Virus record (IMG/VR): IMGVR_UViG_2541047715_000004
Length of the DNA: 64,000 nucleotides
Strand: one strand, 5' to 3'
Origin: a virus
Lineage: Duplodnaviria > Heunggongvirae > Uroviricota > Caudoviricetes
In this document: positions 1 to 64,000 of the stretch, piece after piece
Layout: the number at the start of each line of letters is the position of its first letter
How positions within the stretch are numbered: position 1 is the first letter of the stretch
Made by a program: the position numbers and the translations under genes
The notes under the pieces: model-generated
Seen by the model: only the letters and a program-made list of their open reading frames with translations
What the model was told of the DNA's origin: nothing
Databases searched by the model: none

Positions 1-233
1 AACTAGCGAAGAATGCCTTCAACGAGAAAACAGGCTGTCGAATGCTCGAAGCGTTCAAGAGAAACATCACGCTAATGAACCTGATTGAGACGAAGTTTCC
101 GCCTACCGAAATCGAAACAATCAAAGGCAATCGTGACGTGAAAGCATTCGAGCAACTGTGCTACGAGCTGAATTTCCGTTCGTTCCTTGAAGACCTTGAA
201 GTGTTTGTTCTTCCATTCGAAAGGTATTGCTAA
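1..233 (+). CDS. hypothetical protein, 5' end probably outside window
   Basis: Listed ORF 42-233; same frame stays open back to position 3. Confidence 0.35.
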   Translation, partial: LAKNAFNEKTGCRMLEAFKRNITLMNLIETKFPPTEIETIKGNRDVKAFEQLCYELNFRSFLEDLEVFVLPFERYC

Positions 234-499
234 TGCTTAAATCGATTATTAATGGCGCTACAACCACCCCCACCCAACTGGCAAAAGAGATTGTCTTTTA
301 TCACGGTGAGTACGCTGTCATCGCACTGCCGTCAATTCTAGGCGCTGCCGGAATGAAAGCGACAGATCGCGAGTTTGGATTAGTCAGCGAGCAGGTCGTA
401 AAAATCCTCGCTCGTGTATCCAGACTCCTTAATCACGATGCGATTGTATTCGACGAATCCGCCGCTTTAAAACGAATCAACGAAACAAAAGGAGCCTGA
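227..499 (+). CDS. hypothetical protein
   Basis: 90-aa ORF, 4-bp overlap with upstream ORF, same strand as neighbours. Confidence 0.4.
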   Translation: MLMLKSIINGATTTPTQLAKEIVFYHGEYAVIALPSILGAAGMKATDREFGLVSEQVVKILARVSRLLNHDAIVFDESAALKRINETKGA

Positions 500-501
500 T
501 C

Positions 502-2841
502 ATGGCAAAAGGAAAATCCGCACTGGCACTTGCTCTGAAAAAGAAAATCGGTAGCAACGACGAAATTCAGAAAGTAACTCATTGGATTGACACAGGCTTT
601 CCTCCGTTAAACAAAGCTATTTCCGGTCGTTACGATGGCGGTTTCCCATGTGGTCGTATCGTAGAAGTATTCGGGCCACCAAGCGCGGGGAAATGTGTTA
701 CCGCAGACACCATGCTGCTGACGGAGCGTGGAATGGTAACAGTGAAAGAGTTGTTTGAGATTGAAGGGTACAAAGCGACATGCACTACTCGCGATGTAGA
801 GCATAACGTTGGACTCATCAATGAAAATGGCGTGATAGAGAAGACCTCACACCTGACATGGAACAACCGTCGCAAATTCAAGCGTATTAAGCTGGCATCA
901 GGCGGTTATATCGAGGCTACGTTCCGTCACCCAATCCGTGTGGTTGACGACTTAGGTAATGTCGTCTGGCGACATGCTGAAAAAATCAGTGTAGGCGACA
1001 CGATTCCTTCAATGGTTGGCACACATCAATTCGGCGATCAGCACCTGGATGCCAATATCGCAAAACTGATGGGCTATTTAATTGCTGACGGATACGTGGC
1101 CTCTGAAAATTCAGTGAATTTTTCTAACACAGATCCTTTCATCAAGGATGAGTACTACCGCCTCATTTCGCTGGTATCAGACAAGATGCCAGTTACGAGA
1201 AAACATAACGGCTCGGAAGACCATGTGCTGTTTAGCAAAGAGGTGCGTTCGCTGCTTTTTAAAGAATATGGTCTGGAGTATGAGAAAGCTGCTGGCAAGC
1301 AGGTTCCGTTGAGTGTGCGTCGCGCCAATAGCGAGGCTCAAATTGCATTCCTTCGCGGCTACTTTGAGCTGGAATGCCACGTCAATGATGGTCGCTGCAT
1401 TGAGGTTGTGAGCGCGAGTGGGCTGCTGCTACAGCAAATTCGCCTCATGCTCCTGAATCTGGGGATTACGTCAACTATCTCTGAAAAACACGTCGCGGGT
1501 TATGAAAATACATATTACCGGCTGTCATTCAGTGGCTCTAATTACGACCTTTTTCTGTCAACGATTGGTTTCGAATCTCCGGCACGTTTATCAGTGGCAA
1601 CCAAACGGGACATTGGTTTTGACCGCACTTACTCAGGCTATGTTCCGCACATCAGCGGCTTAGTGAAATCACTCTACGAGTCGCTCACCAAGACCACCCG
1701 TGAAGACTACGCTCTGGTAGACCACGTTATTGGCCGCGGCGATCGTGTCGGAATAGACAAACTGCGAGAAATCTATGTCTCCTTCATTGGCAGAAAGAAT
1801 CGTTTTAACGAGCATCTGTTTGCACAACTGGCAGCGGTAATTGGCTCTAACTTGTTCTACGACGAAGTCGTGGCTATTGAGGAAGGTGAAGCACCAACGT
1901 TCGACGTAGCGATGCCGGAAACACACTCTTTCTGGTCTAACGGGATTATCAGCCACAACACATTCCTTGCAACAGCAGCGATGATCTCCGCTCAAAAACA
2001 AGATGGTCTGGCGGTATTCCTCGATCATGAAAACAGTTTTGACGTTGGCCTGGCTGTAGCCAATGGCCTGAACGCAGATGAGGATGACGGTCAGTGGGTA
2101 TACAAGCAGCCAGATACCTTCGAAGACTCTGTAGAGTTGATCGGCACAATACTTAAATTGGTTCGTGATGAAGAGCTTATCCCCGAATCAGCACCTATCT
2201 GTATCGTGGCTGACTCTCTTGCGTCTATGGTTCCGAACTCCAAAGCCGAGAAGTTCGAAAAGATGGCTGAAGGCACAGCCAAAGACAAAGATCAGCTAAA
2301 CATGAACGACAATACGGCACTGGCTCGTGCGACGAGTGCGAACTTCCCTACTCTGGCTTTGTGGGCACGCAAATACAACGCCTGCATCATCTTCTTGAAT
2401 CAGGTTCGCACAAAAATCGGTGTAATGTTTGGCGACCCTACTACGTCGCCAGGTGGAGATTCACCGAAGTTCTACGCTTCTGTACGTATCCGTCTTGGTG
2501 CATCGGTGATGAAGGATGGTAAAGAGAAGATCGGCCAGGACGTAGGCGCAGAATGCATCAAAAACAAAGTTGCACCACCGTATGGCAAATGCACCTGGAA
2601 ATTCTACTTCGATCCTACTCGTGGCCTCGACGTTATCGAATCGCTCGTCGAGTACATGCTGGAAGAAGGATACCTGCCAAAGAACGCCAGCGGGCGAGTT
2701 GAAATTGGTGACAAGAAATACACCAAATCGCAGATCGTCGAGATGTATCGGGAGAAGCCACTGGCTGAAATCATTGCGGCTTTGCAGGCAATCGACGACC
2801 GAAGAGCAAAAGACAACCCCACCGAGCCAGTAGAAGAGTAA
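502..2841 (+). CDS. recA: RecA-family recombinase interrupted by an intein
   Basis: Extein motifs GRIVEVFGPPSAGK..T and LNQVRTKIGVMFGDPTTSPGGDSPKFYASVRIRL closely parallel E. coli RecA P-loop and L2 region; 779 aa because of a 422-aa insertion. Confidence 0.85.
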   Translation: MAKGKSALALALKKKIGSNDEIQKVTHWIDTGFPPLNKAISGRYDGGFPCGRIVEVFGPPSAGKCVTADTMLLTERGMVTVKELFEIEGYKATCTTRDVEHNVGLINENGVIEKTSHLTWNNRRKFKRIKLASGGYIEATFRHPIRVVDDLGNVVWRHAEKISVGDTIPSMVGTHQFGDQHLDANIAKLMGYLIADGYVASENSVNFSNTDPFIKDEYYRLISLVSDKMPVTRKHNGSEDHVLFSKEVRSLLFKEYGLEYEKAAGKQVPLSVRRANSEAQIAFLRGYFELECHVNDGRCIEVVSASGLLLQQIRLMLLNLGITSTISEKHVAGYENTYYRLSFSGSNYDLFLSTIGFESPARLSVATKRDIGFDRTYSGYVPHISGLVKSLYESLTKTTREDYALVDHVIGRGDRVGIDKLREIYVSFIGRKNRFNEHLFAQLAAVIGSNLFYDEVVAIEEGEAPTFDVAMPETHSFWSNGIISHNTFLATAAMISAQKQDGLAVFLDHENSFDVGLAVANGLNADEDDGQWVYKQPDTFEDSVELIGTILKLVRDEELIPESAPICIVADSLASMVPNSKAEKFEKMAEGTAKDKDQLNMNDNTALARATSANFPTLALWARKYNACIIFLNQVRTKIGVMFGDPTTSPGGDSPKFYASVRIRLGASVMKDGKEKIGQDVGAECIKNKVAPPYGKCTWKFYFDPTRGLDVIESLVEYMLEEGYLPKNASGRVEIGDKKYTKSQIVEMYREKPLAEIIAALQAIDDRRAKDNPTEPVEE
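694..1959 (+). mobile_element. intein with LAGLIDADG homing-endonuclease domain inserted in RecA Walker A motif
   Basis: Starts with Cys (TGT at 694) right after GPPSAGK, ends with His-Asn (1954-1959), +1 extein residue Thr; internal LMGYLIADGYV and LRGYFELECH motifs. Confidence 0.8.
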
Positions 2842-2845
2842 ACAC

Positions 2846-2870
2846 AAGGCGTCCTGTGGACGCCTTTTTA
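2846..2870 (+). terminator. rho-independent terminator
   Basis: Hairpin aaggcgtcc-tgtg-ggacgcctt followed by T-run. Confidence 0.6.
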
Positions 2871-2932
2871 TCTCTTGAAAATATATAAGTACTTACTTAT
2901 TATTTTCGCATAAAAACCACATAGGAAAACAC

Positions 2933-3133
2933 ATGATCAAAATCTATCTATTGGCAGTAGCCACAGGCCTTTCAGTGGCTCTCATCTACGGTTTACTGGT
3001 TCCGTCGCTGATTTCTACCAAGAGTGATTTAGCCGTCATGTTTGGAGTTGTCGTTGGTTTTGGTGCTCCTGTAATCGGTCTTATTGCTGGTCGTAAGTTT
3101 ATCAACTCATTAATCAAAGCAAAGGGGAAATAA
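2933..3133 (+). CDS. small hydrophobic membrane protein
   Basis: 66 aa, two predicted hydrophobic segments; directly upstream of SPFH gene. Confidence 0.45.
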   Translation: MIKIYLLAVATGLSVALIYGLLVPSLISTKSDLAVMFGVVVGFGAPVIGLIAGRKFINSLIKAKGK

Positions 3134-3136
3134 GTA

Positions 3137-3967
3137 ATGAAGAAAGGTTTACTTGCAGTTGCTCTGGCGGCTATTTGCACAATGGGTCTTACTGGCTGTG
3201 ATCGCGTGGAGCCTGGATACGTTGGCATCAAAGTAAACAAATTAGGTGAAGACAAAGGGATTGGTGAAGTGGTTGGCGTTGGTCGCCAATGGACAGGTCT
3301 TAACACCGAACTTTACGTATTCCCGACCTTCAAACAAATGAAGACCTACGACGAGCCGTTCACATTCCAGATGAGTGACGGTACTGCTATTGGTCACAAA
3401 ATTGGCGTTGCGTATCTGGTTAATCGTGACAAGGTAACGACGGTGTTCCAGACCTATCGCAAAGGCGTAGACGATATCACCGAATCAGATCTGCGTCAGA
3501 AAATTGCCGACTCTCTAAACCGTTTGGCCAGCCGTATGACCACTGACTCATTTATCGACGGTGGTAAGGCACAATTGCTGGACAACGCACTGAAAGATAT
3601 TCAGAAAGAGATGTCTCCGGTTGGTATTGAGGTACTGAGCCTGTCATGGGTTGGAAAGCCTGATTACCCAAAAACTGTCATTGAATCTATTAACGCCAAA
3701 GTAACGGCTAACCAGCGTACTCTGCAACGTCAGCAGGAAGTTGAACAACGTAAAGCTGAGGCGAATATGCTACGTGAACAGGCTAATGGTGAAGCTGATG
3801 CTATCCGTGCTCGTGCGCAAGCAGAAGCAGACGCCATTCGTCTGCGCGGTGAAGCTCTGCGTCAAAACCCGAACGTTATGGAACTGGAAGCCATCAATAA
3901 ATGGAATGGCCAGTTACCGCAGTACATGACTCAAGGGGCTAACACTCCTTTCATTACAGTGAAATAA
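3137..3967 (+). CDS. SPFH/band-7 domain lipoprotein
   Basis: Signal peptide with lipobox LTGC; central region and C-terminal coiled-coil (EADAIRARAQAEADAIRLRGEA) typical of SPFH family. Confidence 0.65.
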   Translation: MKKGLLAVALAAICTMGLTGCDRVEPGYVGIKVNKLGEDKGIGEVVGVGRQWTGLNTELYVFPTFKQMKTYDEPFTFQMSDGTAIGHKIGVAYLVNRDKVTTVFQTYRKGVDDITESDLRQKIADSLNRLASRMTTDSFIDGGKAQLLDNALKDIQKEMSPVGIEVLSLSWVGKPDYPKTVIESINAKVTANQRTLQRQQEVEQRKAEANMLREQANGEADAIRARAQAEADAIRLRGEALRQNPNVMELEAINKWNGQLPQYMTQGANTPFITVK

Positions 3968-3983
3968 CTCCCCTAAAAAGTTC

Positions 3984-4008
3984 AGGCGTCCAGTTGGACG
4001 CCTTTTTT
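3984..4008 (+). terminator. rho-independent terminator
   Basis: Hairpin ggcgtcc-agtt-ggacgcc followed by TTTTTT. Confidence 0.65.
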
Positions 4009-4058
4009 ATCGCAATTATCTTATTAAGAAAACAATTTGTTTAAAAGGATAAGAAAAC

Positions 4059-4484
4059 ATGGCAGCTATTAAGAAACTCTACGATGCCGCAAACGTGGCT
4101 CTGGATGTTATTGATGATGAAGTAGCAAAAGGCTTTCCTGAACCTGATTGGGCGCATCAGCTACGAAACGCTATCGCAGAAATGACCCCACCAGATCCAA
4201 CCCCCGACGAGACAGACTGGCAGCGATTCATCCGTATGTACGCTCAGGAAATAGGTCCAACGCCAACGGCAGAGCAGGCAATGCTGCTGAAATACTTCAA
4301 AGAGGCGGGAGAGGATTTACCAATTGATGACTCAGCATATTGGTTCCACTGCGCATGGCGTAAGTATGACGTGATATTCACACAAGGCATGGGAAGCAAA
4401 GATATGGTTGTGTGGCATCTACTCCATATAGACACAGCCGTTGACAGAGTTATTGAACAGTTTTTCCCTAAACAAGAAGATTGA
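4059..4484 (+). CDS. hypothetical protein
   Basis: 141-aa ORF preceded by GAAAACAATTTGTTT motif and RBS. Confidence 0.5.
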   Translation: MAAIKKLYDAANVALDVIDDEVAKGFPEPDWAHQLRNAIAEMTPPDPTPDETDWQRFIRMYAQEIGPTPTAEQAMLLKYFKEAGEDLPIDDSAYWFHCAWRKYDVIFTQGMGSKDMVVWHLLHIDTAVDRVIEQFFPKQED

Positions 4485-4539
4485 TCGCCTATTCATAACT
4501 AACAAAATAAGTAAACACTAACCACAAAAGGAAAAACAC

Positions 4540-4815
4540 ATGAGAGTTTTAGTTCGAATCGTTACCAGCACTGTCTATGACGTGTTTCCGCTTTTTATGG
4601 TCAAAGCCGATGGCCTTAACGACGAAGAAACTGACGCGCTGATCCAGCGTATTCTCGTTGAATATACAGGTCATGACGCTGATTCAGTGATGGTTGATGA
4701 TGATGGTGTTTGTTGGCATAACGGCAACTGTTGGTACGTAGAAGAGACTCAACAAATCAGTGATGAAGATGCCGAACATCTTGAGCGTATTTTAAGCATC
4801 AGCACTTTTGAGTGA
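4540..4815 (+). CDS. hypothetical protein
   Basis: 91-aa ORF with conserved AGGAAAAACACATG start context. Confidence 0.5.
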   Translation: MRVLVRIVTSTVYDVFPLFMVKADGLNDEETDALIQRILVEYTGHDADSVMVDDDGVCWHNGNCWYVEETQQISDEDAEHLERILSISTFE

Positions 4816-5030
4816 GTTTACAGTAAAATTTATATAAGTTAGTATCTACCTATCATGAAGATTTTTATTGAATACTTGTTACTCATCGTTTCAATAGCTT
4901 TTGTCATCGACTGCATTTTCACTGGTGTCATTCGTAAAGTCTTTTCCCCGGTGCACGACGTAGTCATAAACGCTTTGGCTATCGTGCTCGTATTTAATTC
5001 AGCATTTGATGTAATCAAAGAGGTGGCAGC

Positions 5031-5366
5031 ATGAAGGCCATCCCATTCGCGCTGTTGTTCCTTTCTTCGATCGTTGTGGCCGACACCACTGTTTATCAGT
5101 GTGAAATGTCTGTAGCCGACGTTAAGAATGGCGCTCTTACCGACGTCATAAAAGCACCATATGGAGCGATGGTCGTAGACAGCGGCGACCAGTTCTATGT
5201 TGTGCGTGACGATCGAGTGTTGTCATCCCCATATCTCACAAATCGTAATGGCAAATTAACCGGCGTCGGAGAAGACCACTTCGTATACAACAAATACAAG
5301 GGCTTCTATGGCGTTCACGCTTCTCAGCAAAGCTACCTTTTCGATGACTGCAAGGAGGTTGGATAA
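5031..5366 (+). CDS. hypothetical secreted protein
   Basis: N-terminal signal-peptide-like segment MKAIPFALLFLSSIVVA. Confidence 0.45.
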   Translation: MKAIPFALLFLSSIVVADTTVYQCEMSVADVKNGALTDVIKAPYGAMVVDSGDQFYVVRDDRVLSSPYLTNRNGKLTGVGEDHFVYNKYKGFYGVHASQQSYLFDDCKEVG

Positions 5367-5578
5367 TGGCATTAACACTGGCAGGTCTGGAAATCGAGAA
5401 AACAAGCGGATACTGGCGTGCTAAGGGTTTCAAGCAGCCTGGCATTCTTGAGCGTCTGGAACGTGAAGATGGGTATATCGTCCACCAGCGGCGTGAATGG
5501 CGTATGTACGATCCAGAAACAGGAAAACTGACTACAAAAGCCGGAACACTTTGGGGTCTGTTGAAGAAAATACACTAA
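5366..5578 (+). CDS. hypothetical protein
   Basis: 70-aa ORF, start overlaps upstream stop. Confidence 0.4.
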   Translation: MALTLAGLEIEKTSGYWRAKGFKQPGILERLEREDGYIVHQRREWRMYDPETGKLTTKAGTLWGLLKKIH

Positions 5579-5625
5579 ATGCAAACTGACTGCGGCACGT
5601 TCCGCAGTCATATTTCATAGTCGTC

Positions 5626-6158
5626 ACCGCTGACAGCATACACAATCAACTGCCGCTGATAGCATATCGAGAGTCTATCTCACCGCTCACAGCATACTTT
5701 ACTCGATTTTTTACCGCTGACAGCATACTTAAGACATTGCATGAATAATGTGTACCGGTATGGGTATAACCAGAACAAAATTACCGCTGGCAGCATACGA
5801 AGGTCTGACATATGCCATTAATTACCGCTGATAGCATATCCAAACAAAAATTCCTCAATAAAACACCGCTGACAGCATACGTTCTATCAGGGAGCAGCAG
5901 GCAATAAATACCTTTCACTACAAGTAATCAGCGCAATGGGAATAGAATGTTAGTGAGCGCAAACCTATATGGAATGCACTCTTCGAGGTTAGTAACCACT
6001 GGGGAGGTATAAAAGAGCATTGAGTGGTGATAGATGATTTACCGCTCACAGCATACGTTTATCTCACTATACCGCTGGTAGCATATCTTTAACCGTTCAC
6101 AGCATACTTTTCAGAAAAATAGCCGCTGATAGCATACATTTCACCGCTGACAGCATAT
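5626..6158. repeat. iteron array (about 12 copies of ACCGCTGACAGCATAC-like 16-mer) downstream of rep
   Basis: Copies starting near 5626, 5653, 5682, 5713, 5783, 5824, 5865, 6041, 6071, 6092, 6122, 6143. Confidence 0.85.
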
Positions 6159-7252
6159 CAAAGCAGTTTGAGACTATTGGAAAGGATCTCAATCATCTTG
6201 ATATTTTCAGGCGTCAAATTCTGCGAAAGTTCGGTTATCTTATTGATAATGTTCTGTTTGGCATCAATTTCCCCGGCTTTCTCATCTGGTTTTTTGGGTT
6301 CGATGTCTTCAGGTTTTGGCGGTGCGACTTTGAGTTTTGGATTGCGGCTGTGAATCTGGATATAGATCGACCGCCCACGCTTAATCTCGCTGTATTCGAG
6401 ATAGCCCAAATCTTGGAGAGCTTTTAAGCCGTTACGTATAGTCTGATTCTGCGAGCTGACATTCCTGCTACTCAAATTGAGTCGCGCACGCAATCGAGCA
6501 AGCGATACCGGCGCAGGCTTGGTTGGAAGACTTTCGATGAAGGTGTACAGAGCCTGTGCTGTTTCTTTGCGTGGTAGCTTATTGATAACCTTTAACTGCA
6601 AAAGAACCTTATGGTCAAAGCGATATAGTTCGGCCAGCTTCGGTTCTGCATAGAACACCACCGTATCTTTCTGCTCGTTGTAGTCCACGCTATTGATGAG
6701 GTGCACCATCAGAAGCGAGATCTTGTTAGAGCCGTCGACGTTCTTTTCTTCATACGTTCTCTGGAAAGACAGAGTTGTACGCATGATCTTCAAAAGACTG
6801 TTTGTAAGCCGGTCGCGGAGTGTTTTGCGGATCTGTGACGATGGATAGCCACAAAACTTCGCAAATTTCGTGATGCTTAACTCGACACGACCATTAGGTT
6901 CGCCGTATTCTGCCAGCGAACGCACAACGCCCACCCACGTTTTGAAATCATGATCCATGTCCAGGCGAGGACCGGTTATCTTGATATCGGAATAGCCTTC
7001 AGAACGGGCTACTTCGAGCTGGACAAGCTCCTTTGAAGCATCGATCTCATTTGGCTTGTTACGTTTACTGTATTTTGTTCCCTTAAGCGTGGGGACGAAC
7101 AACCCCAGTCGCATCAACGCAATTGGTTGGACTGTATTGTTGCTATTAGGGACAAGTTCCCCTGTGTACAATTCAAGGGAACCTTCTTCAAAGTTGTCGA
7201 TGTTATCTTCTACTTCTTTGTTATTTTTACCTTTTTTATTTTTTGTGGACAT
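6158..7252 (-). CDS. repA: iteron-binding plasmid replication initiator (RepA-like)
   Basis: Flanked on both sides by iterons; start taken at internal Met (MSTKNKK...) because the first 40 codons of the listed ORF are just translated iterons. Confidence 0.65.
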   Translation of the reverse strand: MSTKNKKGKNNKEVEDNIDNFEEGSLELYTGELVPNSNNTVQPIALMRLGLFVPTLKGTKYSKRNKPNEIDASKELVQLEVARSEGYSDIKITGPRLDMDHDFKTWVGVVRSLAEYGEPNGRVELSITKFAKFCGYPSSQIRKTLRDRLTNSLLKIMRTTLSFQRTYEEKNVDGSNKISLLMVHLINSVDYNEQKDTVVFYAEPKLAELYRFDHKVLLQLKVINKLPRKETAQALYTFIESLPTKPAPVSLARLRARLNLSSRNVSSQNQTIRNGLKALQDLGYLEYSEIKRGRSIYIQIHSRNPKLKVAPPKPEDIEPKKPDEKAGEIDAKQNIINKITELSQNLTPENIKMIEILSNSLKLL

Positions 7253-7272
7253 GTGGACACCTTTGTCATTCA

Positions 7273-7374
7273 ACCGCTGACAGCATACTTGATTTGCCGC
7301 TGACAGAATACTAAAAACAGTTGGCAGCATACGGTGAACCGCTGACAGACTATCAATTACCGCTGACAGCATAC
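7273..7374. repeat. iteron array upstream of rep (4-5 copies)
   Basis: ACCGCTGACAGCATAC at 7273 and 7359, variants at 7296, 7338, partial at 7321. Confidence 0.8.
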
Positions 7375-7409
7375 ATGAACATGACTTCAGACCAGTCGTG
7401 GCGCGGCTT

Positions 7410-7495
7410 ACAGCGATCGGGGATCTTATTTGATCTATATAAGGATCTATCTATGGATCTCTTTATTAGGATCTATCCTGTGGATATGTGAATAA
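7410..7495. promoter_or_regulatory. putative plasmid origin core: GATC cluster plus DnaA box
   Basis: Six GATC sites within 7415-7473; TGTGGATAT (reverse complement ATATCCACA, one mismatch to TTATCCACA) at 7480-7488; AT-rich. Confidence 0.55.
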
Positions 7496-7573
7496 TTAAA
7501 ACAGGCATTTACTACCTTCGGCGCACCTGGTGGGTTATCGTTGCCTCGGCTAACAATCACAGAAAAATGACAT

Positions 7574-8218
7574 ATGGATCTAAAACGCACGCGCTGGGTT
7601 CGTCGTCTTGAAGACGGCTCCTACACTATCGAATCAAATTCCAACCTGAATAAGCAGAAGTTGCTTTGTGACATCTGCGGTATAGCGGCGAAGTGCCCGA
7701 TCTACGAAACCAGAATTAAACTTGATAAGGCTGGTGTGAATTTTCATTTAAACAGTTGCATCAGGTACGTTCCATTACTCGCATTTCGTAAACCGATCAT
7801 CGGATTGGATGCTCCCTACTTCAACACACTCCGTTCAGGTGTGACGTGGCGAGATCGTTTATCACCAGACAAGCTGATTTGCCTCGTATCCGCAGACACA
7901 GGGAAAATCATCCGTTTTGGGAAAGTAGACAAGGTTTACTCAGGCCCAGTAGACGAAATGTTGCGGAAACACAGCCGGTTTAATCATCTCTGTATGGGTG
8001 GTGAGAAAATCGAGAAAGTAGAAGAAGTGATCCGCAAATCCTACGGACACTTTCTGACCAAAGATAGCCTGCTCACCGCAATCTACATCAGACATGTAAA
8101 ACGTGAGTTCGACCTCGAATACCACAGCGAAGAAGAGCTTAACCTTGTTGACCCACGTCCAAAAGCTGGCGTCATAAGCATAAACGCAGCGCGTAAAAAG
8201 CCCACTGACGCGCTGTAA
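7574..8218 (+). CDS. hypothetical protein
   Basis: 214-aa ORF next to origin region. Confidence 0.45.
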   Translation: MDLKRTRWVRRLEDGSYTIESNSNLNKQKLLCDICGIAAKCPIYETRIKLDKAGVNFHLNSCIRYVPLLAFRKPIIGLDAPYFNTLRSGVTWRDRLSPDKLICLVSADTGKIIRFGKVDKVYSGPVDEMLRKHSRFNHLCMGGEKIEKVEEVIRKSYGHFLTKDSLLTAIYIRHVKREFDLEYHSEEELNLVDPRPKAGVISINAARKKPTDAL

Positions 8219-8472
8219 CCCTCCAGATCGTATATTGGCGTAGATAGAATCTACGCCCCCTCAAAATAGCTCTCATAGCGTTCTACAGTGATCCTGTCTT
8301 ATTTTTAGTCATACAGACAAGCAAAGTTGCGCCACGATAAATAGGTATATACTTACTTATAAATTTTGTATATTAAGGCGCTCGTTTCATTCCTAATATA
8401 CCGTTATGCATAGTTGTTTACCTCCTCATTGCTCTTAGAATTTGTATCAAAATAACCACAAAGGAAAAATAC

Positions 8473-9558
8473 ATGACTTTGCCATACGGCGTCATTTCTG
8501 ACTGCCACTACCACAAATGGGATGCGTTCTCCACGACGAACGCTGAGGGGCTTAACTCCAGACTTGAAATACAGTTGGAAGCAACGAAAGAAGCAGCCAT
8601 CGCCATGAAGAAGGCCGGTTGTAAGTACATGTTGGTTGCCGGTGATACATTTCACGTCCGAGGAACTGTGTCCCCTTCTGTTTTGCATTACGTAACTGAA
8701 ACGTACAAGTGGATTATCAACGAGCTTGATCTGACAGTAGTAATGCTGGCCGGTAATCACGATCTTGAAACCAACGATTCAGTATATAGCGCCAACGCAG
8801 CAGCATCGCTGAGTTCTATCGGCGTGGTAATCGTATGTGGCAAGCGCCCACACTCAATAAAAATTGGTGATGTGACTGTCCACCTGATTAGCTGGCGTAA
8901 CAATCATGCGGAGCTTATCAGCGATCTGAAAGCATTACGTAAGAGCGTAGAAGGTGATAATCATGACGTTGTTATCCATACATCCATTAACAAAGCCATT
9001 CCAACAATGCCTGACGTCGGTATCGATGCGCAGGAGTTAAAGGATATCGGCTTTCGTCTCGTGCTTAGTGGGCATTACCACAACCACAAAGAGGTCATTC
9101 CTGGAGTTATCAGTGTCGGTGCACTGACTCATCAAAATTGGGGAGATGTTGGATCTCTGGCTGGCTACATGATCGTAAACCCGGACGGCAGTTTCAGTCA
9201 CTACGAAACCAGTGCGCCTAAATTCATTAACCTGGAAGATGATGTTGCTGATGACCAAATTCGCGGCAACTACGTGCGTTTCCGCGCCGTAATTGAGAAC
9301 GATGAAGAAGGCATTAAGTACCAGAACATCCTCAAAACAATGGGTGCAAAAGGTGTCGTGTGCAACTTCATCCGTAAGTCATCAATGATGGAAGGGACAG
9401 CCAGCACAACTGAAACCAGCAAAATCGATAGCCTGGGAGAGTCGGTATCTGCTTATTGCAAGATTGTCCACGATACTGACGGCGGATTTGATCTGAGCAA
9501 ATTGGATATTTTGTGTCAGGAAATCCTCACCGAAGCGGAGAGTTCGGAGGCTGTGTGA
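8473..9558 (+). CDS. SbcD/Mre11-like calcineurin-fold nuclease
   Basis: Phosphoesterase motifs VAGDTFHV, LAGNHDLE, SGHYH; followed by Rad50-like ATPase. Confidence 0.7.
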   Translation: MTLPYGVISDCHYHKWDAFSTTNAEGLNSRLEIQLEATKEAAIAMKKAGCKYMLVAGDTFHVRGTVSPSVLHYVTETYKWIINELDLTVVMLAGNHDLETNDSVYSANAAASLSSIGVVIVCGKRPHSIKIGDVTVHLISWRNNHAELISDLKALRKSVEGDNHDVVIHTSINKAIPTMPDVGIDAQELKDIGFRLVLSGHYHNHKEVIPGVISVGALTHQNWGDVGSLAGYMIVNPDGSFSHYETSAPKFINLEDDVADDQIRGNYVRFRAVIENDEEGIKYQNILKTMGAKGVVCNFIRKSSMMEGTASTTETSKIDSLGESVSAYCKIVHDTDGGFDLSKLDILCQEILTEAESSEAV

Positions 9559-9791
9559 AGCAAAGTCGTTATGGGAGCTTTCGAGACTTTGCCATCACGA
9601 TGAAAAGACTTGAACGAGGCCAGACGGTGATGTTTCACAAGCCCTACCCGCCACAAGGAAATCCCGTAGCGTTTTATCTTGGAAGGTTAACAAGAAAAGG
9701 CGTATTGAGGCGCAGATCCTTCCCGGCGCATACGGAGTTCAGATTGAAAGAAGGCCAAAAGCTAACACACGGTATCAGAGGTGTTATATGA
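9513..9791 (+). CDS. small basic ORF bridging nuclease and ATPase genes (uncertain)
   Basis: 92-aa ORF overlapping both neighbours. Confidence 0.2.
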   Translation: MSGNPHRSGEFGGCVKQSRYGSFRDFAITMKRLERGQTVMFHKPYPPQGNPVAFYLGRLTRKGVLRRRSFPAHTEFRLKEGQKLTHGIRGVI

Positions 9792-11704
9792 AGTTTTTAA
9801 AGCTCCAGGTTGAGAATTTTATGGCTATCGCCAGCGCGGAGGTCGAGTTAGATCAGCGTGGTTTAGTGCTTATTCAGGGTGTTAATAGTGATGATAGTTC
9901 CGCATCAAGTAATGGCTCAGGAAAGTCAACTCTAATGAATAGCCTGATGTGGTGTCTTTATGGCGAAACAGCTCATGGTGTGAAGGGTGACGATGTGTTG
10001 TCTACCGACCATGAAAAGAACTGTCGTGTTGCAGTAACCATCGAGGATGAAGGCAAGAGATACGCAATCATTCGTCACCGTAAACACAAAGAGTTCAAAA
10101 ATCGTCTTATCGTTCGTGGTGAAGATGGCGATATGACGAAAGGCAAAGATGCGCTGACGCAGGAGTTCGTCGAGCGTCTGATCGGTGCATCTAAAGAGGT
10201 TTTCATGGCTTCCATCTATGCGAGCCAAGAAGCTATGCCAGATTTACCTGGAATGTCCGACAAAAACCTCAAAACCATCGTAGAAGAAGCCGCTGGCGTT
10301 GACAGACTGACACGCGCCTACGCTATTGCTCGTGAGCGAGCTAATGCAGCTGCCGCACGTATGGATGTGGTTAAAACCAAATTGGAGTCGACAATCTCGA
10401 CCATTGAGGCAACACAGTCAGAAATTGAGTCAGCGAAAGCCTCCTCTGAATCATGGGAGCAAGAGCGTTCTAAACGTTATGACGATGCCCTGGCTGGGCT
10501 GGCCAGTGCCGAAGTTGAGTTAACGGAAGTTGAACTTGAGATCCGCACTCTTCCCGAACAGATACGTGATACCGAGAAGGCAATCGAAAGTGAGCGCAAA
10601 AAGTTAGCCTCAAAAGAAGAACATGACGCCAAGTTGCTCAAAGTTCGTGGTGCGATAACTGATATTCGGGCAAGCATCAAAGCTACAGAAAATAGTCAGG
10701 CTGATGCAATGAGCCGCGCGCGCAATTTTAAGACCAAAGCAGAAGAGGTTGGTACTAAAGTAGGATCACCATGCCCTACTTGTGGCAAAGCCTACTGCGA
10801 AGAAGATCTATCAACGGTGAAGGAGAATTTCATTGAACAAGCACGTCAGGAAATTGGTCAGGCGAAGACACTTGCAGAGGCAATGGCTAAACACAAAACG
10901 AATCTTGAGAAAGCGTTAAGCATTGAGTCTGCCCTTGTTAAAACGACACCTGATGTAACGGCTATCATTGCCCGGATTGAAGAGCTTACGAAACAACTCT
11001 CATCTTTGCGTCATCGTGAGAAGGAGGTTGTTGCTATTGAGTCTCTTGTGACTCGTGCTCGTACTGAGGTCGATCGTATATCAAAAGAGATTAATCCGTT
11101 TATTGCTCTTATCGCCAGACACGAAGATAACTTGGTATCCAGTAAGTCTACCTTCAAGTCCTTAAAAGATGAGTTGAAGGCTATTCAGGAACAAACGTTG
11201 CTATTGGAAAAAGCTCGTCAGGTCTACTCTCCTGCCGGGGTGCGTTCTCATATTTTGACGTCTGTTACGCCTTTCCTGAATACACGCACTGCCGAGTATC
11301 TCAATACGTTGTCTGACGGGAATATTACTGCTGAGTGGTCGACGATGGATGTCACTAAAAAAGGTGAGTATCGCGACAAATTCAACATTAGTGTGCAGAA
11401 GAAAGGTTCAAGTAAGTCGTTCCAGACCCTCTCTGGTGGTGAGAAGCGGAAGGTTCGCATTGCGTGTTCTTTGGCATTGCAGGATCTGGTTAGTAACCGG
11501 GCGAGTAAAAACATCGATTTGTTTATCGGCGACGAAATTGACGATGCACTCGATACAGCCGGTCTTGAACGCCTCATGGGTATTCTGGAGTCCAAAGCTC
11601 GCGAGCGAGGTACTGTGCTGATTATCTCCCATAAAGAGATGAAGTCATGGTTCCGGGAAACTATTACGCTGGAAGTTAAAGAGGGGCGCAGCTATGTCGT
11701 TTAA
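9788..11704 (+). CDS. SbcC/Rad50-like SMC ATPase
   Basis: N-terminal Walker A GSGKST, central coiled coil with CPTCG zinc-hook-like motif, C-terminal LSGGEKRK signature and DEID Walker B. Confidence 0.8.
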   Translation: MKFLKLQVENFMAIASAEVELDQRGLVLIQGVNSDDSSASSNGSGKSTLMNSLMWCLYGETAHGVKGDDVLSTDHEKNCRVAVTIEDEGKRYAIIRHRKHKEFKNRLIVRGEDGDMTKGKDALTQEFVERLIGASKEVFMASIYASQEAMPDLPGMSDKNLKTIVEEAAGVDRLTRAYAIARERANAAAARMDVVKTKLESTISTIEATQSEIESAKASSESWEQERSKRYDDALAGLASAEVELTEVELEIRTLPEQIRDTEKAIESERKKLASKEEHDAKLLKVRGAITDIRASIKATENSQADAMSRARNFKTKAEEVGTKVGSPCPTCGKAYCEEDLSTVKENFIEQARQEIGQAKTLAEAMAKHKTNLEKALSIESALVKTTPDVTAIIARIEELTKQLSSLRHREKEVVAIESLVTRARTEVDRISKEINPFIALIARHEDNLVSSKSTFKSLKDELKAIQEQTLLLEKARQVYSPAGVRSHILTSVTPFLNTRTAEYLNTLSDGNITAEWSTMDVTKKGEYRDKFNISVQKKGSSKSFQTLSGGEKRKVRIACSLALQDLVSNRASKNIDLFIGDEIDDALDTAGLERLMGILESKARERGTVLIISHKEMKSWFRETITLEVKEGRSYVV

Positions 11705-12437
11705 ATTAAGCCGCTCGCAGTTTTTGCAGGTATTTGCAGTGATGCAGTCGATAAAACTGATCAATGGGCATACTTCCAATGGTGCGGCTCCACGTATTCT
11801 GTGGGGCAGCAACAATATTGACGGAGTACAATTCGCCGCGTTGCTTGGTCTAATATCCGAGACGCCATTGATGCAAAGTTTGAAATCACTACCACCTGGA
11901 TGTATTGCGCCGATCCTGATTAATCCTTTTGTTGAGGGGGGATATCTTCCCAACGTCGGGCCTGGGTTTATTGCATCCCATGAAACTGAAGATCTTAACA
12001 TTAATAGCGAAGGGTTCTTTGGGGGAATGGGTGCGCATCACTGTATGGCTTTCACGAACCTTATTCGACTTGCCAATAAGCGGGTGGATAGTTTGGCATC
12101 GCCAGGTGATGCTTTTACTGGTTTCCTTATCCAAAGGAGGGATAAAAAGTACAGTGCGGACAAACTACAGTTTGTTGGTAAGTATGGAGAAATGGTAGAA
12201 ATCGAACTTCAGCTCCCTCATGTTTTAGCAAACGATAGTGCAGACAGTCGGAGGCTATTGGGCATCATGCGTCATTTCATAGCAAGTGGTGTTAAACATG
12301 CCGCAGATAAACGTGTCACGCAGGAAAATGAGTATTCAGACTTTGCAAACTATCCCCAACCAACGTTGCAAACGGCAATAGTAGCCAATTCGTTGGAGGC
12401 GAGATTATTGGAAAACCCTATATGGGGAACATGGTAA
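11694..12437 (+). CDS. hypothetical protein
   Basis: 247-aa ORF, start overlaps upstream stop. Confidence 0.45.
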   Translation: MSFKLSRSQFLQVFAVMQSIKLINGHTSNGAAPRILWGSNNIDGVQFAALLGLISETPLMQSLKSLPPGCIAPILINPFVEGGYLPNVGPGFIASHETEDLNINSEGFFGGMGAHHCMAFTNLIRLANKRVDSLASPGDAFTGFLIQRRDKKYSADKLQFVGKYGEMVEIELQLPHVLANDSADSRRLLGIMRHFIASGVKHAADKRVTQENEYSDFANYPQPTLQTAIVANSLEARLLENPIWGTW

Positions 12438-12446
12438 GGAGACTAT

Positions 12447-13016
12447 ATGAGTAAAAAAATCAGCGTAGTTGGTGTTGATCCCTCTATGAGCAACTTTGGG
12501 CTTGCTGTGGGCACTTTAGACCTTGAAACGGACGAACTTGAGATTCACGGCCTTACTCTTGTTGAGACTAAAGCGGGGAGTAACAAAAAGACCGTTCGTG
12601 TGAACAGTGACGATCTGCGCCGCGCCAGTGAAATATGGCGTGTTGCGAAGCCAATCATTGATAAGGCAAATATGGTTTTTTGTGAGCTACCGGTTGGGAG
12701 CCAAAACTCTCGTTCGCAGACGTCTTACGGTATTTGTATCGGTGTACTTGCGTGTGTGGATAAGCCATTGATCCAGGTTACTCCAAACGAAATCAAGCAT
12801 TTTGTCGGCAATAAACTTACTACATCGAAAGAAGAGATTATCCAGTGGGCTACGAAAAAACACCCTAAAGCACCGTGGCTGCGTCGTAAGCAATCTGGAC
12901 AGGATGTTCTCGTGAACAAAAACGAACATTTGGCTGATGCGGTGGCTGCCATCCATACCGGTATGCAAACAGATCAGTTCCGCCAGGTGCGCGATGTTCT
13001 TAAGTCTCTCATTTGA
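12447..13016 (+). CDS. RuvC-like Holliday-junction resolvase
   Basis: N-terminal VVGVDPSMSNFGLAV and C-terminal ADAVAA resemble RuvC catalytic motifs. Confidence 0.5.
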   Translation: MSKKISVVGVDPSMSNFGLAVGTLDLETDELEIHGLTLVETKAGSNKKTVRVNSDDLRRASEIWRVAKPIIDKANMVFCELPVGSQNSRSQTSYGICIGVLACVDKPLIQVTPNEIKHFVGNKLTTSKEEIIQWATKKHPKAPWLRRKQSGQDVLVNKNEHLADAVAAIHTGMQTDQFRQVRDVLKSLI

Positions 13017-13050
13017 TTTCATTGATAGGTAAGTGCTTATCTATTAACAT

Positions 13051-13080
13051 GGGCCACTATATTTAGTGGCCCTCTTTATT
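13051..13080 (+). terminator. rho-independent terminator
   Basis: Hairpin gggccactatatttagtggccc followed by T-rich run. Confidence 0.5.
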
Positions 13081-13089
13081 TGGTGATAC

Positions 13090-15405
13090 ATGATAAGCAT
13101 CGTAAAACGTAACGGCCAAACAGAGCCGTTATCCGAAGAAAAATACAACCGCGTCGTAATGTATGGCGTAGAAGGCATTCGTGGTGTAAGCGCATCCGCT
13201 GTAGCAATGGGAGCTGCGGCCAGCATTTTTGATGGGATTACCACCAGCCAGTTGCATGAGGCTTTGGTTAAATCTGCCGCTGATTTGATCTCACCAGAAG
13301 CACCAAATTACTCACAGGTGGCTGCCCGCCTGAACATTTTTAAAATCCGCAAAGATGCCTTCGGTCGTTACGACTATCCGAACTTCTACCAACACATTGT
13401 CAAGAACGTTAACAAGGGCGTTTATGACAAGGATTTGCTGACACATTATTCGTTTGAAGAGATCGAAGAACTCGGCAATTACATTAAGCCGAAACGTGAC
13501 GATCTTTTTGGCTATGCAGCTACGGTGCAGTTGCAAAGCAAATACCTCGTTCAAAACCGTGTTACTGGTGAGATTCACGAAGGCCCGCAACATATCTATA
13601 TGCTGGTGGGCATGTGTCTGTTCCAGAATTGGGAAGACGACTGCGCGGGCAAAACACGTATGGAGATGGTCAAAGGTTTCTATGACGTTACAAGTACGTT
13701 CAAACTGTCTCTGCCCACACCAATCATGGCTGGCGTCCGTACTCCAACCCGTCAGTTCTCCAGTTGTGTGCTGATTGAGTCTGGCGATAGTCTGAAAGGG
13801 ATTAGTGCAGCTTCAGCCGCAATTATCGACTACGTTTCACGTCGTGCTGGAATTGGTATTGGTTTTGGCCGTATCCGTGCGCTGGGCAGTGAGATCCGCA
13901 ATGGTGAAGCCACCCATACCGGAGTTATTCCATTCCTGAAGCATTTCCAGACTGCTGTTAAATCTTGCTCGCAAGGTGGTGTTCGTGGTGGCGCAGCAAC
14001 AGCGTTTTACCCGATCTGGCATCTTGAAGTTGAAAGTCTGCTGGTGGTGAAAAATAACCGTGGTATTGATGAAAACCGCGTTCGCCATCTTGATTACGGC
14101 GTCATGAGTAACCGTCTAATGTACCGTCGACTCGTCAGAAGCGAGAACATCACTCTGTTCAGCCCGCATGATGTGCCTGATATGTACGAAGCCTTCTTCA
14201 CAGACCAGGATCTGTTTGAAAAGCTGTACCATAAATACGAAGCCGATGATTCAATTCGCAAGAAGTCAGTACCTGCCATTGAGCTGTTCTCATCTCTGAT
14301 GCAGGAACGAGCGTCCACGGGCCGAATTTATATTGCGAACGTCGATCATATTAATGAGCATGGCGCTTTCATTCCTGCTCTTGCACCTGTCCGCCAGTCA
14401 AACCTGTGCATGGAGATCACTCTACCCACTCGTCCACTGGCATTTACCGACGACCCGAACGGTGAGATCGCGCTATGCACTTTATCCGCTTTTAACCTCG
14501 GAGCCATCCGTTCACTGGAGTCTCTTAAAGAGGTGGCGTTCTATGCCGTTGCTGCACTGGATTCGTTACTGGATTATCAAGACTATCCGATGGAGGCAGC
14601 CGAAGTGCCTGCCAAAGCTCGTCGTAGCTTGGGAATTGGTGTAACCAACTTTGCTTATTACCTGGCAAAGAATGGCGTTCGTTATTCTGATACCGCTGGC
14701 AATAAACTGGTGCATGAAACGTTCGAAGCTATCCAGTATTACCTTCTTGATGCCAGCTGCCGACTTGCTGAAGCAAAAGGTGAGTGTGACTGGTTTGAGC
14801 AGACCAAGTACGCAATTGGTCAGTTGCCGATCGACCATTACCGTTCTTCATTAGACGAAAGTGGCGAAACCAACTTTGAGTTAAAGATGCCGTGGGAAGA
14901 ACTGCGTGAACGTATTGCAAAATACGGCCTTCGCAACTCCACACTGACGGCACAAATGCCATGCGAGACTTCCAGCCAGATCACTAATTCCACCAACGGC
15001 ATCGAACCGCCTCGTGGCCCGGTGTCGGTGAAATCTTCTAAGGACGGCATCGTTAAGATGGTCGTGCCTGAGTTTGAAAAACTGAAGGAACAGTATGAAT
15101 ACCTGTGGGATATGCCGGACAACCGCGGCTATCTGACAAAGGTGGCGATCATCCAGAAGTTCTTTGACCAGGCTATTTCAGCCAATACCAACTATGACCC
15201 TTCTCGCTTTGAAGGCGATAAAGTCCCAATGATGACGCTACTGTCAGATTTGCTTCTCGCCTACAAGATGGGAGTTAAAACGCTTTACTACCACAACACC
15301 AGAGATGGGGCAGGAAAGCGTGATGACGACGAACCGCAGAATCCACTGACGCAAGCTGTAGCCGTCGAGCCAGAAGATGAGTGCGACGGAGCCTGCAAAA
15401 TCTGA
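13090..15405 (+). CDS. nrdA: ribonucleotide reductase class Ia large subunit
   Basis: Collinear with E. coli NrdA along its length, e.g. TPTRQFSSCVLIE, CSQGGVRGGAAT, NLCMEI, C-terminal CDGACKI. Confidence 0.92.
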   Translation: MISIVKRNGQTEPLSEEKYNRVVMYGVEGIRGVSASAVAMGAAASIFDGITTSQLHEALVKSAADLISPEAPNYSQVAARLNIFKIRKDAFGRYDYPNFYQHIVKNVNKGVYDKDLLTHYSFEEIEELGNYIKPKRDDLFGYAATVQLQSKYLVQNRVTGEIHEGPQHIYMLVGMCLFQNWEDDCAGKTRMEMVKGFYDVTSTFKLSLPTPIMAGVRTPTRQFSSCVLIESGDSLKGISAASAAIIDYVSRRAGIGIGFGRIRALGSEIRNGEATHTGVIPFLKHFQTAVKSCSQGGVRGGAATAFYPIWHLEVESLLVVKNNRGIDENRVRHLDYGVMSNRLMYRRLVRSENITLFSPHDVPDMYEAFFTDQDLFEKLYHKYEADDSIRKKSVPAIELFSSLMQERASTGRIYIANVDHINEHGAFIPALAPVRQSNLCMEITLPTRPLAFTDDPNGEIALCTLSAFNLGAIRSLESLKEVAFYAVAALDSLLDYQDYPMEAAEVPAKARRSLGIGVTNFAYYLAKNGVRYSDTAGNKLVHETFEAIQYYLLDASCRLAEAKGECDWFEQTKYAIGQLPIDHYRSSLDESGETNFELKMPWEELRERIAKYGLRNSTLTAQMPCETSSQITNSTNGIEPPRGPVSVKSSKDGIVKMVVPEFEKLKEQYEYLWDMPDNRGYLTKVAIIQKFFDQAISANTNYDPSRFEGDKVPMMTLLSDLLLAYKMGVKTLYYHNTRDGAGKRDDDEPQNPLTQAVAVEPEDECDGACKI

Positions 15406-15410
15406 CATAT

Positions 15411-15442
15411 GGTGGGGGATATCCCCACCTTCTCTTTGATTT
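15411..15442 (+). terminator. rho-independent terminator
   Basis: Hairpin ggtggggg-atat-ccccacc followed by T-rich run. Confidence 0.5.
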
Positions 15443-15511
15443 GTAAGCCTTGTTTAAACACATAAGATAACAACTTGTTTAAACGCACCAAAAAAGAAAA
15501 AGGAAAAACAC

Positions 15512-16654
15512 ATGTCATATTCAACGTTCCGTTTGGGTGCTAATGATGCAACCAAAGAGCCTATGTTCCTCGGACAATCTGTCAACGTGGCACGTTACGA
15601 TCAGCAAAAATACCGTGATTTTGAAAAGTTGATTGAACGTCAATTGTCTTTCTTCTGGCGGCCGGAAGAAGTTGATATTTCGAGTGATCGTATCGACTTC
15701 AACACGAAGCTGCGGGACCACGAACGTCACATTTTTCTGAGCAATCTCCGTTATCAAACGTTACTCGATTCAGTTCAGGGACGTAGCCCAAATGCAACGC
15801 TTCTGCCGCTTATCTCTATTCCTGAACTGGAAACGTGGGTTGAAACATGGTCTTTCTCTGAGACTATCCATAGCCGCAGCTACACCCACATTATTCGTGG
15901 CATGGTGGACGATCCGAGTATTGTTTTTGACGGTATTGTTACGGATGAAGAAATCATCAACCGAGCGATCAGTATCTCTGCTGAATATGACAGGCTTTAT
16001 GGGATGACCTGCGAGCGCCAGTCGTTAGGTGAGAAAGAGTTTGAACGTCTGTACGTAAATGAATATGGCTGGGAGCCATACCCTTTGCACCGTCAGCTTT
16101 TCCGCACGTTGGTGTCCATTAATGCGCTTGAGGCGATCCGTTTCTATGTAAGTTTTGCATGTACGTTTGCCTTTGGCGAACGGAAGTTGCTTGAGGGTAA
16201 CACCAAAATTATGCGCTTTATTGCCCGTGATGAAGCTCTGCATTGCGAAGGAACTGAACGCATGATCCGCTTCATGCGTACCGGTCGCGAAGGCTTATTG
16301 TGGAAAGAGATTGCTGCTGATGAAGAAAACGTCATTTACGACACCATGAAATCAGTCGCCGAACAAGAAATGAACTGGGCAGACTATCTCTTCAAAGACG
16401 GTTCGATGATTGGTTTAAACGCGGATATTCTGAAGACCTATGTAAAATACCGCACCAATCTGGCTATGAATCGTCTTGGCCTGAAGGCTTTATTTCCAGA
16501 AGTTACCACAGATCCGCTGGTCTGGATGAACAAGTGGTTGTTAACCGACACACTGCAAATTGCACCACAAGAGGCAGAGCAAAGCACATATCTGGTAGGT
16601 CAGATCGATTCTACCGTGGATAAGGCTTCTCTAAGCCAGTTTGCAGACCTGTAA
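15512..16654 (+). CDS. nrdB: ribonucleotide reductase class Ia small subunit
   Basis: Strong similarity to E. coli NrdB ([43 protein letters not shown]). Confidence 0.92.
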
Positions 16655-16731
16655 ACCGATACAAAGCATTATGTGGCCTGGCAACGCTGGGCCACAATGG
16701 ATCACAAGAATTAAGAAGGAACAAAACTAGT

Positions 16732-17601
16732 ATGAACTTTACCAAACTGACTGACCACCTGAAACTTGCCACCGATCGACTCATTGGATTTAAGCCAGAA
16801 CCATATGAGTTGCATGAAGGCCATGGTGTAGCCACTGAAAGTATTTACAAGATGGTCGATCAGTTTCATGAACTCTTCCAGCATCCGAGACGCGTTATGC
16901 CGACACCAGAGCTGCTTCGTCTCCGTGCAAGCCTGATTCATGAAGAAGCTGTAGTGGAAGGTATTCCAGCCGCAATGAATGGGGATATTGAGCAACTGCT
17001 GGATGCAATGGCCGACTTTTTATACGTTGGTGTTGGTACGATGGTCGCCATCAAAGGTGGTATTTCTACCGGCATGACCTATTACACGCAGGAACAGAGC
17101 ATTGATCGCTTTATGCAGACAATTTTTGTGCCCGGTAACACTGTTTTCGATGATATGGCAATGCCATTTCAGGAAGCTCGTGAGGCGTCATGTATGCTCG
17201 AAGAGCTGGCAGATAAACTTGAGAACAAGACTGTTAAGGATTCTGAGCTGATTCAGGAACTGCGCCGTGTCATGAACAAAATCTATGTGGCGTGCATGAT
17301 GACCTATCGACTGGCTGATTTCCTCGGTATCAATGTAGTCGAGCTGGTTGGCGAAATTCATCGGTCTAACATGACAAAATTATGGCCTGCTGATGTAGAG
17401 GAACGTCGCCAGGCTGTGGCCAACTGCAAATACGACTCTTCAGACCTGGGATTTCGCCATGCTGATGGTACCGATAAGATGATCGGTTTTCGAATTTCCG
17501 ATGGAAAGATTCTGAAGTCTCCAACCTATAGTGATGTCGATTTATCCTCCTTTGTTGAGCAAGCTAAAGCCTCAGCAATGTACGGAATGATCAAAAAATA
17601 A
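16732..17601 (+). CDS. putative MazG-like all-alpha NTP pyrophosphohydrolase
   Basis: Two EExxE...D-like acidic helix motifs (LIHEEAVVEG...DIEQLLDAMAD; QEAREASCMLEELADKLE). Confidence 0.35.
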   Translation: MNFTKLTDHLKLATDRLIGFKPEPYELHEGHGVATESIYKMVDQFHELFQHPRRVMPTPELLRLRASLIHEEAVVEGIPAAMNGDIEQLLDAMADFLYVGVGTMVAIKGGISTGMTYYTQEQSIDRFMQTIFVPGNTVFDDMAMPFQEAREASCMLEELADKLENKTVKDSELIQELRRVMNKIYVACMMTYRLADFLGINVVELVGEIHRSNMTKLWPADVEERRQAVANCKYDSSDLGFRHADGTDKMIGFRISDGKILKSPTYSDVDLSSFVEQAKASAMYGMIKK

Positions 17602-17669
17602 TTGTAGGTAGTTATCTATCTGTGTATATTTAACATGCGTAATAAAACTCTGGAATGACTATTCGTTTT

Positions 17670-17696
17670 GGTGGCCTATGGCCACCATTTTTTTAT
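17670..17696 (+). terminator. rho-independent terminator
   Basis: Hairpin ggtggcc-tat-ggccacc followed by TTTTTTT. Confidence 0.65.
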
Positions 17697-17771
17697 CTGT
17701 CTGGTCTTGTTCTCTCAATGAATGTAAACTCACACGATGAATAAGTAATTACTTATATTTGTGAGGTTTTT

Positions 17772-18875
17772 GTGTCACTCCTTTTGAATCGAGAGCATAC
17801 GAACGGTCAGGTAACAAACGCATCGTATGCAAAAGTTATTGAGACGGTGCTTAAAAGCGGCGTGCAGGCTGATGATCGCACAGGCACTGGTACTTTAAGC
17901 ACCTGCTACGTTCCCTCTTACTACATGCTTACTGGTGGGACTGTGCCGCTTATTTCTGGAAAGGCGGTAAATCTTAAGCCACTACTTGTCGAACTTGAGT
18001 GGTATCTGAAAGGCACGGGCAACATCCAATTTCTCAAGGATAACGGCGTTAAGATTTGGGATGCATGGGCCGATGAGAATGGCGATTTGGGGCCGGTTTA
18101 CGGTAAGCAGTGGCGTCGATGGGAAGATACCCGCATCGTGAGCCATAGTGAATATCTGAGCAAGATCGCTACTTTCCGTGAACGCGGGTACAAAGTCGAG
18201 GGATACCTGGGTATCAGTGAAGATCGCGTAGTGCTGTCCCGTGAAATCGATCAGCTACAGCGTATTGTCGATACACTGCGCACGAACCCTACCGATCGTC
18301 GCATCATGCTTAACGCATGGAACGTAGGCGAGCTTGAGGATATGAAACTGCCACCTTGCCACTTTGTCTTCTCTTTGTGGAGTCGTGAGCTGGATTTTGA
18401 AACCCGTTTAACGATGGCAACTGACATTGGTCTTCAACACAGTCGCCTCGGTTACGAGTCTATCTACACCAAGATGCTATACGATCTGGAGATGGACGGC
18501 AGTGTTACTGAAGCTGAACTGGATGAACTTGGAATCCCCAAACGCATCCTCAACTCCTGCCTCGTACAGCGTAGCGTAGACACTTTTGTTGGTATGCCAT
18601 TCAATATTGCTGGCTATGGCATTCTCACTCATTTTCTCGCGAAGATTACGGGTCACATGGCCGGTGCATTTGTGCATTTTGGCTTTGACGTGCATTTGTA
18701 CAACAACCACATGGAAGGTGTGTGTGAGCTAATGAAACGACAGGCTCCAGAGCATTCAGATCCGGTCGTTATTTTCCCTCATGAATGGTCAGAGTTGGAT
18801 GATTTCAAATGGGACGAGGTTTTAATTCTTGGCTATGACCCTCTACCGTGGATCAAGGTTCCAGTGGCGGTGTGA
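17772..18875 (+). CDS. thyA: thymidylate synthase homolog (ThyA fold, long variant, GTG start)
   Basis: ThyA motifs DRTGTGT, LxELxWYLKG, IWDAWA, GPVYGKQWRRW, PPCHFVF, QRSVDTFVGMPFNIAGY; about 60 extra residues between the PPCH and QRS motifs. Confidence 0.75.
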   Translation: MSLLLNREHTNGQVTNASYAKVIETVLKSGVQADDRTGTGTLSTCYVPSYYMLTGGTVPLISGKAVNLKPLLVELEWYLKGTGNIQFLKDNGVKIWDAWADENGDLGPVYGKQWRRWEDTRIVSHSEYLSKIATFRERGYKVEGYLGISEDRVVLSREIDQLQRIVDTLRTNPTDRRIMLNAWNVGELEDMKLPPCHFVFSLWSRELDFETRLTMATDIGLQHSRLGYESIYTKMLYDLEMDGSVTEAELDELGIPKRILNSCLVQRSVDTFVGMPFNIAGYGILTHFLAKITGHMAGAFVHFGFDVHLYNNHMEGVCELMKRQAPEHSDPVVIFPHEWSELDDFKWDEVLILGYDPLPWIKVPVAV

Positions 18876-18876
18876 T

Positions 18877-19290
18877 ATGGCAAGAGGTATGTATGTCTTA
18901 TGCGAAATTGAAGGTGTGCTGGCAAATGCCAGCCATCGTAAATCAGTATCTGACGCGGATGCAGGCCAGCTCATTGCCGGTGATGAACTCATTTTCCCCA
19001 CCAGCCGTATGTTGCGTGGTTTTGCTCGCTCAGGGGCTGAAGTGGTGCTTATCAGTAGCCGCTCTGAAACTCTTGAAGCGCCAACTAAACGATGGCTGAA
19101 AGATTTTGGCGTTGATTATGACTGGCTTCATCTTGTACCGAATGGCACCAGTTATGAGAAGCATATTAAGCGCACATTAGCGGAGCATAAAGGCGATCTG
19201 CTTATCGCTGCGCTGGTGCACGATCCTCGACTCCGTGCCGCTTTAGCCGACTCTCACCATCGACCGGTCATCTATGAGGTGAGCAAATGA
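18877..19290 (+). CDS. hypothetical protein, possibly degenerate HAD-like
   Basis: Start taken at ATG 18877 just after thyA stop; N-terminal CEIEGVLA resembles HAD motif I with Asp residues replaced. Confidence 0.35.
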   Translation: MARGMYVLCEIEGVLANASHRKSVSDADAGQLIAGDELIFPTSRMLRGFARSGAEVVLISSRSETLEAPTKRWLKDFGVDYDWLHLVPNGTSYEKHIKRTLAEHKGDLLIAALVHDPRLRAALADSHHRPVIYEVSK

Positions 19291-19763
19291 AGATGATCGC
19301 TGCTGTTGGCCGTAACTATGAGATCGGCATAGCGAATGAACTCCCCTGGCGTTGTTCTACCGATCTGAAGCTATTTAAGAGACTCACCAAAAACGCCACT
19401 GTCGTTATGGGGCGTAAAACGATGGAAAGTCTCAAACGCCCTCTTCCAGAGCGTCATAACCTCGTTTTGACGCGCTCTCATGGCTTTGTACCAAATGGAT
19501 TCTACCCTGCTGGTGTGGATGATGTGTTGCGATTACCAGAGCCTGTGTGGGTGATTGGCGGGGAACAAATTTACTCGCTATTCATGCCGCATGTTGAAGA
19601 GATTTGGCTCTCCCACATCGGCGTTGATGTACCAAACGCCGATGCATTCTTCCCGGCAAGCATGATGCGTAACTTAGGCTTTGTGCCTGTTGAAACAGCT
19701 TATACCCAACGAGCCAGCGAGGAAGAGCCTGGCTTTTCGCAGATCGTATACAGAAGGTCGTAA
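19287..19763 (+). CDS. folA: dihydrofolate reductase
   Basis: MIAAVGRNYEIGIANELPWR...VVMGRKT pattern typical of DHFR; follows thyA homolog. Confidence 0.8.
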   Translation: MKMIAAVGRNYEIGIANELPWRCSTDLKLFKRLTKNATVVMGRKTMESLKRPLPERHNLVLTRSHGFVPNGFYPAGVDDVLRLPEPVWVIGGEQIYSLFMPHVEEIWLSHIGVDVPNADAFFPASMMRNLGFVPVETAYTQRASEEEPGFSQIVYRRS

Positions 19764-20407
19764 TGGATTACCGGATTGGGATCACTGGTGCTCAGGGCAG
19801 TGGGAAAACAACCCTGGCAAAATATATCGACAAACATTACGGAATCCCTTACGTGGATGCTGGTGTCGGAAGTTTGATGAGCCGCCTCGGTGTTCGAGTA
19901 GGTGAGTCTATGCCTCTATATGAGCGGCTTCAGATTCAAATGGAAATAGCAAAGCATATAGAGCTACTTACGCGTGGTGTTGAAGGCTTTGTTATCGATC
20001 GCACACCTGCTGATGTTATGGCCTACACGTTGGATTTGGTCGGCCATACCAATGAAGATCGATGTATTGAGTTAGCCCTCGATATCGAAAAGTTTTGCCA
20101 CAAAACTGCTATTTCAAACTTTAACGCCATTGCTGGCTTACGCCCGGGAGTCGCTCTCTCAGAGCGAGATTACTTGCGATCACAACGAGCATCATTAGAC
20201 CGTCTGTATGTCGCTCGTATTGATGCGTTGATGTGCGGGGAACTGACAAAAATTCACCTGCATCCGCAAAGGGGGGATCTGCAAACCTTCGTCGTTTCCA
20301 ACCGATATCGCACGGTTGAAGCAAGAGCCAGATCAGTGATGAGAATGCTAGATAACGCTGTAGAAAAGATAGAAAACCGGTTCTGTGGCCGAGTGACCGT
20401 TCATTAG
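19763..20407 (+). CDS. P-loop nucleotide/nucleoside kinase
   Basis: Walker A GAQGSGKTT near N-terminus, small size; exact substrate unknown. Confidence 0.55.
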   Translation: MDYRIGITGAQGSGKTTLAKYIDKHYGIPYVDAGVGSLMSRLGVRVGESMPLYERLQIQMEIAKHIELLTRGVEGFVIDRTPADVMAYTLDLVGHTNEDRCIELALDIEKFCHKTAISNFNAIAGLRPGVALSERDYLRSQRASLDRLYVARIDALMCGELTKIHLHPQRGDLQTFVVSNRYRTVEARARSVMRMLDNAVEKIENRFCGRVTVH

Positions 20408-20468
20408 AAATTGTTCGCCTCTTCGACATTGCGACAATAAAACTCTCAAAATGGGTTAAGGATAAAAA

Positions 20469-20888
20469 ATGTTTAGTGAAATGTTGCTTGAAGATGAACT
20501 GGATCGGAAAACAACAGAGGCTTTGATTCGTGTAGCGGACGAACATTCCCGGTCGCTTATGAGCGATCGAGAGGCTCGTCTGGCTATTCGTGCCATATTC
20601 GAAACTGCGCAGGGGCTTGTTGGCGCACAAGTAGGTGAAGCCATTAACATCGCCATGTCTCAGTTCAGTGAAGACAGTAAAAAGCCTCTGTTTCCTATGC
20701 ATTTGATGCTGGCTGGTGGCACGGTGCTTTATATCTCTGTTTGTCTGGATAGCAACCAAATCAATATTCTCAACACTGCGTCAGGTAAGTGGAAAGATCC
20801 GATTGTCTGTGAAACCAGTGAAGAAACTTTGAAAAAAGCGGCTCAATTTGTACGTAGCGCACTACTTAAGGGCGCTAAGAAGTTGTAA
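20469..20888 (+). CDS. hypothetical protein
   Basis: 139-aa ORF with RBS. Confidence 0.45.
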   Translation: MFSEMLLEDELDRKTTEALIRVADEHSRSLMSDREARLAIRAIFETAQGLVGAQVGEAINIAMSQFSEDSKKPLFPMHLMLAGGTVLYISVCLDSNQINILNTASGKWKDPIVCETSEETLKKAAQFVRSALLKGAKKL

Positions 20889-20897
20889 GGAGTTCTG

Positions 20898-21455
20898 ATG
20901 ACAACGATTGTTGCAGGCATCGATATCGAGTCTACGGGACTGGATTTCCTTGCTGGTCATAAAATTATTGAAATCGCAATTACCCGCTATGAACTGGAGA
21001 CACAGAGACATATTGATAGTCTGGAGATGCGTTTTAACCCTCGCAGAAACATAGATCCGAAAGCTCAAGCCGTTCATGGCATTTCATTAGAACAGCTCGC
21101 AGCTGAACCTTTGTTGTCAAATCATGCCAGCGAAATTGGCGCTTATATGGGGGCATGTAGTGCGTGGATTGCTCATAACGGCGAAGCGTTTGATATACCA
21201 TTTATTCGACACGAGTTTTCAGGGTATGGAGTAAGACTGCCAGACGTTCCCGTTATAGATACTATGTTATCGGGATTGTGGGCCACAGAAGACGGTAAAC
21301 GTCCTCGCCTTGAAGAGTTGGCCTTCTCTCTTGGCTTTATATACGATCATGCCAAAGCACATAGTGCCTTATATGACACAAACTTAATGATGCAATGCTT
21401 CTTTAAGGCACGTAATAAGTACGGATTTTTTAAATTACCCTCTGAAATTGTGTAA
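20898..21455 (+). CDS. DnaQ-like DEDDh 3'-5' exonuclease
   Basis: Exo motifs GIDIESTG, HNGEAFDIPF, HSALYD. Confidence 0.7.
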   Translation: MTTIVAGIDIESTGLDFLAGHKIIEIAITRYELETQRHIDSLEMRFNPRRNIDPKAQAVHGISLEQLAAEPLLSNHASEIGAYMGACSAWIAHNGEAFDIPFIRHEFSGYGVRLPDVPVIDTMLSGLWATEDGKRPRLEELAFSLGFIYDHAKAHSALYDTNLMMQCFFKARNKYGFFKLPSEIV

Positions 21456-21460
21456 AACAA

Positions 21461-21500
21461 AAGCCTACTTTAAAGAGAGTTTAAAGTAGGCTTTCTTTTA
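21461..21500 (+). terminator. rho-independent terminator
   Basis: Hairpin aagcctactttaaa...tttaaagtaggctt followed by T-rich run. Confidence 0.6.
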
Positions 21501-21615
21501 AAGAACAGCCGCCTTTCAATCATTTCCTGCCTGTATTTAATACTTTTCCGCCTGATAGGTTTAGTCAAAATGTAGCTATCGAAACGCAAATGTAACCAAG
21601 CAGAAGGAGACTTAC

Positions 21616-22425
21616 ATGAGTTCGGTTGAAAATGTAATGACAAATGATGATCTGGACGAGCTGACAGCCATGTTGCAATCACTTGATGAACCAGTAAAAA
21701 AAGCCGCACAGGTTGAAAATACTGATGATATTGACGATCTGCTGCTCGGCCTCGATGCTGGCGTAGCCATGAGTTCTGATGATGTTGCCGAAGAACTGTT
21801 CAATGAAGAAAAAGCAGGTGATTTCAGCTCTGCTTTAAATGAGTTGGAGTTAGCGCATGAGCCTATAAACGTAATTAACGCTGAAAGTGTTGAATCTGCC
21901 GAAAACGAGCCAGAACAATTGGGATTGATTGAGGTTGAAGAGTGTGTTGATGTTAATGATGAATTAAAAGTTCAACAGTCAAATGATAGCAACACAAATA
22001 AAAAAGCGCGTACTGCAAGAGGTCCTCGTTTTACTTTAAGTGATAAAGATGATTCGTTTTTCAATAAAGCAGGCTTAGAAACAGATATTTTCTTAGACGC
22101 TTACGAAAACGCGCCTGTCAAAGCAAAGGATAAGATATTAAACCTTCTTAATTGGTTTAGCGGAGGTCCAGATATTAGTGTTTACACGGTAATTTCCATG
22201 AGACACCTTCTCACAGAAAAGAAGGCTACAAGTAATAGTATTAAGATTGCTTTAATGAGCAATCCAGAAAAACCGTATCCGCTTAACACTGCGTCAACTC
22301 AGGCTGGGCAAATGATGGCTGTATTTCCAGCGACAGGAATTGCCGTTAGAGACGGTGGAAATCTAACATTGAACGAAGAATCACCGATCGTTAAGAAGTT
22401 TGTAGCGGAGTACACTATTGGATGA
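21616..22425 (+). CDS. acidic hypothetical protein
   Basis: 269-aa ORF rich in Asp/Glu. Confidence 0.45.
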   Translation: MSSVENVMTNDDLDELTAMLQSLDEPVKKAAQVENTDDIDDLLLGLDAGVAMSSDDVAEELFNEEKAGDFSSALNELELAHEPINVINAESVESAENEPEQLGLIEVEECVDVNDELKVQQSNDSNTNKKARTARGPRFTLSDKDDSFFNKAGLETDIFLDAYENAPVKAKDKILNLLNWFSGGPDISVYTVISMRHLLTEKKATSNSIKIALMSNPEKPYPLNTASTQAGQMMAVFPATGIAVRDGGNLTLNEESPIVKKFVAEYTIG

Positions 22426-22502
22426 CGTCCCCCTACTGAAAATAAAGCCCATAGAGAGCTTTATAGTGCTGGGTAAGCCAATCACATATCCAGCACCACA
22501 AA

Positions 22503-22549
22503 AACGCGCCAGAGAGCTTCTCGTTTGCATTTCTGGCGCGTTTTATTTG
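22503..22549 (+). terminator. rho-independent terminator
   Basis: Hairpin acgcgccaga...tctggcgcgt followed by TTTATTT. Confidence 0.55.
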
Positions 22550-22608
22550 ATTGCCAGACATAAAATCAAATGCAAAAATAGGTAATCACTTACCTATCGA
22601 GAAAGACG

Positions 22609-23202
22609 ATGATTGCAGCCGAAAAAATCAAACAGCGAAAGCGCGACAACTCTCTTCGTGACCTCTGGAGAACACCTGACTGGCTGTTTTCTGCCATTCA
22701 ACGTTATCTTGGAGTGACATTTGATGTTGACGTTGCCTGCAACAAGGACAATGCGAAGCTGCCTAATTTCATAGGCGTTGAGCGTGATGCTTTGAAATCT
22801 GAATGGGGACAGCCAGGTACAATTGCCTTCCTCAATCCACCCTACTCCAAAATCTCCCCCTGGATTGATGCGGCTATACGTGAGCAGGCTCGCGGAGTTA
22901 CAACAGTGATGCTAATTCCTCAATCCCTCGATACAAAGTGGTATGAGCGTGCAACAGAGTGTGCGAATGAGACGATTATTCTGTCTGGTGGCCGCGTAGC
23001 GTTTGTCGAGCCTGACGTCAATTTGGGTCAGGTAGAAGTAAACATCAACCCCGGTGGCAGTATGCTCGTTGTTTTTCGAGGATTCTGTCAGGACGCTGGG
23101 CACTCTATAAGCAAGATCCCTTTGGACGTCATGAAAAGTCTGGGAGGGTATGATCCTGCGAATGTGATCAGGAAAAAAAGACAATCAAAGAAGGCTGCTT
23201 AG
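22609..23202 (+). CDS. phage-type DNA N6-adenine methyltransferase (Dam-like, NPPY family)
   Basis: LWRTPDWLF near N-terminus and FLNPPYS catalytic motif. Confidence 0.65.
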   Translation: MIAAEKIKQRKRDNSLRDLWRTPDWLFSAIQRYLGVTFDVDVACNKDNAKLPNFIGVERDALKSEWGQPGTIAFLNPPYSKISPWIDAAIREQARGVTTVMLIPQSLDTKWYERATECANETIILSGGRVAFVEPDVNLGQVEVNINPGGSMLVVFRGFCQDAGHSISKIPLDVMKSLGGYDPANVIRKKRQSKKAA

Positions 23203-23223
23203 TTTGTTCTGGCGTCTGTAATT

Positions 23224-23282
23224 AGCCTGCTTCTGTATATATAAATAACTACATATTAATTATTAATATACGGAAGCAGGCT
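23224..23282. repeat. palindromic element CCTGCTTCTGTATATA...TATACGGAAGCAGG (copy 1)
   Basis: 16-bp arms around an AT-rich loop; near-identical arms recur at 52944-52999. Confidence 0.6.
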
Positions 23283-23388
23283 GTTTTATATCAGAGACTC
23301 CCAGACCTGAACACCACTACAGAATCCACTAGAACCCCTTCCCAGACGCTTTAAAATCGATTTTATGAACCACTTTAAGGAAACCAAC

Positions 23389-23619
23389 ATGTCATACCCG
23401 ACTAATGTCGTTGCGCTCGTAGAGAGCGATTTTCTGGCCCAGGCTCGTGAAATGATGAAAGATCGTGAGCAGGCTTTCAACTTGTACGAATGGGCAATTA
23501 AGTGCTTGCATCTTGGGGAGCATCGCGAACTTGTTGAACAGCTTTTAGGTGAGTTGATCAACGAGGTGTTTGCCTTGAATGTTCAACTACATGGTCGAAA
23601 AAATAATCAATCGAAATGA
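23389..23619 (+). CDS. hypothetical protein
   Basis: Start taken at MSYPTN Met with AAGGAAA RBS. Confidence 0.4.
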   Translation: MSYPTNVVALVESDFLAQAREMMKDREQAFNLYEWAIKCLHLGEHRELVEQLLGELINEVFALNVQLHGRKNNQSK

Positions 23620-24205
23620 TAGATAAGTACAAACTATTCATAAAGTGAATTGTAAGTGCTAAGATCTGATAGTTTCCAGTCGTAGACTGGAGGCTCGACC
23701 TGATGGGTGGGGGTAAGCGTCACTGGCGTCAGGTTTAAAAAAGCTCACTACCAGCGTAGAACCGGCACCGTTTAGGGGTTGGGGAAGGGGGAACCAAAGT
23801 GAGCAGAGACAAGGGTCACTTTATGATTGTCGAGTCTGGGGTGTTTCGAGAGGTTGAATCCAGTACTCCCCTTCATAAAGTGTGGGAAGATCTCGGTTCT
23901 GGGGTGCTGTCATCCATAACTTCCCAAGCCTAAGCTGGCAGTAGACTTAGGTCATAACTTTTCAGGTTATGAAACGACCAGGTTGGTGAGGAAATTTTGT
24001 ACTCACCTCCCTGGGAGAGTATTACCTGAAAAGACAACCTCTCACTTCGTTCGAGGTGAACTTCACTCACTTCGTTCGTTCAGTTCAGGTTTATAAAAAC
24101 CTGTTCTGGGAAGTAATTTGTTTATTTTAATAATTATTAACACGCACGCGTGTGCGCACGCGCGAGGAAAAAAAAATCGGCGCGGCGCTTGATTCAGGAG
24201 TTTAT

Positions 24206-24796
24206 ATGACGACGAAGACACCAGCCCGATCGCAAGCAAAAACTCGCAAAAATGACAAAAACAAAAATTCTCCCCGCACCAATTCCACAACGCCTGTCGT
24301 AGAGTTCAATCCCCAGCTTAAAACCGTGAAAATCTTCAGTGATGGCTCTTGCCTTAAAAATCCGGGTGGCCCGGGCGGTTACGGTATAGTTCTCCAGTAT
24401 GGTGGTGAGGAACGCGAGTTCTCAGATGGTTTTCATAGCACCACCAATAACCGCATGGAGATGATGGGGGCACTTATCGGGCTGGAGCGTTTGAAATATC
24501 CATGCAACGTTATTTTGTACTCTGATAGCCAGTATCTGAAAAACGGCATGACACAGTGGATGAAATGGTGGAAACGCAATGGATGGATGACTTCTGACAA
24601 AAAACCGGTAAAGAATGTTGATCTGTGGAAGCGTCTGGATGAGGCCGCAAGTCGACATAATGTTCGCTGGAAGTGGGTTAAAGGTCACGCCGGGCATCGT
24701 GAAAATGAAATATGTGATCGACTCGCGAAGATCGCAGCTTTTTCAGCAGCAGATATGCCTCACAAGAAAGATATTGGTTTTGTTTATAACAAGTAG
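24206..24796 (+). CDS. rnhA: ribonuclease HI with N-terminal basic extension
   Basis: Core [21 protein letters not shown]...NNRMEMM...SDSQYL...[19 protein letters not shown] parallels E. coli RnhA; start taken at ATG 24206 with AGGAG RBS. Confidence 0.85.
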
Positions 24797-24944
24797 TAAG
24801 TAAGTGTTTACCTATCATTTTAAATCATGTATCTTATCAGCGTCAGGATGACAATGTGTCGGTAAGACACAGTTCCAGGATGGAACGAGAAAGGCGGCTG
24901 GCGATCGCCAGCCGCAACTCTTTCTGACACTGGATGGAGTCCAC

Positions 24945-25439
24945 ATGGCACGTCAAACCTATTTCACTTCTGCAACTAAACGTCCTCGTTCTTTACGTCA
25001 AATTTTGGCCGAATTGTTTAGCGGTCGTGTTATGTCACGTCTTGATGAACTAGAGACTACCGTTCGGTTGCTGAATGAACGTTTAGATAATCAAGCGTCA
25101 GTTGTTGCGAACGTGGGGGCGATTGTTGCCTCTGGTTCTTCACGCGAAGCGAAAAGTACACGGCCTTTAGTGAAGGAGAAAAACAACAAGGACAGTTCGA
25201 ATGGAAAATTTTCAAAGAAAGAGGCTGAAACCAATGGCCTACGTTCTCATTATAGTTTCACTGGCGACGGTAGCCGTTCCAGCCGGCCAGAGCCTTTTGA
25301 TGCCGGGTTCATCCATCACCACACCTCCGTCGACGACAATTACCACCACTCCAGTAGAGCGTCCTGTCACTCTGGATGGGATGACGGTGGATGCGATACC
25401 TCAAGTTCATCCAGTTACTCAGGATCATGTTGTGACTAA
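24945..25439 (+). CDS. hypothetical protein (3' extent uncertain)
   Basis: 164-aa ORF with low-complexity C-terminal half, overlapped out of frame by ORF 25201-25452 that encodes a hydrophobic segment. Confidence 0.3.
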   Translation: MARQTYFTSATKRPRSLRQILAELFSGRVMSRLDELETTVRLLNERLDNQASVVANVGAIVASGSSREAKSTRPLVKEKNNKDSSNGKFSKKEAETNGLRSHYSFTGDGSRSSRPEPFDAGFIHHHTSVDDNYHHSSRASCHSGWDDGGCDTSSSSSYSGSCCD

Positions 25440-25448
25440 GGTGGTTGT

Positions 25449-25637
25449 ATGAACTGGCTTTCAAATCACTTTGGGAAAATTTGGCTGGCAATTCTGGCTC
25501 TCATGGCCGCCGGTTGGGTATCCAACATTATAAAACTCGTTTGCTCAGGTGATCTCCAGTTTCAGGCTGGCATGACCTTGGCTCGTGTAGTTGGGATTTT
25601 TATTTTTCCAGTCGGTTCGGTACTTGGTTATTTCTGA
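25449..25637 (+). CDS. small membrane protein
   Basis: 62 aa, two hydrophobic helices. Confidence 0.4.
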   Translation: MNWLSNHFGKIWLAILALMAAGWVSNIIKLVCSGDLQFQAGMTLARVVGIFIFPVGSVLGYF

Positions 25638-25730
25638 CGGTTGTTAGTGCATATGCATTGACCGTCTTTGCGTAAGCAATTTATGTAACCAGAAAACAAT
25701 TTGTTTTGACAAATAGCAAAAGGAAAACAC

Positions 25731-26156
25731 ATGTTAGGTTTCTTCAAAAAGAAAACTCGTAAAGCTGTTATCGAAGTCAAAAAAATGGAGAACCGTGATG
25801 CGGTTGAAGCCACCGTGTGGGGCGGGTACATGATCTCCTATGCCAACGGTACATGCGATGCAAAAGAAATTTCCATTCTTGAGAAAACAATTGCAGCTCT
25901 GCCTGCATTTTCTCCTTTTGCTGGTGAGATTGCCCAGATGAGCGCCAATATCCGCGCTCAATACGAAGCCTCACCGCGCCGTGCTAATGCCCAGGCTTTA
26001 CGTGAGCTGGCGGATGTGGCCGGGACTGATGATGCAGTAGATGTACTGTGTCTGTGCCTTGATATTGCCGACCAGGACGGCATTGATGAACCAGAAGAGC
26101 AGGCGCTGAAAAAGATCGCCCAGGCGCTTCAGTTGTCACTGGATGCTTATCTCTAA
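25731..26156 (+). CDS. hypothetical protein
   Basis: 141-aa ORF with GAAAACAATTTGTTTT motif and conserved RBS upstream. Confidence 0.5.
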   Translation: MLGFFKKKTRKAVIEVKKMENRDAVEATVWGGYMISYANGTCDAKEISILEKTIAALPAFSPFAGEIAQMSANIRAQYEASPRRANAQALRELADVAGTDDAVDVLCLCLDIADQDGIDEPEEQALKKIAQALQLSLDAYL

Positions 26157-26315
26157 TGCTTGAGAGATTCCGGCTTGTGACCGTCATTGCTCTTCTGGTG
26201 ATAGCGGTGTTGGTGGATTTTACGGGAAAGATGATGTCTGTCATTTCTGATGGCGTCCTCATTGGTCTGGCGATCTACTTCGCTTATCCGCTAGTCCGTA
26301 AAGCAACGTGTTAAT
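26157..26315 (+). CDS. small membrane protein (below 60-aa ORF cutoff)
   Basis: 52 codons MLERFRLVTVIALLVIAVLV..., start overlaps upstream stop, followed by terminator. Confidence 0.3.
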
Positions 26316-26316
26316 G

Positions 26317-26346
26317 ACAAGGGCCAAATGGCCCTTGTGTTTCGTT
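26317..26346 (+). terminator. rho-independent terminator
   Basis: Hairpin acaagggcc-aaat-ggcccttgt followed by T-rich run. Confidence 0.55.
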
Positions 26347-26453
26347 GACCGAAATAGAGAGTTTGCACCTTTACGTTTAGCTTGCTCCCCTTTTATGCCA
26401 CATCACAATAAAGCCAATAAGAAAACAACTTGTTTAAGCATTAGGAAAAACAC

Positions 26454-27023
26454 ATGTGCAAGAAATGCAAAGCGATAGCTGATGAACAAAACGCCTTATT
26501 CGAAGAAATGGATGCTAATGAACTGGTCAAAATGTTAGCCATTCTTCGAGGAATAGAAGACGTTTCCATATTTGAGAGAGTGGTTACAGCACTTAATTTT
26601 GAGTCCACCTTTGAAGAGCCAACTCAGGTTGTAGCTTTAGCACATCATTTCGGTGTTCATTATCTTGCTGAAAAAGAGCGCGCTGATAAGTTGCAGGCGA
26701 CTTTGGATATGGTGAGCGAGACTCAACGAACTGATGACACTAACAAGAGTGAGGCGATTATTGCCAGCAAAGATCGTGAAATTGCTGGGCTTAAATCCTC
26801 TCTAACGATGTTGATGTCTGCGTTCAATCTTATGTCTTCTCAGGCGGGTTATAAAATGCCATCACTAAACAGCGATGATCCGATGGCCGTTCGTCAGCTT
26901 TTGGGAGCAATGGCCGACCAACTCGACGACACAAAGAGTCGCCTTGAAGACATGATGCGTGAGTTAAGCCATCGACATAACCTCGCAACACAACCACACA
27001 AAGTCTTTCAAAGCTCTAATTGA
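26454..27023 (+). CDS. hypothetical protein
   Basis: 189-aa ORF, motif and RBS upstream. Confidence 0.5.
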   Translation: MCKKCKAIADEQNALFEEMDANELVKMLAILRGIEDVSIFERVVTALNFESTFEEPTQVVALAHHFGVHYLAEKERADKLQATLDMVSETQRTDDTNKSEAIIASKDREIAGLKSSLTMLMSAFNLMSSQAGYKMPSLNSDDPMAVRQLLGAMADQLDDTKSRLEDMMRELSHRHNLATQPHKVFQSSN

Positions 27024-27027
27024 TCTG

Positions 27028-27058
27028 ATATGGCCGCATGATCGGCCATATTGTGTTG
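27028..27058 (+). terminator. rho-independent terminator
   Basis: Hairpin atatggccg-catga-tcggccatat followed by T-rich run. Confidence 0.5.
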
Positions 27059-27077
27059 ATAAAAACAAGGGTGAAAA

Positions 27078-27359
27078 ATGGCATACGGTACAGGGATTTA
27101 CAACAATAAAGGAATTAACGTTACTGGCTTCCTTACACCTATTTTTTTTCTTGATCGATTTACGGCGTCATCAGGCTCTAAGACGTACTCTAATCCGCCA
27201 CCGGGTAAATCACTACATGCCGTGTGGTCATTAATGCCTCTTAACAACGACAACTACATCAATTTACCTGTTCCAAATGTTACTATTAATGGAAATACGG
27301 TTAGTTGGTCAAATTTATATACGGGGCTTGGTTCTTACATATACACATACTGGGGATAA
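27078..27359 (+). CDS. hypothetical protein
   Basis: 93-aa ORF in AT-rich stretch. Confidence 0.35.
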   Translation: MAYGTGIYNNKGINVTGFLTPIFFLDRFTASSGSKTYSNPPPGKSLHAVWSLMPLNNDNYINLPVPNVTINGNTVSWSNLYTGLGSYIYTYWG

Positions 27360-27361
27360 TT

Positions 27362-27976
27362 ATGTTCGGGATGTCAATTACTCAATCAGATGGAAGTTTG
27401 TGGATGAGTCCTGAATTTACTCCGCAAAATCTGATTAATAAAGGGACAATGTCTACATCTAAAGGTTCTGTTTTTCAAACATCAATCCCATCAAACAAAT
27501 CATGCTTTTTCTTCATAAAAAGCAGCAATAAGGCGAACATGATGTTTATTCATGAACATAGTAACGGATACAATGCTCTCAGATTGCATCAGGTAAATGG
27601 TAGCCCCGGAACAATAACAGTTTATGCTTTTTCTGATATGGTGTTACCACATTCTGGCTATGGCATTGCCATGTATAACAGCGCAGGCGCAATGGTGTAT
27701 CACGGTGAGATGATGCCCCTTGATGCAAAACTTATCACTATTACTGACCCACAATTTACAATAGATATGGGGTATCCGTGCGCAGTAATGCCTGCTATGG
27801 TTGGGGTTTATAACTATAGACGAACCGATTACGACAGACCTGTCTATGTAACTATGACCGGTGCAACTGGAAACCAAGTATATAACGGTCAATGGTATTC
27901 CGGTAATGTCACATGGGATATTAAGAAGATTTATACAAACAAAATCCTGGTTATAAATACCTCAAAGTATGATTAG
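27362..27976 (+). CDS. hypothetical protein
   Basis: Start taken at internal Met MFGMSITQ after upstream stop. Confidence 0.4.
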   Translation: MFGMSITQSDGSLWMSPEFTPQNLINKGTMSTSKGSVFQTSIPSNKSCFFFIKSSNKANMMFIHEHSNGYNALRLHQVNGSPGTITVYAFSDMVLPHSGYGIAMYNSAGAMVYHGEMMPLDAKLITITDPQFTIDMGYPCAVMPAMVGVYNYRRTDYDRPVYVTMTGATGNQVYNGQWYSGNVTWDIKKIYTNKILVINTSKYD

Positions 27977-28079
27977 CAAATACCTTTATTTAAAGGATTG
28001 CCTGTTAATTTCTATTTAGCACCTTTTCATTTTTGAAATAATTGCACTATTAAACAAATCTTTTCTTAATGGTGCAATT

Positions 28080-28556
28080 ATGAATACAGCTCTTTCCATC
28101 ATCGACGATACCAACTCAAACACTGCTATCGATTATCGTCAGGAAATGAACGTCATCCACGAAATCGTAGCCGAGTGCGAGAAAGAGATCGCCTTCATGT
28201 ATCAGGTTCACGACTTCGTTTATGGCGACGAACGCCACAACATGATTAATCGCCTGCTGCAACTGAACCATCGACCAGATGAAGAACGCTCACGTTTGAA
28301 TCGAGCTTGGCTGGATAAAGTCGATCTGGAATGGGTGAAACAGAATATTTGGGCCGAGTACTGGAGGAAGGTCACGGATATGACTAACGTTTTGCTGATC
28401 ATGCCAGCTTCCCGTCGCGACGAGTGGCGTGAGCAGTTTATAGAGGGCAAACAGGAAGTCATCAAAACTGACAGAACCGGCTACCAGATGAAGGTTAAAG
28501 AGTTCGTTGGTGTACCTGAGTTCAAAGTGGATACAAACATCCCTACGATGGTTTGA
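28080..28556 (+). CDS. hypothetical protein
   Basis: 158-aa ORF preceded by inverted repeat TAATTGCAC...GTGCAATTA. Confidence 0.45.
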   Translation: MNTALSIIDDTNSNTAIDYRQEMNVIHEIVAECEKEIAFMYQVHDFVYGDERHNMINRLLQLNHRPDEERSRLNRAWLDKVDLEWVKQNIWAEYWRKVTDMTNVLLIMPASRRDEWREQFIEGKQEVIKTDRTGYQMKVKEFVGVPEFKVDTNIPTMV

Positions 28557-28614
28557 TCTGACAGCTATCTGCAATTTGCACAGATGTCTGCCAGATCTGG
28601 TTCAGATTAATACA

Positions 28615-31600
28615 CTATATCTGCCCACCTACTCCTTTGAACTTTTCAATAAACGTGACGATTTTCTGGAAAACGGTCTGTTTTTTCGTTTTATATTGCG
28701 GGTTTAACGGACTAAGTTTTGGTAATGTCTCGTTTAATTCTGTGCCATTTTCGGTGGCGTATTCGCGTTTTAAAGACGTGCGAATATAGCGTTTCGCCGC
28801 CTCTTCATTGAGATTTTCTTCTTTTATCAATGCTTCTGCTTCACGTTGCTGTTCGCGTTGAGCAAACGTAAAGAATGCCTCAATGATACTGGCTTTGTCT
28901 GGTAAATCATCCAGGTTCGTTTGCTGAATAAAATCGACCACCAGGCCCTCTTTCGCCCGGTTCCCCAGGCTTGAACGAATTAAGCGTTTGACCTCTTCGA
29001 TCATTTCGCCCTTGCCTTTATTTTGTCTGTTGTGTTCGAAAATCAGTCCAAGGATATAATCCAGGTTTATTTCCTGAGACTTCAGCAAATCGACCTCAAA
29101 AACTACGTCATCCCAGTCAGTGGTTGATTTCTCTTTTTTCTCAGCTTCTTTCTCACGGCGCTGCCAGTCGCGAATATCGTTATAGGCAGAACGATAATCC
29201 TGAATCTTGCGTTCAGCAGGGAGACGAATTGTTTGCAATTCAGCGAACTTTTCATCATCCACATAATGTTCTGCTTTGAATTTTTCTACCGCAACAGGAT
29301 CGCTAAGATCGATTTGTTGCAGGGCTTTCAGCGTGGCAAATTCATCATAGTTTTGCAGGATGTTCTCGGCACGCAGGTATTCACCAAACAGTTTTACGAA
29401 GTCTTTCTTCTCTTTTTCACTTTCAATACTGGCAGGGTCAGGGAACCGTTGTTCCAGTTCTGAAACTACTGCCATAAAGCCGCGTTTAGCTTCACCAGTG
29501 GCAGCATCTGTAAAGCCTTCCATATACTCAGCATAACTCTTTTCTAACACCACATTTTTAGTATTTTTATCACCAAACAGCGTTATGGCATCAATGGTTG
29601 AGCGTTCCAGATCCCGAAAAGTGACGATGTTACCGAAGGTTTTAGTAGCGTCATAAATGCGGTTGGTACGGGAGAATGCCTGCATCAGGCCGTGAAAACG
29701 CAAGTTTTTATCGACGAATAGCGTGTTCAATGTTGGAGCGTCGAAGCCGGTTAAAAACATCCCAACGACAATTAACAGATCGATATCCTGATTTTTAACC
29801 CGTTGGGCTAAATCACGATAGTAGTTCTGAAAACCGTTACTGTCGGTGCTGAAGTTAGTTTTAAAATAGCTGTTATACTCACGAATTGCAGCGTCAAGAA
29901 ACTCTTTAGCACTGCTGTCCATTGCGCTGGTATCAAAAGTTTCATCGGAAATTTCACCAATGGCATTTTGTTCTTCATTGGCGGCAAAGGAGAAGATTGT
30001 TGCAACACGCAGCGGTTTATAGGTAGCCGATTTATTAGCTGCTTCCTCTTGTAACCGTTTAAACGTCGCGTAATAGGCTTTCGCGGCATCCACGCTACTC
30101 ACTGCCAGCATGGCATTAAAGCCTTTGGAACCTGGGAAAGTACGGTGGGTCTTCTGGCGGAAGTTATTCAGAATATATTGCGTAATTTCCTGTATACGCA
30201 TGGGATGAAGAAATGCCTGCTGATTTTCAGCCGCACTCAGTTTTTTCTCGTCGGTTTCTGTCTCTAAAGATTTAAACTGTGGCCGCACATCGTTGTAGTC
30301 CACCTTGAATTTGAGCACTTTTTCATCACGAATCGCATCGGTAATTACATACGAATGCAATTCACGACCAAATACGCTGGCGGTCGTTTCTGAGCCTAAG
30401 GCGTTTTCCGGGAAAATAGGTGTGCCGGTAAAACCAAACTGATAATAGCGTTTGAATTTCTTCTTCAGGTTTTTCTGCGCTTCTCCAAACTGGCTGCGGT
30501 GACATTCATCAAATATAAACACCACTTGCTGATTGTATACAGGCAGGTCGCTTTCTGCTTTCATCAGGTTATTAAGTTTCTGAATAGTGGTGACGATAAT
30601 TTTGTTATCGTCCTTATCCAGATTGCGTTTAAGACCTGCGGTATTTTCCGAGCCGTTGACGCTGTCTGGCGAAAAACGCTTATATTCATTCATGGTCTGG
30701 TAATCGAGGTCTTTCCTGTCGACCACGAAGAAGACTTTATCAATAAAGTCCAGCTCTGTTGCCAGACGCGCGGCTTTAAAGCTGGTGAGGGTTTTACCTG
30801 AACCGGTAGTGTGCCAGATATACCCACCGCTTTCCGGTTTTGACCAGTTCTTCGCTGTAAAGGAACTCTTAATTTTCCACAGAATGCGCTCAGTGGCGGC
30901 AATCTGGTACGGTCGCATCACCAGTAGCGTTTGGCTAACATCGAATACGCTGTAGTTCACTAAGACATTAAGCAGGGTATGTTTCTGGAAAAAGGTGGCG
31001 GTAAAGTCTTTGAGGTCTTTAATCAGCGTGTTGTCTGATTTCGCCCAATTCATGGTGAAGTCAAAACTGTTTTTATCGCGCTTTGTCGTGTTGGCAAAGT
31101 AACGGGTATCGGTGCCGTTGGAAATGACAAACAGTTGCAGATACTTAAACAGAGAATTTTCGCTGTTAAAACTCTCTTTGCTGTAACGATGTATCTGGTT
31201 AAAGGCCTCACGAATCGCCACGCCGCGCTTTTTCAGTTCGATTTGTACCAGCGGTAAGCCATTAACCAGGATCGTGACGTCATAACGGTTAGCATGAGAA
31301 CCCGTCTGTTCAAACTGCTGGATAATCTGCACCTTGTTGCGCATGAGATTCTTTTTATCTATCAAATAGATGTTCTCAAGACGCTCGTCATCAAAAATAA
31401 AGTCGCAAATATAGTCGATATGGATTTTACGGGTCTTATCCAGGATGCCATCGCTCGGGTTATCCAGATACTGCTCCGTGAAACGCCGCCATTCGCTGTC
31501 ATTAAACACCACACCATTGAGGTTCTGAAGCTGTTCCCGAACGTTGGCCAGCATCGCCGACTGAGATTTTACGGAAATAAATTCATAGCCCTGATTCCGC

Positions 31601-31731
31601 AGATCCTGAATCAGTTCACGTTCCAGGTCCGATTCGCTCTGGTAGCTGTCGCCTGTTTGCTCGGCTTTGATGTACTTATCAAGAACGATAAAGTTATTGG
31701 ATTCAGCAATGGTGTGTGTCTGATGAGTCAT
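28615..31731 (-). CDS. hsdR: type I restriction enzyme R subunit (type IC, EcoR124-like)
   Basis: 1038 aa; N-terminus [22 protein letters not shown] matches my recollection of EcoR124I HsdR; helicase motifs [16 protein letters not shown]. Confidence 0.9.
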
Positions 31732-31852
31732 AGCGCATCCTTTGTGCCGTCTGGCAAGGGCCGGAAGGGCTTTAAGGGCGACTTCCGGCGTGTAAAAAAT
31801 AGTCTCTATATAGACCGGATGTTAAGGTGATCCGGTCGGTAGCAATGGTCAA

Positions 31853-33100
31853 TTAGTTACTGATAGTTTCAGGTTTGGGAAAACTGAACAGTAAATCACG
31901 ATAGTACTCGTATTGTTTCTGGCGCAACTCGATTTCACGCGGAAGACCTTCGGTGATGGAATTGGTCAAAGCATCAAATTTATCCAGTAATTTCACTATT
32001 TTTTGTTGTTCAACTAGCGATCTTTCAGGAGAATCAGGAAATGGTACTGGTATCATAAGTTTTCTTAAGTTATCATTATAAAGTCTTTTAATAGTTCCAC
32101 CTTCAGATATTCCCCATTTTGCTATTTTATAGAAATAGAATAAATATTTATTTAAAACTATTTTTTCATTATTTTCAATCCAGACAATATTGCTATCCTG
32201 GAAATATGATTCCCTACCATCAAATATAACAGTCCTGCCGATGGTCCCACTGGCAGAAATCAATACTTCGCCAACTTTAGGATAACTATATTTTTCTTTA
32301 AATTCATTAAATAGTTTTCTAGATATATAGGAATCGGGTTCCTTACCAAATGTCCCAATTTTATAAAATGGAATCTCTCCCTCAGAAGATGTTTGTGATT
32401 TTAGGATTCGTTTACACATACGAACTTCACCAATTTCCCCCAAAGCTTTCCACTCAACCTCACCCTCTTTAAAACTCAACAACTGGTCGCGATAGTAGTT
32501 GTATTGTTTTTTACGCATGCTAAGCTCAGCGGTAAGCTCAGCGGTAAGTGCAGTAAATTTATCCAGAATCCTGACGATTTCAGACTGGATAGCCAGCGAC
32601 TTTTCCGGGTTGTTGGGGCAAGGGATGGGGATAAGTAATTTACCTATATCTTTAGCATACAAATGATAAACAGTAGAACCTTTAACCATTTGCAATATCT
32701 TTTTTTTGTTATTTATTATGAAATTACTTAGATATCTACCATCAACACCAGAGCATCTAATAATCAAAATATCGCCGCCTAAAATAACGCCACTTTCTTG
32801 AATGCAACTAGCTGTAGCCAAACCTCTTGGTGTAACGTCTGACGTTGGCATTAGAACATCATTTTTTTCAGATAGAATTGACTCATTGATTGCTTGGTTT
32901 GTTTTTGAGCATACTTTGTCAATTATGGGACCATAATGAGTGAAAAGCTCACCGTAATGAATACAATATCTATTGCCATCTGGAGTTATTTTTTCTTTAG
33001 GTAAAGACTTCCCTTTTAAAAAAGTTGCTAATTTATTTAATGCTACCCACTCAACCTCAGCCCCATCCAGCAGTTTTTCCAGATAACTCAGCTCGCTCAT
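31853..33100 (-). CDS. hsdS: type I restriction-modification specificity subunit (type IC)
   Basis: Two target-recognition domains separated by conserved central region containing TAELTAEL; conserved C-terminal [22 protein letters not shown]. Confidence 0.9.
32522..32545 (-). repeat. 2 x 12-bp tandem repeat encoding TAEL-TAEL in hsdS central conserved region
   Basis: aagctcagcggt repeated twice on + strand (ACCGCTGAGCTT on coding strand). Confidence 0.85.
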
Positions 33101-34659
33101 GCCTGTACCTCGCTACCTTCAATCTCAGCAACAATCGCATCAATATCTTTACGCAACTGGTCGATTTTGCTGACCGTGGTTTTCAGCTCAGCATTCAGCT
33201 CAGCGATATCGATAATTTCGCGAGTATCTTTCGCTTCCACATAGCTGCTCACCGACAGGTTATAGTCATTCGCGACAACAGTCTCAAACGCAACAGATTT
33301 CGCCAGATGAGCAACATCTTCCTTGCTGGCAAATACCTGCATAATCTGTTCGATATGAGCATCGGTCAGAATGTTGTTGTTAGTCTCTTTTTTGAACAGT
33401 TCGCTGGCATCAATAAACTGAACTTTGGTATCCGTTTTATGTTTAGACAGCACCAGAATATTGACGGCAATAGTGGTGCCAAAGAACAGATTCGGTGCCA
33501 GTGAAATCACGGTTTCGACATAGTTATTGTCGACCAGATACTGACGGATTTTCTGCTCCGCGCCGCCACGGTAAAAAATGCCTGGGAAGCAGACAATCGC
33601 AGCGCGACCTTTGGCCGAAAGATAGTTCAGCGCATGTAATACAAACGCAAAGTCAGCTTTGGATTTGGGGGCCAGAACGCCAGCCGGGGCAAAACGTTCA
33701 TCGTTAATCAGCGTCGGGTCATCGCTGCCAATCCATTTCACCGAATACGGCGGGTTAGAAACGATGGCATCAAACGGTTTTTCATCTCTGAAGTGCGGCT
33801 CAGTCAGTGTATTACCCAGCTTGATATCAAACTTGTCGTAGTTGATGTTGTGCAAAAACATGTTCATACGCGCCAGGTTATAGGTCGTATGGTTGATTTC
33901 CTGACCAAAAAAACCTTCTTCGATGATATGGTCATCAAACTGTTTTTTCGCCTGCAACAACAGCGAACCGGAGCCTGCTGCCGGGTCGTAGATTTTGTTA
34001 ACGTGGGTCTGCCCGTGCATAGCCAGTTGTGCAATCAGCTTAGAGACGTGCTGCGGTGTAAAGAACTCGCCGCCGGACTTACCGGCATTCGCCGCATAGT
34101 TAGAAATCAGGAACTCATAGGCGTCACCGAACAGGTCAATCTGATGTTCATGGAAGTCACCAAGTTTTAGCCCTTCAACCCCTTTCAGAACCGCAGCCAA
34201 GCGGGCATTTTTATCTTTAACGGTGTTACCCAGGCGGTTACTGGTGGTATCGAAATCAGCAAACAAACCTTTGATGTCAGCTTCTGAAGGATAACCGTAA
34301 GCAGAACTTTCGATAGCAACGAAGATGCTGTTTAAATCTGCATTCAGTCTGTCATTAGTATTTGCTTTCGCAGCTACGTTGCAGAAAAGCTGACTGGGGT
34401 AGATGAAGTAGCCTTTAGTTTTGATGGCATCGTCTTTAATGTCATCAGTAATTACGCTGTCATCCAGTTTCGCATAACAGATACTGTCATCACCGGCTTC
34501 AATATAACTGGAAAAATTTTCGCTGATAAAACGGTAAAAAAGCGCGCCCAAAACGTACTGCTTAAAATCCCATCCATCGACTGAACCCCTGACATCGTTA
34601 GCAATTTGCCAGATCTGGCGATGAAGCTCTGCACGTTGTTGAATACTTGTCATTTTCAT
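33097..34659 (-). CDS. hsdM: type I restriction-modification methyltransferase subunit
   Basis: N6-adenine MTase motifs including NPPYS; stop overlaps hsdS start (ATGA). Confidence 0.9.
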
Positions 34660-34744
34660 CCACTTATTTCAGGTTTAAGTAATTGGATGTGATTCTACAG
34701 CAACTTGGATGCTTTAGCAGTTCGGACATTAGGTAACGAATGAC

Positions 34745-35009
34745 CTAATTAGAGCTTTTTGGAAAAGCGGTATTGTCGGTGCGATTTTAGCTATGTCTGG
34801 GTGTGCGATGGTGCAATACAATGACGGTGAAAAGGTTAGCATCCAGTTCGATGGCTGGTATTGGCTTGGATAGCCTGCCAAAAAACGCAGATAAAGCCTG
34901 TCAGCAATACGGAAAGTCTAAAGCTGTATATCTGCATAGCGCGAACGCTAACCCTCATCTTGCGCCTGGTACGGGTGTTCAGAATACCATCTGGAAATGT
35001 GAGCCTTAA
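34745..35009 (+). pseudogene. possible frameshifted small lipoprotein gene remnant
   Basis: Lipobox-like LAMSGC in one frame (ending at about 34866) continues in another frame as ORF 34803-35009; weak. Confidence 0.2.
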
Positions 35010-35011
35010 AC

Positions 35012-35263
35012 ATGAGCAACTGGAACATAGCAGCCAAAAGCCAGGAAGAAAGGAATAAAGTTAACGTTGACCTGGCTGCCAGGGGGGTTGCCTACAAAGA
35101 GCGATTGAACATACCCGTCATAGCGGAACAGGTAGCCCGTGAGCAACCTGAGAACCTGCGCACCTATTTCATGGAACGGCTACGGCACTACCGGCAGTTA
35201 AGCCTCCTGCTGCCAAAAGGAAACGATCCGGTATATCAGAAAGAAGATATAGCCAAAAAATAA
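35012..35263 (+). CDS. hypothetical protein
   Basis: 83-aa ORF upstream of the LexA box. Confidence 0.35.
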
Positions 35264-35323
35264 CGCGCCACCAGACGAGCGCAAAGCATCGCGCTATTGC
35301 ACACTTCAAGCATCTTTAATGTA

Positions 35324-35343
35324 TACTGTATGGATAAACAGTA
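35324..35343 (+). promoter_or_regulatory. LexA (SOS) box
   Basis: TACTGTATGGATAAACAGTA fits CTGT-N8-ACAG consensus, 19 bp upstream of the umuD-like start. Confidence 0.8.
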
Positions 35344-35361
35344 CTCTGAGGTGAAAACGCT

Positions 35362-35751
35362 ATGGGCTTCCCTTCTCCTGCGGCGGATTATGCTGAGAGC
35401 CGTATTTCTCTTGATCAGCAGATAATTAGACATCCTTCAGCGACCTACTTCATGAGGGCAGCTGATAGTCATCATCGTGAGGGAATATTACAGGGTGCAT
35501 TGCTGGTGGTCGATTCCTCACTTACCCCGGTTGATGGTTCTCTGCTTGTATGCGCTCTGGATGGGGAATATCGCGTAAAAAGATACCGGAAGTACCCACG
35601 TCAGCATCTGGAGGATTTAAGAACCGGTAAGAAGGAAGCATTGCCAAAGGATGACGATGGATGCACGGGCAGCAATGCCGTGTTTGGTGTGATCACTCAC
35701 ATTATCAACGACGCAAGAAGTGGCGAGTTTGATGATTGTCCCGTGATGTAG
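35362..35751 (+). CDS. UmuD'/HumD-like S24 peptidase-fold protein lacking the N-terminal arm
   Basis: Begins MGFPSPAADYAE, equivalent to E. coli UmuD residues right after the Cys24-Gly25 autocleavage site; no umuC partner follows. Confidence 0.65.
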   Translation: MGFPSPAADYAESRISLDQQIIRHPSATYFMRAADSHHREGILQGALLVVDSSLTPVDGSLLVCALDGEYRVKRYRKYPRQHLEDLRTGKKEALPKDDDGCTGSNAVFGVITHIINDARSGEFDDCPVM

Positions 35752-35762
35752 GAGAACTGATT

Positions 35763-35788
35763 AGGCGGTGCAATGCACCGCCTTTTAT
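35763..35788. terminator. bidirectional terminator hairpin
   Basis: Hairpin aggcggtgc-aat-gcaccgcct with T-run, between convergent umuD-like and mrp genes. Confidence 0.55.
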
Positions 35789-36888
35789 CACACTGCGCGG
35801 AATGCGATTTCGCCAGGTATTACTTCACCTTGCCAATACATTTGGGCGGCAACGCGATCTGCGAGGTCACGATAAATAGCCGTAAATTCGCTATCTGGAC
35901 GACTAATAACGGTTGGTGTTCCGTTATCCAGATCTTCACGAAGAGAGATATGAAGTGGCATTTGGCCTAACAACTGCGTGTTGTATTTCTCGGCCAGTTT
36001 CTGTGCGCCACCGGTGCCAAAAATTGGCTCGTGATGACCGCAGTTACTGCAAATATGCACACTCATGTTTTCGACGATACCCAGTACCGGCACTTCGACT
36101 TTTTCGAACATCACAATGCCTTTCTTCGCATCGATCAGCGCGATGTCTTGCGGCGTAGTTACCACAACCGCACCAGTTACAGGAATGTTCTGCGCCAGCG
36201 TCAACTGAATATCACCAGTGCCCGGCGGCATATCGAGAACGAGATAGTCCAGATCAGGCCATAGAGTTTCCTGCAACATCTGCATCAGCGCCTTGCTGGC
36301 CATCGGTCCACGCCACACCATTGCATTGTCGTCGGTGACCAGATAACCAATAGAGTTGGTTGCCAGGCCATGAGACATGATAGGTGCCATGTGAGTACCG
36401 TCAGGTGAGGTTGGACGTTGGTTTTCCGCGCCCAGCATGGTTGGAATTGATGGACCATAGATATCGGCATCCAAAATACCAACTTTCGCACCTTCAGCAG
36501 CCAACGCCAGTGCCAGGTTTACCGCCGTGGAGGATTTACCCACGCCGCCCTTGCCTGAGCTGACGGCGATAATGTTCTTAACGCCATTAATGCCTGGTTG
36601 GTTTTTGACGCGCTTAAGCGTGGCAATGTTGTACGACAGCTTCCAGTCAATAGCCTTTGCGCCAGTGATACGGAGCAGATCACCACTACATTGCTCTTTC
36701 AGGTCTTCAAAAGGCTTATTCCACACGAAAGGCATGATTAGTTCGACATGCAGTGTGTCATCCATCAACGCAACATGGTGTAACGCTTTAAGCGTAGTCA
36801 GGTTGTGTTTCAGGGTTGGGTGCTGAAAATTAGCCAGCGTACCGGCTACCATTGCTCTCAGGGCATCCGGCGATTTGGACTCGCTCAT
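35788..36888 (-). CDS. apbC: iron-sulfur cluster carrier ATPase Mrp/ApbC
   Basis: Deviant Walker A SGKGGVGKSS, CxxC motif ICSNCGHH; divergent from metG as in E. coli. Confidence 0.9.
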   Translation of the reverse strand: MSESKSPDALRAMVAGTLANFQHPTLKHNLTTLKALHHVALMDDTLHVELIMPFVWNKPFEDLKEQCSGDLLRITGAKAIDWKLSYNIATLKRVKNQPGINGVKNIIAVSSGKGGVGKSSTAVNLALALAAEGAKVGILDADIYGPSIPTMLGAENQRPTSPDGTHMAPIMSHGLATNSIGYLVTDDNAMVWRGPMASKALMQMLQETLWPDLDYLVLDMPPGTGDIQLTLAQNIPVTGAVVVTTPQDIALIDAKKGIVMFEKVEVPVLGIVENMSVHICSNCGHHEPIFGTGGAQKLAEKYNTQLLGQMPLHISLREDLDNGTPTVISRPDSEFTAIYRDLADRVAAQMYWQGEVIPGEIAFRAV

Positions 36889-37045
36889 CCCGTCTCCTTT
36901 ATTTTAATTTGCGCAATTGTCGCCTTGTAGTGTACTCCAGCTACGACATTTAATCATTTATGAGAAATGCTGTTATCACATGGCAGACATAAGGCCATTT
37001 TGTTACTATCAAGCCCCTTTTCACTACAAAGAAGTAATGCCTACT

Positions 37046-39079
37046 ATGACCCAAGTCGCGAAGAAAATTCTGGTGACGTGCGCGCTGCCGTACGCTAACG
37101 GCTCAATCCACCTCGGCCATATGCTGGAGCACATCCAGGCTGATGTCTGGGTTCGTTACCAGCGAATGCGCGGCCACGAGGTTAATTTCATCTGTGCCGA
37201 CGATGCCCACGGTACGCCGATCATGCTGAAAGCACAGCAGCTTGGTATCACACCGGAGCAGATGATTGGCGAAATGAGTCAGGAACACCAGACTGATTTC
37301 GCAGGCTTTAACATCAGCTATGACAACTATCACTCGACGCACAGCGAAGAGAACCGCCAGCTGTCTGAGCTTATCTATACTCGCCTGAAAGAGAACGGTT
37401 TTATTAAAAACCGCACTATCTCTCAGTTGTACGACCCGGAAAAAGGCATGTTCCTGCCGGATCGTTTTGTGAAAGGCACCTGCCCGAAATGTAAAGCGCC
37501 AGATCAATACGGCGATAACTGTGAAGTCTGCGGCGCAACATATAGCCCGACTGAATTGATCGAGCCGAAATCGGTGGTTTCTGGCGCTACCCCGGTAATG
37601 CGTGATTCCGAACACTTCTTCTTTGATCTGCCTTCTTTCAGCGAAATGTTGCAGGCATGGACCCGCAGCGGCGCGTTGCAGGAGCAGGTGGCGAACAAAA
37701 TGCAGGAATGGTTTGAATCCGGCCTGCAACAGTGGGATATCTCCCGAGATGCGCCTTACTTCGGTTTTGAAATTCCGAACGCGCCGGGCAAATATTTCTA
37801 CGTCTGGCTGGACGCGCCGATTGGCTACATGGGTTCCTTCAAGAATCTGTGCGACAAACGCGGCGACACTACCAGCTTCGACGAATACTGGAAGAAAGAC
37901 TCCACCGCCGAGCTGTACCACTTCATCGGTAAAGATATCGTTTACTTCCACAGCCTGTTCTGGCCTGCCATGCTGGAAGGCAGCAACTTCCGCAAGCCGA
38001 CCAACCTGTTTGTTCACGGCTATGTGACGGTGAACGGCGCGAAGATGTCCAAGTCTCGCGGCACCTTTATTAAAGCCAGCACCTGGCTGAATCATTTTGA
38101 CGCCGACAGCCTGCGTTACTACTACACTGCGAAACTCTCTTCGCGCATTGATGATATCGATCTCAACCTGGAAGATTTTGTTCAGCGCGTGAATGCCGAT
38201 ATCGTGAACAAAGTGGTTAACCTGGCCTCCCGTAATGCAGGTTTTATCAACAAACGTTTTGACGGCGTGCTGGCAAGCGAACTGGCTGACCCGCAACTGT
38301 ACAAAACCTTCACTGATGCCGCTGAAGTGATTGGTGAAGCGTGGGAAAGCCGCGAATTTGGCAAAGCTATCCGTGAAATCATGTCACTGGCTGACCTGGC
38401 TAACCGCTATGTTGATGAACAGGCTCCGTGGGTGGTGGCGAAGCAGGAAGGCCGCGATGCCGACCTGCAGGCGATTTGCTCTATGGGCATTAACCTGTTC
38501 CGCGTGCTGATGACGTACCTGAAACCGGTACTGCCGAAACTGACTGAACGTGCAGAAGCATTCCTGAATACAGAACTGACCTGGGATGGTATCCAGCAAC
38601 CGCTGCTGGGCCATAAAGTGAATCCGTTCAAGGCACTGTATAACCGTATCGATATGAAACAGGTGGAAGCACTGGTGGAAGCATCCAAAGAAGAAGTGAA
38701 AGCCACAGCTGCACAGGTAACTGGCCCACTGGCTGACGACCCGATTCAGGAAACCATCACCTTTGACGACTTCGCCAAAGTTGACCTGCGTGTGGCGCTG
38801 ATTGAAAACGCGGAGTTTGTCGAAGGTTCTGACAAACTGCTGCGTCTGACACTGGATCTCGGTGGTGAAAAGCGTAATGTCTTCTCAGGCATCCGTTCTG
38901 CTTATCCAGACCCACAGGCACTGATTGGTCGTCACACCATTATGGTGGCTAACCTGGCTCCGCGTAAAATGCGCTTCGGTATCTCCGAAGGCATGGTGAT
39001 GGCTGCTGGCCCCGGCGGGAAAGATATCTTCCTGTTAAGCCCGGATGCTGGTGCTAAACCAGGCCACCAGGTTAAGTAA
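37046..39079 (+). CDS. metG: methionyl-tRNA synthetase
   Basis: 677 aa, near-identical in pattern to E. coli MetG (HIGH motif [13 protein letters not shown], zinc knuckles CPKC...CEVC); true start ATG 37046 inside the longer listed ORF. Confidence 0.95.
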
Positions 39080-39240
39080 TTAAACAACCTCTGTTCGCAA
39101 TGCCCGGCAACACGCTGGGCATTTTCATATAGACACAACCCCTTCTGACTTTAACAAACCCTAAAACAATTTGTTTTCTACCTTTTGTTGATTGAGATAA
39201 TAAGCCACATAAGAAAACAAATTGTTTCGGAGTTGTTGAA

Positions 39241-39540
39241 ATGTTGAACATTACCCAAGCCTACCAGGTGGCATTGATCAGTTCATCTCATACATCAGAG
39301 GAAGATGCTCGCCGATTCATGATCGCAAGCAATGAGCTGGATTGGGTTTCACAAATTGATGGCGGTTGTATTGTCCACGCCGGGTTACAGGATGATGTCT
39401 GGAAAGATGACTTGCGTCGATATGGTATATCCGAAGGCGCGATTGCTAACATTCAGAAAGTACTTGATGTAGGCTTTGACTCTGTACATTTTGATTGTGG
39501 TGCACCGGTCGTTGAAGGGCTAGAGTGCTGGCAATGGTAA
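39241..39540 (+). CDS. hypothetical protein
   Basis: 99-aa ORF preceded by two GAAAACAA(n)TTGTTT motifs. Confidence 0.45.
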   Translation: MLNITQAYQVALISSSHTSEEDARRFMIASNELDWVSQIDGGCIVHAGLQDDVWKDDLRRYGISEGAIANIQKVLDVGFDSVHFDCGAPVVEGLECWQW

Positions 39541-39576
39541 TCCGGCAATCGCTTCATACTAGATAACGGAGAATTT

Positions 39577-39762
39577 ATGCTTAAAGAAGACTCATATCTA
39601 CTAAAGGCGCTTGAAATGCGTGGCGTTGAACCTACAGTGAAAAACGCTCACGATATCTACCTTCAGTTTTCACCGGAGCTGAAACGGCTCATAAATCAAT
39701 ACGGGGTTAATGACTCAAGTGTTAAAGCAATGATAGATGATGAATTAGACCATCTCATCTAA
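39577..39762 (+). CDS. hypothetical protein
   Basis: 61-aa ORF with RBS. Confidence 0.35.
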   Translation: MLKEDSYLLKALEMRGVEPTVKNAHDIYLQFSPELKRLINQYGVNDSSVKAMIDDELDHLI

Positions 39763-39914
39763 TCGTTTCCTATGATAATGGTTTTCACTTTGAGATTGTT
39801 ATTTTTCATAGCTAAAGCTGATGTTTGTGGAAGGTGGATTGATAAACGGATGCGTATTTAGGTTATACAAGTGAGAAAATTGATAATATATAAACGCGAT
39901 TTTTATGTGATGGA

Positions 39915-40484
39915 ATGGATGTGATGGAAACCCAGAACCAACAAACAAAACCTCTGAATAACATTTATGCGTGGATTCTAGCGTTCATGCCTTTCTTCTT
40001 TGGAGTATCGCCGGAAGAGTATACCAATTACGCTATTATAATTGGGGGTGTAACTACCATCGGTTTGTTAGTAGCTGACAGAATGGCTCTATCGGAGTCT
40101 GGCTGTGAACCACCTTCAATTCTATGGGGGGTATTCCTCCTGCCTGTCTATCTCTGGAAGCGCGCGACTATTACAAAAGGCAGCAGAGTGCCATTTATCA
40201 TAATCGTTGCGTCGCTGGCTTGGATTATCTTCATCGGCATCCCACACAAGGACGAGGTTGCTCTTGAAGAAGCAGCCTGCCCTCTCGTGACAACTATTCT
40301 GAAAGAGAATAACGGTTCGACTGCACCAAAATGTATGAAGGTGACAATAGAGGACAAGGTGACGGATAAGTTCTATAGAGCAACGGCTACACTAGACAAT
40401 GGTAATGACATTAACATTACTCTGGAACTTACCGGCGACAGGAACTTCTACGTCCGTGTTCCAAATGTTTATCTGAACAACTAA
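39915..40484 (+). CDS. hypothetical membrane protein
   Basis: Several hydrophobic segments; exact start uncertain. Confidence 0.4.
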   Translation: MDVMETQNQQTKPLNNIYAWILAFMPFFFGVSPEEYTNYAIIIGGVTTIGLLVADRMALSESGCEPPSILWGVFLLPVYLWKRATITKGSRVPFIIIVASLAWIIFIGIPHKDEVALEEAACPLVTTILKENNGSTAPKCMKVTIEDKVTDKFYRATATLDNGNDINITLELTGDRNFYVRVPNVYLNN

Positions 40485-40699
40485 CGGTTGTAACTTATTG
40501 ATAATGGCGGTCACAATTTGATTCTTTTCTATAAGAATCCGTTGATCGCCACTACTCCCCTACCATGCCCGCAATCACATCCTTAAATATCAATAAGTTA
40601 TAGTTGTTTATACAATCAAGAAAACAACTGAATAACAGATCAACGAAACATCAACGCTTTCACCCGATTTGGTCTAAAAAATTGACGTTTTCACACATC

Positions 40700-41340
40700 A
40701 CTGCTTATACCCGTAATTCTACACAGCAGACAGCGCCACAGCGTCCAATTTTCACCACAGACGACCCAACACACTACCAACAAAAACACATGCTCAAAAT
40801 CGTTCCCGTTGCGTTACATAACCATATAAACAACTTATTTTCAGGCATAACAAAACAACTAAATAACACATATGCCATTCCCAAAACAACCAACCTCGTT
40901 ATGGCAGGCTACCGAAAAGACCCACCTCTTCTTCCCAGGCTACCGGACAACCAACCTAACTTTCACAGGCAATCCGAAAACATTCATACGCGCGATACCC
41001 ACGACACGCCATTACCCAAACAGCGAAGAAACACCAGAATCACTGAAACCCCAACGAAGCCTGTAACCGCAAGGTTTCTCTCAATCCCAAAAGACACGAA
41101 GCATAACAATCACGGGAAACGCCATTACCCAATACACGAATAACTACAAAAGCCTTTCACACACTCCAGACAAACAACTCAAACACAATAACGAAAGGAA
41201 TCGCCCACCTGCCATTACTCCATACACGGAGAAGAACAATCACCAAAACGACGAGAACACCCCATAGAAGAACCACCGCAAAACTAACGAAACCACATAC
41301 ACCGACAGAGAAAACAACACACCCAATTCACCAACAGAAA
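40700..41340 (+). other. C+A-rich, G- and T-depleted tract (approximate bounds)
   Basis: Long runs such as caccacagacgacccaacacactaccaacaaaaacaca; ORF 40604-41143 translates to low-complexity T/P/N/K/H/Q-rich sequence. Confidence 0.6.
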
Positions 41341-41467
41341 TAGTCGCCGTATAGAACGTTCTGGAAGGAGTGAGCATTAACGCCTATAGAGAGGTTGAGA
41401 CAGATAAAACACGAAGAAAACACAACATGTATAGCGAAGAAGCCAGGTATGTATAAGTGGGGAGGGA

Positions 41468-41490
41468 AGGAGGGGTGTCGCCTCCTTTTT
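41468..41490 (+). terminator. putative terminator after CA-rich tract
   Basis: Hairpin ggagg-ggtgtcg-cctcc followed by TTTTT. Confidence 0.4.
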
Positions 41491-41553
41491 CGTATTTATT
41501 CAACTCCTGATTTTATCCCCCGTAAAACCCCTACGGTCAGCCTTCGGTCCATA

Positions 41554-41700
41554 CAGGGAAAAGGTTGCATCCCGCTACAGAAACGGCTGGGTTGCCTTCG
41601 GGGAACGGCTGGAGGTTTTCAGGGAAACGGTCGAGTTGCCTGTGTGGATTTCGGGAGAAGGCTCGATGCCGGTTCAGGAACGGTGGAGTACCGGTATAGC
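41554..41700. repeat. array of GGGAAACGG-like repeats at about 22-25 bp spacing
   Basis: cagggaaaagg, cagaaacggctgg, ggggaacggctgg, gggaaacggtcg, gggagaaggctcg, ggaacggtgg. Confidence 0.55.
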
Positions 41701-42047
41701 GAGAGGGAGAGTTGCGGCTATCCACCTGTAATCTGCGGGAAGAAGAGTGGCGCTCACGTGCAGGCGGACTAACTTACCGTTGGACTCCCTCTGAATGCCC
41801 AGTTACAGCGTAATTGTGCCAGACAGCCAACGGGTCACAATCGATTTCAGTAGGTTTTCGGGGAGATGATTATTCTGCCCACCAGCCACCTTCGGCCACT
41901 AAATCAGAATAATGTAAAAAGTGTTCTCGGTACTGAACCTGAAAACTCACTGCCAAAACCACATTCACCGGAATAAAATCCTTTTTCGCCTGTGCGTTAT
42001 TGCGATAATAACACCATCAAGAAAACATGTTGTTTAAGGATTGCTTT

Positions 42048-42377
42048 ATGTTTGCAAATATCGACATCAACCAAATCAAGAAATTGACTCAAAAAGAGTT
42101 TGACCAGTTCTATGAGCTGGAAGGTTGGTCTTCCACTCTGATCAATTCGCGGTGGGTGCTTGAGCTGATGACTCGTGATGACGCACCTGCTTTGATGATT
42201 TGCGACATGGGTGAAGATGCTGACTTTATGGATATGAGCGAATTTTGTGTGGACACATACAACCGCAGCCAGAAGTACTACTTCACATGCGATAGCGAGA
42301 ATGACGTGATTTCTAAGGTCTATCTTCACCTTGTCCAGCATTGGGACGTTCAGGAGTTTCTTGAAGTATTCGAGTAA
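42048..42377 (+). CDS. hypothetical protein
   Basis: Start taken at second ATG (MFANIDINQ); first ATG lies inside the upstream motif. Confidence 0.45.
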   Translation: MFANIDINQIKKLTQKEFDQFYELEGWSSTLINSRWVLELMTRDDAPALMICDMGEDADFMDMSEFCVDTYNRSQKYYFTCDSENDVISKVYLHLVQHWDVQEFLEVFE

Positions 42378-42530
42378 ACCTAACCAAAGCCAGCATTGCT
42401 GGCTTAATTTCTCTATAGCCGCAGGGAAGAACCTGCATATCGCTCATGCACCTGATCATTATGCTTTGTAGCCGTTTTCTTACTGGTATTATTTACGCCA
42501 TTGAGAAAACAAGTTGTTTACGGAGTTGTG

Positions 42531-42842
42531 ATGAAAAAATCATTGGTTCTTGGTCTGGACAAAGACCAGAAGAGAAAAGAGAAGCCTGCGCTGGTTGCTC
42601 AATTAACTTTGCTGGACATCGTTGCCAATGGAACCTCTATTCGTCTGTTCCGTGAAACAGCGGTGTCTTTCGATAAAAACACCTTTACTCGTTATGTAAT
42701 GAATGTTCGTCGCCAGCGTGGAAAAGGCTGGATGGCATTTCAAAGAATGTGGCCGGAACATCAGCTCGAACTGGCTTTGATGGAAGTTAACCGCGTGGCC
42801 CAGCAAGAAATTCAGAGAGCATCAGTGATGGCAATAGCCTGA
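42531..42842 (+). CDS. hypothetical protein
   Basis: Start taken at MKKSLVLG with GGAG RBS. Confidence 0.45.
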   Translation: MKKSLVLGLDKDQKRKEKPALVAQLTLLDIVANGTSIRLFRETAVSFDKNTFTRYVMNVRRQRGKGWMAFQRMWPEHQLELALMEVNRVAQQEIQRASVMAIA

Positions 42843-42877
42843 TAATGTGCAAGTGGTAATTAGTCGACAGTACGACA

Positions 42878-42907
42878 GCCCCGCCATCCTTACGGGGCTT
42901 TTTTGTA
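42878..42907 (+). terminator. rho-independent terminator
   Basis: Hairpin agccccg-ccatccttac-ggggct followed by TTTTTT. Confidence 0.65.
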
Positions 42908-42968
42908 TTGTAAGTACATACTTACGATCATAGAATATAAAAATAACCAATACACTACGGAGAGTGAA

Positions 42969-43364
42969 ATGACCGTTAAACGCGAAAAACTGACTGTTGA
43001 TGTTTACTATGCCTCTGAAACCGCCGAAGGTAAGAATGTGGCAAAAATCACCGTTGTTACGTACAACACCGAAACTGGTGCCGAAGTACAGGCCAGTACG
43101 ATCGTGCGTAAAGGTGATGCCTCCGGCGGCGAGTACGCGACTCAATACCAGTCCATTCTCGATGCAACTGACCCGCTGCTGCTGAAAATCGAGAACTACT
43201 TCCGCCAGGTTGATGAAGAGGTGTTTGAAACCATGATGAATATGGTTAACACCGTATTCGCCTCCAACCTGAATACCAACACTACCTGGATTGGTCAGTA
43301 CGGCCTGCGCATTACCTCTGGCATTCCTGCCGACACCTTAATCCCTGAAAGCGTATTCGCTTAA
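42969..43364 (+). CDS. hypothetical protein
   Basis: Start taken at MTVKREKLT with GGAGAG RBS. Confidence 0.45.
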   Translation: MTVKREKLTVDVYYASETAEGKNVAKITVVTYNTETGAEVQASTIVRKGDASGGEYATQYQSILDATDPLLLKIENYFRQVDEEVFETMMNMVNTVFASNLNTNTTWIGQYGLRITSGIPADTLIPESVFA

Positions 43365-43373
43365 TCCTCTTTA

Positions 43374-43400
43374 AATGGCGCGTAAACCGCGCCATTTTAT
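43374..43400 (+). terminator. rho-independent terminator
   Basis: Hairpin aatggcgcg-taaa-ccgcgccatt followed by T-rich run. Confidence 0.6.
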
Positions 43401-43481
43401 TAAGCCCGATAACAATTTGTTTTCTGCCTTATCTGATTTGTGAAAATGATTTCACTGAAGCAACTTAATAAGGAAACCATC

Positions 43482-43856
43482 ATGGGACTTGATATCTATA
43501 TCGAGACACAGCCTAAAAACGATCTGAATAACGAGGCATCCAGAAAGCAGGTTGCTTACTTCCGTAAGTTCAATGCGCTCGTTGGGTGGATGGAGCGCAA
43601 CGTAGGTGAAGTCGAAAATTGTGAGCTTTTAGAATTAACGATGAATGACATTTGTTTTCTGAAGGCTCATTTGATGCACATAAACGAAAGCAATTGCGAA
43701 GAGTACTTGCCTACCCGGGAAGGTTTTTTCTTCGGCAGTCAGGAGTACGATGAAGGTTACTGGCATGACGTGGATAAGCTGAAAAAACTTGTGGAAGACC
43801 TGATCAGGAACCACGACTTTCACAATAACAGACTGACCTTCTGCGCCTGGTGGTAA
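43482..43856 (+). CDS. hypothetical protein
   Basis: Start taken at MGLDIYIET with AAGGAAA RBS. Confidence 0.45.
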   Translation: MGLDIYIETQPKNDLNNEASRKQVAYFRKFNALVGWMERNVGEVENCELLELTMNDICFLKAHLMHINESNCEEYLPTREGFFFGSQEYDEGYWHDVDKLKKLVEDLIRNHDFHNNRLTFCAWW

Positions 43857-43858
43857 AT

Positions 43859-44002
43859 ATGGGCGATTTCAAGAAACGCCTGAAGGAAAGAGCCGAGATG
43901 GTCAGAAAGCAAAACGCCTCTTCTGTCATCAGATACGCAAGGCAGTTTAGTCGCAACAACAAATCAGTTGAGGAAAAGATCCTTAGCGTAATCGTGCGAT
44001 AA
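43859..44002 (+). CDS. small basic ORF (below 60-aa cutoff, uncertain)
   Basis: 47 codons MGDFKKRLKERAEMVRKQ..., followed by hairpin aaggccatcagcattggtggcctt. Confidence 0.2.
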   Translation: MGDFKKRLKERAEMVRKQNASSVIRYARQFSRNNKSVEEKILSVIVR

Positions 44003-44206
44003 TTATTAAGGCCATCAGCATTGGTGGCCTTAAATGACCATCTTGTTTCCCGCAGGCTAAAAACACCAACCTCTTACCTCCAGGCAACCGACAAACCCAC
44101 CTGTTCCCGTCCGGCTACCGCAACTTTCCACTTTGACGCCTTATTCGTACAACGATAATTAACGCCAACAAGAAAACAATTTGTTATTTACGATAAGGAA
44201 TTAATC

Positions 44207-44689
44207 ATGAATTTTATCGCTACTGTAAACGCACCCGCACATGGCAATATCGCTGTAACGTTCTCTGACATTGAAAAACGAGTACTTGGTGCATGGCGCG
44301 ACAATGAGACGGTAGAACTGTCAGCACAAGAAAAATGCATTATTGCACGCGACATCATTGGCAATCGTCGTTACTCGCGGGTATTTGAGAAAGCGTATGT
44401 GGTAAATTCTGGATTCGGAACGTTCGTCTTTCCGGTGCGCTCCGGGCGATTCTGCCAGTCCAAGCTGATTGAGTTCGCTACGCAGATTTCTGTCTGGATT
44501 AAAACTCAATCGTCGTTCAAATTTTCCGACGATGAAGCAGTATCGCAGGGGATGCGGATCGCCAACAATGCGATTAAATGCAAAAACATTACGTATACCG
44601 CTGGCGTTGATACATGGAAACTGTTTTGCGCTAACTTTATGCTGAATGTATACGCAAGCAACCGCATCCACATCCTTGATGGCGTGTAA
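44207..44689 (+). CDS. hypothetical protein
   Basis: 160-aa ORF with GAAAACAATTTGTT motif upstream. Confidence 0.5.
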   Translation: MNFIATVNAPAHGNIAVTFSDIEKRVLGAWRDNETVELSAQEKCIIARDIIGNRRYSRVFEKAYVVNSGFGTFVFPVRSGRFCQSKLIEFATQISVWIKTQSSFKFSDDEAVSQGMRIANNAIKCKNITYTAGVDTWKLFCANFMLNVYASNRIHILDGV

Positions 44690-44691
44690 CT

Positions 44692-44722
44692 GAGAAGAGG
44701 GCCAGAAACGGCCCTTTCTCTA
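44692..44722 (+). terminator. rho-independent terminator
   Basis: Hairpin gagaagagggcc-agaaac-ggccctttctc. Confidence 0.5.
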
Positions 44723-44741
44723 TAGCCACCAGCTGCCGCAG

Positions 44742-44830
44742 GGAAATTTTCAGAAACGGCGAGGAACGTATTCATGAGCCGACGGGGAACGGCCAGGATT
44801 TTTTCGGGAAACGGCTGCATTCGCCTTTAT
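44742..44830. repeat. second GGGAAACGG-like repeat cluster
   Basis: cagaaacggcgagg, ggggaacggccagg, gggaaacggctgc at about 22-bp spacing. Confidence 0.5.
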
Positions 44831-44939
44831 GTAGAAAAAACATCGGGAAGCTGGTGGAATCCAACCAGCGGTTGTCGGACAGGTGAGCGGGGAAAATTAT
44901 GATGACTTTCGTCGCCTGAGACATCCAGATTTCTTTCGT

Positions 44940-45065
44940 AGCGTAATCACATATGTGATTAAGTGGTGTGATTATGTGAAAAATCACGCGCACATAATAC
45001 GAGAGCGGATACGGAACAAAACAAAATGCCGATCCGCGCCGACAATTAAACGCGGATCACATAGC
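44940..45065. promoter_or_regulatory. cluster of palindromes (putative operator region)
   Basis: Perfect 16-bp palindrome AATCACATATGTGATT; ATTATGTG...CACATAAT; GATCCGCG...CGCGGATC. Confidence 0.35.
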
Positions 45066-45281
45066 AAGAATAAAAGCCAATGATTAACCATACACCATAA
45101 CGCAATATAACGCGATTTAAGCGCGTTAATGCGCTAAGTAATGGGTATGTACTGGTAAGGATATAAAAGCGCGTCTATGGCGTTATTTTGGCGCTTATTT
45201 TTATGTTGTTGGTGTGAGTCAAAGACAATAAAAAAAGCGCCATCATTGGCGCGTTATGGTGGAAGTATTGGAAACGAAAAA

Positions 45282-45300
45282 AGCGCCCATAGTGGGCGCT
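45282..45300 (-). terminator. terminator hairpin for minus-strand operon (repeated hairpin family)
   Basis: agcgccca-tag-tgggcgct with T-run on minus strand; the same 20-mer aaagcgcccatagtgggcgc recurs at 45549-45568. Confidence 0.5.
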
Positions 45301-45305
45301 CGATT

Positions 45306-45536
45306 TTATTTATGTAAACTGATTTCAAATCCCATTTCTACAAACGCTTTTAACATTAAAAATATATCAGCGTCATTCATGTCTGCTTTTTTTCGCTCCT
45401 GGTCGCTCAATAAGTCAATTTTGCGCGTCGTTTCATCTATAAGCTCGACTGCGCGCCCAGCGTAACCAGCGATCCCAGCGATGCGATTAACAAAATATTC
45501 ATTACGTACGTTAACGCCAGCGATAAGAATAAACAT
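45306..45536 (-). CDS. small hypothetical protein
   Basis: Start taken at MFILIAGV with AAGGAG RBS; second gene of a two-gene minus-strand operon. Confidence 0.4.
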   Translation of the reverse strand: MFILIAGVNVRNEYFVNRIAGIAGYAGRAVELIDETTRKIDLLSDQERKKADMNDADIFLMLKAFVEMGFEISLHK

Positions 45537-45583
45537 GATTAAGCTCCTTAAAAGCGCCCATAGTGGGCGCAAGATTCCATTAA

Positions 45584-46234
45584 TTACGCTTTGAAAGCAT
45601 CAGCCAGATAGTTATAGAAATCATTTTTAATGAAGCGATATTGCTGCGTACCAGCTTTTGCGCTTCCCATTCCTTTGACTTTCTCAACAAGTCCAAGACG
45701 TTCGCAAAGATTGATCAACTGGTTGGCTTGAGTATAGCCAGCGTCCAATTTAATTTCGCACGCTTTTTTAGCTTCATTCATTAAATCGAAAACAGCGCCA
45801 TTGGTGAACGTGTCGATCTCGTCGTTAATCATATCGATTAAAGCGAATACACGAGATCCTGACATATCAGCGATGGAATAAACGCATTTACCAGCTTTAA
45901 TTGATTTAACCAGATAGACCAGTTTTTCCAGTGAATAACTATTAGTCATTGCATCACGGAAAAATACTTCTGGCGCTTGTTTACTTGCTTTGATCGCATA
46001 GTAGAAAACAGAGCATAATTTTTCGTCTTCTACTGCGTTCACAACGTTGTTGATGAAGTAAGCAAGTTTAGTGGTCGCAGCTTGCATGTTTGCTTTGTCT
46101 GCTTTTGTGTGCGTACCATTTTTATAATGTTCGTTATATGTTTGAGTTGCCAGATCTGCTTTTTCGCGCAGCTCGTCGGATACAATGGCAGCAGCTTCAA
46201 TGATGGATTTTTTAGAAATGATAATGTTAGCCAT
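45584..46234 (-). CDS. hypothetical protein
   Basis: 216-aa ORF in AT-rich block with AT-rich upstream region 46235-46480. Confidence 0.5.
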   Translation of the reverse strand: MANIIISKKSIIEAAAIVSDELREKADLATQTYNEHYKNGTHTKADKANMQAATTKLAYFINNVVNAVEDEKLCSVFYYAIKASKQAPEVFFRDAMTNSYSLEKLVYLVKSIKAGKCVYSIADMSGSRVFALIDMINDEIDTFTNGAVFDLMNEAKKACEIKLDAGYTQANQLINLCERLGLVEKVKGMGSAKAGTQQYRFIKNDFYNYLADAFKA

Positions 46235-46531
46235 GATTTTATTCCTTAGTATAAATATTAAAATTTAACTCAAGAAAGAAAGTGTTTTGCACTCGTTCCT
46301 GATGCGTTCAATTATCGATACGCGAAAAAAGATTGCAAGTGTTTTTTTAAGTTTTTTTGCAGGGATGAAAGTCTTAGAAATAAAAGCGAGATCGTCGAAG
46401 GTGTTCCCTAAATAAATAATAAATTCCGGCTTTTGACCTTATATATTTATACGGGGGAGAATTGAATGAGTGTTAAACGAATGGCATGTAAAATAATAAC
46501 CGGACTTAGCCGGTTATTACCCTTATAGAAA

Positions 46532-47053
46532 TTAAAACGGAAGGATTCGTTCAACCCAATCGAAGAAAATAAGTATTTTTCTACCGTCTTCCAACTTAAG
46601 TGTGACTAGACAGGCGTCAACGCCATCTGACGTTCCCTCAATTTCGCGACCGTCTGCCATGTAGACCCTTATAGATTTGCCGTTTTGGTAAGCCTGACGA
46701 CATATCTTAAAAAAGTCACGACGTGATGGCTGATTAACCATCTGTTCATTGTTTAGCGTTAGTCGACCTGTGAATGAAGTGTCAACCTCTTCTATGCCCG
46801 ACTCAATTGTGCTAATGCGCTCAAGAGGGAGCCTTATACGATTTGTGTTGCTAAGCGGATCTGGTGTGAGGTTCAGCTTATTTCTTGCGCTCAATAGCCC
46901 GTAGACATACATGCAAAACACTTGGCCGTCTTCGAGAGTGACTCTTACAGGAAATTTTGCACTCCGCCAGAAGAGCAAGGTGCGCTCAGCATGTTCGTAG
47001 TCTCGCGGCCAGACTTCAGCCGGTATGCCGTAGGTGATGTCCAATGTTCTCAT
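46532..47053 (-). CDS. hypothetical protein
   Basis: 173-aa ORF overlapping upstream gene by ATGA; terminator hairpin aataaccggacttagccggttatt downstream. Confidence 0.5.
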   Translation of the reverse strand: MRTLDITYGIPAEVWPRDYEHAERTLLFWRSAKFPVRVTLEDGQVFCMYVYGLLSARNKLNLTPDPLSNTNRIRLPLERISTIESGIEEVDTSFTGRLTLNNEQMVNQPSRRDFFKICRQAYQNGKSIRVYMADGREIEGTSDGVDACLVTLKLEDGRKILIFFDWVERILPF

Positions 47054-47643
47054 TCTGATACTCTTAGAGGTGTTTTCAGCAACCCAAATTTAAATTCTTT
47101 GTTACCAACGACAAAGAAGGGAACCTCAACATAGATTTTTTTATCGACGGATTTAGAGTTAGCTGTTTTATGTATGTCACGAACGATACGTTTTGAGATA
47201 TTTTCATCGATAAACAATACCTTTCCACTTGTATTCCCTTCAGCCTTGGCGTAAGTAACGATAGGCTCTTCATTGCCAACCCTAATGTTTACTTGGCAAC
47301 CTGTTGTAGCCATTTCATCACAGTAAAGTGTGCCGTCTTGAACTTCCAAAACAATTCCAGATGGCTTCATGGCTTCGTCAGAGCTTACATTAACGTTTTC
47401 TGGTACAGCGGTCCCGTTAATTTGCAACCGTAATCTTTCTTTTCCTGCATTAAGTATTGTTTCTTCTGCGTTATCTGAGAATCTGAACCAGACTGGTTGA
47501 ATCAGACCTCGTGATTCGTATTTTAGTACGTCTTCAGAAGTATACATGCTGTACGTTTTTTGCATGTCGGAGACGATATCTGACAACGCATTTGCGGAAA
47601 ATGACGAGAGGTATATACAAGCAAGAAGTAACGAACGTTTCAT
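47050..47643 (-). CDS. hypothetical secreted protein
   Basis: N-terminal signal peptide MKRSLLLACIYLSSFSANA. Confidence 0.5.
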   Translation of the reverse strand: MKRSLLLACIYLSSFSANALSDIVSDMQKTYSMYTSEDVLKYESRGLIQPVWFRFSDNAEETILNAGKERLRLQINGTAVPENVNVSSDEAMKPSGIVLEVQDGTLYCDEMATTGCQVNIRVGNEEPIVTYAKAEGNTSGKVLFIDENISKRIVRDIHKTANSKSVDKKIYVEVPFFVVGNKEFKFGLLKTPLRVSE

Positions 47644-47823
47644 TTTTATACAGCGATTATTGCAAAGTAGAATTATAAATATCCAATAGTCTCAAACGAT
47701 AAGTTTTCAACTGTAAATAGCAGACGTGTTTCTCTAAAAGCTGTGCGGCAAAGGCGTTGTTGCCGCACTCTGTCTATTAGCTCTTCAAGTCTGGCAATTC
47801 TGAAATTGACTAAGAATCCAATA

Positions 47824-48102
47824 TTACGGCAGTTTGCTTAGAATTTGCTCTAAATCTTCCTTTGTCATATTAGAGTTCTCATAGATGCGCATGATTTTCT
47901 CACGAGCCTTAGCAGAGACTCCAACGGCAGATGAAACTTTGTCAAATTCAGCCATTGTCATCGCTTCCAGAATGGTATTGATAACTTCAGCCTTAGACAT
48001 TTTGATGTTTTTTTCTTTTAGTTTCATTTGAAACTTTCCAAGTTTGTCATTGGCCTTATCGGACAATGCCACCTGACAATAAGTTGTTTTCTTTTCGCTC
48101 AT
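47824..48102 (-). CDS. small hypothetical protein
   Basis: 92 aa, immediately downstream of helicase gene; terminator hairpin gtgcggcaa...ttgccgcac follows on minus strand. Confidence 0.45.
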   Translation of the reverse strand: MSEKKTTYCQVALSDKANDKLGKFQMKLKEKNIKMSKAEVINTILEAMTMAEFDKVSSAVGVSAKAREKIMRIYENSNMTKEDLEQILSKLP

Positions 48103-48104
48103 AA

Positions 48105-49664
48105 CTAATCTCGTTTCAGAACTCCAAAATCGAATGCGCCATCAATAGGCAATACACCTTCTGCAAAGCCAGGTGTGGTGTCGATGATGTGTTTTCGCTC
48201 ATAAGAGTGAGACAACAGGTATTTGTTGCTAATGTCAATGAAATCAGTGATAAAACACACGTTTGCCTGATTTTTTTTGGCTCGTAAGCCACGACCGACA
48301 CGCTGTCTCATTTCAACTTCTGCTTTCCCACCACCAGCAAGAATGACCGCACCAACGCTTGGCACATCAACACCGACATCCAGAATAGTCGAGCCTATTA
48401 AAACATCTATTTCTCCAGACGCTAAACTGTTCAGCTTTGCTTGCCTTGTCGCCTGGTTAGATTCCCCATAGATGAAGTCAACTCTAAGGCCGGACTCTTT
48501 CATCATTTCCATCAGGATTTGCCCGTGGCGTTTAAGACGAACCAGAGTCATACAATTGAGAGAATGTTGCTTATAGAGCAATGCTTCGCGAACAATGGCC
48601 TCGTTACGTCCCAAATTATACACGATCCCCAACTGATAAGCCTTTTGGTAGGCGGTGCTCATACCAACTCTAAAATTGAGGTGTTTGTTGGCAAGTTCGG
48701 CCTTGATTCTGGCCTCGTCTGGCTTGTAGGCAACTTTATGATAAAGGAAGTACGGCTTTGCCAGAATGCCTCGATCAATCAGGTACTTTTCTGTGACTTT
48801 AATTTCAATTCGCCCGGCCACCGCCATCAGGCGCATGTTGGCTTCCGTCGAATCCTTCATGAACGGCGTGGCTGTAAGCGCCAGACGATAGTCTGCGTTC
48901 ACACATAATCTGGCGATGTCATAGAAATTTGAGCCTGAAGACTCATGCGCCTCTTCCAGAATAAGAAGAGAGACACTTGAAAGGAAGCGTTTCACCAACT
49001 CCCGACGTTTGAGGTGGTAGCTCTTTTTATCTGGTGTTGCATCGCGTGGTGGTTCTTCGAGGAAACTTGCAAGAGTTTGAACTGTAGCGACGTTGATATG
49101 TCGTGATACCTGGAACTCACCCGAGCCAATGACTCCAACCTTTTGGTCTTTTAACCACGGTTCGCCATTTTCGGCGCGGTAGTCGATGGATCTCTGGAAG
49201 TTTTCGGCCATTTGAAACATCAGAACAGAGCGGGTTGTTAAAAATAATGTCATTCGACCGATACGTGCAGCTGCTTTGCAGGCAACATTAGATTTCCCGC
49301 CACCAGTAGCGATCTGCGCAATCATCATTCCCTCTCGAACCAGTGTTTCCACAGTCTGATCCTGATACGCATAATCAGGATTGTATGGGAATGGGTTAAC
49401 CGCCGGATTTGGTTTTCCAAGCGCCGGGGCTTTGTCTTTGCGGATATGAACACATTTGATGCCCGCCTTGTTCAAGTTCGCCGCTACAGGCTTGGCAAAG
49501 CCAGCAGGGAACGAGTTTTTACTCCAGTTGAACATCGTGCTTGTGCCCTTCCAGTCGCCAGTCTCGACTTCGTAGCTCAACATTTGCTGCACCAGTTGCT
49601 TTACCTTGTCATCTGCGCCAGAAATAAGCGCATTTACTGCGTTAGATACAATCCGAACAGTCAT
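48105..49664 (-). CDS. superfamily 2 DEAD/DEAH-type helicase
   Basis: Motif I ATGGGKS, motif II LILEEAH, motif III LTATP, motif VI QRVGRGLR. Confidence 0.7.
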   Translation of the reverse strand: MTVRIVSNAVNALISGADDKVKQLVQQMLSYEVETGDWKGTSTMFNWSKNSFPAGFAKPVAANLNKAGIKCVHIRKDKAPALGKPNPAVNPFPYNPDYAYQDQTVETLVREGMMIAQIATGGGKSNVACKAAARIGRMTLFLTTRSVLMFQMAENFQRSIDYRAENGEPWLKDQKVGVIGSGEFQVSRHINVATVQTLASFLEEPPRDATPDKKSYHLKRRELVKRFLSSVSLLILEEAHESSGSNFYDIARLCVNADYRLALTATPFMKDSTEANMRLMAVAGRIEIKVTEKYLIDRGILAKPYFLYHKVAYKPDEARIKAELANKHLNFRVGMSTAYQKAYQLGIVYNLGRNEAIVREALLYKQHSLNCMTLVRLKRHGQILMEMMKESGLRVDFIYGESNQATRQAKLNSLASGEIDVLIGSTILDVGVDVPSVGAVILAGGGKAEVEMRQRVGRGLRAKKNQANVCFITDFIDISNKYLLSHSYERKHIIDTTPGFAEGVLPIDGAFDFGVLKRD

Positions 49665-49746
49665 AAACCTCTTTCCTTAGTGCCTTTTGTATGTTATTTG
49701 GCTATTATAATAAGTAAGTGATTACTTAGTGGATTGTAGCAATAAA

Positions 49747-50427
49747 ATGGATGTAAAAATCACGATTTTGCAGGTTGATGTTGCCAACCTTCGCCCGAAT
49801 ACCTGGAACACCAATTCGGTTGGTGCGCAGAATTTTGAAAAACTGAAAGGTTCTATCGAAAAATTGGGCTTTTTTAAGCCAATTTTGGCTCGTGAACTTG
49901 AAGATGGATTTTTTGAAATCCTAGGCGGCGAACATCGCTGGCGTGCTGCTATTGAGCAAGGAATTTCAACGGTTCCGGTGCTTTCTGTGGGCAAAATTAG
50001 CGATGTCGTAGCTAAACAGATGTCACTGGTGGACAACGAGCGATACGGTGAAGACGACCAAATCGCATTGCAACGCTTCATTGAAGAAATTCAGTCAGAA
50101 CTTGACTATCAACTGTCTGAAATCGCCCCGTATGACGACGAAATCTCGATGGTTTTAGCAAAAGAGGCGGCAATCGACCTTGAAGCACTGGAGGCGTTGT
50201 CTCGTGGTAGTGATGAGCCTGTCGATACCGACAAACGAGAGAAAACCGAACGTGTGGGGGCGGAACATCAGACCATGCGCTTCAAAGTAACTTTCGATGC
50301 GTCAGATCGTGTTGCAGAAACCATAAAAAACATCATCAAAGAGCAGGCTATTAACACCGGTAATGAAATGGAGAACGCTGGTGAGGCTCTGGTGTGGCTG
50401 GTCGACTACTACAAGGAGCGTATGTAA
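49747..50427 (+). CDS. ParB/Srx-fold nuclease-domain protein
   Basis: ILGGEHRWRAA matches ParB box II type motif; start taken at MDVKITIL. Confidence 0.55.
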   Translation: MDVKITILQVDVANLRPNTWNTNSVGAQNFEKLKGSIEKLGFFKPILARELEDGFFEILGGEHRWRAAIEQGISTVPVLSVGKISDVVAKQMSLVDNERYGEDDQIALQRFIEEIQSELDYQLSEIAPYDDEISMVLAKEAAIDLEALEALSRGSDEPVDTDKREKTERVGAEHQTMRFKVTFDASDRVAETIKNIIKEQAINTGNEMENAGEALVWLVDYYKERM

Positions 50428-51095
50428 TGACCAAAAAGTTTGAAATCGTATATCGCGACCCGGCAGATCTTATTCCCTATGAGATGAATGCCAAAAAGCA
50501 TGATGAACAGCAGATCCGAGATCTGGCCGCAGCCATTAAAAAGCGCGGATTTGACCAGCCAATTACGGTCGATAAGAACGACGTAATTATTACTGGCCAC
50601 GGCCGCCGTGAGGCTGCAATTTTTGCTGGACTTGAGCGCGTGCCGGTTATTGTTCGCGATGATCTGAGTGATGACGAGGTACGTGCAAAGCGCCTTGAAG
50701 ATAACCGACTTGCCAGCATTGATTACGATGCAATTAAGCTACAGAAAGAGCTTGAGTCGCTTGTTCTGGACGATATCGAGGTTTTCGGCTTCGAAGAGCG
50801 TGAGTTGAATGTTCTCGTTGGCAGTATGACAGAAGAAATGGACACCGACTCGCTAGTTATCGATCTTGGCGAAGAAACTAAACGACAGAAGGATGAACAC
50901 ACCGAGATCAGTCGTGAAGTTGCAGCGGAAGAAGTACGTGTTGTCGACGTATTGGGCTTTAAAACGCTCCCTGCTGGCTCTGCCATTGTTGTTGGTGATT
51001 TGCTTGCCCATATGGAAGAAATGACGGGAGAAAGCGGGGTAGACGCATTTGTGGCATATGCGGAGAAGATCTCTTCCGGGGAGATGGCTGCATGA
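50427..51095 (+). CDS. second ParB/Srx-fold domain protein
   Basis: IITGHGRREAA motif; start taken at MTKKFEIVY, overlapping upstream stop. Confidence 0.55.
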   Translation: MTKKFEIVYRDPADLIPYEMNAKKHDEQQIRDLAAAIKKRGFDQPITVDKNDVIITGHGRREAAIFAGLERVPVIVRDDLSDDEVRAKRLEDNRLASIDYDAIKLQKELESLVLDDIEVFGFEERELNVLVGSMTEEMDTDSLVIDLGEETKRQKDEHTEISREVAAEEVRVVDVLGFKTLPAGSAIVVGDLLAHMEEMTGESGVDAFVAYAEKISSGEMAA

Positions 51096-51757
51096 GCAAA
51101 TACATCATCAACGTATCGTTTCAGACACGCGTAAATAAAACCACGCGCACGTTGGAAATCGCTGAGTCGTTCGGGCTTGGCCTGGACGAAAAAGAGTGGA
51201 CGCTTTACGACAATCTGGAGCTGGAAGTGAAGCAGGGCGATGTGGTGTACATCACCGGCCAATCCGGTTCCGGCAAATCCGTTGTGCTGCGCGAGTTGCA
51301 ACGACAGATGAAGGATGAAGGGCTGTCTGTAGCCTCCATCGATGATTTTACCTTCGATAATGAGGTTAACGTCATCGATCAGTTGGGCAAAACGACCAGT
51401 GATGCGCTTGGGTTGTTATCTATGGCTGGTCTGAACGATGCATATCTGTTTGTTCGCAAGCCTTCTGAAATGTCAGACGGCCAGAAATATCGTCTCAAGA
51501 TTGCCAAACTGATTGAGTCAGGCGCTAAAGTATGGGCTGCTGACGAGTTCGGCGCTGTTCTCGACCGTGTAACCGCTCAGGTTGTGGCGTCTAACCTCCA
51601 GCGTGCCGCTCGAAAGGTTGGTGCGACGGTAATGGTGGCGACGACTCACGAAGACCTGAAGAACGCGCTGCGCCCTGATATGCAGATCACCAAGCACTAC
51701 AAAGAACGCGTGAAGGTGGAATATCACAATGGTAGTCATGATGAGGTCCATTCATGA
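51092..51757 (+). CDS. small ABC-type P-loop ATPase
   Basis: Walker A GQSGSGKS, signature-like SDGQKYRL, Walker B VWAADEF, H-loop-like ATTHED. Confidence 0.55.
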   Translation: MSKYIINVSFQTRVNKTTRTLEIAESFGLGLDEKEWTLYDNLELEVKQGDVVYITGQSGSGKSVVLRELQRQMKDEGLSVASIDDFTFDNEVNVIDQLGKTTSDALGLLSMAGLNDAYLFVRKPSEMSDGQKYRLKIAKLIESGAKVWAADEFGAVLDRVTAQVVASNLQRAARKVGATVMVATTHEDLKNALRPDMQITKHYKERVKVEYHNGSHDEVHS

Positions 51758-52644
51758 CGGACATCATCATTAAACGCTACCGCCCTGAAGAGTTTCCGCG
51801 TCATCTGGACTTTCTGGAGCGAATGACTGTTACAAAGGGAACTGTAGAGGACTGGCACGCTCTTAAATCGCTTCACTACAAAACAGACGGCAAACCTTTC
51901 GCGCCAACATACTATCGCTGCGAACTGGATGACCGTCTGGTGGGCGTCGTGGTTATGGCTTACCCGAAACTTCTGCTGGCACCTCGCCATCGCATGTTTC
52001 CTAAGTTGAAACCAACTACCAATACCACCGTGGCTAACCAGTACTGGGGTCGGTACGTGAATAACAACTTTGCGGTGATCAGCCGCTCAGTTGTGGATAC
52101 TCAGTACCGTGGCGTAGGCGTCTCTTATCGAATGATTAACCTGGTTAGCAGGATGCATGACCGGCCAATCATTGAGATCCAGTCATCGATGAGCAAATAC
52201 AATCCCTTCGCCATGAAAGCAGGGTTTAAGTTCATCCGCCCTGAGCGACCGAAGAGCTATGAAAGTGCACTGCGTGTATTCCAGCGCCATTTCCGTTCCG
52301 ACCCGGGTGATAACGAGGCGATCGTCAAAGAGTTGTTCGCAATGAGCGAGTCTCGTCGTCGCCGTGCACTGCGTGATCTGGTGGCGGACTACCACAAGAA
52401 CAGTTCCCTGGCAAAAGCTGGGCGGAATCGTGGCACGACGATTCAGGACATTGCCGACAGTCTGGTGGACGAGGCCAGCATTGTGAAGCTGCTCAAGGAC
52501 ATTCACAACCTGAGCTTTACGTCTCCGTTGTATGGTGTGTACCGAAACCCTGACTTTGGCCGTCGACTGCCTGACACGCTGCCACTGCTGGCATTCGACA
52601 AACAACCTTTGGATAAACCGTTAGAAATTGCTTTACCGGCATAA
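51754..52644 (+). CDS. hypothetical protein, possibly GNAT-fold
   Basis: YRGVGVSYRM resembles acetyl-CoA binding motif R/QxxGxG/A; weak. Confidence 0.3.
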   Translation: MTDIIIKRYRPEEFPRHLDFLERMTVTKGTVEDWHALKSLHYKTDGKPFAPTYYRCELDDRLVGVVVMAYPKLLLAPRHRMFPKLKPTTNTTVANQYWGRYVNNNFAVISRSVVDTQYRGVGVSYRMINLVSRMHDRPIIEIQSSMSKYNPFAMKAGFKFIRPERPKSYESALRVFQRHFRSDPGDNEAIVKELFAMSESRRRRALRDLVADYHKNSSLAKAGRNRGTTIQDIADSLVDEASIVKLLKDIHNLSFTSPLYGVYRNPDFGRRLPDTLPLLAFDKQPLDKPLEIALPA

Positions 52645-52653
52645 GGATTTGCC

Positions 52654-52920
52654 ATGACGTTAACCGATAAACAAAAGGACATCATCAAAACGCTCAATCT
52701 CGGTTATGAGCGAGGTCATCTACTTGACCTGGACGAATTGCTTGAAGTTTTGCCGTACAAGACAACCAAGCAAAGTATCCAGTTCTCAATTCGCGCTCTG
52801 ATAAAAAAGGGGCTGGTGGAGAAAGGGCATACGCGCCAACGCAGTGACAATCGCTATCACCGCCGGACTCTTGGGTTAACCACTTTAGGTCGAGCCAAAG
52901 CGAAGTTACTGGTGATGTAA
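52654..52920 (+). CDS. small putative DNA-binding protein
   Basis: 88 aa, basic C-terminus; helix-turn-helix-like segment. Confidence 0.35.
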   Translation: MTLTDKQKDIIKTLNLGYERGHLLDLDELLEVLPYKTTKQSIQFSIRALIKKGLVEKGHTRQRSDNRYHRRTLGLTTLGRAKAKLLVM

Positions 52921-52943
52921 TCGGTCTGGGAGCTTATTTAAAG

Positions 52944-52999
52944 ACCTGCTTCTGTATATAAATAATAAGTAACTTATTAAATATATACGGAAGCAGGCT
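52944..52999. repeat. palindromic element CCTGCTTCTGTATATA...TATACGGAAGCAGG (copy 2)
   Basis: Near-identical arms to 23224-23282. Confidence 0.6.
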
Positions 53000-53113
53000 T
53001 CGTAAGACATGCCAGACCTAATTAAACACCCCAGAAAACAAGTTGGTTAGCAGATGCAGTAAACAAGTTGTTTTAGAGCGCATGGACGCGCTCTGTGTGT
53101 TTTAGAGGGATCT

Positions 53114-53746
53114 ATGACGGTCGAAAAAGACGAGGTAAAAACTCGCCTGACACCAGCGGAGTGGGCCGAAGCTGAAGCCAAATGGACGTCAGGCGAATAT
53201 ACACTCTCAAAGCTGGAGGAAGAGTACGGCATTCGTCGTGAAACACTCTCCAGACATTTCAAAAAGCGAGGATTAGAGAAAGGCGCGGACTCTGTTGGGA
53301 AGATGGTTCGTGAGTCTCTTAAATCTGACGCAGAGCTTCGCGCTAAAGCCCGTGCGGAAAAGATAGAAGAACGTCGTACACGTTATGACGGCTGGGCGTA
53401 TGCGTTGGGGCAGATGGTGATGGTCGAAGTCACTACGGCCAAACGTGAGGGTAAGCCTTTAGGGGCGATTGAGGATTCTCTCAAGAGCTTACAGAGAGCC
53501 AGTAATACCCTTGCAAAATGCTTTGAAGTTTCGTCCAAAGCATTGGGCATGGATCATGCGGAAAATGACGAGGAAGAAATTCCGAACCTGGTATTTGGTG
53601 AGCTTACGCCTTCCCAGGTGGCGAAATTACGTCAGGAAGACGACGAGCCTGAAATCATCGATGACGAATTGCTTGAGACGTTGGAAGAAGAAGCTCTAAG
53701 CGAATTTGATGCGACAGATGATGGAATTGAAGGGGAGGACGAATAA
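53114..53746 (+). CDS. putative terminase small subunit
   Basis: Position directly upstream of large terminase; N-terminal HTH-like segment, acidic C-terminus. Confidence 0.5.
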   Translation: MTVEKDEVKTRLTPAEWAEAEAKWTSGEYTLSKLEEEYGIRRETLSRHFKKRGLEKGADSVGKMVRESLKSDAELRAKARAEKIEERRTRYDGWAYALGQMVMVEVTTAKREGKPLGAIEDSLKSLQRASNTLAKCFEVSSKALGMDHAENDEEEIPNLVFGELTPSQVAKLRQEDDEPEIIDDELLETLEEEALSEFDATDDGIEGEDE

Positions 53747-55002
53747 TGGCAATCCCGTCCTCGCTCAGTCTTGTGCAACTGCATTCTGGACAGATGAAAG
53801 TCTTCCAGTCTCCGCATCGATTTAAAGTTGTTTGTGCTGGTCGACGCTGGGGAAAATCCCGGTTGTCGATCTCCACTATTATTCGTGCGGCGGCAAAGGA
53901 AAAAAAGCAAAGAGTCTGGTATGTCGCTCCTACTTACCAGATGGCTCGCCAGATTTTGTGGGACGATCTACAGGAAGTTCTGCCTCGTAAGTGGGTTAGG
54001 AAAAAGAACGACACCACGATGACAATCGTGTTGAAGAACGGTTCGGAGATCGCCCTCAAAGGTGCTGATAAGCCTGACACTCTGCGCGGCGTAGCGTTGC
54101 ATTTTGTAGTGCTTGATGAATTTCAGGATATGAAGGCTGACACCTGGTACAAGGTGTTACGACCTACTCTTTCATCGACACGCGGCGGTGCACTGATCAT
54201 TGGTACGCCAAAAGGCTTCTCGGAATTTCACAAACTGTGGACTATAGGCCAGAACGTAGAGCTGCAAAGAAAGGGACAGTGGAAGAGCTGGCAGTTTGTA
54301 ACTGCCGATTCTCCGTTTGTACCTACGGCGGAAATTGAAGCTGCTAAGAACGATATGGACCCGAAATCGTTCGCTCAGGAGTACCTGGCGAGCTTTGAGA
54401 ACATGTCCGGGCGCGTTTACTACCCGTTCGATCGTAACGTGCATGTAAAACCGCTTCAGTTCAACCCTCGGTTGCCTATATGGGTAGGGCAGGACTTCAA
54501 CATTGACCCGATGTCTTCAGTAATTTTGCAACCTCAGCCAAATGGTGAGCTATGGGCAATTGATGAATTGGTGCTCTTTTCCTCTAACACGGCAGAGGTT
54601 TGTGATGAGCTTGAGAGACGCTTCTGGCGCTGGAAATCACAGATAACGGTATTTCCAGATCCGGCAGGTGCTTATCGCCAACATGCTCGCGGGGAGTCTG
54701 ACGTCGACATATTCAAAGAGAAGGGATTCTTACGTGTCGATTATTCGAAAAAGCACCCGCCAATTGCGGATCGTGTTAATGCTGTTAACCGAATGCTGAT
54801 GTCCGCATCTGGAGATATCCGGCTGTATATCGATCCGAAGTGCAAGCATTTGATTGATTCACTGGAAAAAGTCATCTACAAGCCTGGAACACGAGATATG
54901 GATAAGACAGGTGGCATTGAGCATAGTGCAGACGCATTGGGCTATCCAGTACATCGTAGGTATCCAGTCAAAAACCGTGTTATTCTTGGTGGTTCTCGAT
55001 AG
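53746..55002 (+). CDS. terminase large subunit
   Basis: Walker A-like VVCAGRRWGKS, Walker B VVLDEF, C-terminal nuclease-like region with conserved Asp residues. Confidence 0.75.
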   Translation: MAIPSSLSLVQLHSGQMKVFQSPHRFKVVCAGRRWGKSRLSISTIIRAAAKEKKQRVWYVAPTYQMARQILWDDLQEVLPRKWVRKKNDTTMTIVLKNGSEIALKGADKPDTLRGVALHFVVLDEFQDMKADTWYKVLRPTLSSTRGGALIIGTPKGFSEFHKLWTIGQNVELQRKGQWKSWQFVTADSPFVPTAEIEAAKNDMDPKSFAQEYLASFENMSGRVYYPFDRNVHVKPLQFNPRLPIWVGQDFNIDPMSSVILQPQPNGELWAIDELVLFSSNTAEVCDELERRFWRWKSQITVFPDPAGAYRQHARGESDVDIFKEKGFLRVDYSKKHPPIADRVNAVNRMLMSASGDIRLYIDPKCKHLIDSLEKVIYKPGTRDMDKTGGIEHSADALGYPVHRRYPVKNRVILGGSR

Positions 55003-55028
55003 GTAAGTAATTATCTAAGGTTATTCAA

Positions 55029-56603
55029 ATGGAATTGAACGACAAACAAATTAAGGATCTGGTGGCGCGACGCCACCCGGAATACGAAAAGAAAAAAGAA
55101 CATTGGGACTTCCTCGCCAGCACTTACGCTGGCGGGCGTGGTTGGTTTACAGACAATATCTTTCGTTACTTTAAAGAGGGAGATCAGGAGTTTAAGGAGC
55201 GAGTTGAACGTGCTTATCGCTTCAACCACACTCGTGAGGTGGTAAACCTCATCAACAAATATCTCTTTAAAGAAGACATTCATAGAAATATCGAAGAGGC
55301 ACCAGAGCAGATCCGCAATTTCTGGAAACGTGCGACTCGCCAGAATGCCTCTATTGACTCATTTATGGCCGCTATTGATTTGCAGTCGTCTATTTACGGT
55401 CGCATATGGGTTGTTGTCGATAGCACGATGAGTGGTGATGTTGAGTCAGTAGCTGACGAGAAAAAGAAAGATGCTCGCGCCTACGCCTACTGGATTTCAC
55501 CTCAGCAAATGCTGGATGTGGCATGGGACGACGACGGGAATATGTTGTGGGCGTTAATTGTGGAAGTCGCTCGTGATGACGCAGATCCTTTTACTTCTAC
55601 AGGTCAGGAATACCAACGTTATCGTCTGTGGACACAAAACGAGTGGTATCTGTTCCGTGAGGAAGTGAAGAAGGGCGCTGGTGGAGCAGGTCGCCGTCAG
55701 GCAAAAGTTATTTTAGAGGATAGCGGTGAGCATAATCTCGGCGTAGTTCCTGTGTTTCCTGTTGATTGTATTGGAGAAAGTGAATCACCGTATTTCAGCC
55801 CATCGTTGATCGATGATATCGCTTATCTTGATCGTGCGGTTGCAAACTATCTGTCAAACCTTGATGCCATTATTCAGGATCAGACATTTAGCCAGTTGGC
55901 TATACCGGTACAGTCGCTTTTACCTGGTGATGAAAACCACACTAAAGTGCTTGAAATGGGCACAAAGCGAGTCTTCACCTACGATTCTGAAGGTGGAAAC
56001 CAGCCGTTTTATCTGTCACCAGACCCGAAACAAGCTCAGATGATCATCACTACGATTAAGACGGTGATTAACGAAATCTACCATTCAGTTGGTGTAGCTG
56101 GTGAGCGAACGAAGCAGGACAACGCACAGGGAATCGATAACTCATCTGGTGCCGCAAAAATGTATGACTTCCAGCGTGTAAATAGCTTGCTTGTCACAAA
56201 AGCAGAGCGTCTGGAAAGGGCTGAACGCCAAATCATGCTACTGGTTGCGAAATGGATGGGGGTAGATCTGGACGAAGACCACTCATTAATTGCGTATCCA
56301 GAAAGTTTCGATATTCGTGGCCTTACTGATGAATTTTCTGTTGCCGAGAAACTGTCGTTACTTCAGGCACCGGACTCTGTACGTCGTCACCAGATGGAAA
56401 TGCTGATTGAGAAGATTTTCCCGAACATCACTGAGGCGATGAAGAAGGAATTTGATAAAGATCTCTTGAATTTTCCGCCAAAAAATGATCTAAATACTCT
56501 TGAAAATAAGTCAGTACTTACTTATGATCAAGGCGCAGCCCAAGAAAGCGGGCAAGATCAACCCCGAGGGAATGGGGACTCATCTACTCAAGAGAACGAG
56601 TGA
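55029..56603 (+). CDS. portal protein
   Basis: 524 aa, immediately after terminase, before scaffold and capsid genes. Confidence 0.6.
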   Translation: MELNDKQIKDLVARRHPEYEKKKEHWDFLASTYAGGRGWFTDNIFRYFKEGDQEFKERVERAYRFNHTREVVNLINKYLFKEDIHRNIEEAPEQIRNFWKRATRQNASIDSFMAAIDLQSSIYGRIWVVVDSTMSGDVESVADEKKKDARAYAYWISPQQMLDVAWDDDGNMLWALIVEVARDDADPFTSTGQEYQRYRLWTQNEWYLFREEVKKGAGGAGRRQAKVILEDSGEHNLGVVPVFPVDCIGESESPYFSPSLIDDIAYLDRAVANYLSNLDAIIQDQTFSQLAIPVQSLLPGDENHTKVLEMGTKRVFTYDSEGGNQPFYLSPDPKQAQMIITTIKTVINEIYHSVGVAGERTKQDNAQGIDNSSGAAKMYDFQRVNSLLVTKAERLERAERQIMLLVAKWMGVDLDEDHSLIAYPESFDIRGLTDEFSVAEKLSLLQAPDSVRRHQMEMLIEKIFPNITEAMKKEFDKDLLNFPPKNDLNTLENKSVLTYDQGAAQESGQDQPRGNGDSSTQENE

Positions 56604-56624
56604 TAAGTAACAAAGGGAATTTTT

Positions 56625-57512
56625 ATGCAACTGTGGCAAATGCTTTTGGCCCGTCGTGGTCTGATGGGTGTTGCTGAAGCGCATGAGCGTGGAGGCGCTG
56701 GCGGTGTAGCTGCTGATAATGAGCAGAGTACACAAGATCCTGACAAACAGGGTGAACAAAAAGAGCAGCCGAAGGGCGATGACGAATACGCTGGCATGAC
56801 TCAGGAAGAGTTACTGGCCGAACTTCGTAAAACCAAGAAAGCTGGTGCTGAACTGCTGAAGGAGAACATGAAGCGCAAAGAGAAAGAGCGCACATTGGCC
56901 GATCAGCTTGCTCAGTACGGTGATATCGATCCGGCTCGTGCTCGCCAGCTTTTAGAAGCTGAACAGGCCGCAGAAAACGCACGTCGTGAGGCGGAGCAAG
57001 CTGAACTGGAGCGTCGTGGTGAGTTCGATGCTGTTAAAAAACAGATGATCGAAGCACACCAGGCAGAGCTGGCACAGCGTGACGAACGTTATGCAGCACT
57101 GGAAAGTGAAAACGCATCACTGAAATCTCAATTAGTCGAGATGACCGTGGGCGCTTCCTTCAGTAACTCTCTCTTCCTACGTGACAAAGTTCTGATGACC
57201 CCGGCAAAAGCCCGCGTGATCTACGGTTCTCATTTTGAAGTGGGTGAAGACGGTAGCGTAGTGGGTTATGACAAACCGGCAGGTCACAAAGAACGAGCTG
57301 TTCTGGTTGACGGTGAAGGTAAGCCGTTGCCGTTTGAATCCGCGATTGAACGCATTGTGCGGGCAGATCCGGAAGCTGACGCATTGATGCGTAGCGAAGC
57401 CAAGCAGGGTGTAGGCTCACATTCCAAATCGACCTACACAATATCCCAACCGAAGAACAAGTCGACTATGGATAAGTTGGCCTCCGGTCTGGGGAAAATT
57501 GGACTTAAGTAA
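56625..57512 (+). CDS. scaffolding protein
   Basis: Coiled-coil-rich, charged, between portal and capsid genes. Confidence 0.5.
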   Translation: MQLWQMLLARRGLMGVAEAHERGGAGGVAADNEQSTQDPDKQGEQKEQPKGDDEYAGMTQEELLAELRKTKKAGAELLKENMKRKEKERTLADQLAQYGDIDPARARQLLEAEQAAENARREAEQAELERRGEFDAVKKQMIEAHQAELAQRDERYAALESENASLKSQLVEMTVGASFSNSLFLRDKVLMTPAKARVIYGSHFEVGEDGSVVGYDKPAGHKERAVLVDGEGKPLPFESAIERIVRADPEADALMRSEAKQGVGSHSKSTYTISQPKNKSTMDKLASGLGKIGLK

Positions 57513-57537
57513 CATCTAAATCAAAGGGAATTGATAG

Positions 57538-58413
57538 ATGCCATTACTGCGTGAAGAAGCTGAAAAGCTGTCTAACAACGAACTTGAACAGGGTGTGATC
57601 GAAACTATCATCGATCGCGATGACCTGTTTGCCATCCTGCCTTTTATGAAAATTAATTCAAAGGCATATCTGTACAACCGTGAAAAAACGCTGAGTGAAG
57701 CTACCTTCATCGACGTTAACGACACCATCCCTGAAGGTGCAGCAACCTTCGAAGAATGCGTTGCGAAACTGCGTATTCTGGCTGGTGACGTAGACGTTGA
57801 TAAATTCCTGGCGACCACTATGGCCGACACCAACAACCAGTTGGCTATTCAGGTTCGTCAGAAAGTTAAAGGTCTGGCTCGTGCGTTCCGTCGCAACCTG
57901 ATTTTGGGTGACTCCAGCTCCAACAACAAGGCGTTTGACGGCATTCCACGCCTGATGCACGCAGATCAGAAGATCGATATCGCCGGTGCATCTATGACTT
58001 TCTCTATGTTCGACGAACTGGTCGATGCGGTGAAAGATCTTGGTGCTGACTGCATCATGATGCGTTCAGAGCACCTGCGTGCTTACCGTGCGCTGCTGCG
58101 TACAGTAAACGTAGGCCCGTCTGAAATCATGATGGAGAACTTCGGTCGTCCGATGCTGTGTCATAACGGCGTTCCGTTCATCATCAACGACTTCATCCCG
58201 ACCGATTCTGGCAAAGCAAGCATCTACTGCCTGCATCTGTCAGAAGAGAACGGCGTTACTGGTCTGTATGGCGGCGACAACGCAGGTATCGTTGTTGAAA
58301 ACATTGGCACTGTACAGAACAAAGACGCAGTACGTACCCGTGTGAAGTGGTACTGCTCTCTGGCGAATAAGCACGATAAGGCTATCGCTGCACTGACCAA
58401 TGTAAAAATTTAA
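57538..58413 (+). CDS. major capsid protein
   Basis: Position after scaffold, size 291 aa, followed by strong terminator. Confidence 0.55.
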   Translation: MPLLREEAEKLSNNELEQGVIETIIDRDDLFAILPFMKINSKAYLYNREKTLSEATFIDVNDTIPEGAATFEECVAKLRILAGDVDVDKFLATTMADTNNQLAIQVRQKVKGLARAFRRNLILGDSSSNNKAFDGIPRLMHADQKIDIAGASMTFSMFDELVDAVKDLGADCIMMRSEHLRAYRALLRTVNVGPSEIMMENFGRPMLCHNGVPFIINDFIPTDSGKASIYCLHLSEENGVTGLYGGDNAGIVVENIGTVQNKDAVRTRVKWYCSLANKHDKAIAALTNVKI

Positions 58414-58445
58414 TCAGTGCAGTAGATAAGTAATTATCTATGTTA

Positions 58446-58475
58446 AAGGGTGGGCTATACGCCCACCCTTTTTGT
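58446..58475 (+). terminator. rho-independent terminator
   Basis: Hairpin aagggtgggc-tata-cgcccaccctt followed by TTTTT. Confidence 0.7.
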
Positions 58476-58486
58476 AGGAGCAAGAA

Positions 58487-59407
58487 ATGCCAGAACAAAA
58501 GATGAAGATTACGGAAGAAGCATTTTCGGATTTTACGGGGCATATGTGCCGCGCCGGATTTACCAATTCTATCTCCGATGAACCTTTAACCGAGCGGCAA
58601 CAAAGTCAGCTATCTGCTTGTTTGCAGGCGGTTCCCCTCTCCCAATCCGTAAACATAACCCCGGCTTCACCGTCAGTTTTGGTTGGGAAAACTGTTCAAC
58701 TTAGTGCAGGTATTAGTATGGGTAAGAGTGCCAGTTCATTCACCTGGAAGTCAGCGAATGATCAAATTGCAACCGTTAACGGCACTGGATTAGTAACTGG
58801 TGTAGCACCAGGCAAAGTAAAAATTACTGCAACTGATCAGGAAACCCAGCTTTCCGCGTCAGTGGAAGTCACCGTAAATCCGGTAGCCGTTCAATCCGTA
58901 ACGGTAACGCCAGACTCAACCTCTGTTGAGAAAGGGAAATCAGTCAGTCTGAAAGCGAATGTTCAGCCGTCAAATGCGACGAATAAGGCTGTTACCTGGT
59001 CTTCAAAAAATGAAGATAAGGCAACGGTAGACCAGAGCGGGAACGTTACTGGTGTAGAAGTTGGCACTGCGACGATTGAGATCGTTTCCCAAGATGGCAG
59101 CAAAAAGGCAACTGCAACGGTGGAAGTAACTGCGCCTGTTGTGGCTGTTACCGCCGTCGAAATCGACCCAAATAGCACAACCGTTGAGGCAAACAAAACT
59201 GTTCAGCTGACCGCAAATGTCGAGCCGGCAGGAGCCACAAATAAAACCGTTACTTGGGAATCCAAAAATACCGAGTTTGCAACGGTTGACAGCGAAACCG
59301 GTGTTGTAACTGGTGTTGCGGCTGGTACTGCCACAATCGAGGTTACTACCCAAGATGGTAGCCACAAAGCGACAGCAACTGTAGAAGTTACTGCCGCACA
59401 GGAATAA
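58487..59407 (+). CDS. Ig-like (Big_2-type) repeat protein, likely capsid decoration
   Basis: Three repeats of VT..P.S..V...K.V.L.A.V.P..ATNK.VTW.S....ATVD..G.VTGV..GTATI. Confidence 0.55.
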   Translation: MPEQKMKITEEAFSDFTGHMCRAGFTNSISDEPLTERQQSQLSACLQAVPLSQSVNITPASPSVLVGKTVQLSAGISMGKSASSFTWKSANDQIATVNGTGLVTGVAPGKVKITATDQETQLSASVEVTVNPVAVQSVTVTPDSTSVEKGKSVSLKANVQPSNATNKAVTWSSKNEDKATVDQSGNVTGVEVGTATIEIVSQDGSKKATATVEVTAPVVAVTAVEIDPNSTTVEANKTVQLTANVEPAGATNKTVTWESKNTEFATVDSETGVVTGVAAGTATIEVTTQDGSHKATATVEVTAAQE

Positions 59408-59451
59408 CCGATATTGGGCGGCTTTCGCCGCCAAAGTGGAGAGAAAGCGTT

Positions 59452-59886
59452 ATGAAACCAGCAAAAATTGTTTTATTAGAACCGCAATTTTCCGGTTATT
59501 CGGGAATGTTGTGCGGCGTTCAGTTCGAGAACGGGGTGTCCGTAGCGGAGTTGCCTTTTATCGATCAGCAAAGGATTTGTGCCTCAATGCGAGCATCAAC
59601 AGTAGAGGGCAAAAATGTTTCTCCGTCTGCCGCATACAGTGATCGTGGTGGATTGACAGCAGACCTGATTACCGAGCCAGCAGCGCCTGACATTGTGCCA
59701 ATGAAACGTGGGACACCAGATGAACCGGCCAAACAGATCCAGACTTTCACACGAGAAGAACTGGAGTCAATTGCAGACAACGAAGGTATTGCCGGTCTAC
59801 GAGTTATTGGTAATCAGGTTGGTGTCAAAGCGAAAGGAATTGTCGAAATGATTGACGGCATCCTGAAAGCACAAGGTGGTGAGTAA
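59452..59886 (+). CDS. hypothetical structural protein
   Basis: 144-aa ORF in head/tail module. Confidence 0.4.
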   Translation: MKPAKIVLLEPQFSGYSGMLCGVQFENGVSVAELPFIDQQRICASMRASTVEGKNVSPSAAYSDRGGLTADLITEPAAPDIVPMKRGTPDEPAKQIQTFTREELESIADNEGIAGLRVIGNQVGVKAKGIVEMIDGILKAQGGE

Positions 59887-60719
59887 TGGCGCAGATCGAC
59901 TCGTATCGTAGCGGTGAAGCTGTTTCCCTTTCATTTGCCTTCAACGTGCTGGATATCGAATCTGCTACCTACACAGTAAAGGACAGCACCGGGGCTATTC
60001 TCGTTGATGGCGAGCCGCTAGAAATTACCAGCGGTCAAATGTCGATTCCGGTTGTCGTGTCGGCTGAATATAACCAGCTCTCTGAGAAAGAGCGAGATCT
60101 GCGGTACGTCATTGTGAAGGCTGTTGCATCGGGTCTGACGCATGAAGAGCGGCAAATGTATGTTCTGCTGAATAGTTTTGAACTGTCGATACCAGAACAG
60201 TCGTTTGCAACTGTCGCTGATGCTCAAATGCAGGCGATCGATATGCTGAATGGGGACACTTTGCTGTCGGATGGTGAAGGCTTAATGCGCAAGCGTCTCA
60301 TTGAGGCTACCAGACGAATTAAAACTTTACCGTTCTCAATCCGCAAAATTCTACGTATCGACTTTGACCGATACGATCGCCCTCAAAATATGCTGAATGT
60401 GTATGATATTCCGTGGGGAGCAGATGGAGCGTACCGGCATGATTTAGTCGATTGGGAAAAGATGACGCAGGAGAAGTTTGAAGAGTTCCCTGACTACTTC
60501 AAAGAAGCGTTGATGCTTGCCGTTGTCAACGAAGCGTGTGAGATCGCAAATGGCAATGATGTAGCCGCAGCACGAGAGGATGGCATTTTGTCAGAGTCCA
60601 TCGGTGAAACAACCAACATGTACCGTACCGGTAAAGCTGCAAACGTGCATGTGGCTCGTAGCACCTGGCGCTTGCTGGTCAGTTACATCAACAACCGTAT
60701 GATTGTTCGCCGTGCGTAA
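59886..60719 (+). CDS. hypothetical structural protein
   Basis: 277-aa ORF, start overlaps upstream stop. Confidence 0.45.
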   Translation: MAQIDSYRSGEAVSLSFAFNVLDIESATYTVKDSTGAILVDGEPLEITSGQMSIPVVVSAEYNQLSEKERDLRYVIVKAVASGLTHEERQMYVLLNSFELSIPEQSFATVADAQMQAIDMLNGDTLLSDGEGLMRKRLIEATRRIKTLPFSIRKILRIDFDRYDRPQNMLNVYDIPWGADGAYRHDLVDWEKMTQEKFEEFPDYFKEALMLAVVNEACEIANGNDVAAAREDGILSESIGETTNMYRTGKAANVHVARSTWRLLVSYINNRMIVRRA

Positions 60720-60798
60720 CGCCAGTCGCATTATTTACTTTTGGTCTAAAGGGTTTTTGGCCAGTAATGAGAGCGACCGACAACAACAGGGAGAGAGC

Positions 60799-61143
60799 AT
60801 GAATATTTCATGGCAAACAGAAATTGCGATCTACCGCTTTGGCGCAAAGAACGTTTACGGTGAGGCGCAATTACAATTCGTCAGGAAGACGAATGTCGGC
60901 GTGGTTAAGTTCGAACAGAGTAATGAGAAATCGTCAGTTCGTGCTGATAGCTCTGGTAGTCGTGGTAAGGCGAGTCTGGAGCTGTTTGATGCTGTGTTAG
61001 TTGTCCCTTTAGAAGCGGCTGTACAACTTGATGATGTACTGATCCTTGAAGGTCAAAAATTAAAGGTGTCCAGTGTTCATCGCCGCTGGGGGCTACGAGG
61101 AAGACCTGGGCATCTTGAAGTAGGGGCGAATATATGGGTCTGA
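60799..61143 (+). CDS. hypothetical structural protein
   Basis: Start taken at MNISWQTEIA with GGAGAGAG RBS. Confidence 0.4.
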   Translation: MNISWQTEIAIYRFGAKNVYGEAQLQFVRKTNVGVVKFEQSNEKSSVRADSSGSRGKASLELFDAVLVVPLEAAVQLDDVLILEGQKLKVSSVHRRWGLRGRPGHLEVGANIWV

Positions 61144-61607
61144 AATACGATGCGCATCAGTTCAAACGTGCGGGGAATAGACTCAACAACAGCCAGAAAG
61201 CATTTAAGCGATATCTTATTCGGGACATGGAAAAGCTGGCGCGTTTGGTTGAGCGCCTCAGCCGTGCAATGGCCCCGCTGGAAACCGGATCTCTGGAGAC
61301 AGCTATCTTTGCCAGGGTGATTAAAGAAGGTTATTCAGGGCTGCGCATTGAGCTTTCTGTGTCTGGAGCAAAACCACGTCAGGGGCATCCGGGTGTAGAA
61401 GTAGGTGACTATGCTAAGTACATGGAGCTGGGTAAATACCGACTCGGTTATCTTTCTCGAATGAAGAACGTGACAAACCCACCAATTGCCGGTGTTAAAC
61501 CCCGTGTTGGGCCACACTTTCTGGAAAGAGCGGTGGAAATTAGCGAGAAGCAGTTCTCAGAAGCGATTCTTGAGGCTGCCAGAAAAGCCGGATTTACGAG
61601 AGGTTAA
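61134..61607 (+). CDS. hypothetical structural protein
   Basis: 157-aa ORF overlapping upstream gene end. Confidence 0.4.
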   Translation: MGLKYDAHQFKRAGNRLNNSQKAFKRYLIRDMEKLARLVERLSRAMAPLETGSLETAIFARVIKEGYSGLRIELSVSGAKPRQGHPGVEVGDYAKYMELGKYRLGYLSRMKNVTNPPIAGVKPRVGPHFLERAVEISEKQFSEAILEAARKAGFTRG

Positions 61608-61608
61608 T

Positions 61609-61992
61609 GTGTTTATTGAAGCGTTTGCAAGTTTGATGCAGAAGGCAAAGATTGGCACGGTCGGGACTGACATTTTCTGTCACTACTTGCCTGCCAATGT
61701 GAAATCTGGCGTCCTGCTTATTAATCCAAATACCGGCATCAGCATCGATCATGAGCTACAGGGCTTTTATCACGAATCATTCACAATCATTGTGCGTGGT
61801 TCGTCAATTACTACGACGGTTGAGAAAGCCAATAAAATCATTGAGATGTTTCCAGTAGAGGAAACGGAATCTGGTGGTGTGTATTTTCGACTTGTACGAC
61901 CGATGGCGATGCCAATCATTTATCCCAAAAATGATGGGGCATTAATAGAAGCAGGCATTCCTGTTGAATTTGCTGGCTATTTATTGAATTAA
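61609..61992 (+). CDS. hypothetical structural protein (GTG start)
   Basis: GAGAGG RBS then GTG at 61609; alternative start ATG 61633. Confidence 0.35.
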   Translation: MFIEAFASLMQKAKIGTVGTDIFCHYLPANVKSGVLLINPNTGISIDHELQGFYHESFTIIVRGSSITTTVEKANKIIEMFPVEETESGGVYFRLVRPMAMPIIYPKNDGALIEAGIPVEFAGYLLN

Positions 61993-62066
61993 CTCAATTG
62001 GTAAGTATATACTTACTATTAGCGCAATGAATGCGTAGAATTAACGGAAAAAGGAGTTTTCCATCA

Positions 62067-62813
62067 ATGTCTAATACCCATGTAAAAAACATCAAACTTG
62101 GTGCCTGTAAGGTGTCGTTTGGTGGTGTGGATTTGGGTTACACCAAAGGTGGTGTTCAGGTTGAAATCGCAACCGAAACGCTGAAAGTGACCGTAGACCA
62201 GCTGGGCCAGACCACGATCTCCGAGCTGATCCAGGGCCGCAACATCACCATTACTGCGCCGCTGGCTGAATCCGTGTTGAAAAACATGGTCGATCTGATG
62301 CCAGGTTCCACGCTGAGTTCTGGCGAAGATACCGTAACCATCACGTCTGCGCAGGGAGTGAACCTGATCGACGTTGCGAAAGAGTTGGTGCTGACCCCGC
62401 AGGATGCGACGGATTATGTTCTGACCATCCCTAAAGCAGCAACCGCGGGTAACTTCACCATGACCTACCAGTCTGACGACGTTCGCGTGTTCTCAGTTGA
62501 GTTTTCCGCTTACCCGGACGACGCTGGCGTGTTGGGGAAAATGAGCCTCCCAAAGCCGGTTGAGAGCGTCACGCTGACCCCGTCTTCACCGACCGTAAAA
62601 GTGGGCACTAAAGTTCAATTGAGCGCAACCTTCACCCCGGCCGATGCAACCAATAAGACTGGCGTGTGGAGCTCTGATGCGACTGATAAAGCGACCGTAG
62701 ATCAGAACGGACTGGTAACTGGTAAAGCTGTCGGTTCAGCCAATATCACCTTCACAACTAATGACGGTGCCAAGAAGGCGACCAAAGCCGTCTCTGTAAC
62801 TGCCGCAAGCTAA
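62067..62813 (+). CDS. putative major tail protein with C-terminal Ig-like domain
   Basis: Start at MSNTHVKN with AAGGAG RBS; C-terminal Big_2-like repeat; followed by chaperone and tape-measure genes. Confidence 0.5.
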   Translation: MSNTHVKNIKLGACKVSFGGVDLGYTKGGVQVEIATETLKVTVDQLGQTTISELIQGRNITITAPLAESVLKNMVDLMPGSTLSSGEDTVTITSAQGVNLIDVAKELVLTPQDATDYVLTIPKAATAGNFTMTYQSDDVRVFSVEFSAYPDDAGVLGKMSLPKPVESVTLTPSSPTVKVGTKVQLSATFTPADATNKTGVWSSDATDKATVDQNGLVTGKAVGSANITFTTNDGAKKATKAVSVTAAS

Positions 62814-62826
62814 ATTGTGATAACCC

Positions 62827-62858
62827 AAGAGGCCCATGGATGGGCCTCTGTATGAGTT
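62827..62858 (+). terminator. terminator-like hairpin
   Basis: Hairpin aagaggccca-tgga-tgggcctct. Confidence 0.45.
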
Positions 62859-62874
62859 TAAAAGGATTTAAACC

Positions 62875-63192
62875 ATGACCAAATTACTCGATCTCGACTC
62901 CATTCTGCCGCCGAAAAAAAGCATCAAATTTGGTGGCAAAGAATATCCCATCGTTGAAATGACCGTCGGCCTCTTTGTTTCCATCAAGCAGATGGAAGGC
63001 AAAGATCTCATGAACATGTCTCCTGTTGAGCAAGTGACAGCTTATGCAGATCTGGTTCGTAAGGTTATCCCTTCAGTACCTGACGAAGTTCTTGAAAAAC
63101 TGACTGTTCCGCAACTCCAGCAGATCTTCACCTTCGCTATGGAAGTGATTGATGAAGAAAACGAAAAAGCGGCTGGCGAAGGGGCAAAGTAA
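62875..63192 (+). CDS. putative tail assembly chaperone
   Basis: 105-aa acidic protein directly upstream of tape-measure gene; overlapping -1 frame open downstream. Confidence 0.45.
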   Translation: MTKLLDLDSILPPKKSIKFGGKEYPIVEMTVGLFVSIKQMEGKDLMNMSPVEQVTAYADLVRKVIPSVPDEVLEKLTVPQLQQIFTFAMEVIDEENEKAAGEGAK

Positions 63193-63272
63193 TTTCCCGC
63201 GATGAATCCGGGACAAGGACCGTCTCAATAGATCTCGGATTCTATTTCAGTCGTGTAGTTGCTCACTACGCC

Positions 63273-63542
63273 GTGTCGCCATTAGAGCTACTGAACGTTC
63301 CTCTCACGATGTTCTGGATGCTCAGTCGCAATATAGACCGTCTGCGTGCGGAAGAGGATGTCCGCAACTTACAAGTCGCTCGTGCGTCCCAGGCGGATGG
63401 CGAGGCTGTGAAGGCGTTCATGGAGGGTTTGCAACTCAGGATTGGAAGACCAGTCGTAACAGATAAAGTCTACGATCCAAGCCAGGATAAGGCAGACCCT
63501 GACGCCAAAGAGCAACTGATGCAAATATTTGGCAGAGGATGA
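63273..63542 (+). CDS. putative frameshift extension of tail assembly chaperone
   Basis: -1 frame relative to 62875 ORF, open from 63156 through 63542. Confidence 0.3.
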   Translation: MSPLELLNVPLTMFWMLSRNIDRLRAEEDVRNLQVARASQADGEAVKAFMEGLQLRIGRPVVTDKVYDPSQDKADPDAKEQLMQIFGRG

Positions 63543-63549
63543 CAAGGGA

Positions 63550-64000
63550 ATGTCACAAAACGTAGAGTTTATCCTGTCGCTGGAAGACAAACAGTTTACA
63601 GCGTCAATCGATCGTGCGGGGAAACTGCTTACTCGATTTGGTGAGCAGGTAACAAAGCCTGCTCAAAAAATCCAAACCTTTGAACGCTCTTTGGGTTCGG
63701 TCGCCCGTATCATTGGCGTTCTGGAAAGCAAGCTCGATTCTACGGCAGATAAACTACAGGATGTAGCTGCCGGTTTTGAGCTTGCTTCAGATGCTACGCG
63801 TAAAATGCGTGGCAACATCACCAGCCTCAATTCTGGTCTTAAAGCCCTGATTGAGCGCGTCGATACGACAGCTTCTTCAGTAGATAAACTCACCGCGTCA
63901 TTACGTAAAGTGCAATCAGAGCTAAATGATTTCTCTGATTGGGCGACCTATGCAAGCAAAAGCGCAAGCCGCTTTGGTACGGAGGTCAAAGAAGCCTCTG
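63550..64000 (+). CDS. tape measure protein, N-terminal part (runs past window end)
   Basis: ATG 63550 (MSQNVEFILSLEDKQF...), alpha-helical, no stop before position 64000. Confidence 0.5.
   Translation, partial: MSQNVEFILSLEDKQFTASIDRAGKLLTRFGEQVTKPAQKIQTFERSLGSVARIIGVLESKLDSTADKLQDVAAGFELASDATRKMRGNITSLNSGLKALIERVDTTASSVDKLTASLRKVQSELNDFSDWATYASKSASRFGTEVKEAS

Follow-up and report, generated by a model that had tools for sequence, protein, structure and literature searches.

The RadA inteins of Pyrococcus horikoshii and Thermococcus sibiricus (insertion point c1) occupy the same structural position as the intein analyzed here (insertion point c2), namely the point at which the Walker A loop ends in a RecA/RadA-family ATPase. 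The two share the HINT fold (match to 4e2t, E-value 4e-5), but the c1 inteins are archaeal mini-inteins of ~170 aa that lack an endonuclease, show little sequence similarity to the c2 intein, and were judged to reflect an independent invasion (Topilina et al. 2015, PMC4513877). Conditional splicing has been demonstrated for the c1 mini-inteins, whereas the c2 intein is predicted to splice; our literature search returned no report of splicing or DNA cleavage by the RecA c2 (65-486) intein. The RecA inteins of Mycobacterium tuberculosis (site a) and M. leprae (site b) are likewise HINT inteins within a RecA-family recombinase, and 2in8, 2in0, and 5i0a match our intein model at ~1e-3. They are, however, inserted at residues 252 and 206, at the monomer-monomer interface and not in the P-loop, and their sequences are unrelated to that of the c2 intein; the insertion site excludes identity with either of them. 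The "classic" P-loop inteins (mycobacteriophage TerL1-a, DnaB-b, MCM-a, RFC-a) follow the same logic, xxGK/C...HN/T within the Walker A motif of a phage or replisome ATPase, but in other host proteins, and outside RecA many of the closest homologs of the c2 intein occupy this same kind of P-loop site. The combination of a HINT domain with a two-motif LAGLIDADG domain is also that of TliVMA (7qss), PI-PfuI (1dq3), PI-TkoII (2cw7), and PI-SceI, although these solved intein endonucleases come from archaeal or yeast hosts, interrupt other proteins, and are only 14-21% identical in sequence to the c2 intein.

The c2 intein itself has been known since 2015. Table 1 of Topilina et al. (2015; NAR 43:6631, PMC4513877) gives RecA inteins "c2 (65-486)" in eight E. 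coli strains, including MS 145-7 (UniProt E1IXC8), as well as in Enterobacter cloacae BWH 29, Enterobacter sp. MGH 26, and Salmonella enterica. The intein described below is this published element, because its coordinates (65-486) are identical and the plasmid of MS 145-7, one of the strains in that table, has the gene with 99.9% identity. In the portions of that article considered here (PMC4513877), c2 is presented as a bacterial RecA intein, whereas we find it in a gene of SSU5-like phage-plasmids; a search of the article for "prophage" gave no match, the occurrences of "plasmid" displayed refer to laboratory constructs, and those portions do not contain the homing signature that we report. 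Our literature search found no work on this intein in phage-plasmids, and only Topilina et al. (2015) list it. The value as a discovery is small, since P-loop inteins at a Lys/Thr junction are the commonest kind, RecA/RadA is a known favorite host, and this intein has already been tabulated in print and appears among the product names of RefSeq. Our modest additions are that the "first E. coli intein" belongs to SSU5-like phage-plasmids and not to chromosomal recA, and that recent homing has left a clean signature in lineages of Escherichia, Klebsiella, and Enterobacter, with the intein at intermediate frequency and intein-free siblings at hand. Homing and splicing of an intein could conveniently be studied with this system in E. 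coli, its native setting.

The window analyzed here (64,000 nt, IMG/VR record IMGVR_UViG_2541047715_000004) belongs to an SSU5-like phage-plasmid of E. coli. The precursor gene (table 1) follows a 90-aa ORF whose stop codon (497-499) ends 2 nt before the precursor start. Pfam matches were judged against curated cut-offs, and three families exceeded them: RecA (PF00154; 125.5 bits, cut-off 27), split into two stretches, LAGLIDADG_3 (PF14528; 63.4 bits, cut-off 22.5), and Intein_splicing (PF14890; 44.3 bits, cut-off 35.8). The intein_Nterm family TIGR01445 also matched (35.4, cut-off 24.5). These three Pfam families, together with natural alleles that have an empty site, exclude a chance or miscalled ORF at 502-2841. 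We consider it very probable that the gene encodes a RecA-family strand-exchange ATPase of the phage-plasmid, split by a full-length class 1 intein that splices and homes; splicing, the cleavage specificity, and the setting in which homing would occur are deduced parts of this reading.

Table 1. Positions (window numbering) of the features of the intein-containing recombinase gene
Feature	Positions (nt)	Strand	Basis
Shine-Dalgarno AGGAG, 7 nt before ATG of the precursor ORF	490..494	+	Read from sequence
Intein-containing RecA-family recombinase precursor ORF, 779 aa + stop	502..2841	+	Single open frame; phrog_9666 match end to end, 1-779/779
N-extein, 64 aa, ending in Walker A GPPSAGK (nt 673-693)	502..693	+	Sequence, alignment to RecA
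Intein, 422 aa (precursor residues 65-486): HINT splicing domain and nested putative LAGLIDADG endonuclease	694..1959	+	Sequence, Pfam, empty-site alleles, predicted fold
Cys1 codon TGT, predicted first nucleophile of splicing	694..696	+	Cys1 in 129/130 homologs
Block B ATFRHP with TxxH motif (intein Thr76, His79)	916..933	+	Sequence and alignment
First LAGLIDADG motif LMGYLIADGY, acidic residue Asp132 of intein	1066..1095	+	Sequence and alignment
Pfam LAGLIDADG_3 match (precursor aa 279-356)	1336..1569	+	Profile search
Second LAGLIDADG motif FLRGYFELECH, acidic residue Glu227 of intein	1348..1380	+	Inside Pfam LAGLIDADG_3 match
Blocks F and G (PTFDVAMPETHSF ... NGIISHN), terminal His421-Asn422	1894..1959	+	Sequence; HN in 129/130 homologs
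C-extein, 293 aa + stop, starting with Thr+1 (ACA, Walker A Thr)	1960..2841	+	Sequence, alignment to RecA

The first-pass annotation had placed a 422-aa element within the Walker A motif (GPPSAGK/T), with canonical Cys1, terminal His-Asn, +1 Thr, and LAGLIDADG motifs; its coordinates proved exact and all these features are present, including both LAGLIDADG motifs. The intein begins with CVTADT... and ends with ...GIISHN, directly before Thr+1. The residue set of a class 1 intein (Cys1, TxxH, His-Asn, Thr+1) is complete and is kept among homologs. Residue counts were restricted to the 130 homologs that include both junctions; besides the conservation of Cys1 and His-Asn given in table 1, the +1 residue is T, S, or C in all 130, and T-x-x-H is conserved in every homolog that covers the block B region of the alignment. 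Two LAGLIDADG motifs (LMGYLIADG, intein residues 125-133, and LRGYFELEC, residues 220-228) are present, both acidic at their eighth position, in addition to the profile match. The AlphaFold2 model of the intein (pLDDT 81, pTM 0.85) gave intein homing endonucleases as its best Foldseek matches, namely the TliVMA intein 7qss (E-value 7.8e-20), PI-PfuI 1dq3, PI-TkoII 2cw7, and PI-SceI, and its fold also matches I-DmoI. Against the solved intein endonucleases as a whole, Foldseek E-values range from 7.8e-20 to 1e-8 with TM-scores of 0.6-0.68, and sequence matches reach 8e-8. With every sequence hallmark present, the assignment of 694-1959 to a class 1 intein with a nested LAGLIDADG endonuclease is thus supported. 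A free-standing endonuclease gene or a gene fusion was also considered, and is excluded by the in-frame insertion, Cys1, His-Asn, Thr+1, and the HINT profile and fold.

As long as the intein remains in place, the 779-aa precursor is unable to form its P-loop. Splicing would start with an N-S acyl shift at Cys1, followed by transesterification to the hydroxyl of Thr+1, cyclization of Asn422 with the help of His421, and finally an O-N shift; the predicted outcome is the restoration of GPPSAGKT, yielding a 357-aa recombinase and a free 422-aa intein. Either the free intein or the precursor would act as a LAGLIDADG endonuclease, which presumably cuts the intein-free allele across the junction sequence. 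Cutting would be expected when two related phage-plasmids occupy one cell, and repair from the intein-bearing copy would then transfer the intein and a few flanking bases into the empty allele, that is, homing.

Threonine is a weaker +1 nucleophile than cysteine or serine, so that splicing could be slow or conditional. In combination with Cys1, this makes redox-sensitive or slow splicing plausible, and brings to mind a second reading, that the intein has been recruited as a switch for conditional, post-translational control, keeping the recombinase off until a signal (redox, temperature, ssDNA, or the lytic cycle) is received, as proposed for P. horikoshii RadA, in which an intein at the same insertion point undergoes extein-controlled, temperature-dependent splicing (PMC4513877, PMC5790916). 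Such a switch would be compatible with the explanation favored here and would add to it. We nevertheless regard it as unlikely: the same lineages and hosts commonly have intein-free alleles, so that the intein is dispensable, a selfish element would account for its recent horizontal spread, and the extein-intein orientation of the P. horikoshii RadA type was deemed sterically not feasible for the E. coli RecA precursor (Topilina et al. 2015, PMC4513877). One could also speculate, with equally little confidence, that the intein goes beyond parasitism and gates the phage-plasmid's recombinase, for example silent during plasmid-like lysogeny and spliced upon induction or stress, and that phage-plasmids are the vehicle carrying an actively homing intein between enterobacterial genera; if true, this would offer a natural system of intein homing and conditional splicing open to direct study in E. 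coli.

The boundaries of the intein are independently confirmed by natural empty-site alleles. Escherichia phage CMS-2020a encodes an intein-free 357-aa protein, identical to the ligated extein we predict except at a single residue, and gp060 of Salmonella phage SSU5 (358 aa) is also intein-free. The comparison with intein-free relatives proposed in the first-pass annotation is thereby answered, as both alleles lack exactly nt 694-1959 and show an exact empty site, which in CMS-2020a reads …GGTCCTCCAAGTGCAGGGAAA|ACGTTCCTTGCAACAGCAGCG… (bar, insertion point). The corresponding junction predicted for the ligated extein is ...VFGPPSAGK-TFLATAAMISAQK (GPPSAGK-TFLATAAM...). Once the intein is removed, the resulting 357-aa protein aligns without a break to E. 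coli RecA through Walker A (GPPSAGKT vs. GPESSGKT in E. coli RecA), Walker B, and loop L2, as expected if the RecA-like identity suggested from the sequence was correct. The C-extein provides the catalytic Glu region (LDHENSFD), Walker B (ICIVADS), and the L2 region (NQVRTKIGVMFGDPTTSPGG); together with the PF00154 score and the Walker A motif, contiguous with them in the absence of the intein, these place the protein in the RecA/RadA/Rad51 superfamily.

The term "RecA-like recombinase" holds in the sense of RecA family membership but has to be qualified, because the protein is not an equivalog of chromosomal RecA (TIGR02012, 132.6 vs. a cut-off of 325.3); it also scores below the cut-off of the "intein-containing recombinase RecA" family NF007072 (100.8 vs. 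1024). Chromosomal RecA is further excluded by the location of the gene, which lies on plasmids at 252 of the 252 places where it was found in E. coli genomes. As regards other recombinase types, phrog_97 ("UvsX-like recombinase") matches at 1.4e-91, and no family named Sak4 appeared among the family-search matches of the protein. The ligated extein, however, matches many RecA structures at 1e-30 to 1e-35, far better than the solved structures of UvsX (2.3e-9 to 1.1e-5), and an assignment to the T4 UvsX or Sak4 type was rejected. Judging by its sequence, the recombinase is a divergent, phage-plasmid RecA-family paralog and not an ortholog of chromosomal RecA.

Since splicing of the c2 intein is deduced, one may ask whether the insertion has simply inactivated the gene, leaving a precursor that does not splice and a recombinase that is a pseudogene in intein-bearing elements. 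This appears very improbable, given that the frame is intact in more than 200 plasmids, that all splicing residues are present, and that, within lineages, the exteins of intein-bearing alleles show 40 synonymous but just 3 nonsynonymous differences. The latter ratio indicates that the recombinase is still under purifying selection, which requires splicing.

The preferred reading, a spliced and homing intein, also accounts for how the element is shared between lineages. Intein DNA is 96.8-100% identical between alleles whose exteins are just 79-86% identical; for example, Klebsiella phage p4727 and E. coli pB379_2 have inteins identical at 100.0%, compared with 84.9% and 84.6% for their exteins. 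Low synonymous divergence is seen in the intein (dS 0.09 vs. 1.0-1.6 in the exteins), whose dN/dS is 0.15. Intein-bearing alleles of different lineages have in common approximately 24 nt on the upstream side of the junction and 8 nt on its downstream side, whereas their intein-free siblings differ there. The Thr+1 codon is ACA in all intein-bearing alleles examined; the two intein-free alleles that were inspected have ACG or ACC. Such short tracts common to intein-bearing alleles at both junctions indicate recent homing. Horizontal spread into diverged alleles is accompanied by flanking co-conversion, and the intein seems to have spread recently by homing and to be still spreading, in agreement with the earlier description of a selfish homing element. 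Ordinary recombination between co-resident phage-plasmids could account for part of the high intein identity across lineages; the shortness of the flanking tracts and the precision of the junctions favor homing but do not prove it.

A related alternative is that the intein splices but carries an inactive or decaying endonuclease, and would now pass vertically or move solely through general recombination among phage-plasmids. Cys replaces the final Gly of the second LAGLIDADG motif (LRGYFELEC), and full endonuclease activity is consequently not guaranteed. Decay does occur in the family, as the distant homologs P0007, P0012, and P0013 have shortened or degenerate endonuclease regions, and the insertions that disrupt some plasmid copies point the same way. 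Yet an intein that is 97-100% identical across extein lineages 15-20% divergent, with a dS ten-fold below that of the exteins, is hard to reconcile with this alternative, as are co-conversion tracts confined to tens of bases at the junction, a dN/dS of 0.15, and the retention of both catalytic acidic residues; we hold it to be improbable.

The homing reading is in line with a patchy occurrence of the element. In PLSDB, ~237-248 of 736 records (about a third) bear the intein. A survey of 5426 E. coli genomes found the recombinase gene at 252 places, none of them chromosomal, and 114 of the 250 complete genomes holding the gene have the intein-bearing form. Salmonella has the intein in just 1 of 42 records and Yersinia in 0 of 63; this near-absence could result from a lack of contact or from resistant target sites. 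Within the phage collection, intein DNA was detected only in Cyrano, PhiR41_1, and Klebsiella phage p4727, and in no other gene. The plasmid rows listed gave no other host gene either, their features being RecA, LAGLIDADG family homing endonuclease, intein-containing recombinase RecA, or unannotated. A short match in plasmid CP057440 (52 kb) is a remnant, consisting of the intein end and the C-extein. While the RefSeq product name of some copies is "intein-containing recombinase RecA," many others bear just the label "LAGLIDADG family homing endonuclease" or, in phage records, "hypothetical protein," names that conceal the recombinase.

The 779-aa reading frame at the start of the window had been interpreted, in a first-pass annotation made from the sequence alone, as a RecA-like recombinase whose Walker A motif is split by an intein. 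This observation is confirmed, and the analysis supports that interpretation. The frame is uninterrupted, and the same 422-residue element was recovered in it, with Cys as first residue, His-Asn at its end, Thr in position +1 and the junction flanks reading GPPSAGK|T. Against the precursor, the RecA Pfam model matches in two stretches (125.5 bits; curated cut-off 27), LAGLIDADG_3 scores 63.4 bits (cut-off 22.5) and Intein_splicing 44.3 bits (cut-off 35.8), and NCBIfam also recognizes an intein N-terminal domain.

Features of the recombinase locus and of other parts of the window
Feature	Position	Strand	Basis or remark
AGGAG	490-494	+	sequence 5' of the precursor ORF
Stop codon of a 90-aa ORF upstream of the recombinase gene	497-499	+	sequence
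Precursor ORF, 779 aa	502-2841	+	ORF reading of the window
Intein, 422 aa (precursor residues 65-486)	694-1959	+	Cys first, His-Asn last, then Thr
Last ~12 recombinase codons	2800-2841		tail sharply different from Cyrano
RepA-like ORF, 404 aa from the first possible start codon	6158-7372	-	Pfam Rep3_N
Complete type I restriction-modification operon	28615-34659	-	hsdR, hsdS and hsdM
hsdR	28615-31731	-	Pfam
hsdS	31853-33100	-	Pfam
hsdM	33097-34659	-	Pfam
Methionyl-tRNA synthetase with C-terminal tRNA-binding domain	36917-39079	+	also annotated in Cyrano

Once the intein is deleted, the ligated extein of 357 aa aligns without a break to Escherichia coli RecA, GPPSAGKT facing GPESSGKT, LDHENSFD facing IDAEHALD, ICIVADS facing VIVVDS and NQVRTKIGVMFGDPTTSPGG facing a 20-residue stretch. 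It matches RecA structures with E-values of 1e-30 to 1e-35, and UvsX and RadA structures far more weakly. Its score against the bacterial RecA equivalog profile (132.6 bits) is below the cut-off of 325.3, and PHROGs assigns it to phrog_97 ("UvsX-like recombinase"). On these matches, the host protein is a phage-plasmid recombinase of the RecA family and no orthologue of chromosomal RecA. The precursor as a whole corresponds to phrog_9666, whose profile of 779 positions carries the label "unknown function".

The intein boundaries are proven by natural empty sites, since intein-free alleles lack precisely the element. The match of Escherichia phage CMS-2020a to the first 6 kb of the window covers only 79% of it, and its 357-aa allele differs by a single residue from the predicted ligated extein; gp060 of Salmonella phage SSU5 (358 aa) is likewise intein-free. 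In DNA these sites read ...GGGAAA|ACG... and ...GGTAAA|ACC..., the point coinciding exactly with the position of the intein in the window. The intein is present in Cyrano and in Klebsiella phage vB_KpnS_p4727. At the 3' end of the recombinase gene, the window reads …RRAKDNPTEPVEE and Cyrano …RREKTSPTEELED, whereas over the remainder of the gene their identity is 99%; as CMS-2020a has the same tail as the window, a recombination breakpoint is suggested there.

The classic P-loop point of a RecA-family recombinase is here occupied by a standard class 1 intein. Blocks B (TxxH; ATFRHP), F and G (PTFDVAMPETHSF...NGIISHN) are present, as are two LAGLIDADG motifs, LMGYLIADG and LRGYFELEC, with acidic residues (Asp132 and Glu227) at motif position 8, and the homing endonuclease is probably active. 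A confident AlphaFold2 model (pLDDT 81, pTM 0.85) retrieved with Foldseek first full-length intein endonucleases (TliVMA 7qss, 7.8e-20; PI-PfuI, PI-TkoII and PI-SceI), then mini-inteins, including those of Pho RadA and Mtu RecA, and I-DmoI; a PDB sequence search agrees. The relatives that a word-indexed search gave at 28-45% identity are all inserted into RecA-family proteins, in each case at the corresponding GxxxxGK|C...HN|T point, and some into bona fide RecA with GPESSGK|C. An exhaustive HMMER search gave 4662 cluster representatives (E<=1e-3); in the best 130 of those whose protein spans both junctions, Cys1 and His-Asn each occur in 129, and 88 have GxxxxGK|C, 84 of these with RecA-like exteins, the remainder of the 130 being mostly other P-loop proteins with ...GK|C...HN|T/S.

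The intein itself was already known. Insertion between Lys and Thr of Walker A has been called the "classic" P-loop case (PMC5050341), and P-loops are given as the commonest intein site (PMC4760082, PMC4513877). Decisive is Table 1 of Topilina et al. (2015; PMC4513877), whose RecA inteins "c2 (65-486)", with the same coordinates as ours, include entries for eight E. coli strains, among them MS 145-7, and for Enterobacter cloacae BWH 29, Enterobacter sp. MGH 26 and Salmonella enterica; a plasmid of MS 145-7 carries the window's recombinase gene at 99.9% identity. Database naming of the gene is inconsistent. RefSeq calls some copies "intein-containing recombinase RecA"; other PLSDB/RefSeq matches go under 'LAGLIDADG family homing endonuclease', 'hint domain-containing protein' or 'recombinase RecA', and the PhiR41_1 copy 'hypothetical protein'. 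Our literature search found no publication tying this intein to SSU5-like phage-plasmids or assaying its splicing or cleavage. The present analysis adds its phage-plasmid context and sequence evidence pointing to ongoing homing.

This evidence comes from six intein-bearing alleles in three extein lineages (window/Cyrano; SSU5-like Enterobacter with E. coli B379; Klebsiella), and supports the earlier interpretation of the intein as a homing element. The inteins are 96.8-100% identical in DNA, whereas the exteins are 79-86% identical; between the window and the other lineages, dS is 0.09 for the intein and 1.0-1.6 for the exteins, and dN/dS 0.15 (25 synonymous, 13 non-synonymous changes) and about 0.01, respectively. 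Some 24 nt before the junction and 8 nt after it are common to intein-bearing alleles across lineages and different in the intein-free siblings, CMS-2020a in the window lineage and SSU5 in the second; the Thr+1 codon is ACA in all intein-bearing alleles examined and ACG or ACC in these two. Such shared tracts are the pattern that would be expected from endonuclease-initiated gene conversion. Within lineages, the exteins of intein-bearing alleles are separated by 40 synonymous and 3 non-synonymous changes, a ratio indicating that the recombinase is still under selection, which in turn would imply that splicing works.

The intein is at intermediate frequency, in about 237-248 of 736 PLSDB records. 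Among those holding the recombinase gene, about half have it in Escherichia (123/229) and Enterobacter (41/91), against 1 of 42 in Salmonella and none of 63 in Yersinia; the figure for Klebsiella is 71/269, many plasmid records of this genus likewise lacking it. Some intein-containing copies are disrupted, neither of the following being annotated as a CDS: in E. albertii plasmid CP043243 (locus L008, 2272-3433), a 1162-bp insertion, with 3 bp overlapping or duplicated, interrupts the C-extein at the equivalent of window nt 2272, and in plasmid CP059946 (hit H88) the match to the intein is broken up across 2045 bp, which implies about 780 bp of inserted DNA within the intein.

The gene was found in 250 of 5426 complete E. 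coli genomes, 114 of the 250 with the intein; every copy is on a plasmid and none on a chromosome. Over its first 6 kb the window shares 98% identity with Escherichia phages PhiR41_1 and Cyrano; this part is also related to SSU5 and Klebsiella phage-plasmids. The recombinase gene neighbours genes for a gp32-like SSB, a 5'-3' exonuclease, an SPFH protein and RepA, with SbcCD, RuvC, ribonucleotide reductase and other DNA-metabolism genes farther downstream. The RepA-like ORF, called mechanically, probably starts 5' of the true start codon; RepA is annotated with about 351-354 aa in Cyrano and SSU5. No tRNA gene was found in the whole 64-kb window, which encodes a methionyl-tRNA synthetase. In place of the hsd operon, Cyrano (98% identical) has annotated DUF4942 and Ea22-like genes, which suggests a variable island of cargo or defence genes in the phage-plasmid.

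Follow-up and report, generated by a model that had tools for sequence, protein, structure and literature searches.

The replication region described here occupies positions 5626–7495 of a 64-kb stretch of viral DNA (64,000 nucleotides, hereafter the window). Its central gene is repA (6158–7252, minus strand), coding for a replication initiator of 364 residues plus a stop codon. Copies of a 16-bp iteron, ACCGCTGACAGCATAY (GTATGCTGTCAGCGGT in its sense-strand form), lie on both sides of this gene, with 12 copies 3′ of repA (5626–6158) and five upstream (7273–7374). A scan of the whole 64 kb with the pattern ACCGCTGACAGCATAC, allowing up to three mismatches, gave 18 matches versus 0.35 expected, a number reached by none of 100 shuffles, and 17 of the 18 fall within 5626–7374, every one on the plus strand. 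The iteron numbers proposed in the sequence-only reading, about 12 downstream and four to five upstream, thus became exactly 12 and five when mapped by pattern scan.

The downstream control iterons are direct repeats without exception (12/12) and are grouped in two clusters, both assigned to the minus strand. The distal, incA-like cluster (5626–5880) contains seven iterons (starts at 5626, 5652, 5682, 5713, 5783, 5824 and 5865), which are spaced by 26–70 bp and oriented in the same way as the origin iterons. The proximal cluster (6041–6158) contains five (starts at 6041, 6071, 6092, 6122 and 6143), with a spacing alternating between 30 and 21 bp, and base 6158 is common to its last iteron and to the repA stop codon. 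The two clusters are separated by an iteron-free spacer of 160 bp (5881–6040). The idea of a hidden element in this spacer was dropped, since no conservation was found there in the Klebsiella relative; it has no Rfam match either. An inverted iteron-like site inside repA (6903–6918) was likewise set aside as a chance occurrence, with four mismatches and no counterpart in the Klebsiella relative. The five origin (incC-like) iterons (7273–7374, minus strand; starts at 7273, 7296, 7317, 7338 and 7359) are spaced by 21–23 bp, which corresponds to two helical turns. Beyond the control array, a bidirectional hairpin (5587–5610; 9-bp stem with six G-C pairs, T-rich tail on the plus strand) forms the outer edge of the replicon, and is likely the terminator of the small convergent genes of unknown function found at 5031–5578.

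Upstream of the origin iterons, a GC-rich spacer (7376–7414, 44% A+T) leads to an A+T-rich block (7415–7473) with six GATC sites within 59 bp, consisting of five AGATC(C/A) heptamer-type repeats and one CGATCG. The six sites in about 60 bp noticed at first reading are thus confirmed, and this cluster is the only one of its kind in the window; at least six GATC in 60 bp were obtained in none of 300 first-order Markov simulations. The A+T content reaches 69% at 7415–7500, versus 54% for the whole window. This block, a homologue of the Dam-methylated repeats in P1 oriR, is presumed to be the region of DNA unwinding and SeqA sequestration. It is followed by two tandem DnaA boxes on the minus strand (7479–7495): TTATTCACA (7487–7495) is a perfect TTATNCACA, and ATATCCACA (7479–7487) matches at eight positions out of nine. 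Where the sequence-only reading had one DnaA box, there are thus two in tandem. DnaA boxes are not per se above chance (two found versus 2.66 expected); these two carry weight because of their position and of their alignment with the tandem DnaA site annotated in P1. A pair of weak, overlapping motifs resembling DnaA boxes, GTGTCCACA and ATGTCCACA (7244–7260, minus strand; 7/9 each), spans the repA start codon, where the Klebsiella relative has GTATCCACA and P1 has CTATCCACA. The GC-rich spacer also includes GCCGCGCCACGACTGG (sense strand, 7392–7407), which P1 and the Klebsiella relative have both kept. In a four-way alignment, the DnaA boxes, the GATC heptamers, the GCCGCGCCACG spacer and the proximal DnaA-like box are conserved, and the five iterons are in register.

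A promoter scan of the minus strand detected no canonical sigma-70 promoter for repA. A relaxed scan gave, as its best candidates, two sites in the iteron array (7356–7326 and 7338–7308) with a 19-nt spacer, neither of them conserved in the Klebsiella relative. The mapped repA promoter of P1 itself reaches just 8/12 in the identical scan. Going by P1, the repA promoter would be expected within the origin iterons (7273–7374).

The most likely repA start is the ATG at 7252, which gives the 364-residue product. An SD-like AAGGTG (7261–7266) lies just 5′ of it, with a three-base overlap with the first weak DnaA-like motif. The RefSeq call of 404 residues, starting from 7372, is probably too long, as it would run through the origin iterons. 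RepA matches the Pfam model Rep3_N over residues 118–239 (37.5 bits for a cut-off of 22.4, E = 3.9e-9), which is the WH1 model of the Rep_3 (PF01051) winged-helix iteron initiators such as RepE, pi and pPS10 RepA. It is 43.5% identical to P1 RepA over residues 32–309 (tblastn, E = 2e-64), 47.9% identical to SSU5 RepA and, over residues 24–309, about 50% identical to the RepFIB RepA of over 5,000 plasmid records. Fifty-six columns are invariant in an alignment of six RepA sequences. These comparisons place RepA in an initiator family, in agreement with the role initially given to it. The protein is a genuine P1 RepA homologue, and its core (residues ~30–310) is homologous to the P1, RepFIB and SSU5 proteins. 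The PHROG label “replication helicase” (phrog_775) was judged to be a mislabel. The core is followed by a C-terminal tail of about 55 residues (~310–364), found only in SSU5-type RepAs, in both of their lineages, and not in P1 or RepFIB; it consists of a Pro/Glu/Lys-rich linker and then two predicted helices. PDB sequence searches with RepA and with the six-sequence profile retrieved no related solved structure, and no NCBIfam model matches RepA. The single-sequence AlphaFold2 model (mean pLDDT 40, pTM 0.28) is too low in confidence to show the WH1–WH2 fold.

The same molecule carries a set of virion genes, coding for the terminase large subunit (53746–55002), the portal (55029–56603), the scaffold (56625–57512), the major head protein (57538–58413) and a major tail-like protein (62031–62813). 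Genes for a DnaB-like helicase (48105–49664) and a phage-type Dam (22609–23202) are also present, together with other DNA-metabolism genes (NrdAB, SbcCD, a UvsX-like protein and RNase H). No par operon adjoins the replicon, and the PHROG label “ParA-like” given to an ApbC homologue was judged erroneous. No RNA genes turned up when the 64-kb window was scanned in full with Rfam (at the gathering threshold) and for tRNAs.

The anatomy of the P1 plasmid (R) replicon, as annotated in GenBank (oriR/incC, repA, incA; IncY), provides an architectural reference. The order of the parts is the same, from tandem DnaA boxes through GATC heptamers, GC-rich spacer, five iterons and repA to the control array. 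P1 oriR aligns to 7392–7506 with 78% DNA identity (blastn, E = 4e-17), the five origin iterons, at ~21 bp, line up in register with those of P1 incC, and the iteron that opens the control array shares the final base of the stop codon, just as incA copy 9 does in P1. The proposal of a P1-like plasmid replicon is thus well supported by RepA homology, by part order and by origin identity, and the suggested comparison with P1 shows that its architecture is shared. The replicon architecture is ordinary, almost exactly that of the classic P1 plasmid replicon, and not a new kind of system.

Several differences from P1 are nevertheless observed. The P1 iteron, GATGTGTGCTGGAGGGAAA, is absent here; only the 5′ half is similar (GT[A/G]TGCTG), whereas the 3′ halves differ (TCAGCGGT versus GAGGGAAA). 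A different incompatibility group is therefore expected, and the replicon is not IncY. The 12 control iterons are all direct and form two clusters, whereas P1 has nine, three direct and six inverted, so that the handcuffing geometry may differ. There are six GATC sites instead of five, the leader is shorter, and RepA is extended at its N-terminus (~30 residues) and C-terminus (~55 residues). In P1, parA follows incA, whereas parAB is not adjacent here, and the virion genes form an SSU5-type module rather than the myovirus-type module of P1.

The replicon is nearer to RepFIB and SSU5 (48–51% identity) than to P1, and PlasmidFinder places it under “IncFIB” (PMC12838234). RepFIB replicons, for example pAA-09EL50 and IncFIB(K), have the same origin design, with TTATCCACA-TATCCA boxes and GATC repeats. 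In contrast, the pAA-09EL50 iteron is ACATAAACTGTAGTCAGTA, and RepFIB RepA is devoid of the C-terminal tail, coverage ending at residue ~309. Strain 2009EL-2050 harbours both replicons, which are thus evidently compatible. With SSU5, pHCM2 and pLF82 (Cyrano), of the SSU5 supergroup, the element has in common its phage backbone (PMC3999498), the genomic slot of the replicon and the flanking genes, which are collinear on either side at 73–77% DNA identity. The origin DnaA/GATC block is also shared, and the RepA tails are alike in length and character. However, the SSU5 RepA is merely 48% identical, and the SSU5 iteron, AACCACTGTAGAGAGTA, is unrelated in sequence, with mixed orientations downstream. 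The PlasmidFinder types also differ, being IncFIB(pLF82-PhagePlasmid) or IncFIB(pHCM2) for these elements and IncFIB(H89-PhagePlasmid) here (PMC12838234). Collinearity between SSU5 and the window holds at 4071–5576 and 7414–8208, but not across 5577–7413. Since collinearity is broken just there, the iterons and repA have diverged or been exchanged as one unit. This comparison points to a specificity cassette (repA and both iteron arrays, 5577–7413) that diverged or was swapped as a whole, the host-factor half of the origin being kept. Iteron sequence varies between lineages whose RepAs differ.

Among 5,426 complete E. coli genomes, 119 contain near-identical copies of the replicon (98–100% identity), with 183 occurrences on plasmids and none on chromosomes. 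The carrier plasmids range roughly from 100 to 156 kb, most of them being of about 110 kb, and repA is intact and 99–100% identical across more than 100 plasmids. The pSLy3-like E. coli phage-plasmids p09EL50, pECOH89 and PhiR41_1 are 98–100% identical over the whole region, with minor SNPs. The identity with p09EL50, a plasmid visible as a band of ~110 kb by PFGE (PMC3486847), is 99.1% over 2.1 kb, and MOB-suite recognizes on it a sole typed replicon, rep_cluster_488, which is the one studied here. The RepA of pECOH89 is identical to that of p09EL50 (PMC3999498). The plasmid of strain 48956 (110,850 bp), typed IncFIB(H89-PhagePlasmid) (PMC12838234), matches the replicon at 98.8%. From this near-identity to p09EL50/pECOH89 and to the strain 48956 plasmid, the replicon can be assigned to the IncFIB(H89-PhagePlasmid) type. 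Some members of the lineage carry blaCTX-M-15, as does pECOH89 (PMC3999498). The replicon of PhiR41_1, a deposited phage genome, is devoid of the first three distal iterons (5626–5712, 87 bp), which leaves a nine-copy array. The virion genes of the window, the near-identical replicons restricted to plasmids (in 119 genomes) and the PhiR41_1 phage genome all support the phage-plasmid lifestyle deduced at first from the sequence. A preprint on heteroresistance and phage-plasmid copy number (10.64898/2026.08.19.745698) was considered not relevant, as it deals with a different, IncFII/CopA-type element of 49 kb.

Altogether, the element is a common and already-known SSU5-supergroup phage-plasmid, with a P1/RepFIB-family replicon that has its own iteron specificity. 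The region 5626–7495 is very probably the plasmid-prophage replicon of this E. coli phage-plasmid, of the P1 RepA/RepFIB family, with iteron-controlled low-copy theta replication. As judged from its sequence, it should replicate autonomously, a prediction to which its exclusive occurrence on plasmids and the PFGE band of p09EL50 lend indirect support. The mechanistic scheme leans on established knowledge of P1 replication. RepA monomers would bind to the five origin iterons (7273–7374) and host DnaA to the tandem boxes (7479–7495), and possibly also to the weak boxes at the repA start. RepA and DnaA together would then open the A+T-rich GATC block (7415–7473), where the replisome would be loaded. 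By analogy with P1, the GATC sites would need Dam methylation and, after firing, the hemimethylated sites would be sequestered by SeqA, which would limit re-initiation. RepA sitting on the origin iterons would repress the repA promoter (autorepression), while the 12 downstream iterons (5626–6158) would act both by titrating RepA and by pairing with the origin (“handcuffing”); titration and handcuffing would keep the copy number low and set incompatibility. Dependence on DnaA, Dam and the DnaK/DnaJ chaperones is predicted on the same grounds.

Other explanations have to be considered for such an arrangement. The RepA/iteron origin could mainly serve lytic (vegetative) replication, like lambda O/ori, or be a single origin for both modes. 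The presence of the element's own DnaB-like helicase, NrdAB, SbcCD, UvsX-like protein and RNase H would fit with this role, as would the tail borne by SSU5-type RepAs and missing from those of plasmid RepFIB and P1, and no lytic replicon of the P1 RepL type was noticed among the scanned subset of ORFs. Nevertheless, lambda-type origins carry their iterons within the initiator gene, whereas here the control array lies outside it and is accompanied by tandem DnaA boxes and a GATC sequestration block, which is the design of a replicon under low-copy plasmid control. Moreover, RepA/oriR is the plasmid-mode origin in P1 and RepFIB, and the closest relatives of RepA are encoded by thousands of non-phage IncFIB plasmids, which makes a mainly lytic or dual origin improbable.

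It is still less probable that the replicon is an inactive relic, the element being maintained by another replicon beyond the window, even if the window covers just 64 kb of roughly 110 kb. The strong conservation of an intact repA and the integrity of all origin motifs argue against decay; p09EL50 is typed by MOB-suite through rep_cluster_488 alone, and such plasmids are typed by PlasmidFinder through repA alone (PMC12838234). As for the attL and attR labels given in GenBank MZ779062 (pJN2-26) to two 20-bp repeats around repA, which would make them sites of attachment or recombination for an integrated prophage, they deserve almost no credence. There are 17 copies rather than two, in two arrays with helical-turn spacing, located at the place of the RepA-binding iterons of P1; no integrase adjoins them, and in complete E. 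coli genomes each of the 183 occurrences is on a plasmid. The att-site interpretation is thus refuted by the copy number, the position and the genomic location of the repeats, and the repeats are best read as iterons of a plasmid-prophage replicon.

The RepA tail could have an added function, such as docking or regulating replication proteins encoded by the element itself, among them its DnaB-like helicase, although this is a speculative reading to which we give a low probability. If it were true, a single oriR could be used in plasmid mode as well as in lytic mode, and the number of iterons in the all-direct control array (12, or nine in PhiR41_1) would tune the switch or the copy number. More generally, the turnover of a specificity cassette within one conserved phage backbone fits with incompatibility-driven diversification. 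The base-level map, with its iteron consensus, the sizes of the arrays, the positions of the DnaA and GATC sites and a probable repA start, helps annotation and the building of mini-replicons, for a replicon expected to set the copy number, stability and incompatibility of a phage-plasmid lineage that about 2% of complete E. coli genomes contain.

The replicon at 5626-7495 is of a known type, IncFIB(H89-PhagePlasmid), which belongs to the P1 RepA/RepFIB family and is found in a known E. coli phage-plasmid group. The object is already catalogued, and its fine map is of use for annotation and is no discovery. RepA, encoded on the minus strand (6158-7252), scores 37.5 bits against Pfam Rep3_N (cut-off 22.4) and matches phrog_775 with an E value of 5e-133. 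It is 43.5% identical to P1 and P7 RepA (aa 32-309, E 2e-64), 47.9% to the RepA of SSU5 and Cyrano (aa 30-310), about 50% to the RepFIB RepA of more than 5,000 IncF plasmid records (aa 24-309), and 85-88% to Klebsiella phage-plasmid RepA over 96-100% of its length. The homologous core spans aa ~30-310, and this kinship with the P1, SSU5 and RepFIB initiators, together with the Rep3_N score, bears out the initiator role assigned to RepA by the sequence-only reading. The final ~55 residues consist of a linker rich in Pro, Glu and Lys and then a helical end, a tail seen in SSU5-type RepAs only and in none of the P1, RCS47 or RepFIB proteins compared.

The repA frame is also open from 7372, which gives 404 aa, and this is the start used by the RefSeq annotation of the near-identical plasmid p09EL50 (L001, 6659-7873). 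This start falls within the outermost origin iteron, and the reading passes through all five. The ATG at 7252, giving 364 aa, is favoured because a Shine-Dalgarno sequence (AAGGTG) lies five bases upstream, the Klebsiella homologue starts at this same position, the RepA N-termini of P1, SSU5 and RCS47 line up with it, the record of phage PhiR41_1 uses it, and many assemblies have been rotated so that their first base is exactly this one. A promoter scan could not pin one for repA; the mapped repA promoter of P1 reached just 8/12 in the identical scan.

The iteron ACCGCTGACAGCATA(C/T) occurs 17 times within 5626-7374, always on the plus strand, with a single extra weak match elsewhere in the 64 kb. 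Chance would give 0.35 matches in the window, and 18 were reached in none of 100 shuffles. Five origin (incC-like) iterons lie upstream of repA at 7273-7374, spaced by 23, 21, 21 and 21 bp. The twelve control (incA-like) iterons downstream of repA form a distal cluster of seven (5626-5880, 26-70 bp spacing) and a proximal cluster of five (6041-6158, alternating 30/21 bp spacing), separated by a repeat-free spacer of 160 bp; the counts had been put earlier at about 12 and 4-5. PhiR41_1 has nine control iterons, against twelve in the window: it lacks exactly 87 bp (5626-5712, three iterons), and the deletion endpoints are the perfect iterons at 5626 and 5713. This loss is an iteron-to-iteron deletion, and array size is therefore variable in nature. 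An inverted iteron-like sequence within the repA coding region (6903-6918, four mismatches to the consensus) is complementary at 14/15 positions to the iteron at 5783; the Klebsiella relative has no counterpart to it, and chance probably accounts for it.

Beyond the origin iterons, moving away from repA, comes a GC-rich stretch (7376-7414, 44% A+T), then a block of 69% A+T at 7415-7473 which holds six GATC sites, as had been noted before. Five are repeats of the AGATC(C/A) heptamer type. This cluster is unique in the window, and six sites per 60 bp were obtained in 0 of 300 Markov simulations. One DnaA box had been claimed; it is present, and the number is two, in tandem on the minus strand (TTATTCACA at 7487-7495 and ATATCCACA at 7479-7487). 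A DnaA box by itself is no more frequent in the window than by chance, and the meaning of these putative sites derives from their position and their homology to the P1 and RepFIB origins. Right beside them, and divergent from the origin, lies a conserved 214-aa gene (7574-8218, phrog_2105) with no Pfam match. SSU5, Cyrano and the Klebsiella relatives share it, next to the origin in each, and the Cyrano record names it an ASCH-domain protein.

The label of a P1-like plasmid replicon holds beyond RepA homology. In the GenBank annotation of P1, a DnaA site is followed by five Dam sites, then by five incC iterons that hold the repA promoter, by repA itself and by nine incA iterons; the last iteron overlaps the repA stop codon by one base, and parA and parB come next. 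The window has the identical order of replicon parts and the identical one-base overlap, and P1 oriR aligns with 7392-7506 at 78% DNA identity (blastn, E 4e-17). When the window is aligned with pJN2-26 of Klebsiella, P1 and the pAA-09EL50 RepFIB replicon, all four conserve TTATCCACA-TATCCAC, the GATC heptamers, GATCCCCGATCGCTG and GCCGCGCCACG, as well as five in-register iterons and a T(A/G)TCCACA box just ahead of the start codon. Judged from these alignments, the origin is homologous to that of P1 at the DNA level. The two differ in that the window has 12 control iterons, all direct, and P1 three direct and six inverted; in their GATC sites (six against five); in the leader, shorter in the window; and in the par genes, none of which adjoins the window replicon.

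The iteron itself is particular to each of the five lineages compared. On the repA sense strand, it reads GTATGCTGTCAGCGGT in the window and the Klebsiella relatives, GATGTGTGCTGGAGGGAAA in P1, AACCACTGTAGAGAGTA in SSU5, GTTGACTATACGCGA in RCS47 and ACATAAACTGTAGTCAGTA in the RepFIB replicon of pAA-09EL50; the 5' half GT(A/G)TGCTG is common to the window and P1. Window segments 4071-5576 (73%) and 7414-8208 (77%) are collinear with SSU5 DNA, whereas 5577-7413 aligns to it only as short patches within repA. What falls in this divergent segment is exactly the control array together with repA and the iterons of the origin, whose DnaA/GATC half sits in the conserved flank. From this collinearity pattern, 5577-7413 is a specificity cassette in a conserved slot. 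The break agrees with the literature: pECOH89 and pLF82 are almost 100% identical over 71 genes and only 48% in RepA (PMC3999498), and PlasmidFinder keeps IncFIB(H89-PhagePlasmid) and IncFIB(pLF82-PhagePlasmid) apart (PMC12838234). One strain holds both p09EL50 and a RepFIB plasmid with a different iteron, a co-residence which agrees indirectly with the control model given below and is expected if iteron specificity defines compatibility.

The phage-plasmid nature proposed from sequence is upheld by several lines. The window encodes virion genes (terminase large subunit, portal, scaffold, major head protein, Ig-domain structural protein, major tail-like protein), and the DNA-metabolism genes also announced are there: DnaB-like helicase, NrdAB, SbcCD, a UvsX-like protein, ThyA, RNase H and a phage-type Dam. 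By its gene content, the element brings along, besides the RepA origin, a large share of the genes for its own replication and recombination; DNA-metabolism loci lie at 502-2841, 8473-11704, 13090-18875, 24152-24796 and 48105-49664, and the UvsX/RecA-like protein has 779 aa. The 2.1-kb replicon region shares 99% identity with p09EL50 (from E. coli O104:H4 2009EL-2050) as well as with over 100 further plasmids of ~110 kb, and 99.6% with PhiR41_1, whose recorded host is MG1655. Of 5,426 complete E. coli genomes, 119 carry it; every one of its 183 places in them is on a plasmid, and no chromosome has it. p09EL50 is visible by PFGE as a ~110-kb plasmid band (PMC3486847), and such elements count among the phage-plasmids of the SSU5 supergroup (PMC7969092).

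Next to the replicon, no ParA/ParB partition operon of the classical kind was seen. Two ParB_N-domain proteins in succession (49729-50427 and 50394-51095), then an ABC-type ATPase (51092-51757), are encoded just ahead of the terminase region. At 35788-36888 on the minus strand lies an ApbC/Mrp iron-sulfur carrier homologue (NCBIfam NF008669, 759 bits), labelled 'ParA-like' in PHROGs. It diverges from metG (36917-39079, plus strand), a full gene for methionyl-tRNA synthetase; annotated copies of both genes are found on many E. coli plasmids of ~110 kb. A complete type I restriction-modification system occupies 28615-34659 on the minus strand (hsdR 28615-31731, hsdS 31853-33100, hsdM 33097-34659) and appears to be variable cargo; within the 12-kb hsd-metG stretch, Cyrano and PhiR41_1 match the metG side only (~35.3-39.5 kb).

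Other readings of this region have to be weighed. The record of pJN2-26 (MZ779062) labels two iterons flanking repA (2378-2397 and 3648-3667) 'phage attachment site attR/attL', which would make the repeats att sites. Their copy number, position and plasmid location exclude this, and the labels are almost certainly an artefact of a prophage-finder catching direct repeats. That the replicon is an inactive relic is unlikely in view of the intact, near-identical copies carried by over 100 plasmids, for which it is the only typed replicon. Both the low-copy control design of the RepA/iteron origin and its closest relatives, which are ordinary IncFIB plasmids, also make a mainly lytic role unlikely; a dual role, plasmid and lytic, linked to the SSU5-specific RepA tail, seems improbable as well.

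A functional plasmid replicon would most likely work as its P1 and RepFIB homologues do, the individual steps resting on established knowledge of P1. The five origin iterons would bind RepA monomers and the tandem boxes DnaA; together, RepA and DnaA would melt the adjoining A+T-rich GATC block, where the replisome would load. RepA on the origin iterons would also repress its own promoter, and the downstream array would titrate RepA and pair with the origin ('handcuffing'), leading to low copy number and incompatibility. The variable array size illustrated by PhiR41_1 is indirectly consistent with this replication-control model. Opening would need methylated GATC sites, hemimethylated ones being sequestered after firing. 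The element encodes a phage-type DNA adenine methyltransferase at 22609-23202 (Pfam PF05869 'Dam', E 2.4e-38), and this Dam of its own could bear on the methylation of the six origin GATC sites.

Follow-up and report, generated by a model that had tools for sequence, protein, structure and literature searches.

A dispersed palindrome family in SSU5-like phage-plasmids and its possible role as a set of repressor operators

Introduction

A perfect palindrome, ATAAGTAATTACTTAT, stands at 17741-17756 of a 64-kb stretch of phage DNA (the window, i.e., the whole 64,000-nt stretch that was analysed), shortly upstream of a thymidylate synthase gene, and similar palindromes had been noticed upstream of other genes of the same DNA. 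Do these palindromes form one family, which genes do they mark, and what could read them?

The window belongs to an SSU5-like phage-plasmid. It is 99.4% identical to Escherichia phage Cyrano (pLF82) over the 6 kb compared and 76-77% identical to Salmonella phage SSU5 and Klebsiella phage-plasmids, and an 8-kb stretch of it is 100% identical in several ~110 kb E. coli plasmids, e.g., strain D9 plasmid A. The window position equals the Cyrano position minus 54858, and the window runs across the ends of the Cyrano record into the terS-terL-portal-capsid-tail genes. Nearly all of the window genes are on the + strand, with intrinsic terminators between many of them.

Clinical Enterobacteriaceae and Acinetobacter very commonly carry SSU5-like phage-plasmids. 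The group includes pHCM2 of Salmonella Typhi and the phage part of Yersinia pestis pMT1, and resistance genes are a possible cargo. We detected the capsid gene of the family in ~950 PLSDB plasmids. In the literature searched, motif strings and SSU5/pHCM2 regulation gave nothing on the palindrome, and no description was found of lysogeny maintenance or of the lytic switch in SSU5-like phage-plasmids.

Results

A palindrome of four 4-bp units in one register

The eleven places named in the original prediction all hold the motif, and their alignment gave the symmetric consensus tG-A-TAAG-TAAG-T·A-CTTA-CTTA-T-Ca (the dot marks the centre), composed of four 4-bp units. The resulting class-1 palindrome has 20 bases in the fixed register a-TAAG-TAAG-NN-CTTA-CTTA-t. 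The variable gap of 0-4 bases previously described between the arms is an artefact of this single register, (TAAG)(TAAG)NN(CTTA)(CTTA): the gaps appear to differ because some sites keep just some of the four units, and the units retained at 17741-17756 and 42910-42925 are TAAG-N6-CTTA.

The enrichment exceeds the expectation from both shuffled and independent sequence, and the family is real. The exact pattern TAAGTA-N(0-4)-TACTTA has 4 matches in the window, against 0.01 expected from dinucleotide-preserving shuffles. A weight matrix trained on the 11 originally predicted window sites alone was applied to the 44 kb of Cyrano that the window does not cover, and it detected 9 matches above 15 bits (0.065 expected), all 9 of them intergenic. 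After matrix refinement, 30 sites were detected genome-wide in Cyrano (0.88 expected) and 29 in SSU5 (0.31 expected); 28 of the 30 Cyrano sites fall in non-coding DNA, which makes up 13% of the genome. At a cut-off of >13 bits the window holds 17 sites, including six additional to the initial list (4834, 17600, 23241, 23619, 52958 and 56506, of which those at 17600, 23241 and 52958 are weak).

The distance from a site to the next start codon ranges from 1 to ~160 bp, instead of the uniform 20-60 bp proposed before, and many sites start 0-14 nt past the upstream stop codon or overlap that stop. The copy near 8343, formerly listed as a weaker one, scores 26.6 bits and is among the best. Analysis of information content in Cyrano detected no fixed flanking -10/-35 elements beyond the extended palindrome.

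Conservation and distribution of the palindrome

All 24 sites paired between Cyrano and SSU5 are at orthologous places, including the site in the portal gene. In the ungapped comparison of these 24 pairs, the 20-bp core is 87% identical, versus 51-53% in the distal flanks, suggesting that the palindrome core is under purifying selection. The same 24 pairs were examined for a mobile repeat (REP or MITE-like), and copies at non-orthologous places were not found; the orthologous positions indicate that the sites have not been recently mobile.

The core AGTAAG-NN-CTTACT is also strongly enriched in distant relatives, namely an Acinetobacter baumannii plasmid and IMG/VR relatives of ~60% G+C. The Acinetobacter plasmid, with a capsid protein 59.5% identical, carries 34 copies of ATATT-AGTAAG-CG-CTTACT-AATAT, and GTAAG-N2-CTTAC is found there 11 times (0.11 expected). 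In the high-GC relatives, whose loci are fragments, (G/A)TAAGTAAG-NN-CTTACTTA stands out from the background. The IMG/VR loci were ranked by site density, single exact-pattern matches being mostly chance, and the loci ranked this way are almost exclusively relatives of the SSU5-like family.

Two relatives are without the core. Pseudomonas phage nickie, a syntenic relative, has zero copies with two mismatches allowed, and the class-1 core is absent from the 50 kb examined of Rhizobium phage RHph_N1_10. The Rhizobium phage has alternative palindromes, TCAATCAA-TA-TTGA(T/C)TTA, in the spacer of TTGACG-17-TACCAT-type promoters. Their build, TCAA-TCAA-TA-TTGA-(T/C)TTA, is equivalent to that of class-1, and so are their places, between terL and portal, after the capsid gene and between tail genes. 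A design that is kept while the specificity is changed is expected for a co-evolving protein and site. Altogether five lineages were compared, three with the motif and a helix-turn-helix (HTH) protein, one with neither, and RHph_N1_10 over 50 kb.

Both arms of the palindrome are conserved symmetrically, and Watson-Crick pairs at variable positions are no more common than under independent arms. For the predicted RNA hairpins the mean energy is -4.1 kcal/mol, with three of the sites essentially unfolded. The symmetric conservation, the lack of covariation and the weak hairpins indicate double-stranded DNA read by something symmetric, most simply a protein dimer. The palindromes were also examined as intrinsic terminators: the stems are A+T-rich and weak, a T run is absent, and the true terminators adjoin.

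Placement relative to promoters and genes

All promoter calls reported here are matches to the sigma70 consensus. On the + strand of the window, 9 of the 33 promoter-like matches overlap 8 of the 17 sites, while on the - strand 1 of 29 overlaps a site; by chance ~0.4 overlaps would be expected over the window, or ~3 if every match were intergenic. The promoter-to-palindrome offsets vary from +2 to -27, and such a varying register fits operators.

The two best promoters of the window, at 2875 and 56500, share a canonical register in which the palindrome fills the 17-bp spacer and its last TA forms the first two bases of the -10. At 2881..2900 (28.1 bits), downstream of the terminator 2846-2866, the palindrome occupies the spacer of the + strand promoter-like TTGAAA-17-TATTAT (2875-2903). 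The site 56506..56525 (26.1 bits) belongs to the 3' end of the portal coding sequence, is identical in SSU5 and falls in the spacer of promoter-like TTGAAA-17-TATGAT (56500-56528), with the next gene 99 nt downstream.

Other sites overlap promoter-like sequences in other ways. The site 4834..4853 (24.1 bits) abuts the next start codon and overlaps TTTATA-16-TATCAT (4829-4856). The site 22578..22597 (27.0 bits), 11 nt before a dam-like gene, is at ~+1 to +20, just past TTGCCA-17-AAAAAT (22551-22579). At 42906..42925 (14.0 bits in the common register), with the perfect palindrome GTAAGTACATACTTAC at 42910-42925 and a terminator immediately before, the -35 and the spacer of TTGTAA-17-TAGAAT (42908-42936) are covered. 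Upstream of the tail tube gene, 61997..62016 (21.1 bits; perfect palindrome GTAAGTATATACTTAC at 62001-62016) overlaps TTGAAT-18-TATACT (61984-62013). The flagged site itself, 17737..17756 (22.4 bits), is 15 nt before the thymidylate synthase GTG and downstream of the terminator 17669-17687; its -10 register holds TATATT, without a -35.

The top score of the window, 29.4 bits, was found for 13025..13044, with the ruvC stop 8 nt before it. It overlaps promoter-like TTGATA-17-TAACAT (13022-13050), and the predicted transcript start is within the 5' arm of the terminator hairpin 13051-13072, upstream of nrdA. The site 58422..58441 (22.1 bits) is similarly placed, with the major capsid stop 8 nt before it and the terminator hairpin GGGTGGGC-TATA-CGCCCACCC-TTTTT directly after. 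The order of palindrome and then terminator hairpin seen at 13025 and 58422 is found also after the capsid gene in the Acinetobacter, high-GC and Rhizobium relatives. With the promoter start inside the 5' arm, the hairpin at such pairs could stop upstream transcripts and spare the new one.

Several sites contain the upstream stop codon, and several are 1-12 nt from a start codon. Stop codons are overlapped at 17600..17619 (weak, 14.1 bits; mazG-like gene), 23619..23638 (19.7 bits) and 24796..24815 (26.3 bits; RNase H-like gene). The site 54999..55018 (21.6 bits) fills the 26-nt gap between terL and portal, overlapping the terL stop and the portal Shine-Dalgarno sequence, and thus leaves no room for a promoter serving the portal gene. 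The site 8341..8360 is followed by sbcD 112 nt downstream, and 49710..49729 (21.7 bits) is in the divergent region between a UvsW-like helicase gene (- strand) and a ParB-like gene (+ strand). Membership is doubtful for two weak class-1-like sites, 23241..23260 (19.6 bits), at the tip of a long inverted repeat of a separate kind (23232-23279), and 52958..52977 (16.3 bits), upstream of terS and at the tip of the second copy of this repeat (52951-52996). Among the Cyrano sites, none was found upstream of repA, parA or the toxin-antitoxin genes.

In the enterobacterial genomes a good -35 in the canonical register was detected at only 3-4 sites, and most sites show the -10-like TATCAT alone, itself within the extended palindrome. 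With -35 elements this scarce, many sites may overlap no functional promoter or may depend on an activator. Many palindromes of the high-GC relatives and RHph_N1_10 coincide exactly with the 17-bp spacer of a near-consensus sigma70 promoter, for instance gatttaggc-TTGCAA-g-TAAGTAAGyrCTTACT-TACAAT in the former and TTGACG-gtcaaTCAATATTGAtt-TACCAT in the latter; the hexamers are easy to spot there because the background is G+C-rich. Complete promoters of the high-GC relatives are gene-directed in 15 cases and mirrored in 2, the 15 including orthologous copies that are not all independent. Being near consensus (TTGCAA-17-TACAAT), these promoters should need no activator.

The candidate reader CYRAN_45

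The best candidate reader of the palindromes is most likely CYRAN_45 (WP_001282577-like), an XRE-type HTH protein of 128 aa, whose gene is adjoined by a tyrosine recombinase and is ~11 kb outside the window. CYRAN_45 is annotated as a putative repressor, and its expression in the LF82 lysogen was 10-fold above the local background (PMC9928086). Among the Cyrano genes expressed in LF82 lysogens (PMC9928086, Table 1), it is the only one with a class-1 site close upstream, a weak core copy 28 nt from the gene start.

CYRAN_45 was detected in essentially all plasmid-state relatives: 865 PLSDB plasmids have a homologue, and genus by genus the homologue and capsid-gene counts nearly coincide (348 and 340 in Klebsiella, 92 and 91 in Enterobacter, 63 and 62 in Yersinia, 49 and 49 in Salmonella). 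The gene is also carried by an E. coli plasmid that shares the identical 8-kb stretch with the window. The homologue of the Acinetobacter plasmid has 32% identity when aligned in full, and a local match of 71 residues reaches 38%; that of the high-GC contig L045 has 36% identity (E 6e-15). The start of the recognition helix (KN-x-N) is kept: KNANNLSLIK, NQNMVSFIV, KNQNMITMLK. A homologue was not found in SSU5, which was called virulent in its genome announcement, or in nickie.

Upstream of the putative repressor gene, TTTACA-16-TAATAT is followed by GGTAAG(C/T)ACTTACC, with the core at ~+1. Four enterobacterial repressor types of 65-100% identity share this promoter and core amid variable flanks. 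The operator has the inner GTAAG-NN-CTTAC units only (11.6-13.7 bits), and the position of the core at ~+1 suggests negative autoregulation of CYRAN_45 via a weaker operator. Class-1-like sites were found also upstream of the Acinetobacter and high-GC HTH genes.

Other candidate proteins were rejected. Two window products had been put forward as binders in the original prediction. The winged-helix protein encoded at 52654-52920 (88 aa) has positional homologues in every relative, including the motif-less nickie, and its putative recognition helix differs among the motif-sharing lineages; the 92-aa product of 47824-48102 has no homologue in the motif-bearing Acinetobacter relative. The FljA-like protein 46532-47053 (Pfam PF03614, E 1e-68) is confined to enterobacteria, without a counterpart in the Acinetobacter relative, and hence cannot be the reader of a motif that Acinetobacter shares. 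A phage sigma factor is annotated in the Acinetobacter plasmid alone, with a weak Pfam match. Thauera plasmid pTX1 contains an HTH homologue, but it is an unrelated conjugative plasmid.

Discussion

We suggest that the palindromes are dispersed operators of one phage-encoded dimeric repressor, which would silence the lytic genes in the plasmid-prophage state. We consider this somewhat more probable than not, and we infer binding, repression and the identity of the reader of the class-1 sites from comparison of the sequences. At the palindromes in promoter cores, about half of the window sites, the bound repressor would exclude RNA polymerase; in the short intercistronic gaps it could act only as a roadblock to read-through transcription, or the site may serve as an extra anchor. 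CYRAN_45 would be autoregulated through the palindrome core at its own promoter. The varying register, the strong stand-alone promoters and the placement in intercistronic gaps form a pattern of repressor and operators, not of an activator site.

Several observations argue against the repressor, among them the scarcity of good -35 elements in the enterobacterial genomes, the low score of the operator at the CYRAN_45 promoter and the small number of independent lineages in the phyletic comparison. In addition, the core is unchanged across lineages with capsid proteins 40-60% identical, which would be unusual for an immunity determinant, since immunity determinants normally diversify. SSU5 keeps its 29 sites without the candidate repressor, and this would be explained only by assuming a recent loss.

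The proposal of a shared operator or promoter element, defining a regulon of DNA-metabolism, ParB-like and structural genes, holds in its core idea, which is based on the enrichment, the intergenic placement, the orthologous conservation, the presence in distant relatives and the overlap with gene-directed sigma70-type promoters. The promoter element is the weaker half of it, because the register to the promoter hexamers varies and some sites stand where a promoter could not serve the following gene.

The nearest functional relatives appear to be the P1 C1 operators, the L5 stoperators and the phiC31 CIRs, and the class-1 sites seem to fall outside the strict definition of each. P1 C1 operators overlap the sigma70 promoters of many transcription units, and the c1 gene is autoregulated through operators at its own promoter. 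In P1, as proposed here, one prophage repressor has many operators scattered over a ~100-kb plasmid-prophage (P1 operator features from NC_005856). However, the P1 operators are asymmetric 17-bp sites (ATTGCTCTAATAAATTT), while the class-1 sites are palindromic, have a different sequence and are found also within late structural operons. C1 is not known to be an XRE-HTH protein, and a C1 homologue was not found in the SSU5-like element (tblastn E >= 2).

The stoperators of L5 and other Cluster A phages, bound by gp71, number ~30 per genome. They occupy short gaps between genes in early as well as late operons, often overlap stop or start codons, and include one true operator at a promoter. Virulent D29 keeps the L5 sites without the repressor, and SSU5, keeping class-1 sites without the candidate repressor, is parallel to it. 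In contrast to the symmetric 18-22-bp class-1 palindromes, many of which overlap promoter cores, a stoperator is an asymmetric site of 13 bp that binds a monomer and works in a single orientation only, and the repressors are unrelated. The phiC31 CIRs are ~17 bp palindromic repressor sites at many intergenic loci, only some of them at promoters. They resemble class-1 as a palindromic site repeated at many intergenic loci and differ in host, sequence and repressor family.

An unlikely but still serious alternative is that the palindromes are phage promoters in need of an activator, like the late promoters of P1, which depend on Lpa and SspA. In this type the -10 is preceded by a short inverted repeat without a -35 and a phage activator would recruit or remodel host RNA polymerase in lytic growth. 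The 11 late promoters of P1 share a conserved inverted repeat of 9 bp to which Lpa binds (PMC10695390). According to the P1 record features and our own scan, they read AAGTTACTT-N4-TACAAT or TACCAT. The class-1 centre AAGT·ACTT has similar letters to AAGTTACTT and is followed 3 nt on by TATCAT, TATAAT or TACAAT in all three motif-bearing lineages, so that both systems have an inverted repeat near the -10 and both precede many genes in an enterobacterial phage-plasmid. The missing -35 at most enterobacterial sites and the location of several sites directly after terminators, where a new promoter is needed, are also in favor of an activator.

The two kinds of site differ in build and in use. In P1 the box has 9 bp around a central base and is spaced 4 nt from the -10; class-1 has 18-22 bp and an even centre, 3 nt from a -10-like hexamer, with a varying register, many sites without a usable -10, and a -35 accompanying the best sites. 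The nearby promoters that match best differ in register (+2 to -27), more than half of the high-GC sites are without an in-register TAnnnT, and the likeness to a -10 is mirrored on the other arm, indicating that it is part of the palindrome. Neither sites in the terL/portal gap nor those within 1-12 nt of a start codon can drive the gene that follows; near-consensus -35 and -10 elements are already present in the strongest examples, and a core at ~+1 of the HTH gene promoter would be an odd activator position. By tblastn only, an Lpa homologue was not found in Cyrano (best E 0.29), and none was found in SSU5, the Acinetobacter plasmid or nickie.

We regard as quite improbable a combined function, in which the palindrome would be an ancient family-wide sigma70 promoter-spacer code and a conserved phage factor would both block and license host RNA polymerase. 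If true, one site class, (TAAG)2-NN-(CTTA)2 in the 17-bp spacer, would time almost the whole lytic programme, and the AAGTTACTT box of the P1 late promoters would belong to this system as a shortened relative.

It is very doubtful that the palindromes are DNA sites unrelated to transcription, either loading sites of the conserved ParB-like proteins (49729-51095), with a role in silencing, condensation, partition or packaging, or recombination hotspots at module boundaries. Two ParB_N-domain genes are kept beside a class-1 site in every lineage, the end of the first ParB-like protein looks ribbon-helix-helix by eye, and the structure of 4-bp units recalls the arrays bound by ribbon-helix-helix proteins; the intergenic placement could simply follow from stop codons within the motif. 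However, the ParB-like genes are equally present in the motif-less nickie, the orientation-specific tie to promoter hexamers would be unexpected, and the orthologous positions are kept, hence no recent mobility. Least probable is that the transcribed palindrome acts as an RNA hairpin (a processing site, mRNA stabiliser or intercistronic translational operator): some sites reach -6 to -7 kcal/mol (z < -4), as any palindrome can fold, Shine-Dalgarno sequences adjoin several sites, and a few high-GC copies cap longer stems with unrelated, complementary flanks, but covariation between the arms is no greater than independence, the mean stability is low and three sites have no fold, the conserved feature is the sequence and not the pairing, and the spacer palindromes are upstream of the transcript from their promoter.

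Taken together, we favor the dispersed repressor operators. The palindromes would thus form a dispersed operator regulon in a clinically common, little-studied phage-plasmid family. The Rhizobium relative, with the design kept and the specificity swapped, would be a natural case of genome-wide co-evolution of a protein and its multiple sites. The operator set may provide promoter-operator parts for engineering, and may help in predicting immunity groups and spotting virulent derivatives like SSU5. With ~30 sites and a named candidate repressor, it would be a testable model of the lysogeny/lytic switch.

A second intergenic palindrome family and its candidate regulator

We detected a second intergenic palindrome family in the window, (T)AAGA-AAACAA-N-TTGTTT (class 2), with 13-bp cores at 4030, 15468, 25694, 26423, 39164, 39215, 42507, 43410, 44174, 53036, and 53061. 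In Escherichia phage Cyrano, a near-identical phage-plasmid, exact copies of AACAANTTGTT were observed 12 times against 0.36 expected; all 12 are intergenic, with start codons 11-35 nt downstream. The stretch GATAAT-TAACACCA is often located 5' of the class-2 palindromes, and therefore the copies probably lie in 5' leaders, just past a -10 element. Class 2 and the class-1 motif (the 20-base TAAG/CTTA palindrome, a putative repressor operator) occupy separate intergenic regions: nrdA is preceded by class 1 and nrdB by class 2. Class 2 was not seen in the Acinetobacter relative, plasmid NZ_CP096701.1. Class 2 probably serves as the site for another regulator, a role for which the FljA-like protein can be proposed as a guess.

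The FljA-like gene (46532-47053, - strand) has a full-length match to Pfam PF03614, 'Repressor of phase-1 flagellin' (E 1.4e-68). Among the lineages compared, the protein is limited to the enterobacterial ones; it is conserved in Salmonella phage SSU5, and a homologue is absent from the Acinetobacter plasmid and the Pseudomonas phage nickie. Carried on a phage-plasmid, such a flagellin regulator might target either the flagella of the host or phage mRNAs.

Conserved block and long inverted repeat at the terminase genes

The block adjoining terS and terL on the upstream side is kept by all the relatives examined, whether virulent or temperate. It encodes a UvsW-like helicase (- strand), two ParB_N-domain proteins, two ABC-type ATPases, and a small winged-helix protein (52654-52920), the ParB-like part being at 49729-51095. 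The first ParB-like protein retains the GGEHRWRAA motif and its C-terminal stretch looks, by eye only, like a ribbon-helix-helix fold.

A long inverted repeat, CCTGCTTCTGTATATA...(A+T-rich apex)...TATATACGGAAGCAGG, is present in three copies per genome (23232-23279 and 52951-52996 in the window, the third at ~31150 in Cyrano), with terS directly downstream of one of them. Its apex has a weak likeness to the class-1 motif, and nickie has a comparable repeated element, also upstream of terS. The repeat may be an origin, a pac-related site, or a terminator.

Cargo and accessory genes

A complete type I restriction-modification system (28615-34659, - strand; HsdR 1038 aa, HsdS 415 aa, HsdM 520 aa) is inserted in the window where the corresponding Cyrano locus carries a gene for a DUF4942 protein alongside ea-type genes. 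The two plasmids, near-identical elsewhere, thus differ in cargo at this locus. The window also carries a full methionyl-tRNA synthetase gene (36917-39079, + strand) and a gene for a NUBPL/Mrp-type P-loop ATPase (35788-36888, - strand; Pfam PF10609), which is annotated as MinD in Cyrano and expressed in Cyrano lysogens.

Differences among the relatives

In the Acinetobacter plasmid, cobS and dnaE flank a gene annotated as a sigma-70 family factor (18089-18754 of NZ_CP096701.1), its Pfam Sigma70_r2 match being weak (only E 0.0026). The matching position in nickie holds an uncharacterised 180-aa gene, and the SSU5 group has no gene at this place.

Over the 50 kb covered, Rhizobium phage RHph_N1_10 has a TCAA/TTGA palindrome in place of TAAG/CTTA, at 10848, 23119, 25853, 26814, 29092, 33028, 33927, 34696, and 39901, with the 4-bp-unit design unchanged. 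These palindromes share promoter-spacer and post-capsid positions with the class-1 motif. The replacement of TAAG/CTTA by TCAA/TTGA has the look of a genome-wide switch in operator specificity.

Follow-up and report, generated by a model that had tools for sequence, protein, structure and literature searches.

Thymidylate synthase (ThyA) of Escherichia coli (EC 2.1.1.45; PDB 2TSC, 1TYS, and others) belongs to a superfamily that also contains the dCMP hydroxymethylases and the phage dUMP hydroxymethylases, such as SPO1 gp29 and M6 gp58. An Asn at ThyA position 177 directs the enzyme to dUMP rather than dCMP, and an Asp there switches it to dCMP (PMC8670742). At 351–383 aa, the known dUMP hydroxymethylases exceed E. 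coli ThyA (264 aa) in length, and hmU phages carry a dTTPase, dTMPase, and dNMP kinase set (PMC8989533). The co-occurrence of thymidylate synthase and dihydrofolate reductase (DHFR) in phages is a recognized functional link (PMC7824862), and expression of DfrA51 of Salmonella phage SSU5 (AFL47010.1) makes E. coli resistant to trimethoprim (PMC12217456).

We analyzed a window of 64,000 nucleotides of Caudoviricetes DNA (the whole stretch of IMG/VR record IMGVR_UViG_2541047715_000004 considered here), in which an earlier note had drawn attention to a long ThyA homolog near a small P-loop kinase as a lead toward thymidine hypermodification. Our analysis indicates that the homolog is very probably an ordinary, dTMP-producing ThyA within a thymidine-supply unit.

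Genomic context: a nucleotide-supply block

The window represents an SSU5-like phage-plasmid, being 99.2% identical to Escherichia phage Cyrano and 76.6% identical to SSU5; thyA and DHFR genes are annotated in both of these records, and annotation of the same genes in near-identical public phage records rules out a chance pattern. Three genes at 13,090–17,601, namely nrdA (13,090–15,405), nrdB (15,512–16,654), and a gene for a MazG-like/PRA-PH nucleotide pyrophosphohydrolase (16,732–17,601), all on the plus strand, form a single nucleotide-supply block with the thyA module that follows. Between the MazG-like gene and thyA lies a GC hairpin that, with the T-run after it, resembles a terminator by consensus match (17,669–17,687, plus strand; 8-bp stem with six GC pairs, TTTTTTTATC tail); this putative terminator would bound the thyA module on its upstream side.

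The thyA gene (17,772–18,875, plus strand) encodes a protein of 367 aa and starts with a GTG codon, 5 nt downstream of a Shine-Dalgarno-like GAGG (17,763–17,766, plus strand); in SSU5, thyA begins at the corresponding position and uses another start codon (Leu as residue 1). The genes of the module are tightly packed. A 1-nt gap separates the thyA stop codon from the ATG of a 137-aa HAD-like ORF (18,877–19,290), the stop codon of which overlaps the start of the DHFR gene, dfrA51 (19,287–19,763), in the sequence ATGA; the DHFR stop codon in turn overlaps the start of the P-loop kinase gene (19,763–20,407) in the sequence TAATG. These four genes, all on the plus strand, probably constitute one operon and would be co-transcribed. 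The DHFR and kinase genes reported in the earlier note are real, but neither directly adjoins thyA as had been supposed: the HAD-like ORF, which went unmentioned, intervenes, and the kinase gene adjoins that of DHFR. The order thyA, X, DHFR, AAA_28 kinase was also found on a metagenome contig with a 48%-identical ThyA, and a member of the HAD-like family is syntenic with thyA even at this level of identity.

Thymidylate synthase: fold and active site

The thyA product matches Pfam family Thymidylat_synt (PF00303) with 263.5 bits (E 2e-78; cutoff 24.3), and with 219 bits it passes the cutoff (108.35) of the NCBIfam equivalog TIGR03284. It falls short of the narrower ThyA equivalogs of NCBIfam (NF002497: 261.5 bits, cutoff 327), probably as a result of its insertions and divergence. 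Identity to E. coli ThyA is 44% across all 264 aligned columns, and the AF2 model (pLDDT 94.2) is matched by Foldseek to E. coli ThyA with E 9e-33 and a TM of 0.94 normalized to target length. The ThyA fold with a catalytic PPCH cysteine (L-P-P-C-H at residues 193–197) is thus borne out, as is the claim that the protein exceeds a typical ThyA in length (367 against 264 aa in E. coli).

Alignment against ThyA and two dUMP hydroxymethylases, along the lines that the earlier note had proposed, reveals canonical ThyA residues. Of 27 E. coli ThyA positions compared, 25 carry the same residue in the window ThyA; these cover all catalytic, dUMP-binding, and folate-binding residues in the comparison (R21, K48, E58, I79, W80, W83, Y94, R126, R127, C146, H147, Q165, R166, S167, D169, G173, F176, N177, H207, Y209, and V262-A263); the differing positions are H51N and the conservative L172V. 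The C-terminus, PVAV, keeps the PVA[IV] end, with Val as the last residue where E. coli has Ile. The catalytic Cys196-His197 pair (E. coli C146-H147), with codons at 18,357–18,362 (plus strand), is invariant in 62 aligned sequences, and R36, R267, S268, R176, R177, and N278 are, like this pair, invariant in both a 30-sequence and the 62-sequence alignment. The first five of these residues correspond to the E. coli phosphate-binding R21, R166, S167, R126′, and R127′, and N278 to the uracil-specifying Asn177. The folate-binding and hydride-transfer set is also present, comprising I95, W96, W99, E74, Y110, D270, and F277 (E. coli I79, W80, W83, E58, Y94, D169, and F176, respectively) and the PVAV end. 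Most of the ThyA residues checked are invariant in the 62-sequence alignment.

These residues bear on whether the enzyme might act on dCMP as a methylase or hydroxymethylase, giving DNA with 5-methyl- or 5-hydroxymethyl-cytosine. Membership of the ThyA/dCMP-hydroxymethylase superfamily would allow such a role; however, N278, the equivalent of E. coli N177, is an Asn throughout the clade, whereas it is Asp that switches the specificity to dCMP (PMC8670742), the likeness to E. coli ThyA extends throughout the protein, and the Cyrano annotation includes neither a glucosyltransferase nor a dCTPase. We regard activity on dCMP as extremely improbable.

Thymidine hypermodification

Under the lead of the earlier note, the ThyA homolog would be a dUMP hydroxymethyltransferase, and the P-loop protein would be a 5-hmdU DNA kinase; the two would initiate thymidine hypermodification of the phage DNA, as in phages M6, ViI, SP10, and PhiW-14. 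The presence of an unusually long ThyA-family gene near a small P-loop kinase is in keeping with this, as is the length of the known hydroxymethylases, and the MazG-like NTP pyrophosphohydrolase and the phosphatase-like ORF nearby provide a superficial echo of the hmU-phage set (PMC8989533). However, the window ThyA has only 19–21% identity to SPO1 gp29 and M6 gp58 (E 0.024 and 2e-4), against the 44% to E. coli ThyA. The two hydroxymethylases share with the window ThyA the superfamily, the catalytic Cys, and the equivalents of E58, Y94, R166-S167, D169, and N177, but they lack W80 and W83, have C-N in place of C-H and N-R-S in place of Q-R-S, and carry a C-terminal extension of ~100 aa where the window ThyA has its PVA[IV] end. 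At each position that sets the hydroxymethylases apart (W80, W83, H147, Q165, F176, and the C-terminal end), the window protein agrees with ThyA. The extra length in the hydroxymethylases is a C-terminal domain, and so is unlike the insertions of the window ThyA, which are placed elsewhere. Under TIGR03284, SPO1 gp29 (58.2 bits) and M6 gp58 (35.9 bits) both fail the cutoff that the window ThyA passes. This residue comparison yields a simple list of sequence checks by which a true ThyA can be told from a dUMP hydroxymethylase.

The neighboring genes were also compared with the hypermodification set. The predicted P-loop kinase (214 aa) has a fold of the deoxynucleoside kinase/thymidylate kinase/NadR type (nucleoside and nucleotide kinases), placing it in the NadR-RNK/deoxynucleoside kinase/thymidylate kinase structural group; with the 5-hmdU DNA kinase of M6 (gp54, 5-HMUDK) it shares only the P-loop (11 of 18 residues, pairwise E 0.004). 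Neither the window nor the complete Cyrano genome gave a tblastn match below E 0.4 to M6 gp51–gp55; at this BLAST-level sensitivity the 5-hmdU DNA kinase query gave E 1.1, and the aGPT-Pplase/AADT, PLP decarboxylase, and radical-SAM queries (gp51, gp52, gp53, and gp55) gave nothing below E 0.87. The Cyrano annotation lists no hypermodification products, and the literature searched on DNA modification in SSU5-like phages contained nothing relevant.

The HAD-like ORF resembles a degenerate form of the 3′-phosphatase domain of T4 Pnkp. It scores 22.8 bits against Pfam HAD_PNKP (cutoff 27.6) and 300 bits against PHROG 5387, a family of unknown function. Its motif I reads C-E-I-E-G-V-L, with Glu in place of the nucleophile Asp, and this Glu is present in 14 of 14 family members; in an alignment of 13 homologs with T4 Pnkp (sequence verified against 1ltq), the segment that holds the motif IV DD pair of T4 is missing. 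The ORF therefore lacks both elements of the HAD-superfamily phosphatase signature, namely a DxDxT motif I, in which Asp is the nucleophile, and the acidic pair of motif IV, and the absence of these catalytic Asp residues also argues against a role in hypermodification.

Together with a DHFR in the same operon, which fits dihydrofolate as the product of the ThyA reaction, these results contain no pointer to thymidine hypermodification by the window genes; the lead is not supported, and we judge it very unlikely to be correct. There is a similarly slight chance that the clade to which this ThyA belongs makes a modified pyrimidine despite its canonical residues. The result is chiefly a negative one: a ThyA of unusual length with a P-loop kinase close by does not suffice for listing an SSU5-like phage-plasmid as a candidate for hypermodification.

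Dihydrofolate reductase, kinase, and the predicted thymidine-supply unit

The window DHFR matches Pfam DHFR_1 with 119 bits and, at 338.2 bits, exceeds the cutoff (322) of the NCBIfam model trim_DfrA51, which assigns it to DfrA51, a trimethoprim-insensitive DHFR type of phage-plasmids. The earlier note had taken the nearby DHFR as an argument for ordinary dTMP synthesis, and rightly so; this gene lies in the same tightly packed unit as thyA. In the reading of thyA as an ordinary thymidylate synthase, ThyA would convert dUMP and 5,10-methylene-tetrahydrofolate to dTMP and dihydrofolate, and the DfrA51-type DHFR would regenerate tetrahydrofolate; the presence of a functional DHFR in the thyA operon fits with dihydrofolate production.

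The kinase would most likely carry thymidine nucleotides, or salvaged deoxynucleosides, toward dTTP. Sequence searches for its substrate against the PDB returned only P-loop matches, with a marginal match to a Mycoplasma deoxynucleoside kinase (E 0.03), and the Pfam thymidylate-kinase model did not match.

DfrA51 is a clinically tracked trimethoprim-resistance determinant, and the probable operon described here couples a ThyA to it. This arrangement speaks for the “resistance gene” being simply the phage’s own folate-recycling enzyme for dTMP synthesis.

Insertions of the viral ThyA

The excess length of the window ThyA over E. coli ThyA is not a single insertion of about 60 aa, as first described, but comprises a 34-aa and a 51-aa insertion, a 15-aa N-terminal extension, and three scattered residues. 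Insertion 1 (34 aa, residues 120–153; 18,129–18,230, plus strand) replaces the loop at E. coli 102–106 and has conserved DTR[IV]V and RGY motifs; together with its flanks, it is predicted by AF2 to form strands 117–124, 141–146, and 152–159 and short helices 125–130 and 132–137 (pLDDT 94–97). Insertion 2 (51 aa, residues 207–257; 18,390–18,542, plus strand) takes the place of the tight turn in the beta-hairpin at E. coli 154–158, and is predicted to form three helices at 209–225, 231–242, and 247–253 (pLDDT 96–98). Its ends are conserved (SRELxxxxR … LDxxxIPxRxL) and its middle is of variable length; R212 and P256 are invariant across 32 diverse members. Both insertions are confidently folded in the AF2 model, and substitution rates indicate that both are under purifying selection, with dN of 0.039 for insertion 1 and 0.154 (~3 times the core) for insertion 2, dS being saturated in each case. 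Based on the alignment and the secondary-structure read-out, the insertion sites are predicted to lie on the surface, clear of the conserved catalytic residues; canonical active-site residues combined with extra length in surface loops form the sequence part of what the earlier note had named as counting against its own lead.

Foldseek searches found no solved ThyA bearing the same insertions, the best PDB hits covering the core only (query-normalized TM 0.68–0.71). No known domain was detected in either insertion by Pfam searches at E up to 10, which yielded only noise for insertion 1 (Sedlin_N, E 0.17) and nothing for insertion 2, and the literature searched on ThyA insertions held nothing relevant. 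The possibility that insertion 2 is an intein or mobile-element remnant was rejected: it is 51 aa long and has no Hint or LAGLIDADG match, and in the clade members that have an intein (P0217 and P0252), the intein sits just before the catalytic Cys, with insertion 2 present separately, after the intein.

Insertion 2 is common to at least 687 clusters (at the 50% identity level). The two insertions mark a large ThyA clade of at least that many clusters, which is mostly viral and counts SPN3US-like and 201phi2-1-type jumbo phages among its members. The insertions are ancient and sit in two loops whose length differs from one ThyA to another, with the catalytic machinery unchanged. Since they lie outside solved structures, this clade may be of interest to structural enzymologists.

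The role of the insertions is probably structural, as an enlarged surface or as an oligomer or partner contact. It is conceivable that, with canonical chemistry, the insertions are a functional docking or oligomerization add-on rather than neutral decoration, linking ThyA with the HAD-like protein, DHFR, and kinase in a complex for dTTP synthesis or shielding the enzyme from a host factor. For T4 thymidylate synthase, it has been proposed that surface inserts make contacts within the T4 dNTP-synthetase complex, and such a function would accord with the predicted folding of both insertions, with purifying selection, with the conservation of R212, P256, and the end motifs in very divergent members, with retention in hundreds of clusters, and with the synteny of the catalytically degenerate HAD-like ORF and thyA in the 48%-identity relative. 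However, clade members from jumbo phages, such as SPN3US, have other neighbors, and the length of insertion 2 ranges from 32 to 68 aa among relatives; this range and its roughly threefold faster evolution than the core fit a loosely constrained surface element. We consider a docking add-on unlikely, and it is a little less likely still that the insertions represent a new kind of docking module in the viral clade, one that in SSU5-like phage-plasmids would bring ThyA, the catalytically dead HAD-like protein, DfrA51, and the kinase together in a channeled dTTP-synthesis complex, or would protect the enzyme from a host factor.

Comparison with known systems

For the kinase, sequence likeness to deoxynucleoside kinases, thymidylate kinase, and NadR ribosylnicotinamide kinase ends at the P-loop, barring the marginal Mycoplasma deoxynucleoside kinase. 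The DfrA51 gene of SSU5 occupies the same place in the same operon as the window DHFR gene; the resistance phenotype was shown for the SSU5 allele, whereas the window allele comes from an E. coli Cyrano-like relative and is likened to DfrA51 by sequence.

E. coli ThyA shares its core fold and its ligand-binding and catalytic residues with the window ThyA, but lacks the 15-aa N-terminal extension and the 34-aa and 51-aa insertions. The ThyAs of jumbo phages (SPN3US-like, Erwinia, and 201phi2-1-type) carry insertions at both of these sites, in which the conserved end motifs recur, and are 37–40% identical to the window ThyA over 95–98% of its length. They differ in insertion length (proteins of 338–471 aa), and neither annotation nor searches placed a DHFR or AAA_28 kinase gene adjacent to the SPN3US ThyA gene. 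BFVD models of this jumbo-type group cover more of the window ThyA than the solved structures do, with query-normalized TM of 0.82 for 201phi2-1 and 0.86 for a 471-aa viral entry.

Gene content and organization of the thyA region

The thyA region is best interpreted as an ordinary dTMP/dTTP-supply module of a temperate phage-plasmid. Across bases 16700-20500, the window shares 99.2% identity with Escherichia phage Cyrano, 98% with three further E. coli phage-plasmid records and 76.6% with Salmonella phage SSU5. These records carry the same genes, annotated there as encoding thymidylate synthase and dihydrofolate reductase; based on this identity and shared annotation, the window belongs to an SSU5-like phage-plasmid. 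The plus strand encodes, in order, nrdA (13090-15405), nrdB (15512-16654), a MazG-like/PRA-PH pyrophosphohydrolase (16732-17601), thyA (17772-18875; 367 aa), a HAD-like ORF (18877-19290; 137 aa), DHFR (19287-19763) and a P-loop kinase (19763-20407), followed by an unknown ORF, a DnaQ-like exonuclease, a second unknown ORF and Dam. The thyA module may be transcribed apart from nrdAB and mazG, as suggested by a terminator-like hairpin and T-run (17669-17687, plus strand) that lie upstream of thyA, within the 170-nt gap that follows the MazG-like gene. Just 1 nt separates the thyA stop from the ATG of the HAD-like ORF, which overlaps DHFR (ATGA), and DHFR in turn overlaps the kinase gene (TAATG). 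A metagenome locus (L010; contig SRR30563939_22134, 6001-11994) keeps thyA, a small ORF, DHFR, an AAA_28 kinase, a small ORF, a DnaQ-like exonuclease and then Dam, despite a ThyA identity of only 48%, and this conserved order from thyA to Dam points to a long-lived module.

Public gene names for this region (17772-20407) are misleading. The Cyrano record (OV696614; CYRAN_72, 73, 75) uses “ThyX” for the ThyA-family gene, “polynucleotide kinase” for the degenerate HAD-like ORF and “ABC transporter ATP-binding protein” for the product that resembles nucleoside/nucleotide kinases. Elsewhere in the window, four plus-strand ORFs directly upstream of the terminase genes (49729-52644) correspond to Cyrano ParB, a ParB-like nuclease domain protein, an “ABC transporter” and an ABC-type ATPase-acetyltransferase fusion.

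DHFR, HAD-like ORF and kinase

Among folate enzymes, ThyA alone oxidizes its cofactor to dihydrofolate. Co-occurrence of TS and DHFR is a recognized functional pairing in phages (PMC7824862). The earlier note had placed DHFR next to thyA; the gene is indeed nearby (19287-19763, plus strand), but the separating ORF (18877-19290) had been overlooked. The encoded protein scores 338 bits against the NCBIfam DfrA51 model, above its curated cutoff of 322 bits. This family was defined on the SSU5 protein, which binds trimethoprim more weakly than FolA and makes E. coli expressing it resistant to trimethoprim (PMC12217456); the SSU5 counterpart is thus a working DHFR. Because the window DHFR passes this cutoff, resistance screens would flag the phage-plasmid, and the flagged trimethoprim-resistance determinant would be part of the phage’s own thymidylate operon.

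The intervening ORF resembles the 3′-phosphatase (HAD) domain of T4 Pnkp, based on PHROG matches, with Pfam HAD_PNKP below cutoff. In all 14 family members the motif I nucleophile Asp is replaced by Glu, and the ORF lacks the acidic pair of motif IV, so canonical phosphatase activity is unlikely; we posit that this protein is probably a pseudo-enzyme. It is syntenic with thyA even in a distant relative (L010, 7136-7576; 25% identity).

The kinase family has an invariant P-loop, Q59, a D79-R80-T81 motif and an Arg-rich lid. Sequence-level matches of the window protein are confined to the P-loop, and the closest structural matches of its AF2 model (pLDDT 87) identify it as a predicted small-molecule nucleoside/nucleotide kinase.

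ThyA and its two insertions

The ThyA-family ORF with a PPCH cysteine described in the earlier note is real: the protein matches Pfam Thymidylat_synt (263.5 bits, E 2e-78) and contains L-P-P-C-H at residues 193-197. The gene starts with GTG at 17772, preceded by GAGG at 5-nt spacing, and the Cyrano and SSU5 annotations place the start at the same position. E. coli ThyA aligns in three HMMER blocks (18-118, 156-203 and 261-367), and the AF2 model has high confidence (pLDDT 94.2), with a core that superposes on E. coli ThyA (TM 0.94). Extra-segment boundaries, taken from a 30-sequence alignment, define a 15-aa N-terminal extension, a 34-aa insertion 1 (residues 120-153) in place of the E. coli 102-106 loop, and a 51-aa insertion 2 (residues 207-257) in place of the tight 154-158 hairpin turn. 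Thus, the single insertion of roughly 60 aa previously proposed is in fact two insertions, and the one noticed earlier is insertion 2, after the PPCH strand.

Insertion 1 with its flanking residues is modeled with high confidence as three strands and two short helices, and insertion 2 as three helices. None of the solved ThyA structures covers the insertions (query-normalized TM 0.68-0.71); predicted viral structures cover more, including 201phi2-1 ThyA (TMq 0.82) and another viral entry (0.86). In the phage collection, the nearest kin beyond the SSU5 group are SPN3US-like, Erwinia and Cronobacter jumbo phages (37-40% identity), the ThyAs of which carry insertions at the same two sites. Among relatives, insertion 2 ranges in length between 32 and 68 aa with its end motifs kept, and R212 and P256 are invariant. 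Against 1.84 billion representatives, an insertion-2 profile matched 687 clusters (50% identity) with an E threshold of 1e-3 and 119 with one of 1e-10, and all eight sampled matches were ThyA-family. Between the window and SSU5 thyA, synonymous sites are saturated and dN is 0.039 for insertion 1, 0.057 for the core and 0.154 for insertion 2; therefore, both insertions are under purifying selection, which is looser on insertion 2. Both sites would lie in surface loops at a distance from the active site, given that E. coli ThyA has loops or turns at these places, that other ThyAs also differ in length there, and that every catalytic residue falls outside the insertions. The role of the two conserved insertions, and of the apparently dead HAD-like partner, is a modest structural question.

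In two closely related ThyAs (P0002 and P0005), the core shares 94% and 89% identity with the window protein but insertion 1 only 53%, with changes clustered in the helical part (residues 124-137; window about 18141-18182), which suggests local hypervariability or recombination. Certain other clade members contain an intein (P0217, 821 aa; P0252, 700 aa) with a Hint domain and, in P0217, also LAGLIDADG; it is inserted immediately before the catalytic Cys, which would therefore be the intein +1 residue, and insertion 2 is separate, further on.

Thymidylate synthase versus hydroxymethylase

The long ThyA and nearby P-loop kinase had raised the possibility of thymidine hypermodification, which requires a 5-hmdU DNA kinase and aGPT-Pplase/AADT, usually accompanied by a PLP enzyme, or radical-SAM or FAD enzymes (PMC5889632; PMC8989533). 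This lead failed every membership test that could be run. The window kinase has only the Walker A loop in common with M6 gp54, a proven 5-HMUDK; neither the window nor the complete Cyrano genome gave a tblastn match below E 0.4 to M6 gp51 to gp55, and the Cyrano annotation lists no hypermodification functions. Partner genes were thus not detected at BLAST-level sensitivity, at which very remote homologs might escape.

Of 27 E. coli ThyA positions mapped onto the window protein, identity is retained at R21, K48, E58, I79, W80, W83, Y94, R126, R127, C146, H147, Q165, R166, S167, D169, G173, F176, N177, H207 and Y209; the terminal P-V-A is also shared, with Val rather than Ile as the last residue, and departures are L172 to Val and H51 to Asn. 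Most mapped positions are invariant across the clade (62-sequence alignment). A dCMP-acting enzyme was rejected, since the protein keeps Asn177, which specifies dUMP rather than dCMP (PMC8670742).

The two best-characterized dUMP hydroxymethyltransferases, SPO1 gp29 and M6 gp58, served as aligned controls. The window protein is 44% identical to E. coli ThyA and 19-21% identical to these enzymes (E 0.024 and 2e-4, respectively). Against the NCBIfam equivalog TIGR03284 (cutoff 108.35 bits), it scores 219 bits, the SPN3US homolog 360 and the metagenomic homolog (L010, 48% identical) 236, versus 58 for SPO1 gp29 and 36 for M6 gp58. At all positions that set the two controls apart from ThyA, the window protein has the ThyA state: it possesses the I-W-D-x-W tryptophans that both lack, Cys-His where they have Cys-Asn, Gln-Arg-Ser where they have Asn-Arg-Ser, and a P-V-A-[IV] carboxy-terminus in contrast to their C-terminal extension of ~100 residues.
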